DNA of 64,000 nucleotides from Thermoplasmata archaeon (GTDB taxonomy: Archaea > Thermoplasmatota > Thermoplasmata > Lutacidiplasmatales > UBA184), in assembly GCA_021790425.1 (NCBI GenBank), contig JAJYEA010000004.1:13227-77226 (forward strand). The letters run 5' to 3'. The translations under genes were made by a program, and so were the position numbers. Below are positions 1 to 64,000 of this stretch, one piece after another; positions within the stretch are counted from its first letter, which is position 1, and every line of letters begins with the position of its first letter. Under the pieces are notes generated by a model. The model did no database searches and had not been told where the DNA came from. It worked only from the letters and a program-made list of their open reading frames with translations.

Positions 1-1221
1 GGGACGTGGACCCCGCTGCACATCCCGGGGCCCAGCGCTCGCCTCGGGGCCTACGTGGCCTATGACTACTCCGATCACTACGTGTTGCTCTTCGGCGGAG
101 GGCCCTACCTCACCCTCAACGGCTCGCTCTACGACTCCGACACCTGGGAGTTCCAGAACGGGACGTGGACGGAGCTCTACCCTGCCGTGCATCCCTCGGC
201 GCGGGGGCTGGGGGGCATCGCCTGGGACGCGACCGACGGGTATCTCATCATCTACGGCGGGATGTCGAGCCAGTACAACATCCACAGCGACACCTGGACG
301 TATCGCGACGGCCAGTGGCAGAACCTGAGCCTGGCCGTCCATCCCCCGGCCCTCCTGTCCCCCGGGATGACCTACGACCCCGCGGAACACTACGTCCTCC
401 TCTTCGGGGGCGCCACCTGCCCCTCCTGCTCCGAGTTCGGCCTCGACATCGAGCAGACCTGGTCCTTCGCCAACGGGGCCTGGTCCAACCTCACGGGCTC
501 GATCCACGGGAAGGTCCCCGACGGCCGGATCCTCTTCTCGATGGCCTGGGACCCGGCCCAGAACTTCGTCGTCCTTTTCGGGGGCTGGAACACGACGACG
601 CTCGCCCTCTACGGGGACACGTGGATCTTCCTGGACGGTTTCTGGAGCCAGCTCTTCCTCTCACCCACCCCGGCCCCCGCGATGATCGGGGGGAGCCTCA
701 TCAACACCACGGCGAACGCGGGGTTGCTGCTCTTCGGGGGTGTCGTGGGCACCTACACGGGCTACTGGGGGACGAACGCGACCTGGGTCTTCGGGCCGCC
801 GCCCGCGAACACGTCGACCGTGGTGGTCCCGCCCACCACCTATCCGGTCACGTTCCACACGGTCCCGGCCTCCTGCGGGGCGGTGCTCTTCAACAGCACG
901 GAGATGGGCAACGGCTCGAGCGTCCACCTGACGGTGGGCCAGTACAACATGAGCGTGCCCCCGTGCCACGGATACACCTTCAGCCGGTGGTACTGGGCGG
1001 GGGACGTCGACCTTGTCGGCCCCCAGGCGCAGTCCACCAATGGCCTGGTCGTGAACGGGGCAGGTAATCTCACGGCCTTCTTCGCACCGGCCAGCGCGGC
1101 CCACTACCGCACGCTCCCCGTCGACGCCCTGGTGGCCCTCGTGGGCATCATCGCGCTGGCGGTCGCGGGCGTCTACGCGTATCTCCGACTCTCGGCCCGA
1201 CGCCTTCCTCCCCCACCTTGA
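1..1221 (+). CDS. Secreted Kelch/galactose-oxidase-type beta-propeller protein with C-terminal TM anchor (5'-partial)
   Basis: Frame is open from base 1 (GTWTPLHIPGPSAR...). Five repeats of A(Y/W)D-x4-(Y)xLLFGG...DTW-x-F/Y, then a beta-rich domain, a hydrophobic helix and RRLPPPP. Confidence 0.8.
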   Translation, partial: GTWTPLHIPGPSARLGAYVAYDYSDHYVLLFGGGPYLTLNGSLYDSDTWEFQNGTWTELYPAVHPSARGLGGIAWDATDGYLIIYGGMSSQYNIHSDTWTYRDGQWQNLSLAVHPPALLSPGMTYDPAEHYVLLFGGATCPSCSEFGLDIEQTWSFANGAWSNLTGSIHGKVPDGRILFSMAWDPAQNFVVLFGGWNTTTLALYGDTWIFLDGFWSQLFLSPTPAPAMIGGSLINTTANAGLLLFGGVVGTYTGYWGTNATWVFGPPPANTSTVVVPPTTYPVTFHTVPASCGAVLFNSTEMGNGSSVHLTVGQYNMSVPPCHGYTFSRWYWAGDVDLVGPQAQSTNGLVVNGAGNLTAFFAPASAAHYRTLPVDALVALVGIIALAVAGVYAYLRLSARRLPPPP

Positions 1222-1342
1222 CGGGGCCTCAATCGGGGTAGGTCCGAGGACCCCCGGCGTCCGTGTCGCGCGGGCAGGCGCTCCCCCGTCGACGGGCCCC
1301 CGCCGGGGGTGTCGTGCGGGGTCCCGGCCGGTGTCGGGCCCG

Positions 1343-4108
1343 CTACTGCATCATCATGGGCGGCGGCAGGGGGGCCGGCGCTGCCTTCTTCTTGCGGAGG
1401 AAGAGCAGCGCACCGACGATGGCCGCCACGGCGACCACGGCCACCACCGCGATGATGAGCCAGAGGTCACTGCCCCCGGTGCCGTTGCTCGTGGACGGCT
1501 GGGACGGCGCCGGGTTCACCTCGAGCGTCGCCGTGGAGGTGACGCTGTGCTGGGCCGAGTCGTTGACGTAGACCTTGACGGTGAAGTTCCCGGTCGCGGT
1601 CGGCGTGCACGTGAGCTGGGTCGCGTTGGAGGACTGGCACCCGGCCGGCAGGCCCGCGTAGGCGTAGGAGAGGGTTCCCGTGCCGCTCGTGGCCACGACG
1701 GTGAAGTAGGTGCTCTTCCCCAGCGTGATCGGGGAGGGGCTCACCGTGAAGCTGGAGATCGTGGGGGGCGGTCCGCTGTTGCCACCCTTCGAGAGCACCT
1801 CCAGGACCAGCGTCTTGGAGCCGCTGTGGCTCGCGGTGTCGTTGGCGTAGACCGTCACGGTGAAGTTGCCCGCCACGGTGGGCGTGCAGGGGAGCGAGGC
1901 CAGGTTCTGGGAATTGCACCCCCCGGGCAGCCCGGCGTAGGCGTAGGAGAGCGTGCCCGATCCCCCGGAGGCCTGCACGGTCAGCGTGGTCTGCTGCGAG
2001 ACGTTGATCGGGTTCGGGGTGGCGGTGAACGTCGCGACGACCGGCACCGGTGGCGCCGTGACCGTGAGCAGGGTGTTCCCCGAGGAATTCGCCCCGGAGG
2101 AATCGGTCATGTTCGCGATGAGGAGGTACGTGCCCGCGAGCGTCGGTGCGCAGGTGATCGTGGAGAGGTTCTGCGTCGCGCATCCCGGCGGCAGTCCCGA
2201 GTAGGCGTAGGCGAACGGAGACGTACCCCCGGTGTGGCTCACGGTGATCGTGGTGGAGTTCCCGACCTGGACCGAGGAGGGGTTGGCCACGACGTTGGAC
2301 ACCGCGAGCGGCTGGTTGACGGTCAGGACCGCGCTCGTGTTCACGCTGTGGCCGGCGGAATCGTTCACGAAGACGGTGATCGTGAACGTCCCCGCGGCCT
2401 TCGGGGTGCACATGAAGGACGCCGGCTGAGTGCCGTTCGCGCAGTTCGTGGGCATCCCGGTGTAGCTGTAGCTCAGGGTCGGGATCCCGCCCGTTTCCGT
2501 GACCTGGACCTTCGTCGAGGTGTTGTACGTCATCGGGTCCGGCGTAAGGGTGAAGGTCGGGGTGGTCATGGCATTGTAGACCCGCAGGTTGACCGTCGCG
2601 TTGCTCGAGTGGGACGACGTGTCGTTCAGGTAGACCCGTACCGTGTAGTTACCGGCGACCGTCGGGACGCACGTCAGGACGGTCACGTCCGAGGACGTGC
2701 AGGGGGTCGGCAGGCCCGAGTAGGCATAGGTGATCGGGCTCGGCCATGTTCCGTTCGTCACGCTGAAGTTCGTGGACTCGCCCGTCAGGATGGGGGTCGG
2801 GTTCACCGTGAACGAGGTGATGGAGGGACCCCCCGTCGGGGTGACCGCGATGGAGGCCTCATCGACGAAGTGCGAGCAGTTGTAGCTCACGTTCGCCCAG
2901 AGGTGGCCGTTCGCGGTGACCGAGCCTGCCGTGAGCGTGACCGAGGGGCCCGACGTCCCGCTCAGCGTGCCCAGGGTGGACGGGCTCATCGACCAGCTAT
3001 AGGTCGCCCCGGGGATCGTGACGCCCGACTGGTTGAGCGCGGAGGCCGTGAAGGTCAGCGCCTGGGTATACGCGAGGGAGGCGGAGACGGGGGAGACCGC
3101 GCTCTGGTTCAGGATCTGGATCACGTAGTTCCCCCAGAGGGGGGCGAAGGCTCCCGGGTAGGGTACACCGTTCGCGACCGATCCGATCGTGAGCTGGTTG
3201 TTCGCGAGCGAACCGACCTGGTCGTGTCCCTGGATCCCCATCGAGCCGAGGGTCGTGTTGAACTGGGGCATCGCGTTGGCTGCGAGCGGCACCCGGTTCC
3301 CGTCGACCACGATCGCGTTGGGGATGTTGGTGGGGGGGAGCTGGGGGTAGGACACCCCTGCGCTCGCGTACGTCAGTGCCACGAGGGAGGGCCCCAGGGT
3401 CCCGCCCTCCTCGCACATCGTCCCCGCAGCCACCGGGGCGCCAACATCGTACGTCCCGTTCTCCCAGGCGATGGTGCCCGTCGCGGAACCGCCCGTGATG
3501 AGGTTCCCGTTCCACGTGTACGACCACCAGGGACCCTTGACGTGGTTAATGGCAAAGTTGTAGGTCGATCCCTCGGTCAACTGAGGGGCACCTCCGATGA
3601 GGTAGGCGTTGTAGATCAGGGTGTCGTTCGGCAGGACCGCCGCGGGGACGGCCACGTTGCCGTAGAGAGTCACGTCCGACTCGGCCACCCCTGCCGCGGT
3701 GAAAGCCGAAGCATTGACGGGGTCTCCGACCCCGATCACCACGAACTGGGACTGGTTGCTGGTGGTGAAGGCGACCCCGCTCGGCGCCGTGATGTTGGCG
3801 CTGAGCTGGGTGTTGTTCACCCACGACGACTGATCGTAGGTCGCCGATGCCCCGGTCCCCTCGGCAGGAATGTTGATGGGGGAGATCAGGGGGCGGGAGC
3901 TCCCGGAGGTACGCTGGCAGGACCCCGAGCCGAGGCCCGTGGCAAGGTTCGGGATGCTGAGGGTCGAGTGGCCGAGCGACGTCGCCGGGCTCGCGGCATG
4001 GGGGGAGGCCACCTCCGCTACGACGGGACCGCCGTTCCCGGCGGCCATATAGAGGGTAGGCGCGATTCCCACGAGCACGACGGCGCACAAGACCAATGCC
4101 AAGCGCAT
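1343..4108 (-). CDS. Secreted membrane-anchored protein: unassigned N-terminal beta-sandwich domain, one Big-like domain, five Cys-paired Ig-like repeats, C-terminal TM
   Basis: Signal peptide MRLALVLCAVVLVG (ATG 4108; alternative GTG 4117). Repeats SGG-x-x-x-YxYxGLPxxC-x9-CxPT. TM followed by RKKK. TATA-like TTTATTA upstream. Confidence 0.8.
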   Translation of the reverse strand: MRLALVLCAVVLVGIAPTLYMAAGNGGPVVAEVASPHAASPATSLGHSTLSIPNLATGLGSGSCQRTSGSSRPLISPINIPAEGTGASATYDQSSWVNNTQLSANITAPSGVAFTTSNQSQFVVIGVGDPVNASAFTAAGVAESDVTLYGNVAVPAAVLPNDTLIYNAYLIGGAPQLTEGSTYNFAINHVKGPWWSYTWNGNLITGGSATGTIAWENGTYDVGAPVAAGTMCEEGGTLGPSLVALTYASAGVSYPQLPPTNIPNAIVVDGNRVPLAANAMPQFNTTLGSMGIQGHDQVGSLANNQLTIGSVANGVPYPGAFAPLWGNYVIQILNQSAVSPVSASLAYTQALTFTASALNQSGVTIPGATYSWSMSPSTLGTLSGTSGPSVTLTAGSVTANGHLWANVSYNCSHFVDEASIAVTPTGGPSITSFTVNPTPILTGESTNFSVTNGTWPSPITYAYSGLPTPCTSSDVTVLTCVPTVAGNYTVRVYLNDTSSHSSNATVNLRVYNAMTTPTFTLTPDPMTYNTSTKVQVTETGGIPTLSYSYTGMPTNCANGTQPASFMCTPKAAGTFTITVFVNDSAGHSVNTSAVLTVNQPLAVSNVVANPSSVQVGNSTTITVSHTGGTSPFAYAYSGLPPGCATQNLSTITCAPTLAGTYLLIANMTDSSGANSSGNTLLTVTAPPVPVVATFTATPNPINVSQQTTLTVQASGGSGTLSYAYAGLPGGCNSQNLASLPCTPTVAGNFTVTVYANDTASHSGSKTLVLEVLSKGGNSGPPPTISSFTVSPSPITLGKSTYFTVVATSGTGTLSYAYAGLPAGCQSSNATQLTCTPTATGNFTVKVYVNDSAQHSVTSTATLEVNPAPSQPSTSNGTGGSDLWLIIAVVAVVAVAAIVGALLFLRKKKAAPAPLPPPMMMQ

Positions 4109-4130
4109 GCACGGCACACGGGGTCGGGCG

Positions 4131-4137
4131 TAATAAA
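4131..4137 (-). promoter_or_regulatory. TATA-like box (TTTATTA) for the 1343-4108 gene
   Basis: AT-rich island in GC-rich DNA, about 23-29 nt before the ATG at 4108. Confidence 0.55.
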
Positions 4138-4247
4138 TGTTTGGCTCAGCCCGGCTCGGGCACCGGTCTCTTCGCTCGGAGGGGGTGCTCGCCCTGACGG
4201 TCCACCCCGCACCTGGGACGGGTCCCGCAGTCCCGGCCGTTCCCGGC

Positions 4248-7200
4248 TCAACGGGGATAGCCGGGGGAAGGGCGGCGCCGACGGGCGACCAGCACGATCA
4301 CCACGACCACTACGGCCACGACCACGGCGATCAGCAGGATCCAGACGAGCGACCCGATCGACTGCGTGGAGTTCGAGCTGCCCGTCCCGGCCGCCTGGAC
4401 CGTGAGGTGGGTGGTCGCCTGCGCCGAGTGGCCCGAGGTGTCGGCCACGGTGACCGTCACCGTGAAGGTTCCCGCTTGGGAGGGGGAGCACTGGAACGAT
4501 GCCGCGTTCTGGGTCGCGCATCCCGTGGGCAGCCCGGCGTACGAGTAGGAGAGCGCGCCCGTTCCTCCCGAGGCGGAGACCGTGAAGGTGACCGCGTTTC
4601 CCGCCGTCACATTGGCCGGGCTCACCGAGAAGCTCGCGATCGCGAGCGGGGGGGTGACGGCCGTCACCGTCAGGGTGGCGGTCTTCGACGCCGAGGTGAG
4701 ACCGTTGGCGCCCCGCACGGTGGCGGACACGGTGTAGGTCCCGGCGGCCGTCGGGGTGCACTTGAGCGAGCTCGTGTTGGCCGAGGTGCATCCGGCGGGC
4801 AGGCTCGGGTACTGGTACGTATAGGGGGAGACCCCTCCGCTGGCAGTGACGTTGAGGAAGGAGGACCCGCCCAGCGGGATCGAGCTCGGCGTGGCCGTGA
4901 ACGAGGCGATCGTGGGAGGCAGGGGGATCGCGGGGTCCACCGTCACGGTGACCGCGTTGTCCGTGGCGCTCACTCCCTTGGAGTCCGTCACGTTCACGGT
5001 GACCGCCGTGAAGTTCCCCGTGGCGGTGGGGGTGCACTTGAGCGAGGAGACGTTCGCGGAGAGGCAGCCCGTCGGCAGCCGCGAGTACGCATAGGTCAGG
5101 GGACCCGTGCCGCCGCTCGCCGTCACGTTGAGGTAGGTCGAGCCACCGAGGTGGACCGTGGACGGGGTGGCCGTGAAGGCGCTGATCGTCACCCCTCCGG
5201 GGGCGGGCTGCACGGTGAAGGAGGTCGCCTGCGTGAGAGTCTGGGGGGGATGCCCCGAATCGGAGACCGCGACGGTCACCGAGTAGTTCCCCGCCGTCGT
5301 CGGCGTGCAGGTCAGCATGCTCGCGTTCACGCTGGTGCACCCCGCGGGAAGGTTGAGGTACGAGTAGGAGAACGGAGCGACCCCTCCGGAGGTGGTCACG
5401 GTGAGCAGGGTGGACGCGCCGAGGGCAAAGGAGGTGGGGGTGGCGGTGAAGGACGAGATGCTGAAGGCCGACGCGGCCTGGACCGCCTTCGTGAAGTTCG
5501 CCGCATCGATCGTCCCCCAACCGGTCACGAGGTCGTACCCGGGGAGGGCGGAGTCTGCGTAGTTCGACCCGGACGTGACATCGTAGACCACGTGGGGGGC
5601 GGCCGTGGAGTTCGCCTCCCGGCTCGCGAGCGGGTAGAGCTGGGGGTTGAGGAAGCCGAGCCACGACCCTCCGGAGAGGGTGAGGTTGTTGTCCATCGCC
5701 GCGACCATGCCGGCGGTGATGGGGGTGGCGATGCTCGTTCCCCAGGCCCAGTAAAAGGCGCCGGTGCTCGAGGCGTTGCTGGCGATGTACTGGTAGCCGT
5801 TGACAGTGATCGTGATGAGCGTGTTGTTGCCCACCGCGGCCACGTCGGGAACGCCGCGGCCCGCTCCCTTCGTGACGTTGTTCGCCTCCGTGGAGAGCTG
5901 CCAGGAGGGCTCGGCGACCAGGGCGCTCACGCCCCCCTCGGACCCGGCCGGACCGCCGTCCCCGGTGTCGGCGGCGGAGATGTTCCAGACCACCTGGCCC
6001 GCGAGGGCGAGCGACACAGCGTTCATCGCGACGGTGGTGCCGCCCACGCCCGTGTCCCCGTACGTGGCATAGGAGTTCGTGCTCGGGAAGGCCGGATTCG
6101 TCCCGGGATACTTCGTGCTCAGCACGTTGTCGTCCGAGTCGCCCGTGCAGGCGAGGACGGTGATCCCCCGGGCCTGGGCCTGCTGGAGGTCTGAGTCCCA
6201 CGTCGCGTCCGTGGTGTCACCGCCGTACCAGGAGTTCGAGATCACGGAGACGTTCCCGAGCATCGTGGTCGCTGGGTTCGCGCTCAGGATGTAGGTCAGG
6301 TCCGCGTCGAGTTGGGCGTAGGAGTTGCTGGGCCCGTAGACGTTGAACACGTGGGCGCCGGGCGCCATCGCACCGACGCTCTCGAGGTCCAGGGTGTTCT
6401 CGAAATCGGCCCCGCTCGTGTCCCAGGCCGCGAGGCAGCTCGGGGCGGGGGCCCCGTTGATCGGTACACCGGCGTACAGCGCGTGGGGCTCGCCCGTCGG
6501 GATCGTCTCGTTGAAGAAGTCCCCGATATCCTTCGGGTCGAACCCTCCGAGCGCCTGGCCGCTCGTGAGGCTGCCGCAGGGTGTTGTGATGGTGCTGCCG
6601 GTGTAGGAGCCTGCCCAGAGGATGGTGGCCACCACCATCTTCGTGGGGTAGTTTCCCGTCAGGAGGGAGGAGAGATCGTAGGAGACCTGGAAGTCCGGGG
6701 AGTACTCCAGCTGGATGCCCTGGTAGTTGGCGGGGGGAAGGAAGCCGCTGGGGAGCGGCCGGCTGGTCCCACCGGGGATCGCGCCGGAGCCGGCGTGCGC
6801 TCCCGCCGTGCCGAGGTGCGCGAAGAACTGGGGGCTGGTGCTGAGCCCCTCCACCCCGACCACGTACGGGGCGAGGTCGGCGGGCAGCTCGGGAGCCGAC
6901 ACCGGCGATTCGAAGGTCCGTCCTCCCTGGTCATAGACTCCCAGCGTGGTGTGGAAGATGTCGCTGACGGCGGCGGGTGAGGCGGAGAAGGAGATCGCGG
7001 TGCGGTCCGAATAGGTCTCGATGTTCGTCCCTCCGTGGGAGGAGACGTACTGCACGAGGCTCGCGTAGACCGCCGGTGAGGGAGAGTACCGGGCGTCGAA
7101 CTGCGACTGGGTCAGATAGTGGTGGTACAGCGGGGACGAGCGGTCGGAGAGTGCCGCGAGCAAGGCCGCGAGCTCCCCCGCGTTCGAGTACTTGAGGGAG

Positions 7201-7406
7201 AGGACCACGTACACCGGTGCCTGCGCTCCGGGACCCGAGAGCGGCACGAGCCCGGTCGTCGCGCTCCGCTCCGCGTCCGGGATGGGGAGCCACGCGGGTG
7301 TTCCCGGGACACTGGCGCGGGCGATCGCCGTACCCGGCAGCACGAAGAGGGCGGCGAGGAGCACGGTCACCGAGACGATCCACCCGAGGCGCGAATGCGG
7401 CGTCAT
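4248..7406 (-). CDS. S53 (sedolisin/kumamolisin) serine peptidase with prodomain, four Cys-paired Ig-like repeats and C-terminal TM
   Basis: Signal peptide; activation prodomain (YHHYLTQSQFDARYSPS); ENTLDLE (Glu/Asp); TGDSD oxyanion motif; RGVPDVAA; WGTSIATP catalytic Ser; GYDLVTGWG; TM then RRRR. Confidence 0.9.
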   Translation of the reverse strand: MTPHSRLGWIVSVTVLLAALFVLPGTAIARASVPGTPAWLPIPDAERSATTGLVPLSGPGAQAPVYVVLSLKYSNAGELAALLAALSDRSSPLYHHYLTQSQFDARYSPSPAVYASLVQYVSSHGGTNIETYSDRTAISFSASPAAVSDIFHTTLGVYDQGGRTFESPVSAPELPADLAPYVVGVEGLSTSPQFFAHLGTAGAHAGSGAIPGGTSRPLPSGFLPPANYQGIQLEYSPDFQVSYDLSSLLTGNYPTKMVVATILWAGSYTGSTITTPCGSLTSGQALGGFDPKDIGDFFNETIPTGEPHALYAGVPINGAPAPSCLAAWDTSGADFENTLDLESVGAMAPGAHVFNVYGPSNSYAQLDADLTYILSANPATTMLGNVSVISNSWYGGDTTDATWDSDLQQAQARGITVLACTGDSDDNVLSTKYPGTNPAFPSTNSYATYGDTGVGGTTVAMNAVSLALAGQVVWNISAADTGDGGPAGSEGGVSALVAEPSWQLSTEANNVTKGAGRGVPDVAAVGNNTLITITVNGYQYIASNASSTGAFYWAWGTSIATPITAGMVAAMDNNLTLSGGSWLGFLNPQLYPLASREANSTAAPHVVYDVTSGSNYADSALPGYDLVTGWGTIDAANFTKAVQAASAFSISSFTATPTSFALGASTLLTVTTSGGVAPFSYSYLNLPAGCTSVNASMLTCTPTTAGNYSVTVAVSDSGHPPQTLTQATSFTVQPAPGGVTISAFTATPSTVHLGGSTYLNVTASGGTGPLTYAYSRLPTGCLSANVSSLKCTPTATGNFTAVTVNVTDSKGVSATDNAVTVTVDPAIPLPPTIASFTATPSSIPLGGSSFLNVTASGGVSPYTYQYPSLPAGCTSANTSSLKCTPTAAGTYTVSATVRGANGLTSASKTATLTVTAVTPPLAIASFSVSPANVTAGNAVTFTVSASGGTGALSYSYAGLPTGCATQNAASFQCSPSQAGTFTVTVTVADTSGHSAQATTHLTVQAAGTGSSNSTQSIGSLVWILLIAVVVAVVVVVIVLVARRRRPSPGYPR

Positions 7407-7429
7407 CCGTCCGGAATGGGGTTGCTAGG

Positions 7430-7435
7430 ATAAAA
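7430..7435 (-). promoter_or_regulatory. TATA-like box (TTTTAT) for the S53 gene
   Basis: Located 24-29 nt before the ATG at 7406. Confidence 0.5.
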
Positions 7436-8947
7436 TCATGTCGGTGGGCTCGGAAGCCCCACGGACCCGCGCCACCGTTCTCGAAGGCGGCGGCTCGCGG
7501 TGCGGGACAAGGAGGGACGGATCCGGGAAGGGCCCGCTCGGTTCCGTCCCCTTGCAGGGATATCCTGCCCGGAGGCGAGCCCGGTCCCCCATCCGGCGGC
7601 AAGCGCCGCCCCCCAGGCGGTGCCTTCTGTGAGGGGTGAGCGTACGAGGGTGCGACCCGAGAGGTCGGCGATCCGCTGGAGCAGGAAGCGCGAGCGCGAG
7701 AGCCCCCCGTCCACGATCCATGTCGCGGGAGGCCCGTTCCCGTCCGCAGAGAGGGCCTCAAGCACGTCGGCGACTCGGTGCGCGACCCCGTCGAGCGCGG
7801 CTCGCGCGAGTTCCTCCCGTCTCGTGTCGAGGCTCAGTCCCGAGAGATGGCCCCGCTGGTGGGGATCCCAGTAGGGGGCGAAGAGCCCGCCCAACGCCGG
7901 AAGGAACGACTCGTCCCCCGGGCGTGCCCGGGCCGCCCGTCGCTCCATCTCCGGGACGTCCCGGAAGAGGCCGAGGCCGGTCGGACCCAGCCAGTCGAGA
8001 AAGCTCCCCACGGTGCCGACGGATCCCTCGATGCCGATCTCGGGAGCGGCCCCGGAGCGCTGCCAGAGGACCGTGCGGATCATGCCCGACCGGGGCGCGT
8101 CGTACCCGGGCCGGCCGCGGGAGAGGAGGAAGGCACCCGTGCCGAGGGTCATCTTGGCGCGGGCGGGGGTGCCCCACGTGAGCCCGAGGAGGCTCGCCTG
8201 CTGGTCGCCGAGGAGCGACCGTAGCGGGAGGGGTTCGGGGCCCATGCCGGCCACCGAACCAAGGTCCGTCCCGAACGACGGGACGATCTCGGGGAGCCAC
8301 TCTTCCCGGATCCCGAAGTGGTCGAGGGCGGACGGATCGTAGCGACCCCGGTCGAGGTCGAAGAGCAGCGTGCGGGAGGCGTTCGAGGCATCCGTGATCC
8401 AGGCCGGTCCTACCGTGGACCGGCCGAGGAGATCGTGGGCGAGGAGCGCGTCGACCGTCACGAAGCGGAGGCGCCCCGACCGTGCGGCCGCCCGCGCCTC
8501 GGGAGAGTGACGCAGGATCCAGACCATCTTCGGTGCGGAGGGGTAGGTCGTGAGCGGGAGTCCCCCGCTCCTCCAGAGCCGTCGGGCCCAGCCTCCCTGC
8601 GCGTGCTCGCGGGCGATCGCCTCCGTCCGGGTGTCGTGCCAGAGGAGGAGCGGGGAGAGGGGCTTCCCGCTCTCTGCATCCACGGCCACAACGCTCTCGC
8701 GCTGGTTCGTGATCCCCAGTCCCACGACCCGGGCGTTCCGGGCCGCATCCGTCCGGAGCGCCCGGGAGAGGGTGAGCCGGGCGAGACGTAGGGTCTCGCG
8801 GGCATCCTGCTCCGCCCATCCGGGGCTCGGATGCCGGGTGTGCGTGGGGGCGGCCGCCACGGCCACCGGGCGGCCCCCGCGGTCGAAGAGGAGGGTTCGG
8901 ATGGAGGAGGTCCCCGCGTCCAGGCCCGCGAGGAGCTCCCGGGTCAT
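7436..8947 (-). CDS. glpK: Glycerol kinase (FGGY family)
   Basis: Real start MTRELLAGLDAGTSS (ATG 8947, ATGA overlap with upstream stop). Motifs GITNQRES, WHDTRT, TDASNASRTLLFD, GDQQA, KMTLGTGAFL, GLFAPYWD, VDGG. Confidence 0.85.
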   Translation of the reverse strand: MTRELLAGLDAGTSSIRTLLFDRGGRPVAVAAAPTHTRHPSPGWAEQDARETLRLARLTLSRALRTDAARNARVVGLGITNQRESVVAVDAESGKPLSPLLLWHDTRTEAIAREHAQGGWARRLWRSGGLPLTTYPSAPKMVWILRHSPEARAAARSGRLRFVTVDALLAHDLLGRSTVGPAWITDASNASRTLLFDLDRGRYDPSALDHFGIREEWLPEIVPSFGTDLGSVAGMGPEPLPLRSLLGDQQASLLGLTWGTPARAKMTLGTGAFLLSRGRPGYDAPRSGMIRTVLWQRSGAAPEIGIEGSVGTVGSFLDWLGPTGLGLFRDVPEMERRAARARPGDESFLPALGGLFAPYWDPHQRGHLSGLSLDTRREELARAALDGVAHRVADVLEALSADGNGPPATWIVDGGLSRSRFLLQRIADLSGRTLVRSPLTEGTAWGAALAAGWGTGLASGQDIPARGRNRAGPSRIRPSLSRTASRRLRERWRGSVGLPSPPT

Positions 8948-9792
8948 GACAGGAACTCGCGGACCTTGGCCAGGGACTCGGGGTACTTCTCGACCATCGG
9001 CAGGTGGCCGCACTTCTCGAAGACCACGAAGCGGGCCCCGGGGATGCGCTCGACGGCCGTCTCGTTCTCCTTCCACGCGAAGTGCTGGTCCTCCTCGCCC
9101 CAGAGGGCGAGGGTCGGGCACTTGATGTGCCCCAGGATGCCGCTCACGGAGGCATCCGGGCGTCGCAGGCAGTTCGCGGTGGCGAGATACGAGGACCGCT
9201 TCGCGTGGTCCTTCCACTCGGGCACGAGGAACTCGATCCAGCGCTCGTCGATGAACTTGGGGTCGTAGAACACGCCCTTCCGGAGGAAGGAGCGGAAGCG
9301 GCCCGCGCTCGGGGCCATGAGGTAGGCCCCCAGTACGTAGGGAAAGTAGAGGCGGACCGTCTTTCCGGGCATCTTGGGGGTCAGTCCCGCCGCGTCGAGC
9401 AGCACGAGCCGGTCCACGCGCGGGGCGCGCGAGACCGCGAGCATGGCGGCGAGGGCACCGCCCATCGAGCTCCCGACGAGCGTGAAGTGTCCCGGGACCA
9501 CGGCATCCACGAACCGCTCCAACGCGTCCCGGTACATCGGGAGCGTGCGGGCCTTGCCGGGGAGCTGGGAGGAGCCCCCGTGGCACGGCAGGTCGGGGGC
9601 GATGACGCGCCACTCCTTCGACAGGTCCTTCAGGACCCGGTACCAGACCTCAGAGCGGGCGCCGAAGCCGTGCAGGAGGAGAAGGGTCCCTCGTCCACCG
9701 TCCCACTCCCCGGCCTCCAGGTAGCGGATCGTGAGGCCATTCACCTGGGCGCGTTTCTCGACAGTTCCCGCGGGGATCGGAAGACCGGGCAT
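8944..9792 (-). CDS. Alpha/beta hydrolase (lipase/esterase-like)
   Basis: LLLHGFG, APDLPCHG, nucleophile GSSMGG, acid in WGEED, catalytic His in CGHLP. Confidence 0.88.
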   Translation of the reverse strand: MPGLPIPAGTVEKRAQVNGLTIRYLEAGEWDGGRGTLLLLHGFGARSEVWYRVLKDLSKEWRVIAPDLPCHGGSSQLPGKARTLPMYRDALERFVDAVVPGHFTLVGSSMGGALAAMLAVSRAPRVDRLVLLDAAGLTPKMPGKTVRLYFPYVLGAYLMAPSAGRFRSFLRKGVFYDPKFIDERWIEFLVPEWKDHAKRSSYLATANCLRRPDASVSGILGHIKCPTLALWGEEDQHFAWKENETAVERIPGARFVVFEKCGHLPMVEKYPESLAKVREFLS

Positions 9793-9965
9793 TCCCCGAA
9801 GCAGAACATTCGGATTATCATCATTTCGGGGTGGGGGCGTCAGGACGGGCGATCTGGGGGGGGTCGGCGATCCGGGGGCGGGGACCCCTCCCTTTCCCCC
9901 CTATCCATACTAGGAGGATGGGGGCCGGGGCTCGCGGCGCTTCCGCCGCGAGGACTCCCGGGGGT

Positions 9966-10535
9966 CTACGCGGGGTGGCGCACGGTGCGGAGCGCCTTGG
10001 ACCAGGAGACCACCTGGTCGAGCATCATCCGCACGCGGTCCTCGGAGCCGGCCCGGGGCTTGAACGTGCGATACTGCTCGAAGTCGTCGCTCAGCGAGAA
10101 GAACGGGTTCATGCGGACATCCGCCACCTGCACCTCGGCCATCACCTGGCGCAGCTGTTCTACGGCGCGCACGCCTCCCGCGCTCCCGTAGCTCACGAAG
10201 CCCGCGGCCTTGTTGTTCCACTCGGCGTACACGAAGTCGATCGCGTTCTTGAGCGCGCCGGGGACGCCGTGGTTGTACTCGGGGGTCACGAAGACGAAGC
10301 CGTCGTAGGAGGCCACCTTCTCGGCCCAGGCCCGCGTGTGGGCGTGCTGGTACTTGCCCATGGAGGGCGGGATGGGCTCGTCAAAGAGGGGAAGGTGCTG
10401 GTCGGCGATATCGAGGAGCTCGAAGGTCGCGTCGGTCCTCGTCTGCGCGATCCCGAGCACCCACTGGGCCACCTGCTCGGAGACGCGCCCGGGGCGCGTG
10501 CTCCCGCTGATGATGGCGATCCGGAGTCCCGTCAT
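9966..10535 (-). CDS. NAD(P)H-dependent FMN reductase
   Basis: IISGSTRPGR, VTPEYNHGVPGALKNAID, VSYGSAGGVRA. ATG 10535 overlaps the CDGSH stop (ATGA). Confidence 0.9.
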   Translation of the reverse strand: MTGLRIAIISGSTRPGRVSEQVAQWVLGIAQTRTDATFELLDIADQHLPLFDEPIPPSMGKYQHAHTRAWAEKVASYDGFVFVTPEYNHGVPGALKNAIDFVYAEWNNKAAGFVSYGSAGGVRAVEQLRQVMAEVQVADVRMNPFFSLSDDFEQYRTFKPRAGSEDRVRMMLDQVVSWSKALRTVRHPA

Positions 10536-10786
10536 TGGGCGCCAACTCCCTCGGTGGAGGGGGCGTTCTCGATCCGGATGAGCACTGGCTCGAGGTTCCC
10601 GGCCCGCTCCTCGTAACGGTAGAGCTTCCCGGACTGCTCGTGGAGGGTCTTCTTGTGGCTCCCGTCGCAGAAGGGGGCATTCTTCGAGAGCCCGCACCGG
10701 CAAAAGTAGACCGCGTCGCCCGCGGGCAGGTCGGACTTCTGGATCGGTATCGGGGTGTGCTCGCTTCGTTCTACTACTCGTGGCAT
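10532..10786 (-). CDS. CDGSH iron-sulfur domain protein
   Basis: Canonical FCRCGLSKNAPFCDGSH motif. Confidence 0.92.
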   Translation of the reverse strand: MPRVVERSEHTPIPIQKSDLPAGDAVYFCRCGLSKNAPFCDGSHKKTLHEQSGKLYRYEERAGNLEPVLIRIENAPSTEGVGAQ

Positions 10787-10804
10787 CGTTGCACCAATGT
10801 GGCT

Positions 10805-10842
10805 ATAGTTTGTGAAGTATAAAGCTACTGACTATGAAGTCA
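10805..10842. promoter_or_regulatory. Divergent promoter/operator region: TTTATA box (minus, 10818-10823) and two inverted repeats, ATAGTT-N4-AAGTAT (imperfect) and TGACT-N4-AGTCA
   Basis: Read directly from the sequence. The two TGAAGT cores are 22 bp apart and lie between the CDGSH start and the HxlR gene. Confidence 0.55.
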
Positions 10843-10922
10843 AGGAGTCACTCCTCGCTTTCGGAGGAAGCTCTCACTCCGGTTGCGAAAGCATTATCAC
10901 TTCGCTCGGGATAGTGTTGGAC

Positions 10923-11306
10923 ATGTCCCCTCCCAAGTCCCGCGCGGGTTCGAGCGGCGGATGCCCCGTCGAGGAGGTCTTCCGGCTGCTCGGCAAGCCC
11001 TACGTGCTCGCCATCCTGAACTCCTTCGGGGACAAGCCGGGGCCCCAGCGCTTCATCCGGCTCCAGCGCCAGTTGGGGCTCTCCCCCAACACGCTGACCC
11101 AGCGCCTCCGGGAGCTGGTCGATGCCGGGCTCCTCTACCGCGTCCCCTACCATGAGATCCCTCCCCGGGTGGACTACGAGCTGACCGGGAAGGCCCAGGA
11201 GCTCCGCGTGATCTTCGAGGAGCTCCACGCCTGGTCCAAGCGGAACGACCTGAACCCGCTCCCCAACCTGTCCCAGTCCTCCGCCTCCCAGGCGGCGAGG
11301 GCCTGA
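10923..11306 (+). CDS. HxlR/MarR-DUF24 family winged-helix regulator with N-terminal Cys
   Basis: GCPVEEVFRLLGKPY, RF..LQRQL.LSPNTLTQRLREL, EIPPRVDYELT. ATG 10923 preferred over the upstream GTG. Confidence 0.88.
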   Translation: MSPPKSRAGSSGGCPVEEVFRLLGKPYVLAILNSFGDKPGPQRFIRLQRQLGLSPNTLTQRLRELVDAGLLYRVPYHEIPPRVDYELTGKAQELRVIFEELHAWSKRNDLNPLPNLSQSSASQAARA

Positions 11307-11371
11307 GCGCCGGTCCCCCGCCGCTCGCGGGCCGACAACACTATCTGCCGGAACGCGGTTCCCGCACTTCC

Positions 11372-12265
11372 ATGGCCGAAACGCTCCTGCTCCGGTACGG
11401 CGAGCTCGCCCTCAAGTCCGCTCCCGTGCGGCGGGAGTTCGAGGGGCGTCTCCGCGGGAACCTCCTCAAGGCCTTCCTCCGCGCCGGGGTCGAGTGCACG
11501 GTCACGAGCGACCACGGGCATCTCTACCTCGGCGTGGCGGACGCCCGGGAGGCCATCCCGGTCGCGCGACGGGTCTTCGGGCTCGTCTCCGTGAGCCCGG
11601 TGGTCGTGCTCCCCACCGACCTCGATGCCCTCTCGGAGCACGTGGTCCGGCACGCGCGCGACTGGAAGGAGGGGACCCGGTTCGCGATACGGACCCGGCG
11701 GACCGGCACCCATCCGTTCACGAGCCACGACGTGGACGTCCGGCTCGGGGCGGACGTGCTCCGGGCCCTCGAGGACCGCCGGTTCAAGGTCGACCTCACG
11801 GCGCCGGAGGCCGAGATCGAGGTCGAGATCCGCGGACCGCGCACCTACGTCTATACCGAGCGCTTCCCCGGCCCCGGGGGATTCCCCGTCGGGGTGGCCG
11901 GCAACGTGGGCGCCCACGTGACGGGGATCCGCGGCGCGCTCGGGGCCTGGATGATGATGAAGCGGGGGTGCCGGGTCTACCCGGTGGGGAACCCGTCCGA
12001 ACCGGGGCTCCTCGACACGCTCGCCCGGTACGATCCCGACCTCGACATCACCCGGTCCGCCCCGGACGAGGCGGGCGCTTGGACCCTGCTCGGGGAGCTG
12101 GGGGTCCGCTACCGGCTGGCCGGGGTCGCGCTCCCCCTCTCGGTCGAGGAGTACCCCCGGGCGCGCGCGCACTGGGGCGAGACCGTAATCTTTTCTCCCA
12201 CTGTGGGCATGACGGACTCGGAGGTCGAGGCGCGGTGGCACGAGATCGAAGAGCTAGCTCGCTGA
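11372..12265 (+). CDS. ThiI-like THUMP-domain protein with degenerate PP-loop
   Basis: LLRYGELALKS, RRVFGLVSVS, THUMP domain, GPGGFPVG...AWMMMKRG. SGGIDS is replaced by TGIRG. Confidence 0.8.
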   Translation: MAETLLLRYGELALKSAPVRREFEGRLRGNLLKAFLRAGVECTVTSDHGHLYLGVADAREAIPVARRVFGLVSVSPVVVLPTDLDALSEHVVRHARDWKEGTRFAIRTRRTGTHPFTSHDVDVRLGADVLRALEDRRFKVDLTAPEAEIEVEIRGPRTYVYTERFPGPGGFPVGVAGNVGAHVTGIRGALGAWMMMKRGCRVYPVGNPSEPGLLDTLARYDPDLDITRSAPDEAGAWTLLGELGVRYRLAGVALPLSVEEYPRARAHWGETVIFSPTVGMTDSEVEARWHEIEELAR

Positions 12266-12426
12266 CCGCGCCCGCCGCCCGCCAGCTCGACCTCGACCAC
12301 CTCTCCGAGGAGCGGGCCCCGTCCCCTCCGCCCCGCAAGCCCCACGTGGTGGAGCAGCTGCCGTACGCGGAGCGGGTCACGCGCTGGTTCCTCGCCCGGG
12401 AAGAGGCCCTGAAGAAGCGCAAGTGA
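12235..12426 (+). CDS. Putative small protein (about 63 aa)
   Basis: GTG 12235, GC3-rich codons, stop overlaps the ABC ATPase GTG (GTGA). The start is uncertain. Confidence 0.35.
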   Translation: MARDRRASSLTAPAARQLDLDHLSEERAPSPPPRKPHVVEQLPYAERVTRWFLAREEALKKRK

Positions 12427-13331
12427 TCGAGTTCCGGGGGCTGTCCAAGTCCTACACCAAGCGGGGGCGCCCGGCGCTCCTCCCCTTCGAGCTCGAGGTC
12501 CGGAAGGGGGAGATCCTCGGGCTCGTCGGCCTCAACGGGGCGGGGAAGACCACGCTCATCCGGTCCGCGGCCGGCCTCATCCTCCCCACCGCGGGGACGG
12601 TGCTCCTCGACGGGCACGACATCGTCACGGACAAGATCCGGGCCTCCGCCACCGTGGGCTGGGTCTCCGAGTTCCCGAACTTCGAGCCGGGCGCGCGGGC
12701 CGCCGACCTCCTAGAGTACCTCGCCGGCTACAACGGCCTCCGCGGACCGGAGGCCCTCCCGTGGGTGCTCGGCATCCTCCGGCAGGTCGGACTGGAAGGG
12801 GACGAGTGGCAGCGCGTGGGGACCTTCTCCCAGGGCATGAAGAAGCGGTTCGCGCTGGCCACGGCGCTGGTCGCCCGCCCCACCAACCTGCTCTTCGACG
12901 AGCTCCTGAACGGCCTCGATCCGGAGGGCATCCGCTACGTCCGCTCGATGATGCTCACCCTCCGGAAGGAGGGGGCCTCCGTGCTCCTTTCCTCCCACCT
13001 GCTCGGGGAGGTGGAGAACCTCGCGGACCGGATCGCGATCGTCCACGAGGGCCGGCTCCTCGAGGTGCTGCCCCGGGAGGCGCTCCTGAGCTCGCGGGGC
13101 CGGAGCCTCCGCATCGTCCTGCACGGTCCGGGGGACGGCGCCCTCGACTACCTCTCCACTGTCGGCAAGGTGACCGCCGAGGGGACGACCTACCGGATCG
13201 CGGACCCCCGGACGGAGGCGTGGCAGGTCACGGAGGAGCTGGTGCGCCGGGGATTCCACGTGGCGGAGGTCCGGACGGAGCACGAGGACCTCGAGTCCTA
13301 CTTCTTCCGCAGGATCCGGGGGGCCGGATGA
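12423..13331 (+). CDS. ABC transporter ATP-binding protein (ABC-2 exporter type)
   Basis: Walker A GLNGAGKTT, signature FSQGMKKR, Walker B LLFDE, SSH switch. Confidence 0.92.
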   Translation: MIEFRGLSKSYTKRGRPALLPFELEVRKGEILGLVGLNGAGKTTLIRSAAGLILPTAGTVLLDGHDIVTDKIRASATVGWVSEFPNFEPGARAADLLEYLAGYNGLRGPEALPWVLGILRQVGLEGDEWQRVGTFSQGMKKRFALATALVARPTNLLFDELLNGLDPEGIRYVRSMMLTLRKEGASVLLSSHLLGEVENLADRIAIVHEGRLLEVLPREALLSSRGRSLRIVLHGPGDGALDYLSTVGKVTAEGTTYRIADPRTEAWQVTEELVRRGFHVAEVRTEHEDLESYFFRRIRGAG

Positions 13332-14060
13332 ACCCCTTCCTCTTCGACCTGCTGCGCGGCCTGCGGGCGCGCGGGGTCCTGCTCCTCATCGGGTTGACCA
13401 CCGGGCTCGCCCTCACCGTGCTCCTCCTCGGGCTGGGCGCCCTCTCCTCCTCCGGCGCCACCTCGCGCAACGTGAGCGGGTTCGTGGTCAACGCGATGGG
13501 GGCCATCTACGGGTTCTTCGTCCCCGTGCTGGGGATCGTCGCCGCCTACGAGACGTACGGACGGGACCGCGTCACGGGGGTGCTCGAATCCGTCCTCTGC
13601 CGGCCGGTCACCCGCACGGAGCTCATCCTCTCCCGCTTCCTCGCCCTCGTGCTCGCCTCCGCCATCGCGGTGCTCCTCGCCCTCGGGCTCGTCGACCTCG
13701 TCCTCTACGTCGAGACGACGGACACGATCGCCGCCGGGGCCTTCGTGGCGCTCTTCGCGGCCCTGCTCGTCGAGGCGGCGGCGTTCGGAGGGCTCGTCTT
13801 CCTCTTCTCCCACCTCTTCCGGTCGACCGGGGCGCTCCAGGGGACCGCCGTGATCGCCTTCGTCGTCTTCTCCATCATCTGGTACATCCTGGTCATCGTG
13901 ACCATCCTCGCGACGGGGCTCAACAACCCCTACGGGGCGCTCTCGGACATGGTCCTGGCCGACTACTTCAACCCCGCCCAGTACGCCCTGCTCGTGACGG
14001 CCTACGTGGAGCAGTCCTTCTTCTTCGGCCTGGTGCCGGTGGCCTCCTCGAAGGTGGGGC

Positions 14061-15581
<1,521 letters not shown>

Positions 15582-16837
15582 CTTCCCCCGCTCCTCCCGC
15601 GTGCGCGCTCTGCGCTTCCCGCTGCCGGACATAGGCCAACCGGTTGGCGAGGCCGTAGAGGTGTATGAACCCCTCGGCCGCCTCCTGCGGGAAGGTCGAG
15701 GTGCGCTCGTACGTGGCGAGCTCCTTGGCCAGCAGGGAGTAGGCGGACTTGCGTCCCACGACGCGCGCGCTCCCCTGGAAGAGGCGCACGGTCACCTCGC
15801 CCGCCACGGTCTCCTGGGTCTTCTCGATGAAGGCGGAGAGGGCCTCCCGTAGGGGAGTGTACCAGGAGCCTCCGTAGACGAGCTCCCCCCAGCGTTGCTC
15901 GAGGGGGGTCTTCACGGAGCGCACGTCGCGGGGAAGGACGAGCGCCTCGAGCGCCTGGTGCGCCAGGATGAGGGTGATGGCGGCCGGGCACTCGTAGGTC
16001 TCGCGCGACTTGATCCCCACCACGCGGTCCTCCACGTGGTCGATGCGCCCCACACCGTGCTTCCCCGCCGTGGCATTGAGCTCCTGGATGAGGGCGACGA
16101 GCGGGAGCGCCTTGCCGTCCAGCGAGACGGGGACGCCCGACTCGAAGCCGATCGTGACGTCCTGCGGCTCGGAGGGCCAGGTGTCCGGGTGTCCGGTCCA
16201 TTGGAAGACCTCCTCCGGGGGCGCCGTCGCGGCGTCCTCGAGACAACCGCCCTCCACGGAGCGGCCCCAGAGGTTCTCGTCCACCGAGTAGGGGGACTCG
16301 GGCTTGACGTGGATCGCGAGACCGTGCTCGCGGGCGTAGAGGATCTCGTCCGGGCGGTTCATGTTCCACTCGCGCACGGGCGCCACGATGTGGAGGTGCG
16401 GCGCGAGCGTCTGGACGCCCACGTCGAAGCGCACCTGGTCGTTGCCCTTCCCCGTGCATCCATGGGCCACCGTGTCCGCCTTCACCTGCTGCGCCGCCGC
16501 CACCAGGTGGCGGACGATCAGGGGACGGGCCAGCGCGGTCGAGAGGGGATAGACCCCCTGGTAGAGGGCGTTCGCCTTGATCGCGGGAAGGAGGAACTCG
16601 GTCGCGAAGGACTCCTTCGCGTCGACAAAGAGCGCGCCCTTCGCTCCGTTGCGCGTGGCGCGGTCGATGGCGTCACCGAGCTCGCCCTCCTGTCCCACGT
16701 CCACGGTGAGCGTCGTGACCTCCGCCCCGTACTGTTCCTTGATCCAGGGGATGGCCACCGACGTGTCGAGTCCTCCCGAGTAGGCGAGCACCACATGTTC
16801 CAGCTTCTGCGCCATGATTGTTTCTCCGTTCGCTTTC

Positions 16838-17662
16838 CTATCTCTCCTCCACCGTCACCGAGGGAGGAGAGGAAAGGGAGGAGAGCGGTGCCTCCGGGAC
16901 CACGAAGGTCCCGGCGCGGCGCTCGGAGGCGGGCGGCAGGGCATCCTCGAGGCGGCCGATCCAGACCGTGGACGCACCGCCGGCGAGGGCGTGAAGGGCG
17001 GCCCGGAGCTTCGGGACCATGCCGTCCCGGGCGTCCCCGCTCGCGATCAGTCCCTCCGCCGCAGCGGTGGTCAGACGGTCCACCGCGTGGCCGTCGGCAC
17101 CGCGCACCCCGTCCACGTCGGTCACCAAGAGGAGCTCGGCCGAGAGAGAGGCCGCGATCGCGCCCGCCACGAGGTCAGCATTGATGTTCAGTACGCCCCC
17201 GTCGGGGGCAGCGGCCAGGGGAGCGAGGACCGGGACCCGTCCGTCCCCGAGCAGCGTCCCGAGGATCTGCGGAGCGACGCGCGTCGGCTCTCCCACCTGG
17301 CCCAGGCGCCCCTCCTCCGCCACCCGTGCGGTGAGGAGGTCGCCGGAGAGGCCCGTGAGACCGACGGGGGAGAGCCCGGCCGCGCGGAGCGCGGCGACCA
17401 GGCGGACGTTGACCTCCCCGGCCAGCACCTGGGTGACGAGGGGCATCACCTCCGGCGTCGTGACGCGCTGCCCGTCGACCTTGAGGGTGGCGATCCCGAG
17501 GCGGCCGGCGAGGGCCGTCACCTCGTCCCCACCCCCGTGCACGATGATGAGGCGGTGGCCGGCGCGCACCATGCCCCCCGCCCACGCCGCGAAGGCGCGG
17601 ACCCCGAGCCCGGGGGCGATCTCCCGGCCTCCGATCTTGACCACGAGGATATCGTTCTCCAT
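16838..17662 (-). CDS. argB: Acetylglutamate kinase
   Basis: VVKIGG, VHGGG, GQRVT, LNINADLVA, TDVDGV, GMVPKL; located in the arg operon. Confidence 0.9.
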   Translation of the reverse strand: MENDILVVKIGGREIAPGLGVRAFAAWAGGMVRAGHRLIIVHGGGDEVTALAGRLGIATLKVDGQRVTTPEVMPLVTQVLAGEVNVRLVAALRAAGLSPVGLTGLSGDLLTARVAEEGRLGQVGEPTRVAPQILGTLLGDGRVPVLAPLAAAPDGGVLNINADLVAGAIAASLSAELLLVTDVDGVRGADGHAVDRLTTAAAEGLIASGDARDGMVPKLRAALHALAGGASTVWIGRLEDALPPASERRAGTFVVPEAPLSSLSSPPSVTVEER

Positions 17663-17672
17663 CGAGGTACCT

Positions 17673-18932
17673 TCAGGTGCGGTAGTGGGCGTTGATGTGG
17701 ACGTATCCGTAGGAGAGGTCGCATCCCCAGGCCGTCGCGCTCGCCGGACCCGGCCCGAGGTTCACCTCGAGGACGACCTCGTCGAGCTGTTGGAGCAGCG
17801 TGTGCATCTTGGCCCCGACCCCGTTGTCGAGGCCGGGAACGGGCGTCCCGCCGGCGATGAGGGGCCAGCGGCGGCCGCGGGCGCTCAGGCCCACGTCCAG
17901 GCGGGACGGATCGAACGACGCCCCCGAGTAGCCCAGGGCGCAGGCGATGCGCCCCACGTTGGGGTCGGCCCCGAAGAGCGCGGTCTTCACGAGCACGGAG
18001 CGGGCGACGGCCTTCGCGGCCGAGCGGGCCTCCGCCTCCTCGCGTGCGCCCGAGACGCGGACGGTGAGGAGCTTCGTGGCACCCTCTCCATCGCGCGCGA
18101 TCGCGCGGGCCAGGGACTCGAGGACGTGGCCCACGGCGGCACGGAAGGCGGGGTCCTCGTCGGCCGGGGCCCCTCCGGCACGGCCGTTCGCCAACGCGAG
18201 GATCGTGTCGTTCGTGGAGGTGTCGCCGTCCACGCTGAGCATGTTGAAGGTGCGGTCGGCCTCCGGCCAGAGGACGCCCCGGAGCCCCTGGGGGCTCACG
18301 ACGGCGTCGGTCGTCACGAAGGCGAGCGTGGTGGCGTGCGGCGGGCCCAGGGACGGCGCGATCATCCCGCTCCCCTTGGCCATCCCGCCGACCCGGACCT
18401 TCGTCCCGTCGGCGAGGCGGACCGACACGGCCGCCTCCTTCGTCGCGGTGTCCGTCGTGAGGATGGCGGCGGCCGCACGGGAGGCGCCCGCACGGTCGGC
18501 GGAGAGGTCGGCCACGGCCTGTCCGAGGTGGCCCTGAACGAGGGGGACGGGGATGCGCGGGCCGATCATCCCGGTGGCCGCGTGCAGGAGCGAGCGGGGG
18601 GGAAGACCGACGGCGTTCTCGGCGAGACGGATGACCTCCTGGCTGTCCTGGTAGCCCTCCGGGCCGGTGAGGGCGTTCGCCACGCCGCTCACGACGACGA
18701 CCCCGCGGGCGCCGGTCGGGTTGCCCCGGAGCAGCTCCTCGCTCAGCACGACCGGTGCGGCCCGCACGCGGTTCGTCGTGAAGAGACCCGCGGCCGTGGC
18801 CGGGGTGTCGGAGACGAGGAGCGCGAGGTCCGGGCGGTGGGAGCGCTTGATCCCGGCCGCGACGCCGCTCGCGCGGTAGCCCGTGGGGAAGGTCACTCCG
18901 CCGTCCTGGGGGACCGGACGACCGGCGCTCAT
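17673..18932 (-). CDS. argJ: Ornithine acetyltransferase / N-acetylglutamate synthase
   Basis: GYRASGVAAGIK, FTTNRVRAAPV, GMAKGSGMI, ATTLAFVTTD, SVDGDTSTND, IARDGEGATK, WGCDLSYGYVHINAHY. ATG 18932 overlaps the argC stop. Confidence 0.93.
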   Translation of the reverse strand: MSAGRPVPQDGGVTFPTGYRASGVAAGIKRSHRPDLALLVSDTPATAAGLFTTNRVRAAPVVLSEELLRGNPTGARGVVVVSGVANALTGPEGYQDSQEVIRLAENAVGLPPRSLLHAATGMIGPRIPVPLVQGHLGQAVADLSADRAGASRAAAAILTTDTATKEAAVSVRLADGTKVRVGGMAKGSGMIAPSLGPPHATTLAFVTTDAVVSPQGLRGVLWPEADRTFNMLSVDGDTSTNDTILALANGRAGGAPADEDPAFRAAVGHVLESLARAIARDGEGATKLLTVRVSGAREEAEARSAAKAVARSVLVKTALFGADPNVGRIACALGYSGASFDPSRLDVGLSARGRRWPLIAGGTPVPGLDNGVGAKMHTLLQQLDEVVLEVNLGPGPASATAWGCDLSYGYVHINAHYRT

Positions 18933-19960
18933 GGTCCCAGCCCTCCGGCGGTGAGCCCGGCGGTCTCGGGAAGCCCCATCATGAGGTTCGCGTTCTGGAT
19001 CGCCTGGCCCGCCCCTCCCTTGACCATGTTGTCCAAGGCGCTGTAGACCACCCCGGAGGGAGCCGAGGCCTCCGTGGCGAGGAGGCACTGGTTCGAGCCG
19101 ACGACCCACGGGAGACGGGGAACCGGCCCGAGGCGGACGAAGGCGGACGCGGCGTAGGCGTCCCGGAGCAGCGAGGGCCACTCTTCGGTCGCCTCCCTCG
19201 CCATCCCGGGAGCGTAGATCGAGCAGAGGAGACCGCGCACGACGGGGACGAGGTGCGGGACGAAGGTCACGGCCGGGCCACCGTCCGCGGACCCCGGCGC
19301 CAGCTCGGCGAGGGCCTGGCGGATCTCGGGGGCGTGCCGGTGGTGTCCGCCGCCGTACGGGGTGACGGAGGCGCCCGCCTGGGCGTGGTGGGTCGCTTCC
19401 GTCGGGGAGCCGCCGGCACCGGAGGTGCCGCTCTTGGCGTCCACGACCACGTGGGCGGGGAGCGCGCCGCGGCGGAGGAGGGGAAGGAGCGCGAGGAGCG
19501 TCGCCGTCGGATAGCACCCGGGGTTGGCGACGAGCGTCGCGGAGGCGATCGCCTCGCGGTGGTGCTCGGTCAGTCCGTAGACGGCCCGCGCGAGCCCGTC
19601 CGGGTCGGTGTGGGGGCGGCCGTACGTGGCCTCGTAGAGGTCCGCCGACTTGAGGCGATAGTCGGGCCCGAGGTCCACGACACGGATGCCCCGTTCGAGA
19701 AGGCCCGGGACCACCCGCAGCGCCTCGCCCGCGGGAAGGGCGAGGAGGGCGATGTCGACGTCGAGCGCGGAGGCGGTGGCATCCAGGACCAGCGAGCGAC
19801 CATCGGCGATCCAGGGGAAGACGGAGCCGAGCGTCTGGCCCGCGTGGCTCTGCGAGACCACCTGGGTGAGCTCGAGCGAAGGGTGCGAGGAGAGCAGGCG
19901 GATGGCCTCGCCCCCCAGATACCCGCTGCCGCCGACGACGCCGATCCGGCCCTTTGCCAC
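18929..19960 (-). CDS. argC: N-acetyl-gamma-glutamyl-phosphate reductase
   Basis: IGVVGGSGYLG, VANPGCYPT, DAKSGTSGAG, HRHAPEI, LDNMVKGGAGQAIQNAN. GTG 19960 with AGAGGA RBS. Confidence 0.93.
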   Translation of the reverse strand: MAKGRIGVVGGSGYLGGEAIRLLSSHPSLELTQVVSQSHAGQTLGSVFPWIADGRSLVLDATASALDVDIALLALPAGEALRVVPGLLERGIRVVDLGPDYRLKSADLYEATYGRPHTDPDGLARAVYGLTEHHREAIASATLVANPGCYPTATLLALLPLLRRGALPAHVVVDAKSGTSGAGGSPTEATHHAQAGASVTPYGGGHHRHAPEIRQALAELAPGSADGGPAVTFVPHLVPVVRGLLCSIYAPGMAREATEEWPSLLRDAYAASAFVRLGPVPRLPWVVGSNQCLLATEASAPSGVVYSALDNMVKGGAGQAIQNANLMMGLPETAGLTAGGLGP

Positions 19961-20057
19961 GCCCGTGTTTCCTCTGAGGAGGTGGTAGCGTTCTCCCGGA
20001 CTATCAACGCGGTGTCGGGAGAGCGACACCGTGACGGGATTCGGTCCCCCAGTCGTC

Positions 20058-20777
20058 TCAGGGACGCTTGCGCGACTCGGGGCCCGGCCCGTTGTCGTTC
20101 GCGTCGTGGTGGATCATCTCGCCCACCAGTTGGAAGGCGTTCAGCAGCTCGGACTCCTCGAGCACGAACGTGCTCTCCGTGTGCGAGCTCACGATCTCGA
20201 GCGCGTTGATCCCGCGGCGGGCGAGGGCGTTCGCCAGATAGGCGAGCACCCCGGGCGTCTCGACGATCGAGAGCGGGGACCGGATCGTGAGCGAGGCGAG
20301 GCCGCGGTGGATCTGGATGACATGGTCCTTCCCGAGCCCGGAGATCACGCTCGGGAGGAGGTCGTCCTCGAGCAGGATCGTGAGCGCCCCCTGTCCCTGG
20401 ATGAGCTGGAGGAGGTGGCGGCGGTCCTTCAGGAGCTCTCCCGCCGCCTCGTCGACCCGGAGGAGGACCTCCCAGTCGTTCCGGGCGTTGATCATGGCCA
20501 CCTTCGTGCGGACCTCGATCCGGCTCCCGCGGATGACCTCCATCAAGCGCTCGTCGGCGTGCGACTCCTTCTGCATCTGGCGCTGGTAGCGGCGGCAGGC
20601 CACGGTGACGGCCTCCTCGTTCCGGAGCCCCTTCTCCTCGAGGATCCGGCGCGCGAGCGCGGTGAAGTTGATGACGTCCCAGGCCAGGCAGTCCCGGATG
20701 GCGGGGTGCTCGTCAATGTAGCGGCGCGTGATGTCCGCGGCGGTCGGGCCGGGGGCCGTATCGGCAGGACGTGGCAT
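20058..20777 (-). CDS. Archaeal ACT-domain protein (helical/HTH-like N-terminus + C-terminal ACT); putative amino-acid-sensing regulator
   Basis: N-terminus HPAIRDCLAWDVINFTALARRI; C-terminal ACT ETPGVLAYLANALARRGINALEIVSSHTE. Confidence 0.75.
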   Translation of the reverse strand: MPRPADTAPGPTAADITRRYIDEHPAIRDCLAWDVINFTALARRILEEKGLRNEEAVTVACRRYQRQMQKESHADERLMEVIRGSRIEVRTKVAMINARNDWEVLLRVDEAAGELLKDRRHLLQLIQGQGALTILLEDDLLPSVISGLGKDHVIQIHRGLASLTIRSPLSIVETPGVLAYLANALARRGINALEIVSSHTESTFVLEESELLNAFQLVGEMIHHDANDNGPGPESRKRP

Positions 20778-20824
20778 CGGCGGTCGGAAACGCCCCCGGG
20801 GGCTTCAAGATATCCCCCGGTCGG

Positions 20825-21670
20825 TCAGGGCGGCAACCGCTCGAGCAGCGCGCGGGCCATGCGTGCCGCGGAACCCTCCGAGCACGTCAGGTAGAGGAGC
20901 GGTTCGATCAGCTCGACCTCCATGATCCGCAACCCCTTCCGCGCGTCGGGCACCATGTCGACGCGAGCGTAGAGGGTCGGACCCGGGCAGACCTCGAGCA
21001 CCCGGAGCGCGAGGTCGCGTTCCTCGGGTGTCGGCTCGTGAGGGGTTCCCTCGGCCAACAGAGAATCGCGGGTCAGCTGCGGCGTCCGCAGCACCGCGTG
21101 GGAGAACGTGCCCCCGAAATGGACGAGCGAGCGCTCGCCCGGCCCCTCCACCTCGGGGAGGTAGGGTTGGAGGAGCGCCTCGCTCTGGCCGAGGACCTCC
21201 CCGAGACACGCTTGGGCCCTCTCCGGAGAACGGCCGTCGAGGAGATACGTCCGGCGAGCCCCCGCCCCGACGGCGGGCTTCAACACCGCCCGGTCCCATC
21301 CTTCTCTCGCCATCACCTGGATCACCGACGCCCCCTCGGTCAGCATCACGGTCGGAGTGACCGGGATCCCCTGGGCCTCGAGGTCCTTGAGGTAGGACTT
21401 GTGGCTGTTCCACCGGATCACCGGCGCGGGGTTCCAAAGGCGCGAGACCCGGTCCACGCGCTGGACCCAGTCGAGGAACTCCGGGTAGCGCCACGTGTAG
21501 TCCCACGTCGATCGCACCACCACGCTGTCGAAGGACGCCCAGTCCACGGTGGGGTCGGTCCAGACAGCGGCGCTCACCACGTGGCCCGCCGTCTCGAGCG
21601 CGGCGCGCAGGAGCTGGTCGTCGGGAGAGAGGTGAGGCAGTTCCTCGGAAGTGGCCAGGGCGATGTGCAT
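20825..21670 (-). CDS. ATP-grasp ligase (RimK/glutathione-synthase-like, DcsG-like subfamily)
   Basis: VVRSTWDY, WNSHKSYL, VLKPAVGAGA, LLQPYL, GERSL, YARVDMV, IMEVELIEPLLY. Confidence 0.85.
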   Translation of the reverse strand: MHIALATSEELPHLSPDDQLLRAALETAGHVVSAAVWTDPTVDWASFDSVVVRSTWDYTWRYPEFLDWVQRVDRVSRLWNPAPVIRWNSHKSYLKDLEAQGIPVTPTVMLTEGASVIQVMAREGWDRAVLKPAVGAGARRTYLLDGRSPERAQACLGEVLGQSEALLQPYLPEVEGPGERSLVHFGGTFSHAVLRTPQLTRDSLLAEGTPHEPTPEERDLALRVLEVCPGPTLYARVDMVPDARKGLRIMEVELIEPLLYLTCSEGSAARMARALLERLPP

Positions 21671-21756
21671 CGTTCCGGCGCAAGAGGTGCGCGCTCTTCA
21701 GTTGTCGGGTGCGCCGACGGTCAATGCCTTAACGGGGAGCCCCTTGGGCTCCCCTC

Positions 21757-22584
21757 GTGGCGAAGACCTCCGGTTCCCGGAAACCCGTGAAGGCCCGGCG
21801 ACCCTCGCTGCGGAAGATCAATCCGCGGGTCATCCGCGGGTTCACCCGGGGGAGTTCCGCCTACGAGCGGGCGCGTCCGGGCTACCCGGATGCCGCCCGG
21901 GCGTTCGTCACCCGCACGTTCACGCTGGGCCCAGAGAAGACCGTGGTGGAGATCGGTGCGGGCACGGGCAAGTGGACCCGGCAGCTCGTGCTCACCGGCG
22001 CCCAGGTAGTTGCCGTCGAACCGCTCGCGGCCATGCGCCGGCAGCTCCGGCAGGCCGTTCCGGGGGTCAAGGTGGTGCCGCGCCGGGGCGAGGAGACCCG
22101 GTTGCCGGATGCCTCCGTGGACCTCGTGACCATCGCCCAGGCCATGCACTGGCTCGATGGACCGCGCGCCCTGGAAGAGTTCCGCCGGATCCTCCGCCCG
22201 GGAGGCGGTGTGGCGGTGGTCTACAACGAGCGGAGGGAGCAGGGGGTGCGGGGGGAGCGCCTCCGCTCGCTCCTCAACCGCTACCGGCCGCGCCAGTACC
22301 GGGAGTATTCCTCGGGGCGTTGGAAGTGGGCGTTCCGGGAGGATCCCGCGTTCGAGCCGCTCCGGCTCTTCCGGTTCCAGAACCGGCAGGTCCTCGATCG
22401 CGAGGGGATGTTGGACCGGTACCGGAGCCTCAGCTTCGTCTCCGCCCTGCCGGAACGGCGGCGCGAGACGTTCTTCCGTCAGCTAGGGATCCTGCTCGAC
22501 GAGGAGGCCGCCCGTACGCGGAGCGACTCCTTCACCATCCATTACCGGGGAAAGATCTTCTGGACGCGGTTGAAGGCTGGATAG
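21757..22584 (+). CDS. Class I SAM-dependent methyltransferase
   Basis: YERARPGYP, VVEIGAGTGKWT, AVEP, DLVTIAQAMHW. Confidence 0.88.
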   Translation: MAKTSGSRKPVKARRPSLRKINPRVIRGFTRGSSAYERARPGYPDAARAFVTRTFTLGPEKTVVEIGAGTGKWTRQLVLTGAQVVAVEPLAAMRRQLRQAVPGVKVVPRRGEETRLPDASVDLVTIAQAMHWLDGPRALEEFRRILRPGGGVAVVYNERREQGVRGERLRSLLNRYRPRQYREYSSGRWKWAFREDPAFEPLRLFRFQNRQVLDREGMLDRYRSLSFVSALPERRRETFFRQLGILLDEEAARTRSDSFTIHYRGKIFWTRLKAG

Positions 22585-22690
22585 CTACCCATCAGGGCAG
22601 TGCCACCAGCTCCTCCGTGGTGTCTCTCACACGCGGCGCGGAAAGATGGTGGGTCAGCACTCCGCTCGGCGTCAACGGAAAGGGTGAGAT

Positions 22691-23014
22691 TCAATCCCTG
22701 CCGTGGGCGAGCGAACGGCGGATGGCCGGAAGGTCGTGCTCCACGACCTCCCAGACCTCTTCGGGTTGCACGCGCCCGTAGTGGTGTAGGGCGAGGTCCC
22801 GAAACCGCGCCATCTCTCGCCACGGCACCTCGGGGTAGTGGCGACGGGTGCCTTCGGAGGTGCCCTTGGCGGCCTCCCCGATGACCTCCAAGTTGCGGAC
22901 GACCGCGTCTTGGATCACCTCAGAGGCGAGGAAGACCTCCTATCCCTCCCTGGTCGCCCTGGCAATGCGGTCGATCCGTTCGAGGATGTCCGAGATCTTC
23001 GGTGTATCCGTCAC
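22691..23014 (-). pseudogene. HepT/DUF86 HEPN RNase toxin with internal amber stop
   Basis: GTG 23014 gives MTDTPKISDILERIDRIARATREG*EVFLASEVIQDAVVRNLEVIGEAAK...RDLALHHY (Rx4H). TAG at 22940-22942. Confidence 0.8.
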
Positions 23015-23271
23015 AGGTCGAGCGTCTCGAACAGCACTTGGGGCCGAATGAGCCAGTGGATTCCCTGGTCCGCCACGACGTCCACTCTCCTTCCTAACAG
23101 ACTCTCCAGATCGTCGATGAGTCCGGCCCTGGCCAAGGCAGACACGCCCGGTCGAGGATGCATGAGCAGGTCCACGGACCGCGTCTTCGGGTCGAGTGGA
23201 GGGCGCACGCTCATGATTCCGTGCTCATGGCCCCGGGCCCCGTGCGGGGTCCTTTCCAGTCGAGAGGCCAA
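23011..23271 (-). pseudogene. MntA-type minimal nucleotidyltransferase antitoxin, disrupted
   Basis: C-terminal half is typical (VDLL...GLIDDLESLLGRRVDVV...IRPQV). The FGS motif is missing on the coding strand but present (RVFGS) on the opposite strand at 23180-23194. Confidence 0.7.
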
Positions 23272-23272
23272 G

Positions 23273-23278
23273 TTTAAA
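23273..23278. promoter_or_regulatory. Palindromic TATA-like box TTTAAA between the mntA remnant and recQ
   Basis: The only AT-rich hexamer in this divergent intergenic stretch. Confidence 0.45.
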
Positions 23279-23314
23279 CCCTCACCCCCCTCTTGACCGC
23301 CGGAGCGTGGGGGC

Positions 23315-24904
23315 GTGGAGGGTACGGTAGAGGACGCCCTGCAACGCTACTTCGGCTTTGCCGAGTTCCGCCCGCACCAGCGGGAGATAGTGCAGGCGGT
23401 GCTCTCCGGGAAGTCCGCGCTGGGAGTCCTTCCCACTTCCGCGGGCAAGTCCATCTGCTACCAGTTGCCGGCCCTCCTCCTCCCCGGGAAGACCCTGGTG
23501 ATCTCCCCCCTCATCTCCCTGATGCGGGACCAGGTCACCGCCCTCGAGCGGCACGGGATCCCGGCCGTCTCCATCACGAGCCACGACCCCCCCGAGGTGG
23601 TGGAGGCCAAGATCGAGACCATCCGCCGGAGCGAGCGCCTGATCGTCTACGCCGCCCCCGAGCGTCTCTGGCAGCGGGAGTTCCTCGATGCGTGCCGCCA
23701 CACCCGCTGGAGCCTCCTCGCGATCGACGAGGCCCACTGCATCTCCCAGTGGGGCCATGACTTCCGTCCCCACTACCGGCTCATCCCCTACTTCCGGGAG
23801 ACCATCGGGTCGCCCCCGGTCCTCGCGCTGACCGCGACCGCCACCCAGCTCGTGCAGGAGGACATTGCAGCGGAACTCCAGGTGCCCCTGGAGCGTTTCA
23901 TCGCCCCGATGGACCGGCCCAACATCGGCTTCGGCGTGGTCCTGCTCCCGGATGAGGCCGACCGGCGTTCCTGGGTGAGCGGTTTCCTCCGGCTGATCGA
24001 AGGGCCCGTGATCGCCTACACCTCCTCCCGACGGGAGGCGGAGGAGTGGGCCTGGTATCTCGCCGAACAGGGGGAGTCGACGGTCGCCTACCACGCGGGC
24101 ATGGACCCGGAGCTCCGCACGCAGGCCCAGGAGGCGTTCATGGAGGGCCAGGTCCGCATCGTCGTCGCGACGAGCGCCTTCGGCATGGGGATCGACAAGC
24201 GGAACGTGCGGGCGATCCTGCACCTCGGCGTGCCGGACTCGATCGAGGCCTACGTCCAGGAAGCCGGCCGCGCCGGCCGGGACGGCGAGCCCGCCCTCGC
24301 GATCGCCGCTATCGTCCTGCGGCCCGACGTCCAGCAGCGCGCCCATCTCCTGCGGTTGAGCGAGGTCGATGAGGAGTGGGCCCGGGCGAAGCTCGAGACC
24401 GCCCGCACCGTCGCTCCGGGCACCCCCTGGCACATGGCCGCCTACGCCCTGGAGGAGGAGCGCGCCCGCATCCTCGTCACCCACCTGGCGGAACGCCGCC
24501 TCCTCGAACCCCATCATGGCAGGGATCCCTGGCACACGGTGACGCTGACCCGTCCCGTGACGTCCGAGGACGTGGACGCCGTGCTCGAGTCCCTCCGCGG
24601 ATGGCGCGCGGCCCGTCACGAGAACTTCGAGCGCATGCAGGCCTATCTCACCACGAGCGGATGCCGTCGCCGGGCGTTGCTCTCCCACTTCGGCCAGTCC
24701 ATCGAGATCCACCCCCGCCCGTGCTGCGACACCTGCCACGGGCACTGGTGGTCGTCGCCCACCGGGGCACCTCCCCCGGCCCCTGTCCACATCCCGGAGT
24801 CCGAGCGGGGTCAGTTCTGCCCCAAGCACGGGACGCTCCTTGTTCCGACCGCGGGCGGCCCTCCGCACTGCCGCGTCTGCCACCGCGAGGCGGCCGGGGG
24901 ATAG
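23315..24904 (+). CDS. recQ: RecQ-family ATP-dependent DNA helicase with extra C-terminal zinc ribbon
   Basis: LPTSAGKSICYQLPA, IDEAHCISQWGHDFRP, LTATA, ATSAFGMGIDK, YVQEAGRAGRDG, CRR...CCDTC; tail CPKH...CRVC. Confidence 0.92.
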   Translation: MEGTVEDALQRYFGFAEFRPHQREIVQAVLSGKSALGVLPTSAGKSICYQLPALLLPGKTLVISPLISLMRDQVTALERHGIPAVSITSHDPPEVVEAKIETIRRSERLIVYAAPERLWQREFLDACRHTRWSLLAIDEAHCISQWGHDFRPHYRLIPYFRETIGSPPVLALTATATQLVQEDIAAELQVPLERFIAPMDRPNIGFGVVLLPDEADRRSWVSGFLRLIEGPVIAYTSSRREAEEWAWYLAEQGESTVAYHAGMDPELRTQAQEAFMEGQVRIVVATSAFGMGIDKRNVRAILHLGVPDSIEAYVQEAGRAGRDGEPALAIAAIVLRPDVQQRAHLLRLSEVDEEWARAKLETARTVAPGTPWHMAAYALEEERARILVTHLAERRLLEPHHGRDPWHTVTLTRPVTSEDVDAVLESLRGWRAARHENFERMQAYLTTSGCRRRALLSHFGQSIEIHPRPCCDTCHGHWWSSPTGAPPPAPVHIPESERGQFCPKHGTLLVPTAGGPPHCRVCHREAAGG

Positions 24905-24908
24905 GGGC

Positions 24909-26255
24909 GTGCCGGCGCGACCCCGGGGCAGCACGCGTCGCCGGGAGGGGGAGCACGTCTACCCCTCGAAGCCGGAGCCCGCCACGGTCTACGAGGGGAG
25001 GCTCTTCCACCGCGGGCGCCTCGTCGAGGCGGAGATGGGCGTGGATGACGACGGGAAGATCGTCGCGGTGGCGAAGCAGCTCCGCGGCGGTCGCCGCATC
25101 CATCTCGGTGAGTCGATATTGCTCCCCTCCTCCATCGACCTGCACGTCCACTTCCGCGACCCCGGACCGCCGGGAGAGGTCGAGGACCTCGCCTCCGGGA
25201 CGGTGCAGGCCGCCCTGGGCGGGATCGGCGCGGTCGTCGACATGCCGAACACCATACCTCCCTTGACCACGGTGGAGCGCCTCGAGGAGAAGGGGGACCG
25301 GATCGCCTCCCGCGCGTGGGTGGACGTCCTCCCCTACGCCGCGCTCATCCCGGGCGTGGATGTCCCGGGCCTGGCCCGGGTCGCCGCCGGGTTCAAGCTC
25401 TTCATGGGCCCGACGACGGGGGACCTCGTCACCCCGGCCGATGAGGAGCGCCGCGCGCTCCTCGAGTCGGTGGCCCGCACCGGGCTCCCGGTCCATGTCC
25501 ACGCGGAGGACGCGGCGCTCTTCGGCCACGGCCATCCCCCGCAGGACACCGACACGTGGGACCAGGCCCGTCCGATGTCCTCCGAGCTCTCGGCGATCCG
25601 GTCGCTCCGGGACCATCCGCGGTCGCTCCGTCTCCACATCTGCCACGCGACCTCCCCCGAGGCGGTGGTCGCGGCCCGCGAGATCGGGGCCAGCACCGAG
25701 GCCACGCCCCACCACCTCCTCCTCGCCGCCTCCCAGTTCGGGAACACCCAGCAGAAGGTGAACCCCCCGCTCCGCCCCGAGCGGGTGCGCCAGGCGCTCT
25801 GGGAGGAGTTCCAGAAGGGGCGGGTGCCGATGCTCGCGAGCGACCATGCGCCCCATGCGCTCGCGCGCAAGAGCCTCCCCTTCCCGGACGCACCGTCCGG
25901 GCTGCCCGGCGTGGAGGTGATGCTCCCGCTGCTCCTCGAGCAGGTGCGTCGGGGGTCGCTCGAGCTCGCCACCCTCGTGCAGGTGAGCGCCCGGCGGCCC
26001 GCCCTCTTTCTGGGCGTTCCGCGGGGGAGCCTCGCCCCGGGGAACGAGGCCGACTTCCTGGTGGTGGACTTCCGGGCCCGGAGGAAGATCGAGGCGAGGT
26101 CCCTCCACGCCCCCTGCGGGTGGACCCCGTACGAGGGCCGGGAGGCGGTCTTCCCCCAGGAGCACTATCTCCGGGGAGAACGGATCGTGGAGGGTGGGGA
26201 GTTCGTGCCCGGCCGGCGCGCCCGCCGGCTCCTCCCCCGTCCCCCCGGGACCTAA
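24909..26255 (+). CDS. pyrC: Dihydroorotase (amidohydrolase/cyclic amidohydrolase family)
   Basis: DLHVHFRDPG, DMPNTIPP, FKLFM, HVHAED, HICH, KVNPPLR, ASDHAPH. Start uncertain (GTG 24909). Allantoinase-like specificity is not excluded. Confidence 0.72.
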   Translation: MPARPRGSTRRREGEHVYPSKPEPATVYEGRLFHRGRLVEAEMGVDDDGKIVAVAKQLRGGRRIHLGESILLPSSIDLHVHFRDPGPPGEVEDLASGTVQAALGGIGAVVDMPNTIPPLTTVERLEEKGDRIASRAWVDVLPYAALIPGVDVPGLARVAAGFKLFMGPTTGDLVTPADEERRALLESVARTGLPVHVHAEDAALFGHGHPPQDTDTWDQARPMSSELSAIRSLRDHPRSLRLHICHATSPEAVVAAREIGASTEATPHHLLLAASQFGNTQQKVNPPLRPERVRQALWEEFQKGRVPMLASDHAPHALARKSLPFPDAPSGLPGVEVMLPLLLEQVRRGSLELATLVQVSARRPALFLGVPRGSLAPGNEADFLVVDFRARRKIEARSLHAPCGWTPYEGREAVFPQEHYLRGERIVEGGEFVPGRRARRLLPRPPGT

Positions 26256-26264
26256 GGGGGCTCC

Positions 26265-27365
26265 CTAATTCCGCCGGCCGGAGGCTCCACCGGAGCGACG
26301 CGTTCGGGCGGCCCGGGTGGTGGCGGAAGGGGAGCGCGGCGCCCGACGGGACGGAGGTAGGCCGGACTTCATCCGGTCGATCGCCTCGACCGGCACGGGG
26401 TCTACGCCCGTGGCCGCCGCCTCGAAGAGGCTCGCGTAGTCGCCCGTCCACGTCCCCTCCAAGAGCTCGGTCAGGGGGTCCTTGGCGGTGAGCCGGAGGG
26501 GGAGAGGTTCGTTCCCCCGCTGGCGCATCATCTCCGACAAGTAGGAGAGCCGGTCCTCCACGAGGACGTCCTCCGAGGCGCCCGACAGGAGGATCACCCG
26601 CTTGGCCGCCGCGTCGGCGGGCGGTATCCGGTCCCAGCCTACGATGGCATTGTGCATCGCCTCGGGCAAGGTGTCGAAGTGGGCCAGGCGCTTCGCGTTC
26701 TCCGAGGCCTGGGTCACCCAGCGCCGCCCGACGGGCGCGAGCCGCTCCGGCACGTAGACCCAGAGCTCGCCGGCCCCCCACGCGGTCGCGGCCCGCGAGG
26801 CGGGCCCGCCCGGGACCTTGAGCCGCGGTCGGAGCGCCTTGAGCCGCACGACCGTGCGCGCCATCTGCCGCGCCCCGTCGGGGAAGATTGGCAGGAGGAT
26901 CCCGTAGAGCGCTCCGAAGAGGTAGCCGAGGGCCGCCCGAGGTGGGAGCCCCGACGGGATCCGGACCGAGGGATAACCATGGGTCTCGGCCAGCTCGAGG
27001 AGCTTCCCGCCGGAGGTGACCACCACCCGCTCGAGCCCCCGCGCGGAGGTCTCCTCGAAGGCCCGGACGGTCTCCTCGGTGTTCCCCGAGTAGGAGACGA
27101 AGATGGCGACGGAGCCCTTCCCCCCCCAAGAGGGGAGGCGGGTCGAGCGGACCGGGACGATCGGGCGCGCGCCGACCTGCGCCGCCAGCGAGGCGAGGAG
27201 GTCGCCCGCGATGGCGCTCCCCCCCATCCCCACGGTGACCGCGGCCATCGAGCCTTCCGGGTGGAATCCTACCCTCCGGGCGCGGGACATCCCCTCGACC
27301 AGATGGCTCGGGAAGGCGTCGACGAGGCGGGTCATCTCGGCGATCCCATCGATAGGGTCGGTCAT
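26265..27365 (-). CDS. Bifunctional phosphoglucose/phosphomannose isomerase (SIS domains)
   Basis: MTDPIDG start; GMGGSAIAGD, VSYSGNTEET, VTSGGKL, PPRAALGY, SENAK, PEAMHNAIVGW. Confidence 0.85.
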   Translation of the reverse strand: MTDPIDGIAEMTRLVDAFPSHLVEGMSRARRVGFHPEGSMAAVTVGMGGSAIAGDLLASLAAQVGARPIVPVRSTRLPSWGGKGSVAIFVSYSGNTEETVRAFEETSARGLERVVVTSGGKLLELAETHGYPSVRIPSGLPPRAALGYLFGALYGILLPIFPDGARQMARTVVRLKALRPRLKVPGGPASRAATAWGAGELWVYVPERLAPVGRRWVTQASENAKRLAHFDTLPEAMHNAIVGWDRIPPADAAAKRVILLSGASEDVLVEDRLSYLSEMMRQRGNEPLPLRLTAKDPLTELLEGTWTGDYASLFEAAATGVDPVPVEAIDRMKSGLPPSRRAPRSPSATTRAARTRRSGGASGRRN

Positions 27366-27420
27366 GAGCGGTGGTTCCCGGGCACCGGAGCGCGATGCCC
27401 GCCGGCCAAGGGCCCCGGAG

Positions 27421-27427
27421 TATAAAT
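27421..27427. promoter_or_regulatory. TATA box (TATAAAT) between divergent PGI/PMI and M61 genes
   Basis: Canonical TATA in a GC-rich divergent intergenic region. Confidence 0.55.
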
Positions 27428-27482
27428 GGGGCGTTGGCAACGGCTCAAGTAGTCGTGCCCCCTCCCCCGCGAGGGAAGCACC

Positions 27483-29261
27483 ATGCCCCTGAGCGTTCGT
27501 TACGTCGTGGAGCCCCAGGAACTCACCGCCCACAAGCTCCACGTCCGGATCGAGGTCGCCGGGGTGGAGAAGGCGCGGGAGCAGCTGGACTTCGTGATGC
27601 CGGTCTGGAGCCCGGGCTCGTACTCGATCCACGAGAACGCCCGCGCGATCCGCGGGGCCGAGGCCCGGAACGGGACTGGCGACGCCCTCCCCGTCACGAA
27701 GGTGAGCAAGAACCGCTGGCGCGTCGTGCCCGGTGGGATCGACCAGATGGTCTTCTCCTACACGGTCTACGGCCACGAGTCCACGAGCCAGGGGCTGGAT
27801 GTCACCACCGACCACATCCACCTCAACGCGGCCCATGCCCTCTGCTACGTGGACGGCACCCTCACCCAGCCCGTCGAGGTCACGATCCATCCCCCCGACG
27901 ACTGGAAGGTCTTCACGGAGCTCTCGGAGATCGGGCGGAACCCTCCGCGCTACCGGGCGAAGGACTTCGACGAGCTCGTCGACTCCCCCGTCGAGGTGGG
28001 GCGCCCCGCCGAGTTCACGATCCAGCCCGCGGGGGTCCCCCACCGGATCCTCTTCTGCGGGCCGGTCACGGATATCCCGGCCCACCAGGTCCAGGAGGAC
28101 CTCGCCAAGGTAGTCGAGGCGACCAAGCAGCTCTTCGGTCTCCTGCCCGTGAGCCACTACACCTTCTTCTACCATCTCGCCGAGAAGTGGGACGGCGGGC
28201 TCGAGCACGCCACCTCCACGTCGATCGTGATGCCGCACGACATCTTCCGGCCCCGGAAGTCCTACGACGAGTTCCTGGAGGTCTCGAGCCACGAGTACTT
28301 CCACCTCTTCAACGTCAAGCGCATCCGCCCGAAGGTCCTGGGTCCCTTCGACTACACCCAGGAGAACTACACGCACCTCCTCTGGCTCATGGAGGGGGGG
28401 ACGGAGTACTACGGGAACCTCCTCCTGCGACGGTCGGGGCTCAAGACACCGAAGAAGTACCTCGACCTCATCGCGAAGCGGGTGAAGGACCTCCGGGCCA
28501 TCCCGGGCCGCCTCGCGCAGAGCCTGGAGGAATCGAGCTTCGACTCCTGGATCGATCTCTACAAGCCGTGGGAGCAGAGCCGGAACGCCTCCGTCTCGTA
28601 CTACCTCAAGGGGGAGCTCGTCACGCTCTGCCTCGACCTCGAGATCCGTGCTCGGAGCGGGAACGCGAAGAGCTTCGACGACGTGATGCGCCACCTCTGG
28701 CGGGAATACGGCGCGAAAGGGATCGGGATGGCGGAGAACACCCTGCCGGCCGAGATCGAGCAGGCCACGGGGGTCGACGTCACGGACCTCTTCCGCGACT
28801 ACGTCAGCGGGAAGGCGGAGCTCGACCTTCCGCGCCACCTCGCCCTCGCCGGCCTCGAGCTCGCCCCCGAGGAGAAGCCGGAGGGCAAGGAGGACGAGGA
28901 GGGCCCGAGCGCCTGGCTCGGCGTCGAGACCGAGAACTTTGACGGGTTGCCCCGGATCCGCTCGGTGCTGGACGGCTCGCCGGCCCTCCGGGCCGGGCTC
29001 TCCCCCGGGGACATCCTGGTGGCCCTCGGCGGGATGCGGCTCCCGGCCGCCAAGATGGGCGACGTGATGAAGCGGTTCGAGCCCGGAGAGGAGGCGACCG
29101 TGACCTTCTTCCGCCAGGGGCGCCTCCGCAGCGTCGAGGCGAAGCTCGGGAAGCCGCCGCCCGAGAAATGGGCCTTCAAGCCGAAAGCGAACCCCACGGA
29201 GCTGGAGAAGAAGATCCTCGAGAGCTGGCTCCAGTGCTCCTGGGACGACCTCCCGAAGTGA
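27483..29261 (+). CDS. M61 family (glycyl) aminopeptidase with C-terminal PDZ domain
   Basis: MPVWSPGSY, GGLEH, SHEYFHLFNVKRIRP, WLMEGGTEYY, YYLKG, PDZ (GSPALRAGLSPGD). Confidence 0.92.
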   Translation: MPLSVRYVVEPQELTAHKLHVRIEVAGVEKAREQLDFVMPVWSPGSYSIHENARAIRGAEARNGTGDALPVTKVSKNRWRVVPGGIDQMVFSYTVYGHESTSQGLDVTTDHIHLNAAHALCYVDGTLTQPVEVTIHPPDDWKVFTELSEIGRNPPRYRAKDFDELVDSPVEVGRPAEFTIQPAGVPHRILFCGPVTDIPAHQVQEDLAKVVEATKQLFGLLPVSHYTFFYHLAEKWDGGLEHATSTSIVMPHDIFRPRKSYDEFLEVSSHEYFHLFNVKRIRPKVLGPFDYTQENYTHLLWLMEGGTEYYGNLLLRRSGLKTPKKYLDLIAKRVKDLRAIPGRLAQSLEESSFDSWIDLYKPWEQSRNASVSYYLKGELVTLCLDLEIRARSGNAKSFDDVMRHLWREYGAKGIGMAENTLPAEIEQATGVDVTDLFRDYVSGKAELDLPRHLALAGLELAPEEKPEGKEDEEGPSAWLGVETENFDGLPRIRSVLDGSPALRAGLSPGDILVALGGMRLPAAKMGDVMKRFEPGEEATVTFFRQGRLRSVEAKLGKPPPEKWAFKPKANPTELEKKILESWLQCSWDDLPK

Positions 29262-29881
29262 TGTCCATGGCACCGCGTTCCTCGGGCAAGGCCCGCCGCG
29301 GCAAGGAGGAGGCGGACGAGGCTCCCGTCGTGATAGGACTCACGGGGGCGAGCGGCGCCCCCATCGCGCTCCGCGTGCTGGAGGGGCTCCACGCCGCCCG
29401 GGTCCCCGTCGAGCTCATCGCCTCGGAGAGCGGGGCCCTCGTGCTGAAGGAGGAGTGCGGGAAGTCCGTCGAGGACCTCCGTCCCCTCGTCCGGGCCATC
29501 CACGGGGAGAAGGACTTCATGTCCCGGGTGGCGAGCGGGTCGACGCCCACGCGCGGCATGGCGATCGTCCCCTGCTCCTCGAACACGCTCGCGAAGATCG
29601 CCCACGGCATGGGAGACACCCTCGTGACGCGCGCCGCCCACGTCCACCTCAAGGAGCGCCGTCCCCTGGTCCTCGTCCCGCGGGAGACCCCTCTCTCGAT
29701 CTTCACCCTCCGCAACATGGCCGCGGTCACCGAGGCCGGGGCGTTCCTCCTCATCGCCTCTCCCCCGTACTACCTCAAGGACCGGTCGTTGGAGGCCCAG
29801 GTGGGCTACCTGGCGGGGAAGGTGCTCGACCACCTCGGAGTGACGCACTCCCTCTACCGGGGGTGGAAGGCCGACGAATGA
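29261..29881 (+). CDS. ubiX: Flavin prenyltransferase
   Basis: IGLTGASGA, VASGS, PCSSNTLAKIAHG, RAAHVHLKERRPLVLVPRETP, PPYY. Confidence 0.9.
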   Translation: MSMAPRSSGKARRGKEEADEAPVVIGLTGASGAPIALRVLEGLHAARVPVELIASESGALVLKEECGKSVEDLRPLVRAIHGEKDFMSRVASGSTPTRGMAIVPCSSNTLAKIAHGMGDTLVTRAAHVHLKERRPLVLVPRETPLSIFTLRNMAAVTEAGAFLLIASPPYYLKDRSLEAQVGYLAGKVLDHLGVTHSLYRGWKADE

Positions 29882-30465
29882 TGGACGGGCTCTGGGCCCG
29901 GGGCGAGGAGATGACCGTCCATCTCGGGATGGGAGGGGTCGCCCTCCTGCTCGTGATCCTGCTCCTCCTCACGCCCGTCCTCGAGAACACCTCCATGCCG
30001 ATCGGGGGATCGCTCGTGACGAGCGCCCAGCTCGAGGTGGACACGGGCACGAACGGCTCGCTCCTCTTCTACGTGCTGAGCAACGGGCACGTCCGCTTCA
30101 CGACCATCTCCGTCGGGGTCAACCTCTCCCTCCCCTCGCAGGACCTCGGCTCCGCGTCGGGCATCCACTGGACCCGGTGGTACAATTGGTCCAACCGCAT
30201 CACGACGATGTTCACGCTGGCGAACGTGACGCAGTTCGCCGTGAACGTGACAGCGAGCTACTACCAGGCGGGGACCACCTCGCCGGAGTACCTCTCGTGG
30301 GGCGTCTACGGGTTCCAGCTCTCGGGCCCGGGAGGGTCGGGCACGCTGACCGCCTACCCGCTCTCCGCCGGGCTCCCCGCGACCTCCTCCCAGACCTGGT
30401 CCCTCTCCGCGCTGCCGCAGACGATGGTCCTCGCCGAGAAGACGGTGCCGTCCCCCGGCGGGTGA
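29878..30465 (+). CDS. Hypothetical membrane-anchored extracellular protein
   Basis: ATGA-coupled to ubiX; N-terminal hydrophobic helix; Ser/Thr/Asn-rich beta domain with NxS/T sequons. Confidence 0.65.
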   Translation: MMDGLWARGEEMTVHLGMGGVALLLVILLLLTPVLENTSMPIGGSLVTSAQLEVDTGTNGSLLFYVLSNGHVRFTTISVGVNLSLPSQDLGSASGIHWTRWYNWSNRITTMFTLANVTQFAVNVTASYYQAGTTSPEYLSWGVYGFQLSGPGGSGTLTAYPLSAGLPATSSQTWSLSALPQTMVLAEKTVPSPGG

Positions 30466-30657
30466 CGCCTCGTCCCTCGGGGAGAAGGGGTCTCGCTCGC
30501 CCCGTCAGCCTCATGACCGTTTCCTGTCTCATGGCCCCGTACCCATGTTGAAATGCGGTGGCGGTCGTTCCCGGCGGGAGGGAGTCCTCCAGGCCCACCG
30601 GAGGCCCCGTCCCATCTTCCGCACCCCCGGGCGCTCCGCGGGCCGGTCCGGAGTCCC

Positions 30658-30990
30658 ATGAGACCCTCCCGTGCCATCACCTTCTGGAGCCTCGTCATCG
30701 CCATCCTGGTGCTCCTCGAGGTCGCCGAGGTCACCCACCTCTTCACCCTCGGGATCGTGGCGGTGCTGAGCGATCCGCTCGCCTTCATCTTCGCCATCTT
30801 CCTGATCACGATCCTCGCGCTCGTGGGGGCGCTCTTCGTCGGCATCTACGTGGCCCACCGCATCCTCTCCCCCGGGTCCTTCACCCCCTTCGAGACGGAG
30901 ATGCTGAAGATGCGGGGGGAGATCCACGACCTGACGAAGAAGGTCGAAACGCTCGTCGAGCAGGAGCAACCCAAGGAGGGGCCGAAGTGA
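30658..30990 (+). CDS. Small membrane protein (2 TM + C-terminal coiled coil)
   Basis: Two hydrophobic helices then FETEMLKMRGEIHDLTKKVETL; GTGA-coupled to guaAA. Confidence 0.7.
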   Translation: MRPSRAITFWSLVIAILVLLEVAEVTHLFTLGIVAVLSDPLAFIFAIFLITILALVGALFVGIYVAHRILSPGSFTPFETEMLKMRGEIHDLTKKVETLVEQEQPKEGPK

Positions 30991-31553
30991 AGATCGCCGT
31001 CGTCGACAACGGGGGGCAGTGGACCCATCGCGAGTACCGCGTCCTCCGCGACCTCGGGGTCGAGGCGCGGGTGGTCCCCTACACGACCCCCCTCGCCGAG
31101 CTCGACGCGGACGGGCTCGTCCTGAGCGGGGGCGCCCTCAGCATGGAGGGGACCCATCCCACCCTGGGCGAGGAGGGCACGTACCTCGACTCCGCGCAGG
31201 TCCCCATCCTGGCGATCTGCGTGGGCCACCACTTCATGGCGGCCCATTTCGGCGGCGAGGTGCGCCGGGCGGCCAGCCCCGAGTTCGGTCGGGTGGCGCT
31301 CGAGGTCGACCATTCCGACTCCGGCCTCATGGAGGGGCTCCCTCCCCGGTTCAACGTGTGGGCGTCCCACAACGACGAGGTGGCGGTCCTGCCCCCGGTC
31401 TTCCGGGTGCTCGCCCATTCGCCGTCGTGCCAGGTCGAGATGATGGCCCATACCTCCCGTCCCCTCTTCGGCGTCCAGTTCCACCCGGAGGTGGAGCACA
31501 CGGAGCACGGGGTGCGGATCTTCGAGAACTTCCTCGCCCTCTGCCGGCGCTAG
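30987..31553 (+). CDS. guaAA: GMP synthase glutamine amidotransferase subunit A
   Basis: MKIAVVDNGGQWTHR, ICVGHH catalytic Cys, SHNDEV, GVQFHPEV. Confidence 0.9.
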   Translation: MKIAVVDNGGQWTHREYRVLRDLGVEARVVPYTTPLAELDADGLVLSGGALSMEGTHPTLGEEGTYLDSAQVPILAICVGHHFMAAHFGGEVRRAASPEFGRVALEVDHSDSGLMEGLPPRFNVWASHNDEVAVLPPVFRVLAHSPSCQVEMMAHTSRPLFGVQFHPEVEHTEHGVRIFENFLALCRR

Positions 31554-31562
31554 CGGGGACCG

Positions 31563-33134
31563 ATGCCACGGATCCGGAAGACCTCGGGCGGGAAGGAAGA
31601 AGCGCTTCTGGCGCGAGCCCGCGAGCTGAAGAAGGACCCCCTTCCCCTCTTGCCCACCCTCGCACCGGGGACGCCGGAGGCCCCCTTCGAGCGCATCCGC
31701 CGGGAGCTGCTCGCGGTGCAGGAGTCCGCCGAGGACACCGAGGCGCTGCGCCGGCTCATGACCCGCGGGGAGGACCTCGCCCGCGCCTACGCCGGTCTCC
31801 TCTATTTCGCCGAGGAGCGCCCCGACGTGGTGATGGTGGTCGCGCGCTATCCTACCGGCGAGATCCCCTACATGCCCGTGGGCGCCGCGAGCCCGGAGGC
31901 GCACATCGCGGTGCAGTACTACAGCGACCCGCGCCGCCTCCTCCTCGGCTACCTGGCGATGACGCGGCCCCGGCTCCTCGGCCCGGGCGGCTTCCACTTC
32001 TACGCGACGGAGCGGAAGGTGGTCTGCACGGGCAAGGAGGCCCGTCCTCCCCCGGAGTTCCTGGCCGCGAGCGTGAACCGCCTGCCGTACAAGCTCCAGC
32101 GTGTCGACGCGAAGGAGGGGGACCGGCGCGTCTGCTCCCACCTGCAGCGCGGAGAGGCGCAGCCGTACCTGGAGGTGCACTGGGACGCGGCCGAGGCCGT
32201 CTACCGGGTCTGCCGCAAGTGCGTGCGCTCCGACACCCACCTCCTCTCCTCCCTGCTCGAGAGCATGGCGGTCCCGGACCCGGAGGGCTCCTTCCAGGTC
32301 TCCGCGGACTACAACCTGGACCACCAGCATCCGGGCGCCTGCCCCCTCCGGGCCTCCGGGTCCATCGACGGGGGCGAGGAACGCCGCTACCGACGCGGGC
32401 GCATCTCCGACGCGGACCTCCTCGCCGGGTTCGTCAAGGAGGCCGAGACCTCGCTCCTCGCCACGAGGGGGACCGCCTTCGTGGCGGGAGGCCGGTGCTT
32501 CGGATCCGACGCGAAGGCCTTCGTGGACAGCCTCTCCCCGACCCCCGCCGAGCGCCGCGCGCTCACGGCGGTCGTGTCCGGGTTCGGGGCCCCCCTGCTC
32601 GTTCCTGAGGCCACGTCCGGCAAGGCCGTCGAGGTCCTGTGGAAGGACCACGCGGCCGAGCTGGTGGAGGCGATGGGCATCGACGAGGGAGAGGCGGAGG
32701 CCCTCGTCCGCGAGTTCCGCAACTCCCCGGGGAGGGTGAGCGGTCTCCTGGAACGCCTCTATCAGAAGGGGAAGGAGCAGGAGGTGCTCGCCACCCTGCC
32801 CACGTACGCGGACATGGTCCCCGAGGCCGCCTTCTGCGTGGACGCGTCCCGGGTCTACCGGACGCAGGGCGCCGGGCCCCTCGAGGCGCGGCTGACGAGC
32901 TCCCTGCCCGAGGCGGGCAAGGTGCGGGGGCTCGCGTGGAGCTTCCTCGTGGTCCTCGGTCCCGCGGCCGAGCGGCACCGCTGGCGCTTCAGCGACAAGG
33001 AGCGGGAGTTCGGCGAGAGCCTGGTCCCCGCGGCGCGTCTGGTACTCGAGGCCCCGGCGGAGGAGTACGACCGGGCGATGGGCGAGCTCCTGTCCCATGC
33101 CGGGGTGACCTCGTGGGGCCGGAGGGTCTCGTGA
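31563..33134 (+). CDS. Hypothetical soluble protein (523 aa) with several Cys/His motifs
   Basis: Strong coding bias, tight coupling to neighbours; VCSHL, VCRKC, HPGAC motifs; no recognised family. Confidence 0.7.
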   Translation: MPRIRKTSGGKEEALLARARELKKDPLPLLPTLAPGTPEAPFERIRRELLAVQESAEDTEALRRLMTRGEDLARAYAGLLYFAEERPDVVMVVARYPTGEIPYMPVGAASPEAHIAVQYYSDPRRLLLGYLAMTRPRLLGPGGFHFYATERKVVCTGKEARPPPEFLAASVNRLPYKLQRVDAKEGDRRVCSHLQRGEAQPYLEVHWDAAEAVYRVCRKCVRSDTHLLSSLLESMAVPDPEGSFQVSADYNLDHQHPGACPLRASGSIDGGEERRYRRGRISDADLLAGFVKEAETSLLATRGTAFVAGGRCFGSDAKAFVDSLSPTPAERRALTAVVSGFGAPLLVPEATSGKAVEVLWKDHAAELVEAMGIDEGEAEALVREFRNSPGRVSGLLERLYQKGKEQEVLATLPTYADMVPEAAFCVDASRVYRTQGAGPLEARLTSSLPEAGKVRGLAWSFLVVLGPAAERHRWRFSDKEREFGESLVPAARLVLEAPAEEYDRAMGELLSHAGVTSWGRRVS

Positions 33135-34132
33135 CGCCCGCGCCGGGCCGGTCCCCCCCTCGCCTCGCGAGGGGAAGCCATCTCCGGATCCTGGCCCCGG
33201 CCCGGAGCCTGCAACATATCGCGCCCCGCGTCCGTGCAGCGGCCGACGAACGCCTCCGGGGCCTCGGCTTCGCCCTCTCCTTCGGCCACCATGTCGAGGA
33301 GAAGGACGAGTTCAACTCCACCTCGGTCGCGCATCGCGTGGCCGACCTCCACGCCGCGTGGGAGGACCCGGCGGTCCAGGGGATGCTGACCGTCATCGGG
33401 GGGTACAACTCGAACCAGCTCCTCCGGTCGATCGACTACCGGCTCCTGGAGCGGAACCCGAAGGTCTTCTGCGGGTACAGCGACATCACGGCCCTCCACC
33501 TCGCGATCCACGCGAAGACGGGGCACATCACCTACTACGGGCCCCACTACTCGAACTTCGGCGACGTCGAGGGGGCGGACTACTCCGTCGAGTCCTTCCT
33601 CCAGACCACGACCACGGCCAACCCCTTCGAGGTGTCCCCCTCCCGCTCGTGGAGCGAGGATGCGTGGTTCCTGCCGGCGCCGGTCCCCCGCCACTTCCCC
33701 CCGAACCCCGGGCCGAGGGTGCTCCAGCCGGGGAAGGCCGAGGGGGTGCTCCTCGGGGGAAACCTCTGCACCGTGAACCTCCTCCAGGGGACGGAGTACC
33801 TCCCGGACCTCGCCGGTGCCCTCGTCTTCGTCGAAGACGTGGGCGAGGCGGCCACGCCTCCCTACTTCGACCGCAACCTCCAGTCGCTCCTCCACCAGAA
33901 GGGGGGCGACCAGATCGCCGGCCTGCTGATCGGGCGGTTCCAGAGCCAGGCGAACATGACGGACTCCCTGCTGGAGAAGATCGTGGCGTCGAAGCCCGAG
34001 CTCGAGGGGATCCCCGTTGTCTCGGGCTTCGACTTCGGCCACACCACGCCCATGATGACCCTCCCTATGGGGGGACGGGGGTCCGTGGAGGCTGCCGATA
34101 CCTCCGTCCGCCTGCGCTGGCTTGACCACTGA
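33131..34132 (+). CDS. S66 peptidase (LD-carboxypeptidase/MccF-like)
   Basis: GTG 33131 overlaps the previous stop. Motifs RVADLHAAW, IGGYNSNQLL, GYSDIT (Ser), GGNL, FVED (Glu), DFGHTTP (His). Confidence 0.9.
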   Translation: MTPAPGRSPPRLARGSHLRILAPARSLQHIAPRVRAAADERLRGLGFALSFGHHVEEKDEFNSTSVAHRVADLHAAWEDPAVQGMLTVIGGYNSNQLLRSIDYRLLERNPKVFCGYSDITALHLAIHAKTGHITYYGPHYSNFGDVEGADYSVESFLQTTTTANPFEVSPSRSWSEDAWFLPAPVPRHFPPNPGPRVLQPGKAEGVLLGGNLCTVNLLQGTEYLPDLAGALVFVEDVGEAATPPYFDRNLQSLLHQKGGDQIAGLLIGRFQSQANMTDSLLEKIVASKPELEGIPVVSGFDFGHTTPMMTLPMGGRGSVEAADTSVRLRWLDH

Positions 34133-34163
34133 GAAGTGGCCTTTCTCAGGGAAACTTGAAATC

Positions 34164-34169
34164 TTATAT
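34164..34169 (+). promoter_or_regulatory. TATA box (TTATAT) for the solute-binding protein gene
   Basis: Ends 25 nt before ATG 34194, with an A-rich BRE-like sequence upstream. Confidence 0.6.
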
Positions 34170-34193
34170 GGGGGGTCCATCCATTATCATGGC

Positions 34194-37100
34194 ATGGTGG
34201 AGAGGCCCCTTCTCGTCCTGACGACCGCCATCCTTCTGGTGGCCCTGATGACCGTCCCTGCGCCAGCTCTCTCACGGACCGCCCCCACGAACCTCGTCCC
34301 ACCGACGGCGCACGTTCGCTCGCCGATCTCGAGCGGCTCCCCGAAGGTCCTAACGCCGTCCGTCCCCTCTTCCCCTTCCCCCCACCCGGGAACGGTGGAC
34401 GCCTACTACCTCGTGCCTGGTGGCTCGTTCTCCGAGGACCCCGGTGTGGACTATGAAACGGTGGGGATGGAACCGATAGTGAACGTCTTCCAGACGCTCA
34501 TCAGCTACAACGGCTCCCTGGCCGGGCCCTACCCCACGGACTACGTGCCCAACCTCGCGACCTGCGTCCCGGGCTCCAGCCTCTGCACGCAGCTCTACGG
34601 GAACACGCTCCAGAGCGGGGACAACTACACGTTCGTGATCAACCCGAACGCGGAGTTCTACAACCCCTCCACGAAGTCCAGCGCGAACGTCTTCCCGATG
34701 GACGTGCTGTTCAGCTACGTCCGGACCTGCATGTTCGCGGACTTCCCCTACGGCAACCCCGGCTGGATCCAGTGCCAGTCGCTCCTGCCCTTCGGGAGCA
34801 GCTCGTACGACAGCGGCCTCCACTACCCGTACAACAGCACCCCGACCAACATCCTGAACGCCATCCAGATCAACAACACGGCGTTCTGTCCGGTGAGCGC
34901 CACCTACGGGTGCGTGACCTTCGACACCCAGTACAGCGGGAACCACTGGCCGGACTTCCTCGAGTTCGTCGCGGACCCCCTGGGCGGCGGCATCATGGAC
35001 TGCAACTACGCGATGAGCGTGGGCATGTCCTCGGCGATGCCCGGCTTCTCGTGCGGTGCGGCCACGGACCCGACGGGGATCGCCGACACGGCGTGGGACG
35101 GAGTCTCCCTCGGCATGGGTTCCGCCGGATCGGACTACTCGGGAACGAGCGGTCAGCCGGTGGCCAACTGGGCCAACACGCTCCGCTGGTCGATGGTGGG
35201 AAGCGGACCGTACTACCTCTCCTCGCTCATCCCCGGAACCAGCTACACCGTGATGACCAACCCCGACTGGAAGGGCACGACCTGCTCCTGGTCCGGATGC
35301 CTGCCCGCCGCCTTCCCAGTGAATACCGTGAACATGGTTTGGGAGTCGAATGCGAGCGAAGGGGAAGTCGCTCTCGAGAACGGTCAGGCGGACATTGCCA
35401 CGATCCCCGCCGCGAACTTCTCCAGCGTGCTCCTGCCACTGCTCTCCAGCGGAAAGGCGAACCTCACGACTTCGCAGTCGCTCTCGCTGCTATTCACCAA
35501 CTTCGACATGGACTTCAGCACCTCGGGTGCCCAGTCCCTCCTGCCGAACGGAACGACCCTCCAGGCTCCGGGGGACCTCTTGCAGGACCTCGCGTTCCGT
35601 CAATTCCTGACGCACGCCTACCCCTACGCCACGGTCCAGAGTCAGTACAACACCCTCGACGGCGTCCCGACGTACGACCTCTATGGAGGGGCCATCCCCC
35701 AGGGGATGGCCAACTACTACCCGACGAACATCTCCTGGGACGACCAGGACCCCGGTCAGTGGCCGTCGGGATCGCCCGAGAACGCCTCCTACTGGTGGGC
35801 CCAGACCCAGTCCGAGCACGGGATTGCGGCCCAGGCGTGCACGGTAGCGAAGCCCTGCGTCTTCCCGCTCGTGTCGATAAACGGGGCCGCGATCCAGGAC
35901 AAGATCGACTCCGCGTGGGTCTCCGACATCTCGAATCTCTCCGGTGGCGCGGTCGACGCGGTACCGGTGGACATGCCGTTCATCAACCTCGCCATCAACA
36001 GCTGGGCCGCACCCGGTCAGAACCCGATGCCGATGTACGAGCTCGGCTGGGTCCCGGACTACCCTGACCCGACGGACTACGTGAACCCGATCTACATGCC
36101 GGACAACACGTTCACCTACGGAGACGCGCTCTGCGAGGCTCTCGGGATGTTTACCACCCTGGGATGCGCGTCCTCTACCAACCTGGCGGCGGGGAGCTAC
36201 GACAACCCGTTGCCGGCCGGCTGGGTCTGGACCAACGACACCGTAACGACCGCAACGCAGGGGACGGCCTATACCTACATGACGGAACTGCTGGCCCAGG
36301 CGGCCTTCGACATGAACCTGCCGGAGCGCGCCCTGCTCTACAACGCCGCGGAGCATGTGGCCCAGCAGCTCGGGATCTTCGTCCCAAACCCCGGGCAAGA
36401 GGTGGTGGACTGGGTAACGGCGTCGTGGCTGGACACTCCCTCGCTGGATCAGAACCCCCTCGTCGGTGGAGTGGGCGACATGGCCTGGTACACCCTGCGC
36501 TACGTTCAATCGGGCACGCCGTCCGGCCCGACCATCTCCGCCTTCGCGGCCTCGTCCTCCGCGGTGGCGGCCGGCCAGACCGTCTATCTGAACGTCACCG
36601 CCACCGGAGGGACCGGACCCCTGTCCTACGCGTACACGGGCCTTCCCGCCGCCTGCACGAGCGCGAACACGAGCCATCTCCCGTGCGTGTCCACTTCGCT
36701 TGGTGGGCCCTATACGGTCATGGTCACGGTCACGGATTCCGCCCAGCGCGCGGCCGACGCGTTCACGTCCTTCAGCGTGACCCTTCCGGGCGTGGGCCCC
36801 ACGATCTCCTCCTTCACGGCCTCCCCCTCTTCCGCCCCTCTCGGCGGGAAGGTCTACCTCAATGTCACCGTGTCGGGGGGCACGGGACCCCTCTCCTACG
36901 CGTACGCCGGCCTCCCCTCCCCCTGCGCCGGCGCGAACGCGAGCCAGATCATCTGCATCCCGGGTGCCGCCGGAGGTCCGTACACCGTAACCGTGACGGT
37001 CTCGGATTCCGCTACCCCCCGTCACACAGCGACCTCCGCGGCCTCGTTCTCCGTCGCGGGGGGGAGCACGCCCACCATCGGCTCCTTCACGGCCTCGCCC

Positions 37101-37838
37101 GCTTCTATCCCGCTCGGAGGCACCACCTACCTCAACGTATCGGTCTCCGGCGGCATCGGGCCGCTCACGTACTCCTACAACGCGCTTCCGGCCGGATGCA
37201 CGTCGGCGAACCGTTCCTCGCTCCCGTGCGCCCCGAGCGCCTCCGGCAGCTTCAGCGTGACGGTCACGGTGACGGACTCGAAGGGGAACCACGTCACGAG
37301 CGGTCCGGCGACCTTCACGGTGACACCGCTCGCGAGCCCCTCGCTCTCGGGCGTGGCGGTCTCGCCGGGCTCCGCCTCGCTGGACACGGGCGCTTCCACT
37401 TCGTTCTCCGCGGCCCTCACCTGCACGGGAGGCACCTGCCCCTCCGGGGCCACCTATGCCTGGTCGGTCTCCCCGGGGTCCGCGGGCTCCCTGAGTTCGT
37501 CGGGGGGAGCGAGCGTGTCCTTCACGGCGGGATCTTCCGCGGGCACCGCCACGCTCACCGTCCTGGCCACCCTCCACGGGATATCGAAGACCGCCTCCGC
37601 CTCGATCACCATCTCCGCGAAGCTCTCACCCCCGGGAAACCCCGGGCCCTCCGGGAACACGATATACCTCCTGATCGGCGCGCTGGTTGCGGTGGTGGTC
37701 GTCGGTGCCGTGGTCGGGGTACTCCTCTGGCGGAGACGGGGCCGGGGCCCCTCCGCCCCCGTGGCCCCACCCCCCGGGACATCCGCCGGACAGTCGGAAC
37801 CTCCCGCGCTCTTGCCTCCACCCCCTCCTCGATCCTGA
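34194..37838 (+). CDS. Family-5 (Opp/Dpp-like) solute-binding protein fused to three Cys-paired Ig-like repeats, a Big-like domain and a C-terminal TM
   Basis: Signal peptide; DPGVDYET...NVFQTLISY, GSGPYYL, FRQFLTHAYPY, LGWVPDYPDPTDY, RALLYNAAE; TM then RRRGR. Confidence 0.82.
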   Translation: MVERPLLVLTTAILLVALMTVPAPALSRTAPTNLVPPTAHVRSPISSGSPKVLTPSVPSSPSPHPGTVDAYYLVPGGSFSEDPGVDYETVGMEPIVNVFQTLISYNGSLAGPYPTDYVPNLATCVPGSSLCTQLYGNTLQSGDNYTFVINPNAEFYNPSTKSSANVFPMDVLFSYVRTCMFADFPYGNPGWIQCQSLLPFGSSSYDSGLHYPYNSTPTNILNAIQINNTAFCPVSATYGCVTFDTQYSGNHWPDFLEFVADPLGGGIMDCNYAMSVGMSSAMPGFSCGAATDPTGIADTAWDGVSLGMGSAGSDYSGTSGQPVANWANTLRWSMVGSGPYYLSSLIPGTSYTVMTNPDWKGTTCSWSGCLPAAFPVNTVNMVWESNASEGEVALENGQADIATIPAANFSSVLLPLLSSGKANLTTSQSLSLLFTNFDMDFSTSGAQSLLPNGTTLQAPGDLLQDLAFRQFLTHAYPYATVQSQYNTLDGVPTYDLYGGAIPQGMANYYPTNISWDDQDPGQWPSGSPENASYWWAQTQSEHGIAAQACTVAKPCVFPLVSINGAAIQDKIDSAWVSDISNLSGGAVDAVPVDMPFINLAINSWAAPGQNPMPMYELGWVPDYPDPTDYVNPIYMPDNTFTYGDALCEALGMFTTLGCASSTNLAAGSYDNPLPAGWVWTNDTVTTATQGTAYTYMTELLAQAAFDMNLPERALLYNAAEHVAQQLGIFVPNPGQEVVDWVTASWLDTPSLDQNPLVGGVGDMAWYTLRYVQSGTPSGPTISAFAASSSAVAAGQTVYLNVTATGGTGPLSYAYTGLPAACTSANTSHLPCVSTSLGGPYTVMVTVTDSAQRAADAFTSFSVTLPGVGPTISSFTASPSSAPLGGKVYLNVTVSGGTGPLSYAYAGLPSPCAGANASQIICIPGAAGGPYTVTVTVSDSATPRHTATSAASFSVAGGSTPTIGSFTASPASIPLGGTTYLNVSVSGGIGPLTYSYNALPAGCTSANRSSLPCAPSASGSFSVTVTVTDSKGNHVTSGPATFTVTPLASPSLSGVAVSPGSASLDTGASTSFSAALTCTGGTCPSGATYAWSVSPGSAGSLSSSGGASVSFTAGSSAGTATLTVLATLHGISKTASASITISAKLSPPGNPGPSGNTIYLLIGALVAVVVVGAVVGVLLWRRRGRGPSAPVAPPPGTSAGQSEPPALLPPPPPRS

Positions 37839-37914
37839 AGGGGTCCTCCGGCGTTCCCCGGAGGCGGCCGGGGCACCGGCAGGCTCTTCTAGGGCCCGGC
37901 GCTTCGAGGGAACG

Positions 37915-40383
37915 ATGAGCTCCCCCCGCCGCGGCGAGTGGCCACGTCCGGCGGGCTCCCGCCCGCGCGTCCCCCTCCGGGAGGGTGTCGGCCTGGCCCT
38001 GGCGCTCCTCCTGCTGACCTCGCCCGGGGCCTTCGCGGCACGGACCGTGCCCGCGGTCGGTTCCCCCGGGTCGGCCCCGGGTTCCGTGCCCTCTCCCGCC
38101 ACGGTGTCGCGGGCGAACGCGTCACCGATCCCGGGCGCAGACCCGTCGGTCACGCTCGCGCGGGAGAACATGCCCTGGCTCTGCCTGGGATGCGGGCTCT
38201 CGAACACGGCCGCGCTCTCCGAGCTCGCCCGGATGTCGGAGAACCAGAGCGCGGTCTCCTACATCCAGTACTTCGTCACCTCGACCGGGGGGTTCTACTG
38301 CCAGTGCCCCGACGGCGTGAACGCCAGTGCCCGCGCGCTCCACTTGGAGGCGTACCCGATGATCAACAGCGGGGACACCGCGGGCGCCGACGACCTCGCG
38401 CTCCTCCAGCACGAGAACTGGTGGCCCGGCTTCATCCAGGCGGCAGTCGACACGGCAGTGAATGCGAGCTACGCCGGGTACAACGTCGACTTCGAGGGCA
38501 CCGGGAGCGGCACGCCGCCCGCGAACACGTCCGCGAACTACGCCCACTTCCTCTGGGATTTCGCCAACGCCTCCCACGCCCGGGGCCTCCGGGTCTCGAT
38601 CGACTATGGTTGGTTCGACCCGGAGCTCTGGGACCCCGCCTACCTCTCCGCGACCTCGGTGGATGTCTTCTACGACATGGACTACTACAACTGGTCGCTC
38701 TTCTGGAACCGTCTCGACCTCGATCTCGCGAACTACCCGCTCGACCGCCTCGGGATCGCCCTGAGCGGTGACACGGGGGCAGGGAACACCTGCCCGGGGG
38801 ACGTCGGCATGGGGGGCTTCGCCCAGCGCCTCCACATCCTCGAGTCCTACAACATCACCCACACCGCCTTCTGGGCCATGGCCGACTGGGCGGTGGGGAA
38901 CGGGTGCTGGGACTATCCCCCCGGAGTCGGGTCCGTCCTCCATGATTTCCTGTACAATGGCTCCTCGGTCGACAACTGGACCCTCGGCATGGGGAACGCC
39001 CCGAACGGGTGGGCGTTCTGTCCGGAGGGCGTCGCCGTGAACGGCTCTCCTCCCGCGGTGACCTGCCCCTCGGGCTCCTCGGCCGGGACGAACGTCACGC
39101 TCTACACCGCGAACGATACGGGGTCGGTCGGCCCCGTGACCATCGAAGGGAACGAGACGGCGACCCGCGTGTGGTCCTCGCCGCTCGACGAGGTCCAGCT
39201 CCGCCTCTGGGAGTACCGCGACGACCGCTACGTCGCGGTGACCGTGCAGGGGCTCTCGTGCGGGACCGGCACGGTGGTGACCTCCCAGACCGTCCCCGGA
39301 GGGACCTCGTGGTACCAGGGGACGCTCGACCTCCGCTTCCCCCCAGGTCAGGTCTGCGGGCTCCGGCTCGAGATGGCCTCCTCCGAGCCCGGGTCGGAGA
39401 CCGGCGCGAACGACTGGTTCGTGGACTTCGGGATATCGATCCCTCCCCCGCTCGCCGTGAACGTCACCGCCTCGGCCCTGAGCGGACCCGCTCCCCTCTC
39501 CGTCCAGTTCCACTCGGCCGTCTCGGGCGGGACGCCGAACTACACCTATGCGTGGTCCTTCGGGGACCAGAACACCAGCACGGGGCCCGACCCGGCGCAC
39601 GTGTTCGAGCGGCCGGGGCAGTACGCGGTGAGCCTATCGGTCACGGACGCCCTCGGCGAGGTCCGCAACGCCTCCCTCCTCGTGGACGCTTCCGTGCCGC
39701 CCCCGCTCATCGTGAACATGACCGTGGCCCCGACCGTCGGCATCGCCCCGCTCCGGCTTTCGTGCGCCGCCGACGCGCACGGAGGGCATGGCGGTCCGTA
39801 CCTCTTTACCTGGTCCTTCGGCAACGCCTCGAACGGGACCTCCTCCTTCGCCAACCTCACGCTGGCGCAACCGGGCAACTACACGATCAACGTCACGGTG
39901 CAGGACGCGATGGGGGACGTGGCTCACTCCGTTTCGCAGAACGTCGTGGTGCTCCCGGCGCTGGTGCTCGATCTCCACGCGTCCCGGACGACGCTGACGA
40001 CGGGCTCTCCCCTTCTCGTGTGGGGGAATGCCTCGGGGGGCCTCGCCCCCTACTCGTTCGTATGGTCCGGGTTTCCGCCGGGGTGCGCGTCCTCGAACCA
40101 GAGCCCGCTCTCGTGCAACCCCGATCGGGCGGGGAACTACACCATCACCCTCTTCGTGACGGACCACCTGTCACCGAGCGAGCATGCCCAGCGCTCCGTC
40201 CAGATCACGGTGGTATCGCCTCCCTGCTCGTCGTGCAACTCCACCGGCCTCTGGGGCGGGGCGTCCTCCTGGGGGCTCCTGGTGCTGGTGCTGGGCATCG
40301 TCCTCGTCGCCCTCGTCGTGGTGGTCGTCTGGAGACGTTCCCGGCGGCGACCCGAGGAGCCGAGGCCGGATCCTCGCGCGTAA
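37915..40383 (+). CDS. Secreted GH18-like glycoside hydrolase with CBM-like domain, two PKD domains, one Cys-Ig repeat and C-terminal TM
   Basis: ATG 37915; AGYNVDFEG (GH18 DxDxE variant), DMDYY, PKD (YAWSFGD...HVFERPGQYAVSLSVTD), TM then RRSRRR. Confidence 0.72.
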   Translation: MSSPRRGEWPRPAGSRPRVPLREGVGLALALLLLTSPGAFAARTVPAVGSPGSAPGSVPSPATVSRANASPIPGADPSVTLARENMPWLCLGCGLSNTAALSELARMSENQSAVSYIQYFVTSTGGFYCQCPDGVNASARALHLEAYPMINSGDTAGADDLALLQHENWWPGFIQAAVDTAVNASYAGYNVDFEGTGSGTPPANTSANYAHFLWDFANASHARGLRVSIDYGWFDPELWDPAYLSATSVDVFYDMDYYNWSLFWNRLDLDLANYPLDRLGIALSGDTGAGNTCPGDVGMGGFAQRLHILESYNITHTAFWAMADWAVGNGCWDYPPGVGSVLHDFLYNGSSVDNWTLGMGNAPNGWAFCPEGVAVNGSPPAVTCPSGSSAGTNVTLYTANDTGSVGPVTIEGNETATRVWSSPLDEVQLRLWEYRDDRYVAVTVQGLSCGTGTVVTSQTVPGGTSWYQGTLDLRFPPGQVCGLRLEMASSEPGSETGANDWFVDFGISIPPPLAVNVTASALSGPAPLSVQFHSAVSGGTPNYTYAWSFGDQNTSTGPDPAHVFERPGQYAVSLSVTDALGEVRNASLLVDASVPPPLIVNMTVAPTVGIAPLRLSCAADAHGGHGGPYLFTWSFGNASNGTSSFANLTLAQPGNYTINVTVQDAMGDVAHSVSQNVVVLPALVLDLHASRTTLTTGSPLLVWGNASGGLAPYSFVWSGFPPGCASSNQSPLSCNPDRAGNYTITLFVTDHLSPSEHAQRSVQITVVSPPCSSCNSTGLWGGASSWGLLVLVLGIVLVALVVVVVWRRSRRRPEEPRPDPRA

Positions 40384-40500
40384 GGGGCGCCTCCCAGTGG
40401 ATCGTGGGTGCCGCTTGGATCGTCCGCCGGGCCTCGCCCCAGCCTCCCCAGTGGTGAAGCCGGAGGCCCTCGCCTCCCGACACGGAGAAGGGCAACCCGA

Positions 40501-43500
40501 TCAGCGGCCCGATCGCCGCTGCTGTTTCTTCGGCTCCCGGTCGAGGCGGGCCCCAGCGCCGGCCGCGACCAAGGCCACGACGACGATGCCGATGGCGAGG
40601 AAGGCGAGCCACCACGCCGGCCCTCCCTCCTGCTGCTGGTAGGTCGGGGAGGTGCCGGTGATGGAGAGCACGGCGACGGGCGAGGTGGTGTTGAATCCGG
40701 TCGCGTCCGTCACGGTGACCGAGATGTCGAAGGTGCCCGCCAGGGATGGGGTGCAGCGGAAGCTCGAGGCATGGGAGGAGCATCCCCGCGGCAACCCCGC
40801 CCAGACGTAGGTGTTGTTGCCGGCGCCCCCTGTCACGACGACTCCGATCGTGGTCGAGCCACCCAGGGGGAACGCGGCGGGGGAGAACGTCGGGGTGCCC
40901 GCCACCGGGTCGGGGTCCACTTGGAGCGGGCCCGAGGTCGAGGATGCGGTCCCGCCGTTCGTGTCCGTCACGGTGAGCGTCGCGGTGAAGTTCCCGGCGA
41001 CCGAGGCCGTGCAGTTTCCCCCGGGGCCCACGGGCGCGCACACCATCCCGCCCGGGGAGGCCGCGAGCTGGTAGACCGGGCTCCCCGAACCCCCGCTGAG
41101 GAGCGAGGAGTAGAAGGCGACCGTTTCCCCCACGTCTACCAGGGATCGGGAATAGGTCAGGGGCCCAAGGGAGGGCAGCGGGAAGACGGAGAAGGGGGCG
41201 GAGACGTTGGAGGACGAGACCCCCCGGCTGTCCGTGACCGTGACCACGACCGTGTAGCTCCCCGGGGTGCTGGGCTGGCAGGTGAGCGAGGGGCTCGTGC
41301 CTGGCGCGCATCCCAGCAGGGACGAGGACACGCTCCAGGCATAGGAGTAGGGCAGTGTTCCACGCACTCCCGAGGCGGTGAAGAGCACGGACTGGCCCAC
41401 GTCGACCGACGTCCGGTTGGCGATGGGAGCCACGGCCCGGGGGTCCAGGGCGACGGTCAGGAGCACGGAACCGTTGCGGGTGGTGAACCCGTTCGAGTCG
41501 GTGATCCCCACCGAGACGGTGTAGTTCCCCGCCATCTGGGCGGGGCAGGGCCCGATCGTGGCACTGTCCGAGGAGACGCAGCCGGGGGGAAGTCCGCTCC
41601 ACGTGAGCACGTCGGAGCCGCTGCCCACGGCCAGCACCCGCGCCGAGAAGTTCACGTCCTGGCCCACGTCTACCCGGGTGGGAGATACCGAGGGCACGGT
41701 CGTCGCGGGGTCCGCGTCGACGGTGTAGGGCGCACTGGTGACGTCGGGCGAGGCGGCGCCCGTGGGGTCGGTCATGTTCACGACGACGGTGTAGCCCGTC
41801 CCCGACGCCGTGGGGGTGCAGTTCAGCGAGTTCCCCGTGGACGGGGCGCATCCGAGGCCGCCCGCGGGCGTCCAGGCATAGGTCTCCGAGGGGTTCGATC
41901 CGGCCAGGGGGTGTGCCGTGAACGTCACGGACTGCCCGACATCCGCCGACGCCGGGGTCACGCCGAGGCTCGCCACGACCGGGGTGGGATAGACCTCGAG
42001 CGTCGTCGAGTTGCCCATCGTGTACCCCGTCCCGTCCGAGATGCGCACACCGACCCGGAAGCTCCCGGTCGCAGCCGGGCTGCACGTGATCGAGCTCGCG
42101 TTCGCCGAGGCGCATCCGCCCGGCAGGCCGGAGTAGGCGTAGGAGTAGGGGGACTCCCCGCCCGAGGCCGAGGTCGAGAGGAGCGAGGTCTGTCCCAGGT
42201 CGATCACGCCGGGAACGGCGGACAGGGAGGTGATCGACAGGGGGGCCACGTAGCTCCACATGTCGGTGAGCGGGGCGGCGAGGGAGTATCCGGCACCGAG
42301 GAGGATACGGCCCTCCGCCGGGTCGAAGGCGAGGATCGGGGCCCTCCGTGCCGGCGGGGCCGGCGTGGCCGTGACCTCGGACCAGAGTCCCCCCCGGTAC
42401 GTCCACGTGGCGTTCGTGGGCCCGAAGACGGAGCACGACGGTGGATCGAGGCAGGCCTGGCCGGCCGTGATGAGGACGGCGCCGTCCGCCGCATCGTACG
42501 CCGCTCCGGCCGAGAAGGTCACAGGAGGCATGGCCGTGGAGAGCGAGGTCAGGTTCGTCCATCCTCCGGCGCGGTACTCCCACGTGTCGTTGAGGGCGTA
42601 GGTCGGGCTGCAGGCGGCGTTCGCGCACCCGTAGCCTCCGAAGAGGAGCAGGTAGCCGTCGGCGTCGTCGTACACCAGGGCCTGCTCGTAGCGCCCGTTG
42701 GGTACCGGAGAGGCGGGGGCGAGGAGGGTCCAGGCACCCTCGGAATACCGCCAGGTGTCGTTGTAGTAGGTCCCCCCGTCGAAGCCTCCGAAGAGGAGCA
42801 CCGAGCCTCCCTCCGGGTCGTAGGCCATCCCGGCCCCCTCGGTCGGATCGGGGCAGGCTCCCGTGATTGTGTCGGTCGGAGGATCGAGCCAGCAGGTCGT
42901 ATTGGTGTCGGCCGCCTCCCGTTGCGTCCAGTTGCCCCCGCGGAAGGACCAGGTGTCTCCCAGGTAGTTCCCCGCGAGGAAGCCCCCGAACAGGAGGAGG
43001 TAGCCGTCGTGGGAGTCGAAGGTCATCGATGCGAATTCCCGCGCCACCGGGCAGGACACGATGGTGGTGGTGTTGACCCCGTTCCGGTAGTCGTAGCAGT
43101 ACGGGATCGCGGCGAGCGGCCCGTTCACCGGGGCCTCGAGCGTGGTCCAGGTCCCGTTCCGGTAGGTCCAGGTGCTCTGAAGGAAGCCCGAGGAGTCTCC
43201 CCCGAACGCCACGAGGTACCCGTCGGCGGGATCGAAGACCGCCGCCGCATCTTGTCCCATCGGCACCGAGATCCCGCTTTCCAGGCTCCATCCCTCGCCG
43301 GTCGCCACCTTGAACCCCCAGGGGTCCGCGAGGTAGGAGGGCGACGCTCCCCCCCACAGCAATGAGTATCCGGTGTCAGGGTCGAACGTGAGCGACGCCC
43401 CCTGGCGCGCGGCGGGGGAGGACGCCCGAGTCACATTCGTCCAGGCGCCCGCCCGGTACTCCCACGTATCGCCCAAGGGATTCGCGCCGAACCCGCCGAA

Positions 43501-44586
43501 GAGAACGATACTGCCTACCGTCTCGTCGAAGGTCATGGCGGCCGAGGAGCGCGGAGAAGGCGAGACCGTGGTGGTGACAGGGGACCATGTGCCTCCCTGG
43601 AACTCCCAGGTATCCTCGACCGGGCCGGCGGTGGTGAGCCCTCCGAAGAGGAGGAGGTAACCGTCCGAAGGATCGTAGGCCATCGACGCATGGGACCGCC
43701 AGGGGGGGCTCTGGGCCGGGGCGAGCTCCGACCAGTTCCCGTCCCGGAAGGTCCAGGTGTCGCCAAAGTTCGCGGTGGCGTTCTCCCCGCCGTAGAGGAC
43801 AAGCCCTCCCACCGCGGGATCGAAGGCGAGGGAGGCTCCTTCGCGGGCCGAGGGACAGGGGGCGAGGGAGGAGGTGTTCACTCCTCCGACGTACGCGTCG
43901 CAGGCCACTCCCCCGGACGCCGGTCCCTGCGCAGGGGCCCAGAGCTCCGTCCACGCCCCGTCCCGGAACGCCCAGGTGTCCCCGAGCATCGCGCCGTTGA
44001 GACCCCCGAAAAGGACCGTGTACCCGTCCGCGGGATCATAGGCCATGGAGGCCTCCGTGCGGGCGACCGGGGCGTTCGTCACGGCGGGGGCGGACCAGAC
44101 CCGGCCCGACAGTTCCCACGTGTCTCCCAGGACGGTCCCATCGTTCCCCCCGAAGAGGAGCACCTTGCCGTCCGTCGCATCGAAGGCCATCGAGGCATAG
44201 TTGCGGGGCATCGGGCCCGCCGTGAGATTGAGAGGACCCCACCCGCTGGGTAGCAGGTTGGCATTGGTCTGCGGGAGGGTGGGTGCCACGTTGGCGGTGG
44301 GGGTCGACACCATCCCCGGCGCGGGGACCGTAGGTCCCTCCGGTCCCGAGCGGGTCGGAGGTAGGGGGCCCGACGTTGGGGCCGGGCCCTTCACCGTCGG
44401 GCTCTGGTGCGGCAACGAGGGCTTCGCGGTCTGGTTCCCGAGCGCCCGGTCAACATGGGTGACTCCCCGTAGGGTCTCCGATGGAGTGGAATGGGAAGGG
44501 GCGACGGCCGTCGAGGGCGAAGCCAGGAGGAGGATCAACCCGAAGACGAGCCCGGTGGTCCCCCAACCCCGAAAGCCGCTGGGCAT
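40501..44586 (-). CDS. Secreted 12-repeat Kelch beta-propeller protein with six Cys-Ig repeats and C-terminal TM
   Basis: Signal peptide after MPSGFRGWG (ATG 44586; alternative GTG 44664); 12 copies of ASM(A/T)(Y/F)D-x4-xLL(F)GG...DTW; stalk repeats; TM. Confidence 0.82.
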   Translation of the reverse strand: MPSGFRGWGTTGLVFGLILLLASPSTAVAPSHSTPSETLRGVTHVDRALGNQTAKPSLPHQSPTVKGPAPTSGPLPPTRSGPEGPTVPAPGMVSTPTANVAPTLPQTNANLLPSGWGPLNLTAGPMPRNYASMAFDATDGKVLLFGGNDGTVLGDTWELSGRVWSAPAVTNAPVARTEASMAYDPADGYTVLFGGLNGAMLGDTWAFRDGAWTELWAPAQGPASGGVACDAYVGGVNTSSLAPCPSAREGASLAFDPAVGGLVLYGGENATANFGDTWTFRDGNWSELAPAQSPPWRSHASMAYDPSDGYLLLFGGLTTAGPVEDTWEFQGGTWSPVTTTVSPSPRSSAAMTFDETVGSIVLFGGFGANPLGDTWEYRAGAWTNVTRASSPAARQGASLTFDPDTGYSLLWGGASPSYLADPWGFKVATGEGWSLESGISVPMGQDAAAVFDPADGYLVAFGGDSSGFLQSTWTYRNGTWTTLEAPVNGPLAAIPYCYDYRNGVNTTTIVSCPVAREFASMTFDSHDGYLLLFGGFLAGNYLGDTWSFRGGNWTQREAADTNTTCWLDPPTDTITGACPDPTEGAGMAYDPEGGSVLLFGGFDGGTYYNDTWRYSEGAWTLLAPASPVPNGRYEQALVYDDADGYLLLFGGYGCANAACSPTYALNDTWEYRAGGWTNLTSLSTAMPPVTFSAGAAYDAADGAVLITAGQACLDPPSCSVFGPTNATWTYRGGLWSEVTATPAPPARRAPILAFDPAEGRILLGAGYSLAAPLTDMWSYVAPLSITSLSAVPGVIDLGQTSLLSTSASGGESPYSYAYSGLPGGCASANASSITCSPAATGSFRVGVRISDGTGYTMGNSTTLEVYPTPVVASLGVTPASADVGQSVTFTAHPLAGSNPSETYAWTPAGGLGCAPSTGNSLNCTPTASGTGYTVVVNMTDPTGAASPDVTSAPYTVDADPATTVPSVSPTRVDVGQDVNFSARVLAVGSGSDVLTWSGLPPGCVSSDSATIGPCPAQMAGNYTVSVGITDSNGFTTRNGSVLLTVALDPRAVAPIANRTSVDVGQSVLFTASGVRGTLPYSYAWSVSSSLLGCAPGTSPSLTCQPSTPGSYTVVVTVTDSRGVSSSNVSAPFSVFPLPSLGPLTYSRSLVDVGETVAFYSSLLSGGSGSPVYQLAASPGGMVCAPVGPGGNCTASVAGNFTATLTVTDTNGGTASSTSGPLQVDPDPVAGTPTFSPAAFPLGGSTTIGVVVTGGAGNNTYVWAGLPRGCSSHASSFRCTPSLAGTFDISVTVTDATGFNTTSPVAVLSITGTSPTYQQQEGGPAWWLAFLAIGIVVVALVAAGAGARLDREPKKQQRRSGR

Positions 44587-44688
44587 CCAACTCCTATCAG
44601 GGCCGAGGACCCTATCAAGGCGCTGGGTCCGCGTTCCCCTGTCTCCCAGCGTGGTCGCGGCCACGAAGCCTCGGCGAGAAACGCCGGA

Positions 44689-44745
44689 TTCGGGAGAGGA
44701 AAGATATACTGTCGCGGGGACGATTTCGGGAGAGGGTCGATATAC
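44689..44745. repeat. Tandem direct repeat TTCGGGAGAGG-N3-GATATAC, period 36 bp
   Basis: Copies at 44689-44709 and 44725-44745, in the divergent intergenic region upstream of the Kelch gene. Confidence 0.75.
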
Positions 44746-44793
44746 CTTCTCGCGATGCTATGATACGACAAGACAGGGGGAGGGGGAGGACGA

Positions 44794-45096
44794 ATGGCGG
44801 TTGCGTGGGTTTCGATCGAGCAGGGCCAGCCAATGCGCAACCGCCTCGCCCAATTGTGCCGGGGTTATCTCGTTCTCTCGGATCGCGATCCAACGCACGC
44901 CGAGGGGTATCTCCAGGTGTTCCTCCGCGAGCTCGCCAAGGATGAGGACTCCGCACCGGAGGCCGCTTCCTCCGCCGGGGGTCTGGACCGGGGGCACTTC
45001 CGACGCCGACCGCCCGCCCCGGGGTTCGAGGGTCCGGGAGTGGGCCTCGCAGTGGGACCGGGTCCTAGCGTGCGGCCGTTCGTTTCAAGGGACTGA
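44794..45096 (+). CDS. Hypothetical small protein
   Basis: GGAGG RBS before the ATG; amphipathic helical N-half; followed by a CCCGC-TGA-GCGGG hairpin and T-rich tract. Confidence 0.4.
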   Translation: MAVAWVSIEQGQPMRNRLAQLCRGYLVLSDRDPTHAEGYLQVFLRELAKDEDSAPEAASSAGGLDRGHFRRRPPAPGFEGPGVGLAVGPGPSVRPFVSRD

Positions 45097-45232
45097 GCCT
45101 CCGGGGTACGCCCGCTGAGCGGGTCTCCTTCGTTTTGGGTTAGTCTCGCCGTTGCCAAGATTGCTCGGATGTCGGTTCCGCGGTGTACTCCCCCGGGCGG
45201 GCGTCTTCCGTCTCTGCTCAGAACGTCGAGGG

Positions 45233-45556
45233 TTACGCCCTGTCCGGGGTACGGAAGTGGATCACGGCCAGCAGGGCCACGCAGATCACGAGTCCCACGA
45301 TCGAGATCAGGAGGGCCCAGCCGACCGCGACCACGAACTCCGTATTGCTGCCGAGGCCCACGCCCCGGGTGGCCATCGTGAGGAGCGTGGCTACCACGAT
45401 CACTATGAAGAGGATCACGACCCGACTGAGCTGCCGATGCTTCCAGTTCGTCTCGTAGGTTCCGGGCGGGTACGCTCTCGGATCTTCCACCTCTGGGATC
45501 TCGTCAGGATGGGCTTCGAAGTGGTGAAAGGAGTCCAGGTCACCGGGGCGGAGCAT
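45233..45556 (-). CDS. Small 2-TM membrane protein
   Basis: Acidic N-terminus followed by two clear hydrophobic helices. Confidence 0.55.
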   Translation of the reverse strand: MLRPGDLDSFHHFEAHPDEIPEVEDPRAYPPGTYETNWKHRQLSRVVILFIVIVVATLLTMATRGVGLGSNTEFVVAVGWALLISIVGLVICVALLAVIHFRTPDRA

Positions 45557-45724
45557 CAGTAAGGATGATCGTCGCGGGGGCGTATCAGGTTGGCCATCCC
45601 CTTGGCCAACATCGCAGCGACTTGGTCGAACACCGAGAGACGACCCCCTCGAAGCATGGGCCGATCTTTCCGGTCACTTGGCGGTCCGCCGCTCCGTGGG
45701 CGACGCGTGCCGGGCTACAGGCTC

Positions 45725-46546
45725 CTAAGGTCCCGAGCTTCCCGTGACGCCGGAAGGTTTCTCGCGTGGCGACACCTTCCATCGCTCGAGGGCGTCCTGT
45801 TCGAGGAAATGGAGGGAGGGCCCAGGCAGGATGAGCGAGTGGAGCGGCTCCCCGAACTCGAGCGACTCGAGCTCGGCCCGCGGACCGGCCCAGGCCCGGG
45901 CGCCGGGGGTCCCCACGCGGGCGACCACGCACCAGAGGCTTTCCGGCCCCGCCACCCCGCCGTGGAAGCGCCCTTCGAGCTCCCCGAGATGGCGGAGCGC
46001 GACGTCCGCGGTGAGGTAGCGGCCCCGGCCGGCATCGATGTCGAGGAGGACGAGGGAGTGGAGCCCGGCCCGCACGTTCGCGGCCAGCGCTTCGTAGGGC
46101 GAGGTCGGCTGGTAGCCCTCGGTGTCGGGATGAGGGAGCGACACCACGCGTCCGAAGCGGTAGAGGGAGAGTCCGGCGAAGCTCGCCGCCGCGGTCAGGA
46201 TGCTCGCGTTGTGGAGGATCCGCCACGGGTACCCCCGCTTCTCGGCGCTCAGCCGCAGCGAGAGGTGGGTCGTGGCCGCGAAGGGCTCGCCGACCACGAG
46301 GAGCGCTACCACGTCGCCGCGGTCCAGGGCGTCCAGCACCGGCCGCTCGCTCTCGAGCTCCTCGCGCGTGAGCTCCCGGACCTTCTTCCCGATGAGCCGT
46401 TCGAGCCGCTCGAGGGAACCGGGGGCCAGCCGGCTGGTGTACTGCTCGGCGACCACGAGGTCCGCCGCCCGGAGGGCGTCCACAGCACGGAGGGTCAGGT
46501 CCTGCTCGTCCCCGAGGCCCATCCCGACGAAGAGGAGCTCCCCCAC
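45725..46546 (-). CDS. dph5: Diphthine synthase (diphthine methyl ester synthase)
   Basis: LLFVGMGL, AEQYTS, VGEPFAATTH, HNASILTAA, YRFGRVVSLP, GLHSLVLLDI, FGEPLHSLILPG, LHFLE. Confidence 0.93.
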   Translation of the reverse strand: MGELLFVGMGLGDEQDLTLRAVDALRAADLVVAEQYTSRLAPGSLERLERLIGKKVRELTREELESERPVLDALDRGDVVALLVVGEPFAATTHLSLRLSAEKRGYPWRILHNASILTAAASFAGLSLYRFGRVVSLPHPDTEGYQPTSPYEALAANVRAGLHSLVLLDIDAGRGRYLTADVALRHLGELEGRFHGGVAGPESLWCVVARVGTPGARAWAGPRAELESLEFGEPLHSLILPGPSLHFLEQDALERWKVSPREKPSGVTGSSGP

Positions 46547-46556
46547 GCGCCCTTCC

Positions 46557-47378
46557 TCACCCCTTGAGGATCACGGTCGGGCAGGGGGCCTGCGAGAAGA
46601 ACTCCTCGATGAAGGGGCGACCGAGGAAGGGGGTCTCCCCCACCCCACGGTCCTCCCCGAGGAGGCAGAGGCCGTACCCTTCGCGCCGGAGCACTTCGAG
46701 GATCGTCTGGGGGAGGGCGCCGCGCCGCCGGAAGAGCCCGCGCGGGAAGAGGACGGTCTTGAGCCGCAGGGGGGTCCCGTGCGACGGGTCGCGGACCTGG
46801 TGGTCCGCGTCCTCCCCGACCGCCGTCCCTCTCCCCTCGACCAGGTGCACCGTGACGATCGGCGCCCCGCCCATCTGCGTGGAGACCGCCTCCGCCGCGG
46901 TCATCACCTTGCGGGGGGGGTGCACGGTGAACGTCGGGACGAGCACCCGTCCCACGTGGTCCATGCTGAGGGCCAGCGCATTGACGATGAGCACGTCGCA
47001 CGCCGCATGGTGGAGGATGGCGGTCGAAGTGTGCCCGAGGAAGGGGAGGTGCTGCCGGCGCTTGCCCTTGCCGCTCAGCGTCATCAGGATCGCGTCCGCC
47101 TTCTCGCTCTCGGCCCGCTCGAGGATCTCGACCGCCACGTCGGGGGCGACCTTGACCTCCGGCGTGACGGTGACGTCCAGGGCCGCGCCCGCCTCGTGGG
47201 CGGGGATGACCAGGCGGAGCGAGGAGCGCCACCCCTTGGCCGTCTCGGGCATGGACCTCGCGGTGATGACGTGGAGCACGAGGATCTCCCCCTTCGGCTC
47301 GAGCAGGTAGGAGGCGAGGCGGACGAGGGGCGCCACGTCCGGCGGCTCGACGACCGGCACCAGGATCTTCCGGTACAT
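46557..47378 (-). CDS. Tandem universal stress protein (two USP domains), KdpQ/Cat3-like position
   Basis: MYRKILVPV, LVLHVI, ADAILM, GHTSTAILHHAACDVLIV; second domain VLVP...FFSQAPCPTVILK; directly downstream of kdpC. Confidence 0.82.
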   Translation of the reverse strand: MYRKILVPVVEPPDVAPLVRLASYLLEPKGEILVLHVITARSMPETAKGWRSSLRLVIPAHEAGAALDVTVTPEVKVAPDVAVEILERAESEKADAILMTLSGKGKRRQHLPFLGHTSTAILHHAACDVLIVNALALSMDHVGRVLVPTFTVHPPRKVMTAAEAVSTQMGGAPIVTVHLVEGRGTAVGEDADHQVRDPSHGTPLRLKTVLFPRGLFRRRGALPQTILEVLRREGYGLCLLGEDRGVGETPFLGRPFIEEFFSQAPCPTVILKG

Positions 47379-47379
47379 G

Positions 47380-48027
47380 CTAGGGCCCCCGGTGCTCCTG
47401 CTGGAGCAGGGCGATGTCGAGCTGGATGATGTTCACGAAGGCGGGCCCGATCCAGCCCACGTCCCGGGTCGACTCGAAATGGTCGACCAGCGACAGGACG
47501 ATGGCCTCGGAGAGACCGGAGAAGTGGGCGACGCGCGGGACCTGGACCAGGGCCGCCTCCGGGGTGAGGTCCGGGTCGAGCCCGCTCTGGGACTGGGTCA
47601 CGAGGTCGATGGGGATGGTCGCCGTGACATTGTAGACCCCGTACTGCTCCATGAAGTACACCGTCTGGTTGTAGAGGGTGGGGTCCGTGGGCCCGTAGGG
47701 GGACTCGGAGCCCGCCCCCGTCCCGTTCTGCGTGAAGGGAATGTAATCGGTCAACGCCGGGCGGGTCCAAAGGAGGGCCCGGTAGGGGCAGGAGGCGAGG
47801 GCCGACTGGTTCTCGTACGCGCAGGTGATGTTCTGCCCCAGGAGCGACGAGGCGATCGCGGTGCCGTTCGCATCCCGCACGAGGCTCCCGTTGGCGGATC
47901 CCGGGACCACCTCCTGGGCGATCCACGAGATCGCCGCCGGATAGGCGAGCCCCGTCACGAGAGTGAGGACCGCGAGGAAGGTCAGGGCGGGCCGGATGTG
48001 TCGGTAGAGGGCCCAATCCGACATCAT
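47380..48027 (-). CDS. kdpC: K+-transporting ATPase subunit C
   Basis: GLAYPAAI, SANGSLV, SSLLGQ, DLVTQSQSGLDPD, ALVQVPRVA, VNIIQLDIAL. Confidence 0.92.
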   Translation of the reverse strand: MMSDWALYRHIRPALTFLAVLTLVTGLAYPAAISWIAQEVVPGSANGSLVRDANGTAIASSLLGQNITCAYENQSALASCPYRALLWTRPALTDYIPFTQNGTGAGSESPYGPTDPTLYNQTVYFMEQYGVYNVTATIPIDLVTQSQSGLDPDLTPEAALVQVPRVAHFSGLSEAIVLSLVDHFESTRDVGWIGPAFVNIIQLDIALLQQEHRGP

Positions 48028-50141
48028 AGGACGCCCATCACCCCCCGGACAGCTTCCACGAGGCTAATAAAGGCGGGGTTCGACATGAGATATTGCAGGC
48101 CAAGGTAGATGAGCTTGATGCCCACGAACGCGCTCACGAGCCCCCCGATCCCGTAGATCATCAGGTTGCGCCGGAGGAGCTCCACGGCGGTGGCGGGGTG
48201 GAAGGAGACCCCGGTGATGGCGAGGGGGATGAGGAGCGGGATGGCGATCGCGTTGAAGAGGAGCGTGGCCAGCACGGCGAGCCCCGGGTTGGTGAGCCCC
48301 ATGATGTTCAGCGCGGCGATCCCGGAGAACCCGACGAAGATGGCGGGGATGATCGCGAAGTACTTCGCCACGTCGTTCGTGATGGAGAACGTCGTGAGCG
48401 CCCCCCGGGTGATCAGGAGCTGCTTCCCGATGGACACGATCTCGATGAGCTTGGTCGGGTCGCTGTCGAGGTCGACCATGTTGGCGGCCTCCTTGGCCGC
48501 CGAGGTCCCGCTGTTCATGGCGAGCCCCACGTCGGCGCGCGCGAGGGCGGGGGCGTCGTTGGTGCCGTCACCGGACATGGCCACGAGATGCCCGTAGTGC
48601 TTCTCGTTCTGGATGATCGAGAGCTTCGTCTCCGGCTTCGCCTCGGCGACGAAGTCGTTCACCCCGCTCTCCTGGGCGATCGCGGCCGCCGTGATCTTGT
48701 TGTCGCCGGTGCACATCACCGTGCGGATGCCCATGAGGCGGAGCTCCCGGATACGGTCCCGGATGCCCGGCTTGATGACGTCCTTGAGCACCACCATCCC
48801 GACCACCTTCCGGTTCACCGCCACGACGAGCGGCGTCATCCCCTGGCGCGCGGCCTCGCCCACCTGGTTGCGGAGCGAGGGGGGCAGGTAGCCCGCGTAG
48901 CCCTCGATCGCGGTGGCCGACCCCTTCATGAACTCCGTCCCGTCGGCGAGCACAATCCCGGACATCTTGCGCTCGGGCGTGAAGGGGACGAACCGGACCT
49001 TCTCCCGGTCGACCTTGTCGGGCAGCACCTTCCGGAGGGCGGCGAGCCGGATGATCGAGCGCCCCTCCGGCGTGTCGTCGAGCGCGGAGGAGGTGATGGC
49101 CGCCTTGACCAGCTGGGTCATGTCCACGTCGTCCGCCGGGGCGAACTGGACGGCGAGCCGGTTCCCGACGGTGATGGTCCCGGTCTTGTCGAGGATGAGG
49201 ACGTCCAAGTCCCCCGCGGCCTCGACCGCCCGGCCCGACTTGGCCACCACGTTCGCCTTCCCGACGCGGTTGATCCCCGAGATCCCGATGGCGGAGAGGA
49301 GCCCGCCGATGGTGGTGGGCAGGAGGCAGACGGAGAGGGCGATGAGCGTCCCGATGTTGAGGAGGTTGGGGTAGACGAAGCCGAGCAGGTAGCCGAGCGT
49401 GATGATCACCACGAGGATGACCGCGCTCAGTGCCGCGAGGAGGATCGTGAGCGCCACCTCGTTGGGGCTCTTCTCCCGGGTGGTCCCCTCGACCAGCTTG
49501 ATCATGCGGTCGAGGAACCCGGCCCCGGGCTCGGCGGTGATCCGCACCCGGATCACTCCCTGCAGCACCCGGGAGCCCCCGATGACGCTCGTCTTGTCGC
49601 CGCCGCTCTCGCGGACGACCGCCTCGGACTCCCCCGTCATCATGGACTCGTCGATGAGCGCTCCCCCTTGGATGACGTCGCCGTCGAGGGGGACGACCTC
49701 CCCGGGGTGGACCTCGACCGAGTCGCCCGGGTGGAGGTGGCCCGAGGAGACCCACTGAACGCTGCCGTCGGGGAGGAGCTGGCGTGCCTTGAGGCTCCCG
49801 CGGATCTCCCGGAGGCTGTCCGCCTGGGCCTTCGCCTGGGCCTCGGCGATCGCCTCGGCGATGTTCGCGAACCAGATGGTGGCGAAGAGGATCAGCGTGA
49901 TCGCGAGGTAGTAGAGCGAGTCGTGGTCCGCCCCCTCGATGTCCGGGAAGAGCTCCGGCACGAAGGTCAGCGCGAGCATGAAGAAGAAGAACACGTAGAC
50001 CACGAACATGATCGGGTTCCGGACCTGTTCCCGCGGGTGGAACTTGCGGAGCGAGGAGGCGATCGCGTGCGCCCAGCTCGTGTGCGGGCGTCGCCGCACG
50101 CTCACCTTGGCGCCGTAGCTGGAGGAGGGGGTGCCCTGCAT
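48024..50141 (-). CDS. kdpB: K+-transporting ATPase subunit B (P-type)
   Basis: RNPIMFVV, MTGES, CLLPTTIGGLL, DKTGT, MCTGDN, GDGTNDAPAL, NDVAKYF. Confidence 0.97.
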   Translation of the reverse strand: MQGTPSSSYGAKVSVRRRPHTSWAHAIASSLRKFHPREQVRNPIMFVVYVFFFFMLALTFVPELFPDIEGADHDSLYYLAITLILFATIWFANIAEAIAEAQAKAQADSLREIRGSLKARQLLPDGSVQWVSSGHLHPGDSVEVHPGEVVPLDGDVIQGGALIDESMMTGESEAVVRESGGDKTSVIGGSRVLQGVIRVRITAEPGAGFLDRMIKLVEGTTREKSPNEVALTILLAALSAVILVVIITLGYLLGFVYPNLLNIGTLIALSVCLLPTTIGGLLSAIGISGINRVGKANVVAKSGRAVEAAGDLDVLILDKTGTITVGNRLAVQFAPADDVDMTQLVKAAITSSALDDTPEGRSIIRLAALRKVLPDKVDREKVRFVPFTPERKMSGIVLADGTEFMKGSATAIEGYAGYLPPSLRNQVGEAARQGMTPLVVAVNRKVVGMVVLKDVIKPGIRDRIRELRLMGIRTVMCTGDNKITAAAIAQESGVNDFVAEAKPETKLSIIQNEKHYGHLVAMSGDGTNDAPALARADVGLAMNSGTSAAKEAANMVDLDSDPTKLIEIVSIGKQLLITRGALTTFSITNDVAKYFAIIPAIFVGFSGIAALNIMGLTNPGLAVLATLLFNAIAIPLLIPLAITGVSFHPATAVELLRRNLMIYGIGGLVSAFVGIKLIYLGLQYLMSNPAFISLVEAVRGVMGVL

Positions 50142-50145
50142 GCGC

Positions 50146-51837
50146 CTAGCCTCCCATCGCCCCTTGCGAGAAGGGGCCCATCACGAGGACGGGCAGGAAG
50201 AGAAGGCCCGTCACGACCGTCATGAAGAGGATGAGGTAGATGGTGAACGTGGCCGAGTCCGTCTTCAGGGTCCCCGGTCCGGGGGGGAGCTGGTCCTCCC
50301 CCGCGAGGGAGCCTCCGATCCCCAGCATCGCGAGGATCGGCAGGAAGCGACCCACGAGCATGATGATCGTCCCGGTGAGGTTGAAGAACAGGGTGTTGTC
50401 GGCGATCGGCCCCATCGCGCTACCGTTGTTCGCGGACTCGCTCGTGAACTCGTAGAGCACCACGGTGAACGAGTGGGGCCCCGTCCCGGCCGAGAGGGTG
50501 GCGAACCCGAAGACGTAGGCCACCGCGAGCGGGATGAGCACCATGAAGGGATGGGAGAGGATCGTGACGGCCGCCCACCGCATCTGGTCCCGCCCGATCT
50601 TCTTCCCGAGGTACTCGGGCGTGCGGCCCACCATGAGGCCGCCGACAAAGATGGCCAGGATCACGTTGATGAGCAGGACCCCGAACCCAGTCCCCACACC
50701 GCCCGGCGCGTCCTGCAGGAACATCCCCCAGAAGAGAACGATCTGGGCGCCGGGGGTGAGGGCCCCGATCGACATCGACGTGGCGCCCACGTTGTCGTAG
50801 ACGCTCGTCACCTGGAAGAGGGCGCTCTCCGGAAGGGTGAAGCGGTCCTCCACCCCGTTGAGGTATCCGCCCCCCTGGCCCACGCCCGTCCCCGCGAGGA
50901 AGGGGTTCGACGACTCGAAGTAGAGGAAGAGCAGGAGCGCGACGAGGAAGAGGACCAGGACGGTGGCGAAGAGCGGACGGGCCTCCTCCTTCCGGCGCAC
51001 CATCTGGGCGAACATGAAGGGGGCGCCGAAGGGGATGGCCATCATGAGCAGGATCGCGAGGAAGTTGGTCACCGCCGAGGGGTTCTGGAAGGGGTGCGCC
51101 ATGTTGGCGCTGAAGTAGCCTCCCCCGTTCGACCCGAGGAGCTCGATCCCGTTCCAGCTGCCCACCGGACCGAGCGGGACGATCTGGGGGGCTCCCCCGG
51201 TCAGCGGGGTGATCACCGCGCTCTGCGCCAGGGTCTGGGGCACGCCCAGGAACACGAAGATCAGGGCGGCGAGGAAGGCAAGGGGGAGGAAGACCCGGGT
51301 GATGGCCTTCACGACGTCCGCCCAGAAGTTGCCGATCCGCCCGTTCCGGCGGATGAACCCCCGCGTGAAGGCCACCACGACGACGAGGCCGATGGACGCC
51401 GAGAGGAACATGAGCATCTGGAGCCCGAGCAGGGCCGCGAAGAGGGAGACCTGGGACTCGGGGGTGTAGTGCTGGAAGTCCGTGTTCGTGGCGAACGAGG
51501 TGGCCGTGTGGAGCGCGAGGTCCCAGCTCATCCCCGGGGCCCGGAGGGCGTTCCAGGGCAGGCTCCCCTGGTCCATGAGCAGGAAGAAGACGAAGGCGAT
51601 GGCGGCCCCGTTGAGGAGGAGCAGGGCCGCGGCGTACTCCCTCCAGCGCATGTCGTGGTACTGGTTGACCCCCAGGATCCCGAAGATCCAGCGCTCCACG
51701 GGCGTCATGACCGAGTCGAGGAGGGTGGGCCGGCTGAGGAAGACGCGGGCGAGGTAGTCGCCCAAGGAACGGGCCAGCACGAGCCCGATGACCACCGTGG
51801 CGAGGATCTCCGGGGTCTCGGCGGCGACGCTCAGCAC
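50146..51837 (-). CDS. kdpA: K+-transporting ATPase subunit A
   Basis: TATSFATNTDFQHY, GNFWADVVK, LLGSNGGGYF, AHPFQNP, GLMVGRTPEYLGKKI, YEFTSESANNGS. Confidence 0.95.
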   Translation of the reverse strand: MLSVAAETPEILATVVIGLVLARSLGDYLARVFLSRPTLLDSVMTPVERWIFGILGVNQYHDMRWREYAAALLLLNGAAIAFVFFLLMDQGSLPWNALRAPGMSWDLALHTATSFATNTDFQHYTPESQVSLFAALLGLQMLMFLSASIGLVVVVAFTRGFIRRNGRIGNFWADVVKAITRVFLPLAFLAALIFVFLGVPQTLAQSAVITPLTGGAPQIVPLGPVGSWNGIELLGSNGGGYFSANMAHPFQNPSAVTNFLAILLMMAIPFGAPFMFAQMVRRKEEARPLFATVLVLFLVALLLFLYFESSNPFLAGTGVGQGGGYLNGVEDRFTLPESALFQVTSVYDNVGATSMSIGALTPGAQIVLFWGMFLQDAPGGVGTGFGVLLINVILAIFVGGLMVGRTPEYLGKKIGRDQMRWAAVTILSHPFMVLIPLAVAYVFGFATLSAGTGPHSFTVVLYEFTSESANNGSAMGPIADNTLFFNLTGTIIMLVGRFLPILAMLGIGGSLAGEDQLPPGPGTLKTDSATFTIYLILFMTVVTGLLFLPVLVMGPFSQGAMGG

Positions 51838-51846
51838 GGCCGCCCC

Positions 51847-51960
51847 TCAGAACCGTTCCGGGTGCACGATGGCATAGATCAGGTAGGCCACGATGACCCC
51901 GGTCAGCACGGTGAAGACGACCAGGCCCAAGTGGTTCCACAACACGTCGAGCGGATTCAT
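51847..51960 (-). CDS. kdpF: K+-transporting ATPase subunit F
   Basis: 37-aa hydrophobic peptide ending YLIYAIVHPERF, immediately upstream of kdpA. Confidence 0.88.
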   Translation of the reverse strand: MNPLDVLWNHLGLVVFTVLTGVIVAYLIYAIVHPERF

Positions 51961-51977
51961 GATGGATTCGTCAGATT

Positions 51978-52006
51978 CCTCCGAAGGAGCGCTCGGAGGT
52001 TTTAAT
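51978..52006 (-). promoter_or_regulatory. kdp promoter: ATTAAAA box followed by inverted repeat CCTCCGA-N8-TCGGAGG
   Basis: TATA-like box at 52000-52006; perfect 7-bp arms at 51978-51984 and 51993-51999, between the box and the kdpF start. Confidence 0.55.
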
Positions 52007-52226
52007 CCCTCCGTGGCCCCCCTCCGCTCGAAGAAGCTCCGGCTTCGGCCGCTCCGCGACACGGGGGGCCGCGAGGTATCCTTTCCTTCCGGGGCCGGCC
52101 TCTCGGCCTCCGCCTTCCCTTTTCCCAACGAGGAGATGGCCGAGGGGCCGGTTAGATTTCTCGCCTTGGAAAGCGGCCAAAGCTCAAATGGGCTCGACGT
52201 GGAGCCGCCCCCACAGGGTAGGTCAG

Positions 52227-53450
52227 ATGTGGTCATTCGATGCAACGGACACGTTGTTCATGGTGTTCTCTACCGTGCTCGTGATGTTCATGACGCCGGG
52301 CCTGGCGCTCTTCTACGGGGGCCTGGTGGGAGAGAAGGACGAGGTCGCGATCATGATGCAGAGCTTCGTCGCCCTCGGGGTGTCCACCCTCCTGTGGGTG
52401 GTGGTCGGCTATTCCCTGGTCTTCAGCGGGAACGTGGACGGGGTCATCGGGAACCTGAACCAGGCCTTCCTGCTGAACGCCTCGTCCAACACCCCTTCCC
52501 CCGTGAGCTCGAGCATCCCGCTCTACGTGTTCTTCGCCTACCAGATGATGGTGGTCATCATCACGCCCCCCCTCATTACCGGGGCGTTCACCAACCGGGT
52601 CCGGTTCGGGCCCTACCTCCTGTTCCTGGTCCTCTGGCAGCTCTTCGTCTACTTCCCGATCGCCCACATGGTCTGGGGCGGGGGTCTCCTTCAGAGCTGG
52701 GGCGTCCTGGACTTCGGAGGGGGTCTCGTCGTGCACACCCTCGCGGGGATGAGCGCGCTGGCCAGCGTGGCCTACCTGGGGAGCCGCTACGTGTTCGACA
52801 AGCCCCACAACCTGCACATGGTCGCCATAGGAATGGCGATCCTGTGGTTCGGATGGTTCGGGTTCAACGCGGGGAACGCGGACGGGATGAATGCCATCGC
52901 CGTCCTCGCTTTCTTGAACACCGCCCTGGCCGGAGGCGTCGCGAGCGTCGTCTGGATGCTGATGGACTGGGGATTCGAAGGGAAGCCGAAGCTCGTGGGG
53001 TTCCTCACGGGTGGGCTCGCGGGACTCGTGGTCGTCACGCCTGCGGCGGGCTACGTTGCGCCCTCGGCGGCCGTCATTCTCGGCATGGCGGCAGGGATCG
53101 TCTGCTACCTGGCGATCCGTTTCAAGAACTCCCGCCACTGGGATGACGCGCTGGACGTCTGGGGGGTGCACGGGATCGGAGGAATGCTCGGGGTCATCCT
53201 TCTGGGCGTCCTGGCGACCACGGCGGTCAACCCACAAGGTGCGAACGGTCTGCTTGCCGGGGGATCGTCGTTCTTCGCCAAGGAAGTGATGGCCACCGTC
53301 TTTGTGGCGGTCTTCGCGTTCGTCGCCACCTACATCATCCTCTTTGTGATCGGGAAGACGACAGACCTGCGGACTACCAAGGAGGTGCAGATCTCCGGGC
53401 TCGACCTCGCACTCCACGGTGAAGCGGCCTACGGGGAGCTTCCTCACTAG
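52227..53450 (+). CDS. amt: Ammonium transporter (Amt family)
   Basis: ATG 52227; FMTPGLALFYGG, DFGGGLVVH, LWFGWFGFNAG, DDALDVWGVHG, GLDLALHGEAAY. Confidence 0.95.
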   Translation: MWSFDATDTLFMVFSTVLVMFMTPGLALFYGGLVGEKDEVAIMMQSFVALGVSTLLWVVVGYSLVFSGNVDGVIGNLNQAFLLNASSNTPSPVSSSIPLYVFFAYQMMVVIITPPLITGAFTNRVRFGPYLLFLVLWQLFVYFPIAHMVWGGGLLQSWGVLDFGGGLVVHTLAGMSALASVAYLGSRYVFDKPHNLHMVAIGMAILWFGWFGFNAGNADGMNAIAVLAFLNTALAGGVASVVWMLMDWGFEGKPKLVGFLTGGLAGLVVVTPAAGYVAPSAAVILGMAAGIVCYLAIRFKNSRHWDDALDVWGVHGIGGMLGVILLGVLATTAVNPQGANGLLAGGSSFFAKEVMATVFVAVFAFVATYIILFVIGKTTDLRTTKEVQISGLDLALHGEAAYGELPH

Positions 53451-53844
53451 CGTGGCGAGAGGGTCGAGCAAGTCGCCCTTGCTTCGCCGGAGCCCCCACA
53501 ACTCAGGGCGCGCCTCCCGCCCGGAGGCAATTCGAGAGCACCGAGCAGGGTGTTGTCCGGGAATCAAACCGGAAGCCTAACCGCATGCCTGAAGTGGGGC
53601 CGGACTCGGACATGGCCGAATCAGAGCCCGGATCGGGGGATGTGCAGTCATGCCGACCTGTCGTGGAACTAGGGAATGACCCGTCTTGCGTCACTCTCTG
53701 GACTGAGTGGGACCATTTCTCCTGTCCCCCCTCCGTGTTCGGAAAGAGGGGCTGCCCATGGAGCTAGAGCCTGCTCGGGCAGCGAGGAGACACCGTTTCC
53801 CGTCTTGGTAGCTGGCTCTCCCCCGACAGACGCACTCGCGAGCC

Positions 53845-53867
53845 TTATTAGTCATATCGACTAATAA
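53845..53867. promoter_or_regulatory. Perfect inverted repeat TTATTAGTC-N5-GACTAATAA, likely autoregulatory operator/promoter
   Basis: 9-bp perfect arms ending 7 nt before the ATG of the wHTH gene. Confidence 0.8.
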
Positions 53868-53873
53868 CATCCG

Positions 53874-54359
53874 ATGGGGATTGCCGTGGACCCGGGTCTT
53901 GCCGTGTTGTTCGGATCCGAAGACCGGGTAAGGACGCTGGCCGCCCTAGCCAACGCAGACGCCCCCCTCACAGCCTACCGGGTCGCCACCATAGTGGGGA
54001 TCAAGCCCGCCAATGTCTATCGCGAACTGAAGCGGCTGATTCAGTTCAACGAGGTGGAAAGGGCTCCCACTTTGGACGGGAAGCCCGGCTGGAGGCTGGT
54101 CGATGCCGACGTGACGGCGCTTCTAAGGAAGCGCCTTCGGGTAGTTTGGAGTGAAGATATGTTCCGGGGAAACCGCGACCGCAGCAGGCGAGCGGCCCTC
54201 GCCGTTCGGAGAAGTTCACGGGTTCCACTCGACCTGGCATCCTTTAGTCCAGGCCGCCCCCCTTCCGCGGCGGCCGTGCGCCGACGTCTAGACAAGGATC
54301 GCGTCCTCGCGAAAGCCGGGGCCCGGACTTCCGTTCGTATGAAGCGGGCGAAGATTTGA
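53874..54359 (+). CDS. Winged-helix DNA-binding protein (putative antitoxin/autorepressor)
   Basis: LFGSEDRVRTLAAL...TAYRVATIVGIKPANVYRELKRL HTH; basic C-terminus; atypical codon usage. Confidence 0.75.
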   Translation: MGIAVDPGLAVLFGSEDRVRTLAALANADAPLTAYRVATIVGIKPANVYRELKRLIQFNEVERAPTLDGKPGWRLVDADVTALLRKRLRVVWSEDMFRGNRDRSRRAALAVRRSSRVPLDLASFSPGRPPSAAAVRRRLDKDRVLAKAGARTSVRMKRAKI

Positions 54360-54910
54360 ACGCGGACGAGTTGGGTCGGATCCTCACCAAAGCGAGGGAC
54401 GGAGGGGAGAGGAACCTCTGGCTCGGAGCGCTTCTCGCAAGGGAGACCGCGGTCGACGTCGTGATCGTGGGGGGGTCCGCGATCGAGGTCTACACCAGTG
54501 GGATGTACGTTTCGGGAGATATCGACATCGTGGGGGATCGGGGATCGATCATCTCAGCTCTGGAACAATGGGGGTTCCACCGGGAGGGGCGACTCTGGTC
54601 TCGCCCCGACCTTAGACTTTGGGTGGATCCGGTGGGCCGTGGGTACGCGGGTGATGTCCGAAAGCTCCGGGAGGTGTCGACCCCTTATGGTCCTGTCCGC
54701 CTGGCCTCCGTGGAGGACCTCATCGCAAACCGGTTGATCGAGGTGAAGGCTTGGCCTCGGGCGGGCACGGAGATGTTCGACCAAGCGGTCGTCCTCGCAG
54801 CGGAGTATGGACCTGACGTTGATTGGAACTACGTCACCGGGGTGGCCCGGCGCGAGGAGGCCGATGACTTGGTCCCGGAGTTGCGCCGCAGAATCGCACG
54901 GACCCGATGA
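54356..54910 (+). CDS. Pol-beta-superfamily nucleotidyltransferase (DUF6036/AbiEii-like), putative toxin
   Basis: TTG start overlaps the upstream stop (TTGA); VVIVGGSAIE...SGDIDIV (GG-x-A...DxD), SVEDLIANR. Confidence 0.72.
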   Translation: MNADELGRILTKARDGGERNLWLGALLARETAVDVVIVGGSAIEVYTSGMYVSGDIDIVGDRGSIISALEQWGFHREGRLWSRPDLRLWVDPVGRGYAGDVRKLREVSTPYGPVRLASVEDLIANRLIEVKAWPRAGTEMFDQAVVLAAEYGPDVDWNYVTGVARREEADDLVPELRRRIARTR

Positions 54911-55137
54911 TTCCTGCGCTCGAGAACGCAGGTAATCGGGAAACAAGCCTGCCATCGTTAGTCGAAGTGGACCGAGCGTCAAGAATTCACCTGGACTGCC
55001 CGCCTCCCCGTTAGAGGTAGCTCGGTGGGACTATCCCATGCAGCTTCTTGGCGGGGGACAGCTTGGACTTCAGGGAGAAGGAGAGGGCGTGTCAGCATGG
55101 TTAGCACCCCCGCAGCGCTCAGCAGGGTCGCCTGACC

Positions 55138-56310
55138 TCACTGGGAGTTCATGAGGAACCGCATCCAACGGATCCTCTCTCCCGCATGGTAGGTCCGCCC
55201 GCGCCGGAGGACCGCGAAGCCCTCCGCGGCCAGCAGCGCCGGGCCATGCGCGACTCCCCACGGTAAGGGGTGGATCCTCCCCCCGATCCTTCGAAAGAGC
55301 ACGGTGCTGTCCATCCGGTGGTGGACGGTGACCTCCTCCCCCAGTTCTACGTTCTCGAAGATGCGGAGCTCCTCTCCCACGAGACGCGAGAGCACGTGGA
55401 GCCCGTGCTCGTGGAAGACGGTGAGGGCGGAAGTGATCTGTCCCGGGAGGACCACCACCGGTCGTCCCGACACGAGCGCCACGCCCCCCTGCTTCAGCAC
55501 GTTCACCGTCACCCCCTCGAAGAGCAGGGTCCCCATGCGCTCCAAGACCCTCTTCGTGGCGTCCCTGTTTCCCCTCGATGCGCCACCGATGGTGAAGAGT
55601 AGTTCACATCGGGGGATCGCATCGTGGATGGCTCTGCGAACGGTCTCGGGCTCGTCGGCCACCGCGGGGAGCAAAGTCGGACGCGCGAAGTGAAGGAGTG
55701 CCCGGACCACCGGTCCGATCGAGTCGGGGGTCCCGCCCTCGCGCGAACCCTTCGCGCCCCTGAGCTCGCTCCCAATGGGGAGGATCGCCACCCGAGGATC
55801 GTGGACCCGCGCTTCCGACCGTCCCTCGGCGATGAGGGCGCTGAGATGGTAGGGCGTCACCTGCTGCCCCCGGTCGAGGAGCAGGCTCCCTCGCGCGAGG
55901 AACTCCCCCCGGGGAACGACGTCCTGTCCCCGCCGGACCCCGGTGGCGACGTACAGTCGGCCGTCTTCGACCCGGGCGGCTTCGACCCGGACCACCGCGT
56001 TGGCGCCCCGAGGGAGCGGGTCTCCGGTGCTGATCGGAACCGCGTGGCCTTTCCTGAGGGCGCTTCCCTTGGGTCCACGGCCGAAGGCCTGTCGTTCCAA
56101 CAGGTAGGGCTCCGGCGCAGGGCTCCCCCACGCGTTCACCGCGTACCCGTCCATCGCCGAGGAATCCCTCACGGGGAGATTCCTACGAGCCCGCACTTCC
56201 CTCGCGGAGTAACGTCCCACGGCTTCCTCGCAGGGAACGGAGCGGACGGGGGCCCGGCGGAGCCGGGCGGCATCGATGCGTCGTCGCGCCTCCTCTAGGG
56301 GAACTAGCAT
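55138..56310 (-). CDS. moeA: Molybdopterin molybdenumtransferase
   Basis: SAMDGYAV, ISTGDPLPRGANAVVRVE, PIGSEL, TIGGASRG, LPGQITSAL. Confidence 0.85.
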   Translation of the reverse strand: MLVPLEEARRRIDAARLRRAPVRSVPCEEAVGRYSAREVRARRNLPVRDSSAMDGYAVNAWGSPAPEPYLLERQAFGRGPKGSALRKGHAVPISTGDPLPRGANAVVRVEAARVEDGRLYVATGVRRGQDVVPRGEFLARGSLLLDRGQQVTPYHLSALIAEGRSEARVHDPRVAILPIGSELRGAKGSREGGTPDSIGPVVRALLHFARPTLLPAVADEPETVRRAIHDAIPRCELLFTIGGASRGNRDATKRVLERMGTLLFEGVTVNVLKQGGVALVSGRPVVVLPGQITSALTVFHEHGLHVLSRLVGEELRIFENVELGEEVTVHHRMDSTVLFRRIGGRIHPLPWGVAHGPALLAAEGFAVLRRGRTYHAGERIRWMRFLMNSQ

Positions 56311-56345
56311 GAAGTGCCCCCGCGAGGTGCCCAGAGGGAGACGAC

Positions 56346-56813
56346 ATGCCGATGATCATCCAAGTCGTGGGGGCGAGCGGTTCCGGGAAGACGTTCGTGC
56401 TCGAGCGGGCCATCCGTCGTCTCCGCGCCGAGGGCTACCGGGTGGCCGCGCTGAAGCACTCCCACCACCCGATCGACGTCCGGGGCAAGGACACCGACCG
56501 GCTGCGGCGGAGCGGCGCGAATCCCGTCCTCTTCGTCTCCCGTGGCTGGGCGCTCTTCGCCTCCGGGGAACCCTGGGACCTCCTGCCGACGCTCCCGGTC
56601 GATGTGGTGCTCGTGGAGGGCTACCACCGGCGACGTCTCTCCCGCCATCGCTACCGGGTGGAGCGTCCGGGCGACGCACCTGAGGTGGTGGAGGAGATCC
56701 TCCGCGTGGTCCGAGGGGCCATCCCTCATCCCCCCGTTCATCCCCGGCCCCCGTCGGGGAAGCCGGCCTTGAGGCGGGCGCGCCGCGCCCGTCGCTCCGG
56801 GTCCTCCCGGTGA
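56346..56813 (+). CDS. mobB: Molybdopterin-guanine dinucleotide biosynthesis protein B
   Basis: VVGASGSGKT, GYRVAALKHSHH, GKDTDR, VLVEGY. Confidence 0.88.
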   Translation: MPMIIQVVGASGSGKTFVLERAIRRLRAEGYRVAALKHSHHPIDVRGKDTDRLRRSGANPVLFVSRGWALFASGEPWDLLPTLPVDVVLVEGYHRRRLSRHRYRVERPGDAPEVVEEILRVVRGAIPHPPVHPRPPSGKPALRRARRARRSGSSR

Positions 56814-57652
56814 CCCTCGGGCATCACACCGTAAGCATCCGTGAGGCAGTGATACTCGAGGAGGGGGATCCCGAAGTCCCGGTACACCTCGGCCTCCCGT
56901 CCGAGGGAGTCCAGGGCCTCCTCCGGACGGCCGCGGGCCACGGCCTCCCTCGCCTCCCAGAAGGCGCGTGGCGCATCGGGGGGCACGGAACAAGTTTGTC
57001 GGGGCTCTCCCGTCGCGGATGGACCCATGGGCATCGACGCGATCTTCCGCGAGCGCTCGAGGTCCTCCCGTGTGTTCACGTTCGCGAAGGTGAGCGGGGT
57101 CCCTCCGAGCTGCTCGGTCGGGACGATGCCGGGATGGGAGACCGATCGAATGAGATCGGTCGAGCGGCGGCGCGGGAAAGCGGCTGCCGCAGGCGACTCG
57201 ACGAGGCGTCGCCCGGCCCCCTTGCGAACCCAAAGGACGAGGGGCTCCACCCTCCCGTCCCTGCCCCACGGACACGCCGCGTCGAACCCGGCAGCGCGCG
57301 TCGTCGCTTCGAGCGCGGCGAGCACCTTGCCCTCCAGCCACGGCATGTCGCCCGCCACGAAGAGCAGATCGCTCGTTCTCTCGACCGCCAAGGTGGCCAG
57401 GATCCCTCCGAGCGGCCCGGTCTCCGACCGCCCCGGCGGGTCGAGGATGATCCGCGTCCCGGAAGGCAGGATCGGACGTAGTCGCTCGGCGTGCTCCTCG
57501 GACTCCACGGAGACGGCCACCGTGGCCGTCACCTCCTTCAGGTGGCGGAGGACGTGGGCGAGCAAGGGGGTCCCGTCGAGCAGGGCGGCGAGCTTGTCCT
57601 TCCCGAACCGCTGCGACCGGCCCCCGGCCAGAGCAACCCCGAGTGTCGTCAT
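56738..57652 (-). CDS. mobA: Molybdenum cofactor guanylyltransferase with about 90-aa C-terminal extension
   Basis: LAGGRSQRFGKDK, GPLGGI, VAGDMP, VEPL, FANVNTREDL. Confidence 0.85.
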   Translation of the reverse strand: MTTLGVALAGGRSQRFGKDKLAALLDGTPLLAHVLRHLKEVTATVAVSVESEEHAERLRPILPSGTRIILDPPGRSETGPLGGILATLAVERTSDLLFVAGDMPWLEGKVLAALEATTRAAGFDAACPWGRDGRVEPLVLWVRKGAGRRLVESPAAAAFPRRRSTDLIRSVSHPGIVPTEQLGGTPLTFANVNTREDLERSRKIASMPMGPSATGEPRQTCSVPPDAPRAFWEAREAVARGRPEEALDSLGREAEVYRDFGIPLLEYHCLTDAYGVMPEGHREDPERRARRARLKAGFPDGGRG

Positions 57653-57837
57653 CGGTAGACCCCTCCCGGGTGGCGCCGGAGCCCCTTCCCGGTTCCCGGC
57701 GGCGCCCCCCGGTCCATGGGACCTTCCAACACCTCCGTCCTAAAAAGGGGCCCGCGGCGCCTCAGGAGTCAGCAAGGTCGGTGAGGCGAAGAGGAGCGCC
57801 GGGGGAGGGCGGACGTCCGGGAACCTCCGGCGATGCA

Positions 57838-58326
57838 TCAACTCGCGAGCATCACTGCGGCGAAGAGCACCGCCACGGTGAGGGCCGCGGAGATCCCCGT
57901 GAGCGCGCGATCGAACGACCTCCACTTCTGGAGGCTGGGGTTGCGGGCCCCCCGCTCGGAGCGGCGACGGATTTCGGGCCCGAGCACAAAGCTGTGGAAG
58001 GCGCTGACCAGGACCAGGAAGAGGACGAGCAGGAGCTTCACCACGAGCCACGGGGTAGACGAGACTCCCGCCATGCCGGTGGGCCCGAGGAACCAGGTGA
58101 GGTTGTAGAGCCCCGTCGCGATGGTGACGCCGAGCGCCCCCCACATCATCCACCCCAAGGAGCGGGCGATCCGGGACATCGTGCGGGCATAGAGGGCCGG
58201 GTCGTCCCCGAGGGAGGAGCGGACCGCCACGGCCACGATGCCGAGGGCCACGGTGCCTCCCACCCAGATCGAGGCTCCGAGGATGTGGACGAAGAGCACG
58301 ACGTCGGCGAGGGTGATCACGGTCAT
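57838..58326 (-). CDS. CopD-like four-TM membrane protein
   Basis: LFVHILGASIWVGG, ATGLYN, VVKLLLV...SAFHSF; ATG 58326. Confidence 0.7.
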   Translation of the reverse strand: MTVITLADVVLFVHILGASIWVGGTVALGIVAVAVRSSLGDDPALYARTMSRIARSLGWMMWGALGVTIATGLYNLTWFLGPTGMAGVSSTPWLVVKLLLVLFLVLVSAFHSFVLGPEIRRRSERGARNPSLQKWRSFDRALTGISAALTVAVLFAAVMLAS

Positions 58327-58419
58327 CGAACCAGGGCCTTCGGGTCCCGCTCCCTCCGTGCGTCCGCTCCCATGGTGTTCCCGGGCACGAGCAAAGCGGG
58401 CACACCGGATGGGAGGGCC

Positions 58420-58434
58420 ACCGAACGGTTTCGG
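58420..58434 (+). promoter_or_regulatory. Palindromic site ACCGAACGGTTTCGG upstream of the hemerythrin gene
   Basis: CCGAA-N4-TTCGG; identical copy at 61023-61037; TTACC begins 11 nt after the site. Confidence 0.75.
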
Positions 58435-58486
58435 GGCCCACCCCTTACCCGTGGGGGCGCTGGAGCGCACCGAGGTACAACGGGAG

Positions 58487-58957
58487 ATGTCGGAATCCAC
58501 GGAACGCTCGATCGAGGAGGTCCTGAAGGACGATCATGACGAGATGGAGGAGACGTGGGAGCGTGCCCGGGAGATGCGGGCCCGGGGAGATCCCCAGGCC
58601 ACCGAGGTGTACGAGCAGTTCATCCATGCCCTCCAGGAGCACATCTCGGTCGAGGAGCAGGAGCTCTTCCCCCACAGTCTCAAGACCCGGGGGACCGATG
58701 TGCGCCCGCTCGTGGAGCAGCTCCAGCGGGAGCACATGGTGATCCAGACGGTGCTCGGCAAGATCCACGGCGACCTCACCTCGGGACACGCGGTCTCCGA
58801 GGAGGACGAGGACGCGCTACGGAACCTGCTCGGGATCCACAACGCCCGCGAGGAGGGCTTCTACTACCCCGACTTCGACGGTCGGTTCTCCCAGACCCAG
58901 GAGGGCCGGGAACTCTCCCGGAACGTCCTGGCAGGATGCCACTGCGGGAAGCACTGA
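58487..58957 (+). CDS. Hemerythrin (HHE cation-binding) domain protein
   Basis: DDH, EHISVEEQELFP, REHMVI, HNAREEGFYYP. Confidence 0.85.
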   Translation: MSESTERSIEEVLKDDHDEMEETWERAREMRARGDPQATEVYEQFIHALQEHISVEEQELFPHSLKTRGTDVRPLVEQLQREHMVIQTVLGKIHGDLTSGHAVSEEDEDALRNLLGIHNAREEGFYYPDFDGRFSQTQEGRELSRNVLAGCHCGKH

Positions 58958-58975
58958 GCTCGGACGGATCCCGCC

Positions 58976-59566
58976 TCAGCGGCCCCACCGCGCCTTGGCG
59001 ATGGTCGAGTACGCGGCGAGGTCAAAGGAGGAGAACAGCACGAAGCGTACCTCCCGGATCGAGGGGTGCCGCGCCACCCCCTCCTCGACCGTGGCGATCG
59101 CCACGGGTCCCGCCCGGTCGATCGGATACCCATAGGCTCCGGTGCTGATGGAGGGGAAGGCGACGGAGCCGATTCCGTGCTCCTCCGCCACCTCGAGCGA
59201 CCGCCGATAGCAGCGGCGGAGGATCTCCTCCTCCCCGGCACCGCCTCCCTGCCAGACGGGCCCGACCGTGTGGATGACGTACCGGGCGCGGAGCCGGCCT
59301 CCCGAGGTCGCGGCCGCCTCGCCCGGGGGCATCCCCCGGGGCCAGCGGGCCTCCCGCAGGGAACGGCACTCCGCCAGGATCGCGGGACCTCCCCGCGCGT
59401 GGATGGCGCCATCGACACCCCCACCGCCGAGGAGCGAGGAGTTGGCCGCGTTCACGATCGCGTCGGTGTCCTGGTCGGTGATGTCGCCGCGGAGGACACG
59501 GACGGTGGCTTTCGACACGAGGTAGGCCGCGGCTTCGTCCAAGGGATCTCCCCAACCGGAACGCAT
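58976..59566 (-). CDS. Macrodomain protein (O-acetyl-ADP-ribose deacetylase, YmdB-like)
   Basis: GDIT...DAIVNAANSSLLGGGGVDGAIH, VIHTVGPVW, AFPSISTGAYGYP. Confidence 0.92.
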   Translation of the reverse strand: MRSGWGDPLDEAAAYLVSKATVRVLRGDITDQDTDAIVNAANSSLLGGGGVDGAIHARGGPAILAECRSLREARWPRGMPPGEAAATSGGRLRARYVIHTVGPVWQGGGAGEEEILRRCYRRSLEVAEEHGIGSVAFPSISTGAYGYPIDRAGPVAIATVEEGVARHPSIREVRFVLFSSFDLAAYSTIAKARWGR

Positions 59567-59626
59567 TCTCCGGAGGCTCTTACCTCCGTCCCCCGACGGG
59601 GGCATCCCCCTTTCATAGCCTCTCGG

Positions 59627-60244
59627 ATGTCCCGGGCCGTGCGGCGTTGCGCATGGGCCTCCGGGGATGACGTCCGGATGCAGGAGTACCACGACCGGGA
59701 GTGGGGCGTCCCGGTCCACGACGACCGTCGCCACTTCGAGTTCCTCGTGCTGGAGGGCGCCCAGGCCGGGCTGAGCTGGTCGCTCATCCTCCAACGTCGT
59801 CCCGCCTATGCCCGCGCCTTCAGCGGCTTCGACCCCGCGAGCGTGGCCCGCTATTCGGCCGCCCGGGTCGACCGGCTGGTCGAGGACGCCTCGATCATCC
59901 GGAACCGCCGCAAGATCGAGTCCGCGGTGGGGAACGCCCGCCGGTTCCTGGCCGTCCAGCGGGAGTTCGGGAGCTTCGACGACTACGGCTGGCGGTTCGT
60001 CGGGGGACGTCCCCGGCAGAATCGCTGGAAGTCCCCCGGGGACATCCCGGTCACCACGCCGGAGTCGGATGCGTTCAGCGAGGACCTCCGGCGCAGGGGA
60101 TTCCGCTTCGTGGGGTCCACGGTGATCTACGCCCACATGCAGGCGGTGGGGATGGTGAACGACCATCTCGTCGGCTGCGACCGCTATCGCGAGGTGGCGG
60201 GACTCCGTTCCCCAGGGGGAAGCCGTCCGTTCCCCGCGCCGTGA
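59627..60244 (+). CDS. tag: DNA-3-methyladenine glycosylase I
   Basis: RCAW, YHDREWG, FEFLVLEGAQAGLSW, IIRNRRKI, GFRFVGSTVIYAHMQAVGMVNDH..C. Confidence 0.93.
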   Translation: MSRAVRRCAWASGDDVRMQEYHDREWGVPVHDDRRHFEFLVLEGAQAGLSWSLILQRRPAYARAFSGFDPASVARYSAARVDRLVEDASIIRNRRKIESAVGNARRFLAVQREFGSFDDYGWRFVGGRPRQNRWKSPGDIPVTTPESDAFSEDLRRRGFRFVGSTVIYAHMQAVGMVNDHLVGCDRYREVAGLRSPGGSRPFPAP

Positions 60245-60263
60245 GCCTCCCCAGGGGCAGGGG

Positions 60264-60932
60264 TCAGAGCCTCGTGGAGGTTTGGACCACGTCCTTCAGG
60301 ATCTTCCGCTCGACGTTGGCGAGGGACTCCGAGAGCGTGGACTTCGCCACCCCGAGCTCCTCGGCCAGCCCGGTCAGGGAGATCCCGCGGGGGACCTCGT
60401 AGTATCCCCGCGTCATCGCGATCAGGAAGATCTCGCGCTGGCGGGGGGTCAGCACGGAGAGCTCGTCCGCCTCGCCTCCGTGCCGCAAGGACTCGATCGT
60501 GACGCCCGGCGTCTCCTTGGCGAGGAACCGGTAGAGCTCCTTCACCTTCGCTTCGGAAGCGACGATCACCCAGGTGGCGGCCCCCTGGCGGATGAAGAAC
60601 GGAAAGCGGGGCATGAGGTGGACCTGCGAGAGCCCGCGCAGGAGCGTGGCGGCGGTGTGCACGATGCGGAACTCCGCGCTGTTCTTCCGCACTTCGACCA
60701 GCTCGACCTCCCGCACCCCCTTGGACCTCCGGAGGGCCTCTCCGAGCTCGCGCGCGTTCTCCCCGTGGACGCGCAACTCGACCGTGCTCTCGTTGCCCTT
60801 CGCCATCACGTGGCCGAGGACCTCGATCGAGATCTCAGGATGCTCCCGGGTGATCACACCCATCCAGGCCCCCGTGGAGAGCGGCACCCGGAGCCGGCAG
60901 ATCGTCGTCGTGGGCTCCGAGGGCTTCGCCAT
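60264..60932 (-). CDS. Bacterio-opsin-activator-type (HTH_10) transcriptional regulator
   Basis: C-terminal LTPRQREIFLIAMTRGYYEVPRGISLTGLAEELGVAKSTLSESLANVERKI. Confidence 0.88.
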   Translation of the reverse strand: MAKPSEPTTTICRLRVPLSTGAWMGVITREHPEISIEVLGHVMAKGNESTVELRVHGENARELGEALRRSKGVREVELVEVRKNSAEFRIVHTAATLLRGLSQVHLMPRFPFFIRQGAATWVIVASEAKVKELYRFLAKETPGVTIESLRHGGEADELSVLTPRQREIFLIAMTRGYYEVPRGISLTGLAEELGVAKSTLSESLANVERKILKDVVQTSTRL

Positions 60933-60934
60933 GC

Positions 60935-60963
60935 CGGTCGGTGCACGACCGTAAGCGCTTATA
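60935..60963 (-). promoter_or_regulatory. Promoter of the HTH regulator: TATAAG (60958-60963) plus inverted repeat CGGTCG-N5-CGACCG over the likely start site
   Basis: TATA 26-31 nt before ATG 60932; palindrome TAAGCGCTTA at 60952-60961; inverted repeat at 60935-60951. Confidence 0.5.
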
Positions 60964-61022
60964 CGATGCAGCCGGCCGGTCGCAGCCGGGCCCGCGGGCG
61001 GCCAGACGGGAGTAGAACGTCG

Positions 61023-61037
61023 ACCGAACGGTTTCGG
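61023..61037 (+). promoter_or_regulatory. Palindromic site ACCGAACGGTTTCGG upstream of the DUF2249 operon
   Basis: Identical to 58420-58434; TTACC begins 10 nt after the site. Confidence 0.75.
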
Positions 61038-61082
61038 CCTCGGTGTTTACCGGAGTTGCGTCGTGGAGGCTCCGAGTGCCCC

Positions 61083-61367
61083 ATGACCGAACCGAAGCCG
61101 ACCGACGTGCTGGTGATCGATGTGCGGCCGATCCCCCCTGCCCAGAAGCATCCGGCGATCTTCGGGGCCTTCGAACGGCTCGCGGAGGGAGAGAGCTTCC
61201 TCCTGGTCAACGACCACGACCCCAAACCCCTCTACTACCAGTTCCTGGCGGAGCGCAACGGCACCTTCTCCTGGACGTACGTCGAGAGCGGTCCCCGCAT
61301 CTGGAGGGTGCGGATCGGCAAGACGGCCCCGGCCCCGGGGCCGAAGATCCCGTTGGCATCCCCGTGA
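61083..61367 (+). CDS. DUF2249 domain protein
   Basis: IDVRPIPPAQKHPAIF, LVNDHDPKPLYYQF, WTYVESGPRIWRVRI. Confidence 0.88.
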   Translation: MTEPKPTDVLVIDVRPIPPAQKHPAIFGAFERLAEGESFLLVNDHDPKPLYYQFLAERNGTFSWTYVESGPRIWRVRIGKTAPAPGPKIPLASP

Positions 61368-62497
61368 CCACGGCCCGCGACGGGCCTGGCATCCTCCGGG
61401 CCCGTCTCCCCGTGGTGGCGTTGATCGCCTTCGCAACCTTCCTGGGTCTCTGGGCCGGCCTGGTCCTCCTCGGCTGGTCCCTCCCCGTGGTCTCGGTCGG
61501 ATTCCCCGACTGGCACGGGCCGCTCATGGTGAACGGGGTCCTGGCGACGCTCATCGTTCTCGAGCGCGCGGTCGCGCTGCGGCGCGCCTGGGCGTTTGCC
61601 GCCCCCGTGGTTTCTGGGGGAGGCACCCTCGCTCTGCTGACCCCGCTCGGTCCGATGCTGGGGGGCGTGTTCTGGATCGTGAGCGGCCTCCTCCTGACCG
61701 CGGTCTTCCTCGAGATCCATCGACGGCAACCGGGGTTCCACAGCGCCGTGCTCACCACCGCGGCGGCGTTGCTCTTCTTCGGCAACCTCACCTGGTGGGC
61801 CACGGGCGACGTCCCCGCGATGGTGCTCTGGTGGGTCTCCTTCCTCGTCCTGCTCATCGCGGGAGAGCGACTCGAGCTCTCGCGCGTCTTTCGTCTCACG
61901 CTGGCGAAGAGGGTCGCCTTTGGGGTCGGGGCCGCGATGCTCGTGGTGGGGCCGGTCCTCAGCACCGTGACCCTCGTTCCGGCGATAGCCACGGAGGCGG
62001 CCGGGCTCGTGACCCTGGGTGTGTGGCTCCTCCTCTACGATGTGGCCCGGGCGAACCTCCCGCTCCCGGGACGCCCTCGGTTCCTCGGGCTCTGCCTCGT
62101 CTCCGGCTACGCGTGGATCGTCTTCGCGGGAGCGCTCGCCCTCGGGACCGGGGCGAGTTTGCCCGGCCTCGTCTACGACGCCTTCCTGCACGCGATCTTC
62201 ATCGGCTTCGTCTTCACCATGATCATGGCCCACGCGCTGGTGATCCTGCAGGCGTTCCTGGGCCGAAGCGTGCCCTTCACGAGAGCCTTCTACGTTCCGC
62301 TCGTCCTGATCGAGGGGACGCTGGCGCTCCGGGTGGCCTCCGACCTAGCGGGATGGGATGCCCTCCGGATGTGGGCCGGGCTGCTGAACGTCGTGGCCAT
62401 CCTCTCCTTCGTGCTCGTCCTCGGGGGGAACTTGGCGCGGGACCGTCTGCGGTGGATCCAGGACCTCTTCCACCCCGATTTCATGAACGTCCGGTGA
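61364..62497 (+). CDS. NnrS-like polytopic membrane protein
   Basis: GTGA-coupled to DUF2249; HGPLMVNGVLATLIVLERAVAL, IAGERLELSR, YDAFLHAIFIGFVFTMIMAHA; about 11-12 TM helices. Confidence 0.68.
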   Translation: MTTARDGPGILRARLPVVALIAFATFLGLWAGLVLLGWSLPVVSVGFPDWHGPLMVNGVLATLIVLERAVALRRAWAFAAPVVSGGGTLALLTPLGPMLGGVFWIVSGLLLTAVFLEIHRRQPGFHSAVLTTAAALLFFGNLTWWATGDVPAMVLWWVSFLVLLIAGERLELSRVFRLTLAKRVAFGVGAAMLVVGPVLSTVTLVPAIATEAAGLVTLGVWLLLYDVARANLPLPGRPRFLGLCLVSGYAWIVFAGALALGTGASLPGLVYDAFLHAIFIGFVFTMIMAHALVILQAFLGRSVPFTRAFYVPLVLIEGTLALRVASDLAGWDALRMWAGLLNVVAILSFVLVLGGNLARDRLRWIQDLFHPDFMNVR

Positions 62498-62555
62498 GCG
62501 CGGCCCCACCGGTCAGGGATATCTGGCGCGGCCGCTGTACCCGGGCACCACGTTC

Positions 62556-62810
62556 ATGCCCCGGCTGAGAGTCCTGCTCTTCGCGACGGCCCGCGAGGCG
62601 GTGGGCCAGAGCGAGCTCGAGGTCCCGTACCGTCGGGGGCAGACGCTCGCGGAGGTCCTCGCCGAGGTCGTCGCGGCCCACCCTCGCCTCCGCCCCCACC
62701 TCCGTCACCGGCTGGCCCTCGACGGGGAGTTTCTGGAGCAACCGGCGTCCGCGGTGATCCTCTCCTCCCAGAAGGAGGTCGCCATCCTGCCGCCGTTCTC
62801 CGGAGGGTGA
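62556..62810 (+). CDS. moaD: Molybdopterin synthase sulfur carrier (MoaD/ThiS/SAMP-like)
   Basis: VLLFATAREAVG...EVAILPPFSGG, C-terminal GG. Confidence 0.9.
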   Translation: MPRLRVLLFATAREAVGQSELEVPYRRGQTLAEVLAEVVAAHPRLRPHLRHRLALDGEFLEQPASAVILSSQKEVAILPPFSGG

Positions 62811-62817
62811 CGCCGGA

Positions 62818-63222
62818 ATGATCCCCTCTGCCCTCATCCGGCTCACCAAGAGCCCCATCCGCCCCGAGACGTACCGGAAGACCCTGGAGGACCCGGGGAG
62901 CGGAGGGGTCGCGCTCTTCGAGGGCCGCGTCCGAGACGACCCGGGCCACCACGCGACCCGTCTCTACTACGAGGCCTACTCGCCCCTCGCGCTCCGCGAA
63001 CTCGAGCGGCTCTCCCGGCAGGCCGCGACCCGGTTCGGGGCCCGGCGGATCGTGATCGTCCACCGGCTGGGCCACCTGCGGACCGGGGAGATCGCGGTCT
63101 TCATCGGGGTGGCCACCGCCCACCGCACGAAGGCCTTCGCCGCCTGCCGATTCCTGATCGACGAGCTCAAGCGCCGGGTCCCGATCTGGAAGACCCGGGA
63201 AGAGAGCCGCACCAAGCGTTGA
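62818..63222 (+). CDS. moaE: Molybdopterin synthase catalytic subunit
   Basis: GGVALFEGRVRD, LYYEAY, HRLGHLRTGE, HRTKAF, LKRRVPIWK. Confidence 0.93.
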   Translation: MIPSALIRLTKSPIRPETYRKTLEDPGSGGVALFEGRVRDDPGHHATRLYYEAYSPLALRELERLSRQAATRFGARRIVIVHRLGHLRTGEIAVFIGVATAHRTKAFAACRFLIDELKRRVPIWKTREESRTKR

Positions 63223-63248
63223 CCTCCGGCCTTGCCGCCGGCGGGGGG

Positions 63249-64000
63249 TCACTCGGGGGTCCGCTCCACGTCGGCCGGGGCGAAGACGACCCCCTCGGCG
63301 ACCTTGGGCAGGAACATCGTGGACTTCTGGGCCATCAGGGTACCCTCCCCGAAGACGGTGCGCTCGACCCCCTCGACCGACAGCCCGGGGATGAGGAACG
63401 CCGTCCCTCCCTCCTCCCGCGCCTTCTCGAGGGCGCCGCGGGGCGATCGCAGGAAGTGGAACGACCGGGGGTCCAGCCCGAGGTCGCCCTCCAGGAACCG
63501 GTGCAGGAGCTCGTAGTCCGCGCCTTCGTGTGCCGAGGGCGGTCCCCGGACCGTGATCGTCGCCTCGCCGGAGACGGCCACGAACCCTCTTCGTCCCTCC
63601 TTCCGGATCTCCCGTAACGCGTCGAGCGCCGTCTCCATGTCCGGAAGACCCGTGTGGACCGCGAGGTCGGGGAACCGGGCGCGGGCCCGGTCCCGCAGCC
63701 TCTCGGGGTCGAGCGCGTCTCCGGGTACGACCCGGTGCCAGGGAAGGAGCAACAGGGCCCGGTCCCGTCCCTCCACGACCATCGTGAGGGGGACGTCCCG
63801 CTTCCCGGCCTGGCGACGCGCGAGCGACGCCGTGTACCGGTGGTGCCCGTCGAGGATGAGGAGCCGCACGGGATCGAGCCGGGCCGCGATCGCGTCGCGG
63901 ACCGCCGCGTCCTCGATGCGCCAGAGGCGGTGCAGCGCGCCGTCGACCCGTGCCTCCACCAGCGGTGCCTGCGTTCCTTCGAGGGAGAGGGCCCGGCGGT
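63249..64000 (-). CDS. DUF1015 family protein (5'-partial; runs off the window end)
   Basis: ILDGHHRY and C-terminal MAQKSTMFLPK match the DUF1015 pattern. Confidence 0.75.
   Translation of the reverse strand, partial: RRALSLEGTQAPLVEARVDGALHRLWRIEDAAVRDAIAARLDPVRLLILDGHHRYTASLARRQAGKRDVPLTMVVEGRDRALLLLPWHRVVPGDALDPERLRDRARARFPDLAVHTGLPDMETALDALREIRKEGRRGFVAVSGEATITVRGPPSAHEGADYELLHRFLEGDLGLDPRSFHFLRSPRGALEKAREEGGTAFLIPGLSVEGVERTVFGEGTLMAQKSTMFLPKVAEGVVFAPADVERTPE

Follow-up and report, generated by a model that had tools for sequence, protein, structure and literature searches.

The window analysed here, a 64-kb stretch of DNA from an uncultured acid-mine Thermoplasmata archaeon, carries on its minus strand a gene for a 239-residue protein followed by argC-argJ-argB-argG-argH (Table 1). 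The gene runs from an ATG at 20777 to a TGA at 20058-20060, and its codon-position GC (0.70/0.44/0.94, in a window of 69.5% GC) is typical for real genes in the window, confirming that it is a genuine gene. The mechanically called argC ORF starts at the GTG at 20029, yet homology to ArgC begins only at 19951 and a GAGG Shine-Dalgarno-like motif precedes the GTG at 19960, which is the likely start. Measured from this GTG, the gap between the two genes is 97 bp, in line with the "about 100 bp" on the same strand given in a preliminary description of the locus. The ArgB ORF begins MENDILVVKIGG, without an N-terminal extension, and the window argH is 66% identical to ArgH of locus L001 (tblastn, E 1e-176). 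The earlier remark that the window contains no argR was borne out by tblastn, in which neither ArgR of E. coli nor AhrC of B. subtilis gave a match below E = 1; the absence is weak information because archaea generally do not have ArgR. A search for RNA reads over the locus found the sequence in DNA runs only (mine drainage, wastewater), and in the metatranscriptomes of the same study, matches were limited to short stretches of argG and argH and came from other organisms.

Table 1. Genes, protein domains and presumed promoter elements around the 239-residue protein gene
Feature	Position	Strand	Basis and remarks
DUF7523 and tandem-ACT gene	20058..20777	minus	ORF; GC3 0.94; Pfam; 138 homologues; AF2 model
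N-terminal domain, residues 1-84	20526..20777	minus	AF2 model, alignment; proposed DNA-binding part, fold unclassified
First ACT-like unit, residues 85-166	20280..20525	minus	AF2 secondary structure; within the part that Foldseek aligns with regulatory domains of aspartokinases
Second ACT unit (Pfam ACT_7), residues 167-222	20112..20279	minus	Pfam, alignment, Foldseek
CTTGAAG, presumed TATA-like box of the 239-residue protein gene	20803..20809	minus	Inferred from position conservation
Degenerate distal palindrome copy, 3 mismatches	20061..20078	unstranded	Minus-strand sequence GAGTCGCGCAAGCGTCCC; inside the gene's last codons
Exact 18-bp palindrome GTGTC-N8-GACAC, candidate argC operator	20012..20029	unstranded	Motif scan; minus-strand sequence GTGTCGCTCTCCCGACAC
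TATA-like TTGATAG, presumed argC promoter	20001..20007	minus	Inferred from recurrent arrangement in relatives
argC (N-acetyl-gamma-glutamyl-phosphate reductase)	18929..19960	minus	Pfam Semialdhyde_dh and Semialdhyde_dhC_1; likely start GTG 19960
argJ	17673..18902	minus	Pfam ArgJ, E 3e-129
argB (N-acetylglutamate kinase)	16838..17662	minus	Pfam AA_kinase; ORF start
argG	15544..16854	minus	Pfam Arginosuc_synth N- and C-terminal domains
argH	14148..15599 (approximate, homology limits)	minus	tblastn with ArgH of L001

The 239-residue protein matches two Pfam families, DUF7523 (PF24367) over residues 13-111 (37.2 bits, cutoff 27) and ACT_7 (PF13840) over residues 156-210 (28.3 bits, gathering cutoff 27). 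DUF7523 was matched in 21/21 aligned relatives and ACT_7 at E <= 0.1 in the same 21/21, several of them under the gathering cutoff. The C-terminal ACT domain named in the preliminary description is in fact a pair of ACT-like units in the AF2 model (pLDDT 88). The first (residues about 85-166) has the order beta-alpha-beta-beta-alpha-beta, and the second contains an almost invariant E-T-P-G-V-L-A loop (residues 173-179), which aligns with the P-G-(I/M)-A-A loop that connects the first strand to the helix in aspartokinases. A comparison with aspartokinase ACT domains had been suggested, and Foldseek matched the C-terminal half to the regulatory tandem ACT of these enzymes at E 1e-8 (3c1n, 2zho, 4go5, 3ab2; TM to target 0.65-0.69). 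The comparison with CASTOR1 made in the same description stands for the shared ACT_7 domain type, as reflected in the UniRef name of relatives, "CASTOR ACT domain-containing protein," but not for the top structural matches: the best 50 Foldseek matches are all aspartokinases, and CASTOR1 is absent from them. CASTOR1 has four ACT domains with an arginine pocket and acts by protein-protein interaction, without a link to DNA, whereas the 239-residue protein has two ACT-like units.

The resemblance to the aspartokinase regulatory (beta) subunit covers the tandem ACT fold over ~150 residues, including the PG loop after the first strand of the second ACT unit. Unlike aspartokinase, the 239-residue protein has no kinase domain (no AA_kinase match in Pfam), the identity is 11-18%, and no aspartokinase gene lies nearby; the NCBIfam aspartokinase models match over their own C-terminal 70 positions only, far under their cutoffs. 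Since Foldseek placed regulatory subunits or domains of aspartokinases at the top, and ArgB and aspartokinase have the AA_kinase fold in common, the protein could be an allosteric or regulatory subunit that binds an arginine-pathway enzyme, most plausibly ArgB, much as the aspartokinase beta subunit binds its kinase, and confers feedback sensitivity, with the palindrome upstream of argC serving some other factor. Arginine-sensitive bacterial N-acetylglutamate kinases use an N-terminal extension for their response to arginine, and the window ArgB lacks the extension used by such enzymes, which speaks for this reading. Against this reading, which we regard as unlikely, the protein carries an extra, conserved helical domain of 84 residues that has no counterpart in aspartokinase subunits.

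For this N-terminal domain, the preliminary description had proposed a helical, HTH-like structure. The helical part holds, as the AF2 model has four helices within residues 13-83 (13-23, 25-32, 38-49, and 54-83), with residues 33-37 as coil in the monomer model. The HTH reading was rejected: no HTH family was found in Pfam or NCBIfam, the isolated domain (pLDDT 81) gave best Foldseek values of E 1.8 in PDB and 1.1 in BFVD, neither significant, and a profile search against PDB returned no significant match. The residues most conserved family-wide (N37, L41, R43, A56, A60, R62, and R63) all fall in this domain, the net charge of which, counted from the sequence, is not positive; family members differ in the length of the loop that joins helices 3 and 4. 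The sole hint of a DNA-binding relative is that residues 38-89 match PSK_trans_fac (Rv0623/VapB30-like), which we take to be a member of the ribbon-helix-helix clan, at sub-threshold level in 8/21 members (best E 2.7e-4, 22 bits, cutoff 28.3), and VapB30 (4xgq) reached only E 2.4 in the profile search. The Arg_repressor domain of ArgR/AhrC had no match at E <= 1 in Pfam or NCBIfam and its fold differs from the model; neither HTH_AsnC nor AsnC_trans_reg (RAM) was found in these two databases.

The search for homologues returned 138, and clustering at 50% identity reduces the DUF7523/tandem-ACT family to ~2,100 representatives, with identity between members across lineages down to about 25-40%. 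Members also occur in DPANN-type archaea, which usually have no arginine synthesis, so the family as a whole is not arginine-specific. A relative that is 69% identical (P0010) bears the JGI name [quoted passage not shown] presumably the name of COG2150. A published list gives COG2150 as specific for nearly all Euryarchaeota (PMC1852104). Its label is a prediction resting on the ACT domain only, and "predicted regulator of amino acid metabolism" was a known designation of the family before this analysis. Our literature search returned no experimental work on the family, no arginine link or operator for it, nothing on DUF7523, and COG2150 in lists only; the GapMind 2026 preprint treats other ACT proteins.

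Co-occurrence with arg genes had been suggested as a check, and lack of linkage to amino-acid operons as the point on which the proposal could fall; linkage to arg genes was found strongly, in at least five gene arrangements and several lineages. Across Thermoplasmata, Bathyarchaeia, and two distant members of uncertain taxonomy (P0318 and P0334), the family gene is placed upstream of argC, behind argH, behind argD, in the gap from argD to argG, or divergently from argG. Ten close relatives have the gene followed by argCJBGH, and ~20 genomes have paralogue B, argCJBGH, and paralogue A in that order; Methanomassiliicoccales have argCJB-argD and then the family gene, and Sysuiplasma has argCJBD-gene-argGH. 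In about two-thirds of the Bathyarchaeia loci with enough upstream DNA, the gene and argG-argF diverge from an intergenic stretch of ~78 bp, and in P0318 and P0334, the gene is divergent from argG-argH(-argF). Further relatives are divergent from a LysW/homocitrate-synthase cluster or from an SBP_bac_3 (polar-amino-acid) ABC transporter. The arg loci for which gene tables were obtained showed no further conserved gene for a non-enzyme. Because loci within a clade share ancestry, independent events are fewer than the locus counts given here suggest.

The gene arrangements also bear on the possibility of an enzyme subunit. In Thermoplasmata, the gene is co-directional with the arg operons or embedded in them, as a subunit gene might be. 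In Bathyarchaeia, P0318, and P0334, on the other hand, it is divergent from argG, argF, or argH, with no argB in the sequence or gene tables retrieved for these loci, and divergent genes that share a short promoter region are typical of regulators rather than enzyme subunits. Moreover, at seven loci (L025, L027, L029, L031, L033, L040, and L044), paralogues persist as adjacent pairs where an 8-kb neighborhood contains no arg gene.

Other neighborhoods suggest that the protein could be an amino-acid sensor with a different output (RNA, translation, or a status signal), a member of the regulon and not its regulator. In Bathyarchaeia, the gene for the translation initiation factor SUI1/aIF1 lies at a fixed 65-75 bp 3' of the family gene, followed by radA, even where argG is missing, and a Methanofastidiosum member without arg neighbors adjoins an RNase P/proteasome/exosome cluster; an N-terminal domain that matches no classified fold would also be compatible with such an output. 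Each of these neighborhoods occurs in a single lineage only and could simply reflect synteny, whereas the arg linkage recurs in varied arrangements in several lineages, and no RNA-binding family was found in Pfam or NCBIfam. We consider this explanation quite improbable, more so than that of an enzyme subunit. One further member, P0300, lies behind a kinase gene and has no arg neighbors.

The gap between the gene and argC contains an exact palindrome, GTGTC-N8-GACAC, the sole match with at most one mismatch in the window (an orthologous site reads GTGTCTCGCGCGCGACAC). It ends 4 nt upstream of TTGATAG, the presumed promoter element of argC, and the series GACAC, 4-5 nt, YTSAWAG recurs upstream of argC in relatives. 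With up to two mismatches allowed, the palindrome was present upstream of argC in all 11 loci of the window clade (0.7 expected) and in 25/42 loci outside it, as well as upstream of paralogue A in 24/32 loci. In the internal control genes, it was at background level (argJ 0/57, argH 1/39, argB 7/59; expectation about 0.7-4 per class), and the divergent regions between argG and argC had 16 sites against 2.1 expected. When 1.14 Mb of Thermoplasmata loci was scanned with at most one mismatch, 19 of the 34 sites fell in the 260 bp that precede family genes, zones that make up 2% of the sequence scanned, and 9 more were upstream of argC. The site in the window is conserved and specific. That the palindrome tracks the family's own genes is a further point against an enzyme subunit; upstream of the gene itself, it was found in 0/11 loci of the window clade, so autoregulation is not evident there.

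A degenerate second copy lies about 49 bp from the proximal site. In relatives, a better distal copy occupies the corresponding place, the 3' part of the gene that encodes the protein tail, and precedes the proximal site by about 50 or 100 bp. Conservation concerns the half-site sequence and not the pairing of the half-sites, and the palindrome is upstream of the TATA box in Methanomassiliicoccales; both points fit a site bound by protein better than a hairpin in RNA. Together with the absence of an Rfam match and an ordinary folding energy of the intergenic RNA (z 0.5), they led us to reject a hairpin, terminator, or attenuator. In two-paralogue relatives, the palindrome follows a canonical TATA box and precedes the transcript start of the second paralogue.

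It is conceivable that the arg linkage reflects gene order without function and that the palindrome is a promoter or terminator feature of the lineage unrelated to the protein. Many of the loci come from closely related MAGs, so that the counts are not independent, GC palindromes abound in high-GC genomes, and the intergenic RNA fold is unremarkable. The five arrangements, however, occur in lineages between which family identity is down to about 25-40%, the motif is at background in control upstream regions and has one copy in the 64-kb window, and it is found both upstream and downstream of TATA boxes. We judge a functionless association very improbable.

Several other sequence elements were considered. 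CTTGAAG, about 30 nt upstream of the ATG of the gene, is kept in all close relatives; the window has two copies, as expected by chance, so positional conservation is the sole evidence for it. CTTSAAG was rejected as an operator because it resembles the YTSAWAG found at the TATA positions of argC promoters, and we read it as a TATA-like box. Variable inverted repeats flank CTTSAAG in some loci. A site with two mismatches to the palindrome at 51813-51830, within the start of kdpA, was judged to be chance, and palindromes confined to a single locus, in L086 and L170-L172, were set aside. Bathyarchaeia have another conserved, imperfect palindrome, RYGACAY-N3-TGTYRC, in the stretch from the TATA box to the ATG of the family gene. 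It has the half-sites GACA/TGTC in common with the Thermoplasmata palindrome but differs in orientation and spacing; the two were kept separate.

Taken together, the arg linkage and the aspartokinase-type ACT module support the earlier suggestion of an arginine-responsive transcription factor or an allosteric partner of ArgB/ArgJ, and the transcription-factor branch is favored because the palindrome is present at arg promoters and at the family's own genes and because the divergent layout is frequent. We lean, by a modest degree, toward the 239-residue protein being an amino-acid-responsive, probably arginine-responsive, candidate DNA-binding regulator. To our knowledge, most archaea do not have ArgR, and work on arginine control in archaea has covered only a few Lrp- or IclR-type regulators of model species. 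An uncharacterized helical domain combined with a double ACT, arg linkage over multiple lineages, and a conserved palindrome next to the gene make the protein a good candidate for the regulator of arginine genes that ArgR-less archaea must have.

We hypothesize that the tandem ACT module, which the model and the Foldseek matches show to be built like the aspartokinase regulatory subunit, forms dimers or higher oligomers; natural fusions of paralogues B and A exist, which bears on the oligomeric unit. An amino acid would be bound at the ACT interface through the ETPGVLA loop. From the gene context, the effector would most likely be L-arginine, the end product of the neighboring genes, or a pathway intermediate. 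The N-terminal helical domain would bind the 18-bp palindrome, which occupies the BRE position next to the TATA-like box of argC and has its decayed second copy further upstream. Occupancy of the site may then alter recruitment of TBP, TFB, and RNA polymerase and so set transcription of argCJBGH, with the effector acting as a co-regulator, probably a co-repressor by analogy with end-product control. In two-paralogue relatives, the position of the site corresponds to that of classical archaeal repression and autoregulation.

The proposed role is that of ArgR/AhrC, end-product control of arg genes, and the genes of both lie often within or beside arg clusters: the actinobacterial order is argCJBDFRGH, with argR inside, comparable to argCJBD-gene-argGH in L054. 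The ARG boxes of ArgR are also 18-bp imperfect palindromes, sometimes in pairs. The proteins are nevertheless unrelated, the sensor is a tandem ACT instead of the ArgR hexamerization domain, and the operator sequence differs. In its proposed logic, the 239-residue protein resembles NikR, a ribbon-helix-helix DNA-binding domain fused to an ACT-fold ligand domain, in that a small N-terminal DNA-binding module would be joined to an ACT-type oligomerizing sensor that reads a palindrome with separated half-sites; it has two ACT units versus one, its ligand is presumably an amino acid and not nickel, and its ribbon-helix-helix similarity is sub-threshold only. The archaeal Lrp/AsnC proteins LysM of Sulfolobus and FL11 of Pyrococcus, which control lysine and arginine genes through an ACT-like (RAM) sensor, are likewise amino-acid-responsive factors but differ in having HTH_AsnC and AsnC_trans_reg domains, in their N-terminal fold, and in the sensor, which is a tandem ACT in the 239-residue protein. 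As with ligand-responsive transcription factors in general, the palindromic site is found at candidate target promoters and at the family's own genes in Thermoplasmata (paralogue A), and Bathyarchaeia have their other palindrome.

More tentatively, and with slightly less than even confidence, we propose that the DUF7523/tandem-ACT family is the long-missing archaeal arginine regulator, at least in the arg-linked lineages. Its members would form a class of transcription factors not seen before, in which an unclassified, perhaps ribbon-helix-helix-like, N-terminal domain reads 18-bp palindromes at arg promoters and an aspartokinase-type double ACT senses arginine, a functional analogue of ArgR made from unrelated parts in Thermoplasmatota, Bathyarchaeia, and other archaea, with paralogues and the members in arginine auxotrophs retuned to other amino acids. 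The locus offers a candidate protein, a DNA site, and a short list of candidate ligands. If the protein were instead an ACT subunit for N-acetylglutamate kinase, that too would be a new mode of feedback control. If the proposed regulator is real, a function would be assigned to a large uncharacterized family, a new DNA-binding module would be added to the archaeal repertoire, and arginine regulons would become predictable in uncultured Thermoplasmatota and Bathyarchaeia.

The ORF preceding the arg genes is genuine; it has a codon-position GC of 0.70/0.44/0.94, typical of true genes in a window of 69.5% GC. A search of a word-indexed database returned 138 homologues at E ≤ 1e-3, while an exhaustive profile search gave 2,096 cluster representatives of the family; the closest relatives are from Thermoplasmata MAGs, and the window sequence is present in mine-drainage and wastewater metagenomes. 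The gene is an ordinary member of the catalogued Pfam family DUF7523, named by JGI [quoted passage not shown]. COG2150 is listed as specific to almost all Euryarchaeota (PMC1852104). The literature searched on the family contained no experimental work, arginine link, or operator. Immediately upstream on the same strand is a 281-aa ORF with a weak ATP-grasp match only (GSH-S_ATP, E 0.005, below cutoff) and no counterpart at that position in L001, the one relative with upstream genes listed. Upstream, the gene is preceded by a conserved CTTSAAG box with inverted repeats on both sides that differ by locus (CCGGGGG/CCCCCGG in the window, CCAGGGC/GCCCTGG in L012, GAACGGC/GCCGTTC in L010), and GGAAC..GTTCC-like palindromes stand between the box and the ATG in several loci.

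Both Pfam domains scored above cutoff, DUF7523 at residues 13 to 111 (37.2 bits) and ACT_7 at residues 156 to 210 (28.3 bits), corroborating the C-terminal ACT domain of the preliminary description; NCBIfam aspartokinase models matched at C-terminal ends only, far below threshold. In an AlphaFold2 model (21 homologues, pLDDT 88), N-terminal helices (13–23, 25–32, 38–49, and 54–83) are followed by an ACT-like unit (86–166) and a second ACT unit (167–222). In the proposed Foldseek comparison, about 150 residues align in the PDB to aspartokinase regulatory domains or subunits (3c1n, 2zho, 4go5, 3ab2; E ~1e-8, TM to target 0.65–0.69), and the nearly invariant loop E-T-P-G-V-L-A (173–179) is aligned with the aspartokinase P-G-I/M-A-A loop. 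The N-terminus had been called HTH-like, a label left unsupported because this domain modelled in isolation (pLDDT 81) had no significant structural neighbour in the PDB or BFVD, and a profile of residues 31 to 72 matched nothing significant among PDB sequences. The only hint came from weak, sub-threshold matches to Pfam PSK_trans_fac (Rv0623/VapB30-like "transcription factor"), which we take to be a member of the ribbon-helix-helix clan, over residues 38 to 89 in 8 of 21 family members (top match E 2.7e-4, 22 bits versus a cutoff of 28.3). The family pattern comprises (I/V)(I/V)-N-(Y/F)-(S/T), a helix A-L-A-R-x-I, a turn, and a helix E-A-V-x-x-A-x-R-R-Y, and residues 33 to 37 are coil in the monomer model. 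As a lead only, this sequence pattern would fit a strand-helix-helix.

Since ArgC homology begins only at 19951 and a GAGG motif precedes GTG 19960, the true gap between the gene and argC is most likely 97 bp, close to the 100 bp proposed earlier. Neither argF, argD, nor a second copy of the gene was found in the 64-kb window; ArgR/AhrC queries detected no ArgR-like sequence in it either, as the first description had it. For 79 Thermoplasmata loci from GTDB species genomes, arg genes were located by tblastn and the results set against a neighbour-joining tree built from the family proteins. The family is linked to arg genes in every clade except one of two loci (L052, L065), in varying arrangements. 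In the window clade (10 loci, 68–78% identity), the gene is followed by argCJBGH, while in about 20 genomes a divergent paralogue B lies directly upstream of argC and paralogue A (53–59% identical to the window protein, sister group of the window clade) lies about 0.8 kb after argH. At seven loci (L025, L027, L029, L031, L033, L040, L044), B and A are adjacent with no arg gene within 8 kb. The existence of natural B-A fusion proteins of 477 to 510 aa (P0121, P0122, P0126, P0128) suggests that the two act together. The order is argHG divergent from argCJB, then argD and the family gene, in Methanomassiliicoccales, and argCJBD-gene-argGH in Sysuiplasma.

Outside the Thermoplasmata, the family gene is divergent from argG-argF across 80 bp in a Bathyarchaeota genome and, among 80 metagenomic Bathyarchaeia loci, in about two thirds of the loci whose upstream sequence was long enough; its linkage to SUI1 and radA is kept even where Hjc and Lon genes replace argG. 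Two distant members are divergent from argG-argH-argF (P0318, 220 aa) and argG-argH (P0334, whose subgroup includes one Micrarchaeota-labelled sequence), and two others are divergent from a LysW/homocitrate-synthase cluster and a polar-amino-acid ABC transporter, respectively. Aenigmatarchaeota and Nanoarchaeia also carry members. P0300 has no arg context and is positioned after a kinase gene, and the Methanofastidiosum member, with an adenosine-specific kinase gene next downstream, is divergent from an RNase P/proteasome/SBDS/exosome cluster with no amino-acid genes nearby. Given these members without arg context, the family taken whole is not arginine-specific. Homologues are nevertheless clearly linked to amino-acid operons, in several arrangements, and such recurrent, variously arranged arg linkage is hard to explain by synteny alone.

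Coordinates of the gene, its surroundings, and related loci
Feature	Position	Strand	Remarks
Family gene	20058–20777	−	ATG 20777; TGA 20058–20060; 239 aa
argC, argJ, argB, argG	3′ of gene	same as gene	Pfam; mechanical argC ORF opens at GTG 20029
argB	16838–17662	−	protein begins MENDILVVKIGG
argH	after argG	same as gene	
Palindrome, exact copy	20012–20029		
Palindrome, distal copy	20061–20078		GAGTCGCGCAAGCGTCCC; also L001, L007, L008, L010–L016
CTTSAAG box	within 20778–20824, with flanking repeats		also L010, L012, L016
281-aa ORF	20825–21670	−	
kdpA-kdpB-kdpC potassium-pump operon, Usp-domain gene, tetrapyrrole methylase	within 45725–53450	−	
Ammonium transporter gene	52188–53450		divergent from kdp operon
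Palindrome, 2 mismatches	51813–51830		inside kdpA start
Long ORF	within 1343–7424	−	long ORFs: about 980–1,420 aa
Long ORF	34059–37838	+	
Long ORF	40501–44757	−	
arg operon bracketed by B and A	L004, 849–1583 and 8001–8717		also L021, L022, L035–L038, L041, L042, L045, L046, L077, L080
Bathyarchaeia block	L088, 4921–5000		~45 more loci (L092–L167); argF<-argG<-(about 78 bp)->family gene->SUI1/aIF1->radA
Methanofastidiosum member	L086, 7001–8180		

The main rival explanation would make the protein an allosteric subunit of ArgB, resembling aspartokinase beta. The aspartokinase-type fold of its C-terminal half would agree with this, as would the N-terminus of the window ArgB, which has no N-terminal extension and no alternative upstream start within the ORF. 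By analogy with bacterial enzymes, the window N-acetylglutamate kinase is predicted to be arginine-insensitive. We nonetheless consider an ArgB subunit unlikely in view of the divergent layouts beside argG, of paralogue pairs that have no arg genes nearby, and of the extra conserved N-domain.

A comparison of upstream regions revealed the palindrome GTGTC-N8-GACAC (extended consensus kTGTCnC-N4-GnGACAm). Its sole match with at most one mismatch in the window is an exact copy 28 nt past the gene's stop codon; a TATA-like TTGATAG follows it after 4 nt, and the argC start after about 50 nt. At this stringency, 1.14 Mb of non-redundant Thermoplasmata loci contain 34 sites, 19 of them in the 260-bp stretches preceding family genes (2% of the sequence), with 9 more upstream of argC and 6 elsewhere; three separate clades have exact copies. 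When up to two mismatches were allowed and windows of 240 bp upstream were scanned, sites were observed upstream of argC at 11/11 loci of the window clade (0.7 expected) and 25/42 of other clades (2.8 expected), and upstream of paralogue A at 24/32 (2.1 expected). The gene's own upstream region in the window clade had none (0/11, 0.74 expected), and the controls gave 0/57 for argJ (about 3.8 expected), 1/39 for argH (about 2.6), and 7/59 for argB (about 4). The argG-argC divergent regions of Methanomassiliicoccales had 16 sites versus 2.1 expected.

A second, distal copy, decayed in the window, is usual in the window clade; it falls among the gene's final codons, and the proximal site lies about 50 or 100 bp downstream of it. 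This copy lies in the coding sequence of an otherwise unconserved C-terminal tail and encodes a recurrent E/V-S-P-S/T-G-H motif, which may be conserved owing to the DNA site. Upstream of paralogue A, a second palindrome-like element, GTCGTCTC-N3/4-GACGC, directly abuts the first site (L036, L037, L039, L043, L080), an arrangement that suggests tandem operators like paired ARG boxes. The copy at kdpA is probably due to chance. Elsewhere in the window, the very long ORFs have an unusually high second-position GC and may encode surface or repeat proteins.

At paralogue-A loci, a canonical TATA box precedes the site by 3 to 5 nt (e.g. GATATATCC..GTGTCTCGCGCGCGACAC), which puts the site where archaeal repressors usually sit. 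At argC promoters, the right half-site occupies the BRE position and is followed after 4 to 5 nt by the TATA-like element, and in Methanomassiliicoccales the site is just upstream of the family gene's TATA box. An RNA structure was rejected, as deviations from the consensus are non-compensatory, the region has no Rfam match, and the intergenic folding energy is ordinary; the palindrome looks like a protein-binding site. In Bathyarchaeia, a different imperfect palindrome, RYGACAY-N3-TGTYRC, is equally well placed in the promoter region shared with argG, where it occupies a fixed position after a canonical TATA box and just before the family gene's ATG.

What the analysis establishes is the gene with its domains and C-terminal fold, its arg linkage, and the palindrome with its specificity and placement. 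Taken together, we lean toward the view that the gene product regulates arginine biosynthesis by binding DNA in response to an amino acid. Sensing and oligomerisation would fall to the tandem ACT module and recognition of the palindrome to the N-domain, with arginine as the putative ligand and repression as the putative effect. Such a regulator would belong to a known kind, the ligand-sensing transcription factors with ACT-type sensors. If ArgB is arginine-insensitive, feedback control of the ArgJ-type cyclic pathway would be unaccounted for. What is new is the case for the family, or at least for the branches of it linked to arg genes, as an ArgR analogue in which an unclassified domain would bind DNA and for which a candidate operator is defined.

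Follow-up and report, generated by a model that had tools for sequence, protein, structure and literature searches.

The stretch between positions 55138 and 63222 of the window (the whole 64 kb piece of DNA that was analysed) raises the question of whether Moco genes and the putative NO-related genes interleaved with them work as one support island for N-oxide respiration, as a sequence-only reading had proposed, or are simply neighbours. The sequence comes from an acid mine drainage metagenome and is present solely in DNA metagenomes. Profile searches against Pfam and NCBIfam place moeA (55138-56310, minus strand; Pfam MoeA_N 1.9e-33), mobB (56346-56813, plus; MobB 4.6e-22, TIGR00176 above cut-off) and mobA (56738-57652, minus; NTP_transf_3 6.7e-29) at one end, and moaD (62556-62810, plus; ThiS 9.6e-12) and moaE (62818-63222, plus; MoaE 4.5e-34) at the other. 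Between them lie the genes of a CopD-like 4-helix membrane protein of 162 aa (57838-58326, minus, ATG at 58326; Pfam CopD 5.8e-10), a hemerythrin-like single HHE di-iron protein of 156 aa (58487-58957, plus; PF01814 2e-09), an HTH_10 regulator of the bacterio-opsin-activator-like type of 222 aa (60264-60932, minus; HTH_10 1.3e-17, BAT weak), a DUF2249 protein of 95 aa (61080-61367, plus; PF10006 1.9e-29) and a 12-helix membrane protein of 377 aa (61364-62497, plus) that belongs to an unnamed family and starts at a GTG overlapping the stop of DUF2249 (GTGA). The coordinates given earlier for the listed genes are right; two membrane-protein labels needed correction, and two genes between hemerythrin and HTH_10 had been overlooked, one for a macro-domain protein (58976-~59566, minus; Macro 5.6e-43, several start candidates) and one for Tag, DNA-3-methyladenine glycosylase I (59627-60244, plus; Adenine_glyco 4.5e-75, start MSRAVRRCAW). 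Both are lineage-specific inserts; the macro-domain gene, whose position is filled by a DUF488 gene in relatives, is probably outside the regulon.

An exact 14-mer, CCGAACGGTTTCGG, occurs twice in the 64 kb, once in each divergent promoter region of the module, and any copy of it turned up in 0 of 100 shuffles. Operator 1 (58421-58434, no strand) lies between the CopD-like gene, the first one leftward from it, and the hemerythrin gene, with its palindromic core CGAA-N4-TTCG starting 65 nt 5' of the hemerythrin ATG. The identical operator 2 (61024-61037, no strand) separates HTH_10 from DUF2249; its core starts 55 nt 5' of the DUF2249 ATG, and a TATA-like GTTTACC follows ~10 nt 3' of it. The form CCGAAC[CG]GTTTCG is present at the equivalent sites of two related loci (L002 and L006), and 2-4 core copies lie close to the module in L014-L016; no bacterial locus has this strict form among all those checked. 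No operator was found upstream of the Moco genes moaD, mobA or moeA/mobB.

The CopD-like, hemerythrin, HTH_10, DUF2249 and 12-helix families co-occur repeatedly in related Thermoplasmatota, in the same order, with 12-helix proteins 52-59% identical and with wholly different flanks (DNA polymerase B and DUF7521 in one relative, tubulin and glyoxalase in another). None of the relatives has a Moco gene within 10 kb of the module, and the interleaving is seen in the present genome alone, in 0 of 4 related gene arrangements (L002, L006, L014, L015/L016). The grouping of the non-Moco core exceeds chance, given the families shared across Thermoplasmatota and the exact operator. On either side of it, moeA-mobB-mobA and moaD-moaE make up an ordinary Moco cluster that was split by insertion of the module in the present lineage; they are treated here as neighbours of the module and not as members. 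The suggestion that Moco cofactor supply is part of the module is not supported, either by the relatives' modules or by the Moco promoters, which have no operator. A qualification concerns moaD-moaE, which share the strand of the 12-helix gene and begin 58 nt 3' of it, with neither a terminator-like site nor an operator in the gap. From the sequence, read-through transcription from the 12-helix operon into them is possible, and such co-transcription would partly rescue the Moco link; the adjacency of moaD to the 12-helix gene is not conserved in relatives. As had been stated before, the catalytic reductases are absent from the window: no N-oxide reductase, narG, nirK, norB, Mo or bis-MGD enzyme was found in the 64 kb.

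The 12-helix protein has no Pfam or NCBIfam match at E<=0.01, and its former description as NnrS-like does not stand at the level of family (PF05940 NnrS 6.8 bits, E 4.9, cut-off 28; profile-profile probability by hhalign 0.2%). The description does hold at the level of fold, since a genuine NnrS model matches the same structures. An AF2 model (pLDDT 92.9) has 12 long helices, and its top 10 Foldseek matches are all CcoN, NorB or qNOR (TMq 0.42-0.65, and 0.65-0.66 for CcoN), with weak E-values (0.05-0.7) and consistent TM-scores; as modelled, the fold is that of a heme-copper oxidase or NO-reductase subunit I. The family numbers ~3,055 clusters at 50% identity. Its invariant residues are H51, E67, R68, W156, E168, R169, E171, R174, D226, D272, H276 and H290, and a conserved Glu/Glu/His cluster lies at the cytoplasmic face. 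A catalytic binuclear centre is unlikely because the family has 3 invariant His against 6 in true heme-copper oxidases and NORs. Natural fusions to a C-terminal additional helix plus cytochrome c domain (CVSCH), to an N-terminal DUF59 or to an N-terminal VKOR domain support a redox role. Neither internal repeats nor similarity to the 4-helix CopD-like protein is significant at the sequence level.

The other label that changes is that of the CopD-like protein, which does score above the Pfam cut-off (39.9 bits vs 32.1) but comprises just a 4-helix domain that matches the family's final ~100 residues, reaches 43.8 against the NCBIfam equivalog cut-off of 195, and also gives weak matches to DUF4149, DUF2269, UPF0093 and DUF2214. 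The same subfamily is found in the relatives' module and directly adjoins the 12-helix gene in 5 bacterial MAGs (E 1e-53 to 1e-58), 4 of them labelled delta-proteobacterial. The hemerythrin had been likened to the YtfE/ScdA type; it is a single HHE domain and not a full-length protein of that type (TIGR03652 18.6 bits against 204.7, with a weak match to PDB 7bhc also). Its H17, E57, E82-H83, H118 and E122 do not vary among 9 aligned sequences, one of them the C. necator YtfE/NorA C-domain, and it carries a lineage-specific C-terminal CxCG tail (CHCGKH, CHCGHR or CSCGKR in three Thermoplasmatota). No solved-structure relative of the DUF2249 protein was found by sequence.

In a survey of 80 bacterial genomes from many phyla, 48 of the 12-helix loci have at least one partner family within 3 kb: DUF59 at 21, DUF2249 and hemerythrin at 18 each, Crp/Fnr at 17, DUF1858 at 8 and CopD-like at 5. 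Some ~32 loci have none of these partners, in some cases because the flanks are short, and Chloroflexota loci have a small cupin or protoglobin upstream instead. Moco genes are essentially absent near the 12-helix gene by profile searches of the 80 loci. The C. necator pHG1 homologue is grouped with Rrf2, DUF2249, hemerythrin, DUF59, nrdDG, norB, ytfE and norR, and a P. fungorum plasmid carries parallel sets, Rrf2-NnrS-hemerythrin-DUF2249 and DUF59-DUF2249-[12-helix family]-hemerythrin.

The HTH_10 regulator contains a single Cys and lacks PAS and GAF domains, and no recognisable sensor cofactor site was found in it, which counts against a sensing regulon. Full-length homologues with 28-35% identity are encoded on haloarchaeal megaplasmids; among five examined, a DUF2249 gene is divergently adjacent in three, a nirK/nor or oxidase context is present in four, and CCGAACNNGTTCGG lies 50-60 nt 5' of the start in four. 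The nearest annotated homologues adjoin DUF2249 genes in nirK/nor clusters, with the same motif upstream. The motif of the module matches the haloarchaeal nir/nor/nos operator CGAACATGTTCG, which in H. mediterranei nor/nos lies 66-79 nt 5' of the ATG and whose mutation lowers promoter activity (PMC10062603). Denitrifying conditions in H. mediterranei induce DUF2249 genes and a bacterio-opsin-activator-like gene (PMC11218638). Operator, regulator homologues and bacterial neighbourhoods thus agree with the link to NO and denitrification first suggested for the hemerythrin, DUF2249, HTH_10 and 12-helix unit.

We put at about 0.6 the probability that the locus is a five-gene, Moco-independent, NO/O2-responsive regulon that senses or detoxifies NO or O2, and that this regulon, and not a Moco-linked island, is the core of the finding. 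The HTH_10 protein is the proposed operator binder: we infer that it would act as an activator at the palindrome CCGAAC-N2-GTTTCGG, placed ~10 nt 5' of TATA-like boxes in the two divergent promoter regions. Operator 1 would drive the hemerythrin gene and, divergently, the CopD-like gene, and operator 2 the DUF2249/12-helix operon and, divergently, the regulator's own gene. The products would most likely counter or sense NO, and possibly O2. The hemerythrin may be a di-iron protein of the cytoplasm that binds NO/O2 or repairs iron centres, RIC-like in action, and the 12-helix protein a membrane heme protein acting like NnrS, with a bis-His heme predicted close to the outer face (H51 of helix 2, H276 of helix 10) and, on the cytoplasmic side, a proposed cluster of conserved Glu/Glu/His/Arg. 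The DUF2249 and CopD-like proteins would be its small partners.

A regulon for O2 sensing or micro-oxic adaptation, in which the hemerythrin binds O2, the oxidase-fold protein deals with O2 or oxidative stress together with its partners, and the operator answers low O2 as in NarO-type control with no specific role for NO, is a less likely alternative. Neighbouring hemerythrins, protoglobins and cupins are well known for binding or sensing O2 and fit O2 sensing as much as NO sensing, anoxia alone activates the haloarchaeal promoters with the motif (PMC10062603), and related Thermoplasmatota are reported as aerobic or facultatively anaerobic (PMC9287336). However, the bacterial contexts point specifically to NO (Rrf2/NsrR-like regulators, norB, ytfE, norR), and dnrN/ytfE, nnrS and DUF2249/COG4309 recur as members of NO-responsive regulons (PMC1274295). 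Functional and transcriptional coupling of Moco/bis-MGD supply to NO protection in one N-oxide respiration island is unlikely: mobA and mobB imply a bis-MGD enzyme somewhere in the genome, in Haloprofundus the operator precedes a MoaD/ThiS-family gene by 50 nt, mobB and a molybdopterin oxidoreductase lie within 3-6 kb of a family member in one Thermodesulfobacteriota locus, and moaD-moaE follow closely with no terminator-like site, but the Moco-free modules of relatives, the near absence of Moco genes from the 80 bacterial loci, the Moco genes lacking operators and the window empty of reductases all speak against it.

Movement or reduction of Fe/Cu by the two membrane proteins, with DUF59, DUF2249 and hemerythrin as metallochaperones in a metal or Fe-S module, is quite improbable, although the CopD similarity, the frequent neighbouring or fused DUF59/FeS_assembly_P, the cytoplasmic Glu/Glu/His cluster, the CxCG tail and the metal-rich mine-drainage habitat would suit it. 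The CopD match is to a generic 4-helix unit, no CopC, P-type ATPase or metal-sensing regulator is among the module genes, and operator and regulator tie the module to nir/nor regulons; this reading overlaps the NO/O2-responsive regulon because NO damage is iron-centre damage. Chance juxtaposition of unrelated small genes, for which the apparently unrelated macro and Tag inserts speak, is effectively refuted by synteny that holds across genomes at 49-59% protein identity and by a shared exact operator with 0 expected.

Among known systems, NnrS (PF05940) is a membrane protein that contains heme and copper and belongs to NO-responsive regulons in R. sphaeroides and V. cholerae. The 12-helix protein resembles it in length (~380 aa), in having 12 helices of the same predicted heme-copper-oxidase-like fold and no extra domains, in its best PDB neighbours (8smr_E, 3mk7, 6xkw_n, 8bgw_A) and in a family neighbourhood of hemerythrin, DUF2249 and Rrf2. 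It has no significant sequence similarity to NnrS and is not a member: in place of the NnrS histidines H65, H67, H300, H305 and mostly H327 (P. fungorum numbering), its family has H51, H276, H290 and GERLExxR. Likeness to CcoN/NorB extends to overall 12-helix architecture (TMq 0.58-0.66), and the cytochrome c fusions of some family members recall the NorC and CcoO/P partners, but at most 3 of 6 canonical His positions are possible, the conserved columns hold no helix-7 HH pair, and the protein, ~100 residues shorter, is not a member here either. Pei, Li, Kinch and Grishin in 2014 (Protein Sci 23:1220) reportedly divided HCO-homology (HCOH) proteins into 12-helix "three-unit" families, NnrS included, and 4-helix "single-unit" families. 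The concept fits both membrane proteins, the 12-helix one with its oxidase fold and few His and the 4-helix one with its CopD/DUF4149/DUF2269/UPF0093 likeness. DUF2249 is tied to the oxidase superfamily by the HCOH paper, as cited in a passage of PMC11218638.

The hemerythrin shares with RIC/YtfE/ScdA/NorA the conserved HHE di-iron ligand set, aligning with the C. necator YtfE C-domain, but is without the N-terminal ScdA_N domain, a part that may be provided by small DUF2249 or DUF1858 proteins from adjacent genes. DrpA of Thermus thermophilus is likewise a small DUF2249 protein, and its gene and the partner's overlap; DrpA modulates nitrate-respiration regulators, and DrpA/DrpB are controlled by an anaerobic master regulator (PMC6282519). 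Here the partner is the 12-helix membrane protein instead of the 273-aa DrpB, and no nar operon is near the module. The closest parallel in control is the haloarchaeal denitrification regulon, with operator CGAAYATDKTYG and HTH_10 regulators (the candidate E6P09_00735 of H. mediterranei; NarO of H. volcanii). The NarO N-terminus is described as Cys-rich, unlike the present regulator with its one Cys. The present motif has a G/C-rich and not an AT centre and a right arm that is often GTTTCG, and no nir, nor or nos genes are in view of the present regulon. Half-sites and spacing (CGAAC-N2-GTTCG) are nevertheless identical, the distance to the ATG is similar, and a regulator of the same family without PAS or GAF stands divergent to a DUF2249 gene; the archaeal module and the haloarchaeal denitrification genes thus have a DNA control site in common.

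A palindromic 14-mer, CCGAACGGTTTCGG, occurs as two exact copies in the 64 kb of the window against an expectation of none (no copy in 100 shuffles), one at 58421-58434 between the starts of the CopD-like and hemerythrin genes and the other at 61024-61037 between the starts of the HTH_10 regulator and DUF2249 genes. Its palindromic core is CGAA-N4-TTCG; the window holds five other matches to this core, all of the form CGAAG..CTTCG and all intragenic. The putative operator starts 65 nt before the hemerythrin ATG and 55 nt before the DUF2249 ATG, and toward both of these genes it is followed ~10 nt downstream by a TATA-like box. In two related Thermoplasmatota loci (L002 and L006) the equivalent divergent regions contain CCGAAC[CG]GTTTCG(G) or CCGAACGGGTTCG, and further relatives (L014-L016) have 2-4 core copies near the module; the strict form had no occurrence in the bacterial loci searched.

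The genes concerned were located by ORF listing together with Pfam and NCBIfam searches: moeA (55138-56310, minus strand), mobB (56346-56813, plus), mobA (56738-57652, minus), the CopD-like gene (57838-58326, minus), the hemerythrin gene (58487-58957, plus), the HTH_10 regulator gene (60264-60932, minus), the DUF2249 gene (61080-61367, plus), moaD (62556-62810, plus) and moaE (62818-63222, plus). To these the ORF listing adds a gene for a 377-residue membrane protein of 12 helices (61364-62497, plus), whose GTG start overlaps the DUF2249 stop codon (GTGA). All the genes named in the sequence-only reading were found in this way, its "NnrS-like" label for the 12-helix protein apart; the inventory was nevertheless incomplete, since a macro-domain gene (58976 to ~59566, minus) and a gene for the 3-methyladenine glycosylase I Tag (59627-60244, plus) had been overlooked between hemerythrin and HTH_10. 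The 3' ends of the convergent mobA and mobB ORFs overlap by 76 nt (56738-56813), and one of these ends may have been called too long; mobA also has a C-terminal extension of ~100 residues past its MobA domain.

The window has a G+C content of ~70% and elsewhere encodes kdpFABC, an ammonium transporter, arginine-biosynthesis genes, secreted Kelch/PKD proteins and others. A tetrapyrrole methylase and a tandem Usp protein are encoded upstream of the module (45725-52005 and 52188-53450), as are kdpC-kdpB-kdpA, accompanied by a small kdpF-like ORF, and an Amt ammonium transporter. At 53874-54910 a winged-helix protein (weak TrmB/HTH_20 matches) overlaps by 4 nt a 184-residue protein that lacks a Pfam match, resembling a two-gene cassette, possibly a toxin-antitoxin-like or nucleotidyltransferase pair. 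The regions 1-7424 and 34059-44664 encode several secreted-type proteins of very large size, in which Kelch, PKD, Y_Y_Y, pro-kumamolisin and SBP_bac_5 domains occur; long antisense ORFs of the kind typical for high-G+C sequence overlap their genes. The nearest relatives with a name are Thermoplasmatota/Thermoplasmata MAGs, and in composition and gene content the window resembles the Lutacidiplasmatales of PMC9287336, to which it may belong. The window sequence is present in mine-drainage metagenomes, and a search for RNA evidence returned DNA metagenomes only. A product identical to the 377-residue protein is already in the protein collection, where its look-up returned only a 5 kb contig; an exact-sequence look-up of the DUF2249 protein gave no record.

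The window regulator has a C-terminal HTH_10 domain (63.8 bits against a cut-off of 23.1) and a BAT domain score slightly below the cut-off (24.9 against 25.8), and Pfam gave no PAS or GAF domain. Full-length homologues with 28-35% identity occur on 132 plasmid records, and the top homologues among the matches listed are all haloarchaeal. Five of the best homologue loci were inspected: the homologue is divergent from a DUF2249 gene in three of them, the surroundings are of nirK/nor, oxidase or halocyanin type in four, and in four CCGAACNNGTTCGG precedes the regulator gene by ~50-60 nt. A relaxed motif has 18 matches in the ~61 kb of these five haloarchaeal loci, whereas bacterial loci totalling 1.02 Mb have 12. 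The nor, nos and nirK promoters of H. mediterranei bear CGAACATGTTCG or CGAATATGTTCG 66-79 nt before the ATG, and point mutations in the motif reduce nor and nos promoter activity (PMC10062603). That paper describes the regulator as unknown, and the haloarchaeal regulon can now be assigned a candidate regulator and an operator conserved across phyla. According to RNA-seq of H. mediterranei (PMC11218638), four DUF2249 genes and a bacterio-opsin-activator-like gene in the nirK-nor cluster are induced. The operator and the homologue contexts indicate that Halobacteria and this Thermoplasmatota lineage have the regulator-operator-DUF2249 pairing in common, and the conserved adjacency suggests that the HTH_10 protein is the one that binds the operator.

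Two side observations concern MoaD/ThiS-like proteins. On Haloprofundus pMHR1-3 (L094, 9503-9957) the operator CCGAACACGTTCGG precedes a MoaD/ThiS-family gene by 50 nt, and the Chloroflexota ORFs upstream of the 12-helix family include three ThiS-family Pfam matches, assigned to the set and not ORF by ORF. Both are hints of a recurrent MoaD/ThiS-like partner.

Two Thermoplasmatota relatives encode 12-helix proteins 59% and 52% identical to that of the window, in the order CopD-like, (FNR-like reductase, 4Fe-4S ferredoxin, 176-residue protein), hemerythrin, DUF488, HTH_10, (408-418-residue membrane protein), DUF2249, 12-helix. The window differs in having Macro and Tag in place of DUF488, and the reductase, ferredoxin, 176-residue and 408-418-residue genes are absent from it. 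The Macro/Tag insert (58976-60244) may be related to DNA damage or ADP-ribose, or may simply be unrelated. In L002 (4974-6679) the CopD-like gene is co-oriented with the FNR-like reductase (FAD_binding_6/NAD_binding_1), the ferredoxin and the 176-residue helical protein, genes that could provide an electron-supply chain for the module. The 408-418-residue membrane protein, found between HTH_10 and DUF2249 in relatives (L002 8341-9597, L006 6377-7603, L095 2416-3582), has no Pfam domain and shows homology (E 9e-8) with a hypothetical protein of the Halogeometricum nirK/nor cluster; its BLAST matches to itself suggest that it is built of a three-fold repeat, and it may thus be a further 12-helix family with oxidase homology.

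The same loci bear on an integrated Moco and N-oxide island, the rival in which the cofactor genes would belong to the module and supply anaerobic N-oxide respiration, as the sequence-only reading had it. MoeA, MobA, MobB, MoaD and MoaE each have their domain match, and MoaC and porphobilinogen deaminase (hemC) follow directly past the window end; read-through from the 12-helix gene into moaD-moaE is possible across a 58-nt gap in which no terminator-like site was seen, the bacterial-type scan (sigma-70 promoter and intrinsic terminator) being uninformative for an archaeon. This possible read-through is the only residual Moco link. The two relatives' module loci contain no Moco genes and are flanked by DNA polymerase B and DUF7521 in one and by tubulin and glyoxalase in the other, and no operator copy lies upstream of moaD, mobA or moeA/mobB. 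With neither conserved adjacency nor a common operator the Moco genes are neighbors of the module and not members, which corrects an over-reading. The accompanying statement that the catalytic reductases are not in the window holds: the rest of the window yielded no molybdo-enzyme and no N-oxide reductase.

The small proteins of the module belong to recognizable families to different degrees. The hemerythrin matches PF01814 (38.5 bits against 25.3) with the HHE ligand set H / HxxxE / H / HxxxE; H17, E57, H83, H118 and E122 are invariant and H53 lies within an "EH" motif, giving the di-iron ligands H17, H53/E57, H83 and H118/E122. It aligns to the C-domain of C. necator YtfE. The RIC/YtfE/ScdA family (TIGR03652, cut-off 204.7) combines ScdA_N with hemerythrin, whereas the window protein lacks ScdA_N and scores 18.6 bits over the C-domain only; of its earlier designation as YtfE/ScdA type the HHE di-iron domain therefore stands and the full two-domain architecture does not. 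A PDB sequence search gave weak matches only. The hemerythrin end (58940-58957) encodes CxCG(K/H)(H/R), a tail that the three Thermoplasmatota sequences conserve and bacterial homologues lack, and that may form a thiol or metal site. The DUF2249 protein covers the full 70-position PF10006 model (101.7 bits against 29.5) and had no match in a PDB sequence search. The CopD-like protein is a 162-residue, four-helix unit with a marginal PF05425 match (39.9 against 32.1 bits) and weak scores also for DUF4149, DUF2269, UPF0093 and DUF2214; the CopD equivalog (NF033808), in contrast, has ~290 residues, eight helices and a cut-off of 195, of which the window protein reaches 43.8 bits over profile positions 152-285 only.

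The 12-helix protein has no Pfam and no NCBIfam match. The gathering score for NnrS membership is 28 bits (PF05940); the window protein scores 6.8 bits (E 4.9, Pfam at E<=10), and the best of ten family members 10.9 bits (E 0.28). With hhalign the family gave a probability of 0.2-0.3% against one NnrS sequence or a 26-sequence NnrS alignment (0.2% in the latter case). These scores place the protein outside the NnrS family. Twelve residues are invariant in its own family (H51, E67, R68, W156, E168, R169, E171, R174, D226, D272, H276 and H290), H51, H276 and H290 being the only invariant histidines. The family is large and everywhere annotated as hypothetical, with more than 3,281 matches among 90% clusters, 3,055 clusters at 50% identity (E<=1e-3; 2,394 at E<=1e-10), and members in at least 534 species genomes from many bacterial phyla and Thermoplasmata. 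The CopD-like four-helix protein was rejected as a sequence relative (probability 0.2%). A GFLxxxIxxER motif is visible in both helix 2 and helix 6, and hhalign on thirds of the protein gave nothing significant for a three-fold internal repeat.

An AlphaFold model of the 12-helix protein from 38 sequences (pLDDT 92.9, pTM 0.90) consists of 12 long helices. Its ten best PDB matches by Foldseek all come from the heme-copper oxidase superfamily and are catalytic subunits, with weak E-values (0.05-0.7) and TMq values of 0.65-0.66 for CcoN (cbb3), 0.58 for NorB, 0.58 for the best qNOR entry and 0.42-0.56 for the other qNOR entries; bovine COX1 (0.62) stands lower in the list. The model made for a true NnrS (pLDDT 83.5) matches 8smr_E, 3mk7, 6xkw_n and 8bgw_A, as does the 12-helix model, so that "NnrS-like" described fold and size correctly but not the family. 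From helix boundaries and the positive-inside rule both termini are predicted to be cytoplasmic, with H51 (helix 2) and H276 (helix 10) probably near the outer face, resembling oxidase low-spin heme ligands, and E67, R68, E168, R169, E171, R174, D226 and H290 probably at the cytoplasmic face. Natural fusions (P0245, P0261, P0258, P0268, P0320, P0329, P0249), i.e. an N-terminal DUF59/FeS_assembly_P domain in four proteins, a C-terminal extra helix followed by a cytochrome c domain (CVSCH) in two and an N-terminal VKOR domain in one, are consistent with this topology and argue for a redox-active membrane heme protein.

Iterated profile searches covered 80 bacterial loci, in which partners were counted within 3 kb of the 12-helix gene: DUF59 in 21, DUF2249 and hemerythrin in 18 each, Crp/Fnr in 17, DUF1858 in eight and, directly adjoining the gene, the window's CopD-like subfamily in five. 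At least one of these partner families is present in 48 of the 80. Chloroflexota loci without these partners have a ~105-residue cupin immediately upstream in at least nine cases (among them L019, L038, L048, L050, L057, L062, L078 and L084), a protoglobin fusion or protoglobin-domain protein (~310-360 residues) before the gene in four (L056, L062, L077, L078) and a metallo-beta-lactamase-fold protein in three. At an Armatimonadota locus a single run is formed by Crp, DUF2249, DUF1858, hemerythrin, DUF488 and a family member. A P. fungorum plasmid carries Rrf2-NnrS-hemerythrin-DUF2249 beside DUF59-DUF2249-[12-helix family]-hemerythrin, and on pHG1 of C. necator H16 the homologue occurs with Rrf2, DUF2249, hemerythrin, DUF59, nrdDG, norB, ytfE (norA) and norR. 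The DUF2249 family is presumably the same as COG4309. Rodionov et al. (PMC1274295) found dnrN/ytfE, nnrS and COG4309 to recur in NO-responsive regulons, and in Thermus the regulators of nitrate respiration are modulated by the DUF2249 protein DrpA (PMC6282519). The neighbors and fusions of the 12-helix family are consistently related to NO, O2 or iron and, together with the oxidase fold, make the family a good target for the biochemistry of NnrS-like protection. The other rival readings are a role confined to O2 and a module for metal or Fe-S handling.

We give a probability of roughly 0.6 to a five-gene regulon in which an HTH_10 activator would act through an operator of the CGAAC-N2-GTTCG type on genes for a predicted NnrS-like membrane heme protein with small partner proteins and a RIC-like di-iron hemerythrin, and which would respond to NO or low O2 in protection or signalling. 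A joint reading that goes further, and that we think improbable, would make the DUF2249-coupled 12-helix protein an uncharacterised minimal NO- (or O2-) handling redox enzyme of the heme-copper-oxidase fold, and the HTH_10 protein beside DUF2249 the long-sought binder of the semi-palindromic haloarchaeal nir/nor/nos operator. Such an enzyme could have one bis-His heme near the outer face, which to judge from the fusions would receive electrons from cytochrome c or quinol, and a non-heme metal site of E67, E168, E171 and H290 at the cytoplasmic face; it possibly works with the four-helix CopD-like protein and the di-iron hemerythrin, and could be spread over ~3,000 sequence clusters of bacteria and archaea. 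The HTH_10/operator pair could be older than the Halobacteria/Thermoplasmatota split or have been exchanged between them.

For the NO- or low-O2-responsive regulon favored here, the component families and their NO association are already known. What appears to be new is the cross-phylum conservation of the operator/regulator/DUF2249 unit, the compact form of the regulon in acidophilic Thermoplasmatota, and the description of a separate, very large family, that of the 12-helix partner, with an oxidase fold and informative fusions, which brings to attention ~3,000 clusters at 50% identity that lack a Pfam or NCBIfam model. The regulon suggests that acidophilic mine-drainage Thermoplasmatota carry an NO/O2 defence, and nitrite would be expected to decompose chemically to NO in that habitat.

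The HCO-homology concept is reportedly due to Pei et al. 2014. It fits the predicted fold of the 12-helix protein, and PMC11218638 cites Pei et al. 2014 as linking DUF2249 to the heme-copper oxidase superfamily. The 12-helix core of HCO/NOR subunit I is shared by the model (TMq 0.58-0.66 to CcoN, NorB, the best qNOR and COX1); however, subunit I has six canonical histidines (helices 2, 6, 7, 7, 10 and 10) and the family three, in helices 2 and 10. NnrS, which contains heme and copper, is likewise a 12-helix membrane protein of ~380-400 residues with a heme-copper-oxidase-like fold, as judged from the AF2 models and common CcoN/NorB matches, but its conserved histidines (H65, H67, H300, H305 and the near-invariant H327, P. 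fungorum numbering) form a pattern that the 12-helix family lacks. The haloarchaeal denitrification operator/regulator pair, with CGAA-N4-TTCG ~55-80 nt before start codons and beside an HTH_10 gene, has the same arrangement as the window.

Follow-up and report, generated by a model that had tools for sequence, protein, structure and literature searches.

Among archaeal regulators with an HTH_10 DNA-binding domain, Bat activates transcription from a site just upstream of the BRE/TATA element of the bop promoter, and NarO is involved in the control of anaerobic and denitrification genes (nar, nirK and dms genes). The regulation of denitrification in archaea and their handling of nitric oxide (NO) are poorly understood. 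Denitrification promoters of Haloferax share the published palindromic element CGAA-N4-TTCG, also given as CGAAYATDKTYG (PMC5746218, PMC10062603). According to the account of Hattori 2016 given in PMC5746218, the palindrome is essential for anaerobic activation of nirK in H. volcanii. In H. mediterranei, where the distance from motif to start is 66-79 nt for nir, nor and nos, point mutations in the palindrome lower the activity of the nor and nos promoters (PMC10062603). These Haloferax promoters are the only ones for which a need for the motif in anaerobic or denitrifying induction has been demonstrated (PMC10062603, PMC5746218).

The protein that reads this element has been sought in two places. 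The H. volcanii motif was first attributed to NarO, in work cited in PMC10062603, yet H. mediterranei keeps the motif and has no NarO (PMC10062603), which rules NarO out as its binder in that species. The motif also lies ahead of DUF2249 genes that are induced and of E6P09_00735, an HTH_10 gene of H. mediterranei, and a "bacterioopsin-activator-like" HTH_10 gene of the nirK-nor cluster was proposed to be the regulator of the palindrome (PMC11218638). The haloarchaeal link between regulator and motif is thus a proposal on an element that has mutational support.

We analyzed a 64-kb stretch of DNA ("the window") from a non-halophilic member of the class Thermoplasmata with about 70% G+C. The palindrome ACCGAACGGTTTCGG occurs there in two exact copies, at 58420-58434 (site 1) and 61023-61037 (site 2), and no third copy is found in the window when two mismatches are allowed. 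Exact matching thereby confirmed both positions given in an earlier note on this sequence. Both copies read CCGAA-CGGT-TTCGG, with the core CCGAA-N4-TTCGG, and a weight-matrix scan of the window scores them at 21.5 bits (site 1) and 20.3 bits (site 2), the next-best match being at 9.2. Half-sites, spacing and flanking C/G (CCGAAC-N2-GTTCGG) are those of the element of the haloarchaeal nirK/nor system, whereas the center of the motif is CG/GG-rich in the Thermoplasmata window and AT-rich in haloarchaea. Identity between the two copies ends at 15 bases; their flanks are unrelated, which rules out duplication as the origin of the pair.

Both sites lie in divergent intergenic regions. Site 1 is in the middle of the region between a gene for a CopD-like membrane protein (57838..58326, minus strand; Pfam CopD, E 2.5e-10) and a hemerythrin gene with an HHE cation-binding domain (58487..58957, plus strand; PF01814, E 4e-10). 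Hemerythrin is the putative target of site 1, and its orthologues (47-49% identical) are preceded by the same motif; the CopD-like gene on the opposite side is a probable second target. The CopD-like protein is 59% identical to its counterparts in the related loci L002 and L005, and in relatives the CopD gene closes a ferredoxin-(FNR)-CopD operon. Site 2 separates the HTH_10 regulator gene, which starts at 60932 on the minus strand, from a DUF2249 gene (61083..61367, plus strand; PF10006, E 2.8e-30), its putative target, so the divergent arrangement described earlier stands. A 377-aa polytopic membrane protein (61364..62497, plus strand), whose start codon overlaps the DUF2249 stop codon, is predicted to be co-transcribed with DUF2249. 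It belongs to an uncharacterized family with no Pfam or NCBIfam match. We considered and rejected its assignment to NnrS: the Pfam NnrS model gave an E-value of 4.9 in one of eight members, and hhalign against annotated NnrS gave a probability of 0.07.

Predicted targets in relatives also include ferredoxin/FNR, an Fe-S assembly factor, further hemerythrins and the regulator's own operon. In this respect the window departs from the haloarchaeal system: its targets have accessory or stress functions (hemerythrin, DUF2249 with the membrane protein, ferredoxin/CopD, Fe-S factor), and by Pfam annotation no nirK, nor or nos adjoins the window sites. Nor were nirK, nor, nos or nar seen anywhere in the window among the first 25 of the 64 Pfam families listed; NarG is nearby only in the more distant relatives L009 and L011. 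DUF2249 genes are common to the motif-preceded targets of both systems (PMC11218638).

The arrangement of promoter elements around the two sites is regular. Ten nucleotides separate site 1 from TTACC (58445-58449), and eight separate site 2 from TTTACC (61046-61051); the ATG codons of hemerythrin (58487) and DUF2249 (61083) follow their sites after 52 and 45 nt. These spacings agree with those of the earlier note within 1-2 nt. A TATA-like box lies 7-9 nt from the motif edge, on both sides at a fixed offset, and the start codon is 37-52 nt off. Close relatives have start-codon distances of 37-50 nt, and haloarchaea have 36-44 nt, a further likeness between the two systems. Relatives keep the weak TTACC box, in the form TTTACC or TTTAGC, at a constant spacing from the motif. 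The putative box of the hemerythrin promoter, CTTACC (58444..58449, plus strand), appears to be a GC-degenerate version of the CTTTAG/CTATAG of relatives and shares its offset from the motif with CCTTTAGT (L005, L007) and CCTATAGT (L002). Similarly, the predicted DUF2249 promoter box, TTTACC (61046..61051, plus strand), has an identical counterpart at the same offset in L002 and another TTTACC at 7 nt in L030, while L005 and L018 have TTTAGC and CTTAGC at that position. The box on the CopD side of site 1 (CCATCCGG, 58405-58412) is weak. The regulator gene probably has a TATA box of its own, GTATAAG (60958..60964, minus strand), 25 nt before its ATG and 58 nt from site 2. The first distance implies a leaderless regulator mRNA, and the second makes autoregulation in the window doubtful; this is a difference from haloarchaea, where the promoter or operon of the regulator often bears a site.

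Judged by these spacings, the palindrome occupies the predicted upstream-activator position, just upstream of BRE/TATA. With its edge 7-9 bp from the TATA-like box, it would abut the BRE and cover roughly positions -52 to -38, counted from the expected transcription start. We propose that the adjacent 222-aa HTH_10 regulator would bind each palindrome as a dimer, at the center of a bidirectional archaeal promoter, and that the bound protein would help to recruit TFB/TBP and so act as an activator. Site 1 would then drive hemerythrin and probably CopD, and site 2 would drive DUF2249 with the 377-aa membrane protein. As a whole, with a likely role in the response to NO or anoxia, we give this reading a probability of about 0.72; binding by the HTH_10 protein, activation and the signal are the parts of it that we infer.

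The same closeness to the BRE could serve the opposite effect. The HTH_10 protein bound at the palindrome might repress, keeping TFB/TBP from the BRE until a signal frees the promoter. Such an action would suit the contact expected between motif edge and BRE, and the second core site found 1-9 nt before the start codon of the regulator in some haloarchaeal orthologue loci, which is a repressor-type position. The bacterial counterpart of the module, described below, also lies beside regulators of the Rrf2/NsrR type, which are repressors. We nevertheless regard repression as unlikely. A location upstream of BRE/TATA, rather than over the TATA box or the start site, is the classical position of archaeal activators. 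Mutation of the palindrome lowers, and does not raise, nor and nos activity in H. mediterranei (PMC10062603), and the report that nirK activation in H. volcanii requires the motif, as relayed in PMC5746218, points the same way.

The regulator gene (60264..60932, minus strand) encodes 222 amino acid residues, with an N-terminal alpha/beta, BAT-like part and a C-terminal HTH_10 domain (PF04967, E 1e-17; residues 161-213, 63.8 bits against a Pfam cut-off of 23.1). The BAT match is just under threshold (24.9 bits against 25.8), and Pfam finds no PAS or GAF domain. Thus, the protein resembles Bat in combining an HTH_10 domain with a BAT-like associated domain, and differs from it in the lack of PAS/GAF, the sub-threshold BAT match, the motif and the target genes. 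Similarity to NarO of H. volcanii is confined to the C-terminal HTH_10 domain (37% identity over 57 aa): only residues 161-217 align, and none of the N-terminal 150 residues, which excludes membership in the NarO family. NarO is described as an oxygen sensor (PMC11218638); the window protein contains a single Cys. The protein is thus not a close relative of Bat or NarO, which the earlier note named.

An AF2 model (pLDDT 85.9) predicts three helices in the HTH_10 part, matching folds of sigma-70 region 4. No solved structure is a sequence homologue of the regulator. The fold search, which returned sigma region 4 for the HTH and only Ta1207 (TM 0.42) for the N-terminal domain, was uninformative on sensing. 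The recognition helix, AKSTLSESL, differs little from the HTH_10 consensus at large and so does not account for specificity by itself. No conserved metal- or NO-binding residues were found across the regulator family. Cys12 was rejected as a sensor; it is kept only in closer Thermoplasmata members and is absent from members of 29-30% identity and from haloarchaea.

The closest relationship is with the regulator proposed in haloarchaea. BLASTP aligns the window protein over its full length with the haloarchaeal homologue of the nirK/nor cluster (31% identity over 206 aa, E 2e-29), and tblastn finds haloarchaeal plasmid genes of 29-35% identity whose matches cover at least 91% of the query; both are regulators with a BAT domain and HTH_10 and without PAS/GAF. 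The homologues, seen in clusters of Haloprofundus pMHR1-3, Halorussus halophilus and Halogeometricum pHBOR02, lie among nirK, nor, halocyanin and DUF2249 genes, divergent from DUF2249 and with CCGAACNNGTTCGG in between. This layout, shared by haloarchaeal loci L013 and L015, is the one found at site 2. Haloarchaeal loci were taken from plasmids and GTDB; a search with one published primer sequence for the H. mediterranei nor locus gave no match. The core motif is upstream of the regulator in 47 of 54 haloarchaeal orthologue loci, with gaps peaking at 36-44 nt. We conclude from these alignments and gene orders that the window system is homologous to the haloarchaeal CGAA-N4-TTCG element and its nirK/nor-cluster HTH_10 regulator. 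The suggestion that a pair of this kind was likely undescribed in the lineage thus holds in part: the Thermoplasmata lineage and the content of the regulon are new here, whereas the palindrome was already published from haloarchaea and a regulator for it was proposed in Haloferax.

The motif is conserved well beyond the window. Phylogenetic footprinting, suggested earlier as a check, shows that L002, L005 and L007, whose regulators are 53-61% identical, retain it in the two corresponding intergenic regions although the flanks diverge, and it also persists beside regulators of only 29-43% identity. The orthologous position of site 1 is conserved in L002, L005, L007 and L017, and site 2 has counterparts upstream of DUF2249 in L002, L005, L018 and L030 as well as in haloarchaeal L013 and L015. 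The consensus is CCGAA[A/C]-N2-[G/T]TTCGG, and its conservation indicates a cis-regulatory site. Nearly all motif sites (54 of 55) are intergenic. Genes were called by log-odds of GC2/GC3, which reproduced the Pfam-verified genes; nearest-ORF calling, which chose wrong frames in high-GC DNA, and a GC3-based caller, which missed genes, were dropped.

To the regulator subfamily the motif is tied in both directions of comparison. At least one strict site is present in 23 of 26 loci of the regulator family and in none of 32 loci of other HTH_10 paralogs (Fisher p = 3e-13); the totals are 38 sites in 215 kb, where shuffles predict 0.6, against 0 in 246 kb. The 26 loci had been fetched through the regulator, which is present in them by construction. 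For searching, an alignment of closer sequences served, one that included haloarchaea being too diverse; a scan of genome contigs with the window regulator alone matched only an HTH fragment from Marsarchaeota. In the converse test, loci were fetched via the target membrane gene, and the motif is found in 15 of 18 from Thermoplasmata and in 1 of 62 from bacteria (p = 2e-12). By both counts the motif tracks this HTH_10 subfamily. Some motif-bearing Thermoplasmata loci are on contigs other than that of the regulator in the same MAG, and the factor therefore acts in trans. Together with the conservation in orthologous promoters, this tracking supports the earlier claim of a transcription-factor site just upstream of BRE/TATA. 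It also provides independent comparative evidence on the protein that reads the motif: in a second class of archaea, the motif again accompanies one BAT-domain HTH_10 subfamily, with an unchanged promoter offset and with DUF2249 alongside.

Tracking might also arise if a different factor encoded elsewhere, for example of the NarO type, binds the palindrome, and the adjacent HTH_10 gene is merely a member of its regulon. Many regulators of the family sit behind a motif site themselves and would hence be targets; CGAATCCGTTCG, with the CGAA-N4-TTCG core, lies about 40 nt upstream of narO; and the motif of H. volcanii has been linked to NarO in work cited in PMC10062603. Binding by the subfamily, moreover, is deduced from co-occurrence. 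We consider another factor rather improbable. H. mediterranei does without NarO, as noted above, and NarO and the window protein have only the HTH domain in common. This subfamily alone among regulators accompanies the motif in both archaeal classes; the motif is missing beside other HTH_10 paralogs, and from all but one of the bacterial loci that combine the same targets with Rrf2 regulators.

A hairpin in RNA or DNA (terminator, attenuator or processing site), with no protein bound, is very improbable. Site 1 does form part of an extended inverted repeat, rich in GC, with a folding energy of -22.9 kcal/mol (z = -3.4), but folding at site 2 is ordinary (z = -0.55), and there is no T-run. With both regions divergent, no upstream gene reads into either site; the sites are upstream of the predicted TATA boxes, so they are probably untranscribed. 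Arms vary at orthologous sites (GCGAA, ACGAA) without compensation on the other arm, and Rfam finds no match in 57000-63000 of the window. Finally, that the two copies are chance products of a 70% G+C genome is next to impossible: looser patterns are not unusual (with one mismatch, 5 matches against 3.5 expected), but dinucleotide shuffling of the window predicts 0.09 copies of the strict 14-mer, none of 100 shuffles reaches two copies, and dozens of orthologous promoters retain the motif.

The physiological role is approached through the target genes. In bacteria, homologues of the 377-aa protein cluster with an Fe-S assembly factor, DUF2249, an Rrf2 regulator and hemerythrin, and norB or NnrS lies beside these clusters. 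The targets are homologous to those of bacterial NsrR (Rrf2) regulons (DUF2249 42-44% identical, membrane protein 36-39% with E 1e-47, Fe-S factor 43%), where hemerythrins are present too; the regulator families, Rrf2 and HTH_10, are unrelated, and CCGAA-N4-TTCGG is absent from the bacterial loci with the single exception above. We read this likeness as a functional analogy in which the regulator would have been replaced non-orthologously, and not as membership. In archaea, this gene set corresponds to a bacterial module found beside Rrf2 (NsrR-type) regulators and NO reductase. Its likely role is to respond to nitric oxide, nitrosative stress or anoxia. The module so defined (DUF2249, 377-aa membrane protein, hemerythrin and Fe-S assembly factor), being shared with bacteria in this setting, hints at a response to nitrosative stress in uncultured Thermoplasmata of soil and sediment.

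More tentatively, the HTH_10 subfamily and CCGAA-N4-TTCGG may form an ancient NO/anoxia regulon of Thermoplasmata and Halobacteria that would stand in functionally for bacterial NsrR, and DUF2249 may be its sensing partner. If so, the Thermoplasmata loci would reveal the long-sought factor that reads the denitrification palindrome of haloarchaea. A sensing role of DUF2249 is suggested by its constant linkage, by a regulator without obvious sensor residues, and by analogy with DrpA and DrpB, DUF2249 proteins of Thermus proposed as nitrate sensors in work cited in PMC11218638. A 418-aa membrane protein encoded upstream of the regulator in relatives has no matches on plasmids and no relation to the COX1-like 459-aa haloarchaeal neighbor or to the 377-aa family. 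DUF2249 is the gene most often adjoining motif sites, with 10 cases.

The 15-mer ACCGAACGGTTTCGG, whose core is a 5-4-5 palindrome (CCGAA-N4-TTCGG), lies at 58420-58434 (site 1) and 61023-61037 (site 2), exactly where the earlier note had placed it, and these are its only copies in the 64 kb of the window with up to two mismatches allowed. Each site occupies a divergent intergenic region. Site 1 separates a CopD-like membrane protein (57838-58326, minus strand) from hemerythrin (58487-58957, plus). Site 2 separates the HTH_10 protein (60264-60932, minus), here called the regulator, from DUF2249 (61083-61367, plus), which is followed by a 377-aa membrane protein (61364-62497, plus). The segment between hemerythrin and the regulator (58976-60244) encodes a Macro-domain protein (58976 to ~59540, minus) and 3-methyladenine glycosylase I (~59636-60244, plus), and close relatives have DUF488 there.

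The island with both sites is embedded in molybdenum-cofactor genes: MoeA (55138-56310, minus), MobB (56346-56813, plus) and a MobA-like gene (56738-57652, minus) upstream (55138-57652), and MoaD (62556-62810, plus) and MoaE (62818-63222, plus) downstream (62556-63222). There is no strong site in front of the window's MoaD; in haloarchaeal clusters, sites do occur ahead of a MoaD/ThiS gene (L013, 10503) and of the gene for a "pterin cluster protein" (L014). MobB and the MobA-like gene are convergent and, given the ORF ends as called, their 3' ends overlap by 76 nt (56738-56813). Two neighbouring ORFs at 53874-54910 lack a Pfam match, and the first (161 aa) looks winged-helix-like by eye. Kdp, ArgJ, an ammonium transporter and PKD/Kelch surface proteins are examples of the housekeeping genes elsewhere in the window. 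Among the 25 of 64 Pfam families listed, reductases for nitrite, nitric oxide or nitrate were not seen there.

Gene order is kept in three loci from close Thermoplasmata relatives (L002, L005 and L007; regulators 53-61% identical). In one half of this arrangement, DUF2249 and the membrane protein are transcribed away from a 408-418-aa membrane protein gene that has HTH_10 behind it. In the other half, DUF488 and hemerythrin lie opposite a divergent series of ferredoxin, in some cases an FNR-like reductase, and CopD. The 408-418-aa gene, upstream of the regulator in relatives, is absent from the window. The palindrome is present in both orthologous intergenic regions amid diverged surroundings (CCGAAACGGTTCGG and GCGAAACGGTTCGG in L002; CCGAAACGGTTCGG and ACGAACCGGTTCGG in L005; the perfect 16-mer ACCGAAACGTTTCGGT in L007), so that the conservation in orthologous promoters on which the earlier proposal depended is indeed found. 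Relatives with 29-43% identity have one to five motif copies within 4 kb. Within Thermoplasmata, the most divergent homologues (29-30% identity) have tandem site pairs with starts 17-18 bp apart (L035, 2873/2891; L037, 3640/3658; L039, 3317/3334 and 4604/4621), which suggests two dimers bound side by side. Homologues of the regulator form a small family whose GTDB records are all titled Thermoplasmata archaeon MAGs. Two GTDB records titled "bacterium", JAKBKR010000054.1 (L019/L129) and DAIDCO010000018.1 (L034/L135), also have the Thermoplasmata-type regulator, motif and gene order, and their label is probably wrong.

A similar system is known from haloarchaea. The palindrome CGAA-X4-TTCG occurs in promoters of H. 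volcanii denitrification genes and ahbD (PMC5746218), and is reported there, citing Hattori et al. 2016, to be essential for anaerobic nirK activation. In H. mediterranei, which according to the authors lacks NarO, CGAAYATDKTYG is common to the nar, nirK, nor and nos promoters, and point mutations in the motif lower nor and nos promoter activity (PMC10062603). RNA-seq placed the motif before induced DUF2249 genes, cyanoglobin and an HTH_10 "bacterioopsin activator" gene of the nirK-nor cluster, E6P09_00735, which the authors propose as the regulator (PMC11218638). In the later literature we found no paper that proves binding.

In haloarchaea, the proteins that best match the window protein share 29-35% identity with it and cover at least 91% of its length. 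These homologues sit in the same kind of cluster, with nirK, qNor, halocyanins and DUF2249, and they are divergent from a DUF2249 gene with CCGAACNNGTTCGG in between; further copies lie close by (on Haloprofundus pMHR1-3, for example, eight core copies within 16.6 kb). Of 54 further haloarchaeal orthologue loci, 47 have a core site upstream of the regulator, with distances most common at 36-44 nt. H. volcanii NarO aligns over the 57-aa HTH domain alone. This makes the window system a Thermoplasmata representative of the regulator family found in haloarchaeal nirK/nor clusters; it is orthologous to neither NarO nor Bat. In many haloarchaeal orthologues (L078-L086, L090), a second CGAA-N4-TTCG core lies ~35 nt downstream of the first and 1-9 nt before the regulator start codon, a placement that would suit autorepression. 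On H. volcanii pHV3, GCGAATCCGTTCGC occurs ~40 nt upstream of narO (L071, 36110-36123); the factor that recognises the palindrome, whichever it is, may thus also act on narO. Directly downstream of the regulator on pMHR1-3, a "hypothetical protein" gene (L013, 8758-10137) has a partial match to heme-copper oxidase subunit I (COX1, E 1.4e-13), with a core site in front of it at 8707.

Aligning promoters on the motif places the start of a TATA-like box 7-9 nt past the motif edge on each target's side. The box reads TTTACC (window, L002, L030), TTTAGC (L005) or CTTAGC (L018) in DUF2249 promoters, CCTTAAG or CCATAAGG in ferredoxin promoters, and CCTTTAGT or CCTATAGT in the relatives' hemerythrin promoters, with a GC-degenerate CCCTTACC in the window. 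The start codon follows 37-52 nt after the motif in close relatives and 36-47 nt after it in haloarchaea, whose mRNAs are mostly leaderless. From these distances the site is predicted to span roughly -52 to -38, abutting the BRE, the usual position of archaeal activator sites, and a single central site could serve two divergent promoters. Repression by the bound factor would be compatible with this geometry taken alone, but the Haloferax mutagenesis speaks against it, and we consider it improbable. In relatives the regulator comes second, after the 418-aa-protein gene, in an operon under a motif promoter, so autoregulation is likely there; the window regulator comes with a GTATAAG box of its own (60958-60964), which precedes the ATG by 25 nt and is 58 nt away from site 2, and autoregulation is therefore doubtful here.

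Binding of the palindrome by another protein is less likely, as this HTH_10 subfamily alone co-varies with the motif, across two classes and whichever way the test is run. Searches anchored on the regulator found 38 strict sites in 215 kb from 26 non-redundant family loci, at least one in 23 of them, versus none in 246 kb from 32 loci of other HTH_10 paralogs (Fisher p = 3e-13; shuffle expectation, 0.6). Among loci fetched via the 377-aa membrane protein, the motif was present in 15 of 18 from Thermoplasmata versus 1 of 62 from bacteria (p = 2e-12). By our gene caller 54 of 55 sites are intergenic, and the remaining one is intergenic in the RefSeq annotation. Several Thermoplasmata target loci lie on a different contig of the same MAG than the regulator (L130 vs L017; L176 vs L024), which argues that the factor acts in trans on a regulon.

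It is unlikely that the palindrome works as an RNA or DNA hairpin. Site 1 does lie within a longer GC-rich inverted repeat (58411-58443, GGGAGGGCC...GGCCCACCCC; -22.9 kcal/mol, z = -3.4), but this extension is missing at site 2 and at orthologous sites, and the unusual folding, seen at site 1 alone, is due to its non-conserved GC-rich flanks. Furthermore, both regions are divergent, the sites lie upstream of TATA boxes, arm variants at orthologous sites (GCGAA, ACGAA) are uncompensated on the opposite arm, and there is no Rfam match in 57000-63000. Chance is excluded as the source of two copies, since none of 100 dinucleotide-preserving shuffles of the window reached two strict matches (mean 0.09). 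The flanks of the two sites are unrelated, which rules out a duplicated segment. A weight matrix from related sites (consensus CCGAA[A/C]-[C/G][G/C]-[G/T]TTCGG) scores them at 21.5 and 20.3 bits, with a runner-up of 9.2 in the 64 kb; its arm positions were set by the site-selection criterion, so only its centre and flanks are informative.

The putative regulator-operator pair is thus well supported by comparative evidence, but not proven. The earlier note had considered such a pair likely undescribed in this lineage. The pair itself gains support; the system is of a known kind, and a partly characterised haloarchaeal motif/regulator pair is now extended to Thermoplasmata. This adds weight to assigning the motif to this HTH_10 subfamily.

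The AlphaFold2 model of the regulator (pLDDT 85.9) predicts an N-terminal alpha/beta domain (residues 9-151) of two beta-alpha-beta-beta-like units and a three-helix HTH (residues 163-220) that resembles sigma-70 region 4. Thermoplasma Ta1207 is the sole, weak fold match of the N-terminal domain, and no homologue of the regulator was found by sequence among solved structures. No set of Cys or His residues is conserved across the family, and Cys12 is conserved solely in closer Thermoplasmata members. The signal might be sensed via a ligand on the N-terminal domain or via a partner such as DUF2249.

In Thermoplasmata the regulon comprises NO/anoxia-type accessory genes. Directly behind the sites are DUF2249, usually followed by the 370-aa membrane protein (10 sites), the regulator or its operon (9), hemerythrin in the main (7) and second (2) clusters, and ferredoxin, the 418-aa membrane protein, a FeS_assembly_P/HesB fusion protein and a GT4 glycosyltransferase (4 each). 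Further targets are a 290-aa hemerythrin-like protein, the FNR-like reductase and CopD, and NarG adjoins the hemerythrin target at two loci (L009 and L011). Bacterial homologues of DUF2249, the membrane protein (E 1e-47) and the Fe-S factor are 36-44% identical; on Cupriavidus necator pHG1 and a Paraburkholderia plasmid they cluster with an Rrf2-family regulator, hemerythrin, NnrS and NO reductase, and the motif was not found in these clusters. Gene content of this sort suggests an accessory module for nitrosative stress or anaerobic conditions, in which the regulator was replaced between domains. An unusual target occurs in one relative (L012), where two sites (7304 and 7598) precede a 401-aa Ala/Ser/Thr-rich low-complexity protein (7658-8863) with an N-terminal hydrophobic segment.
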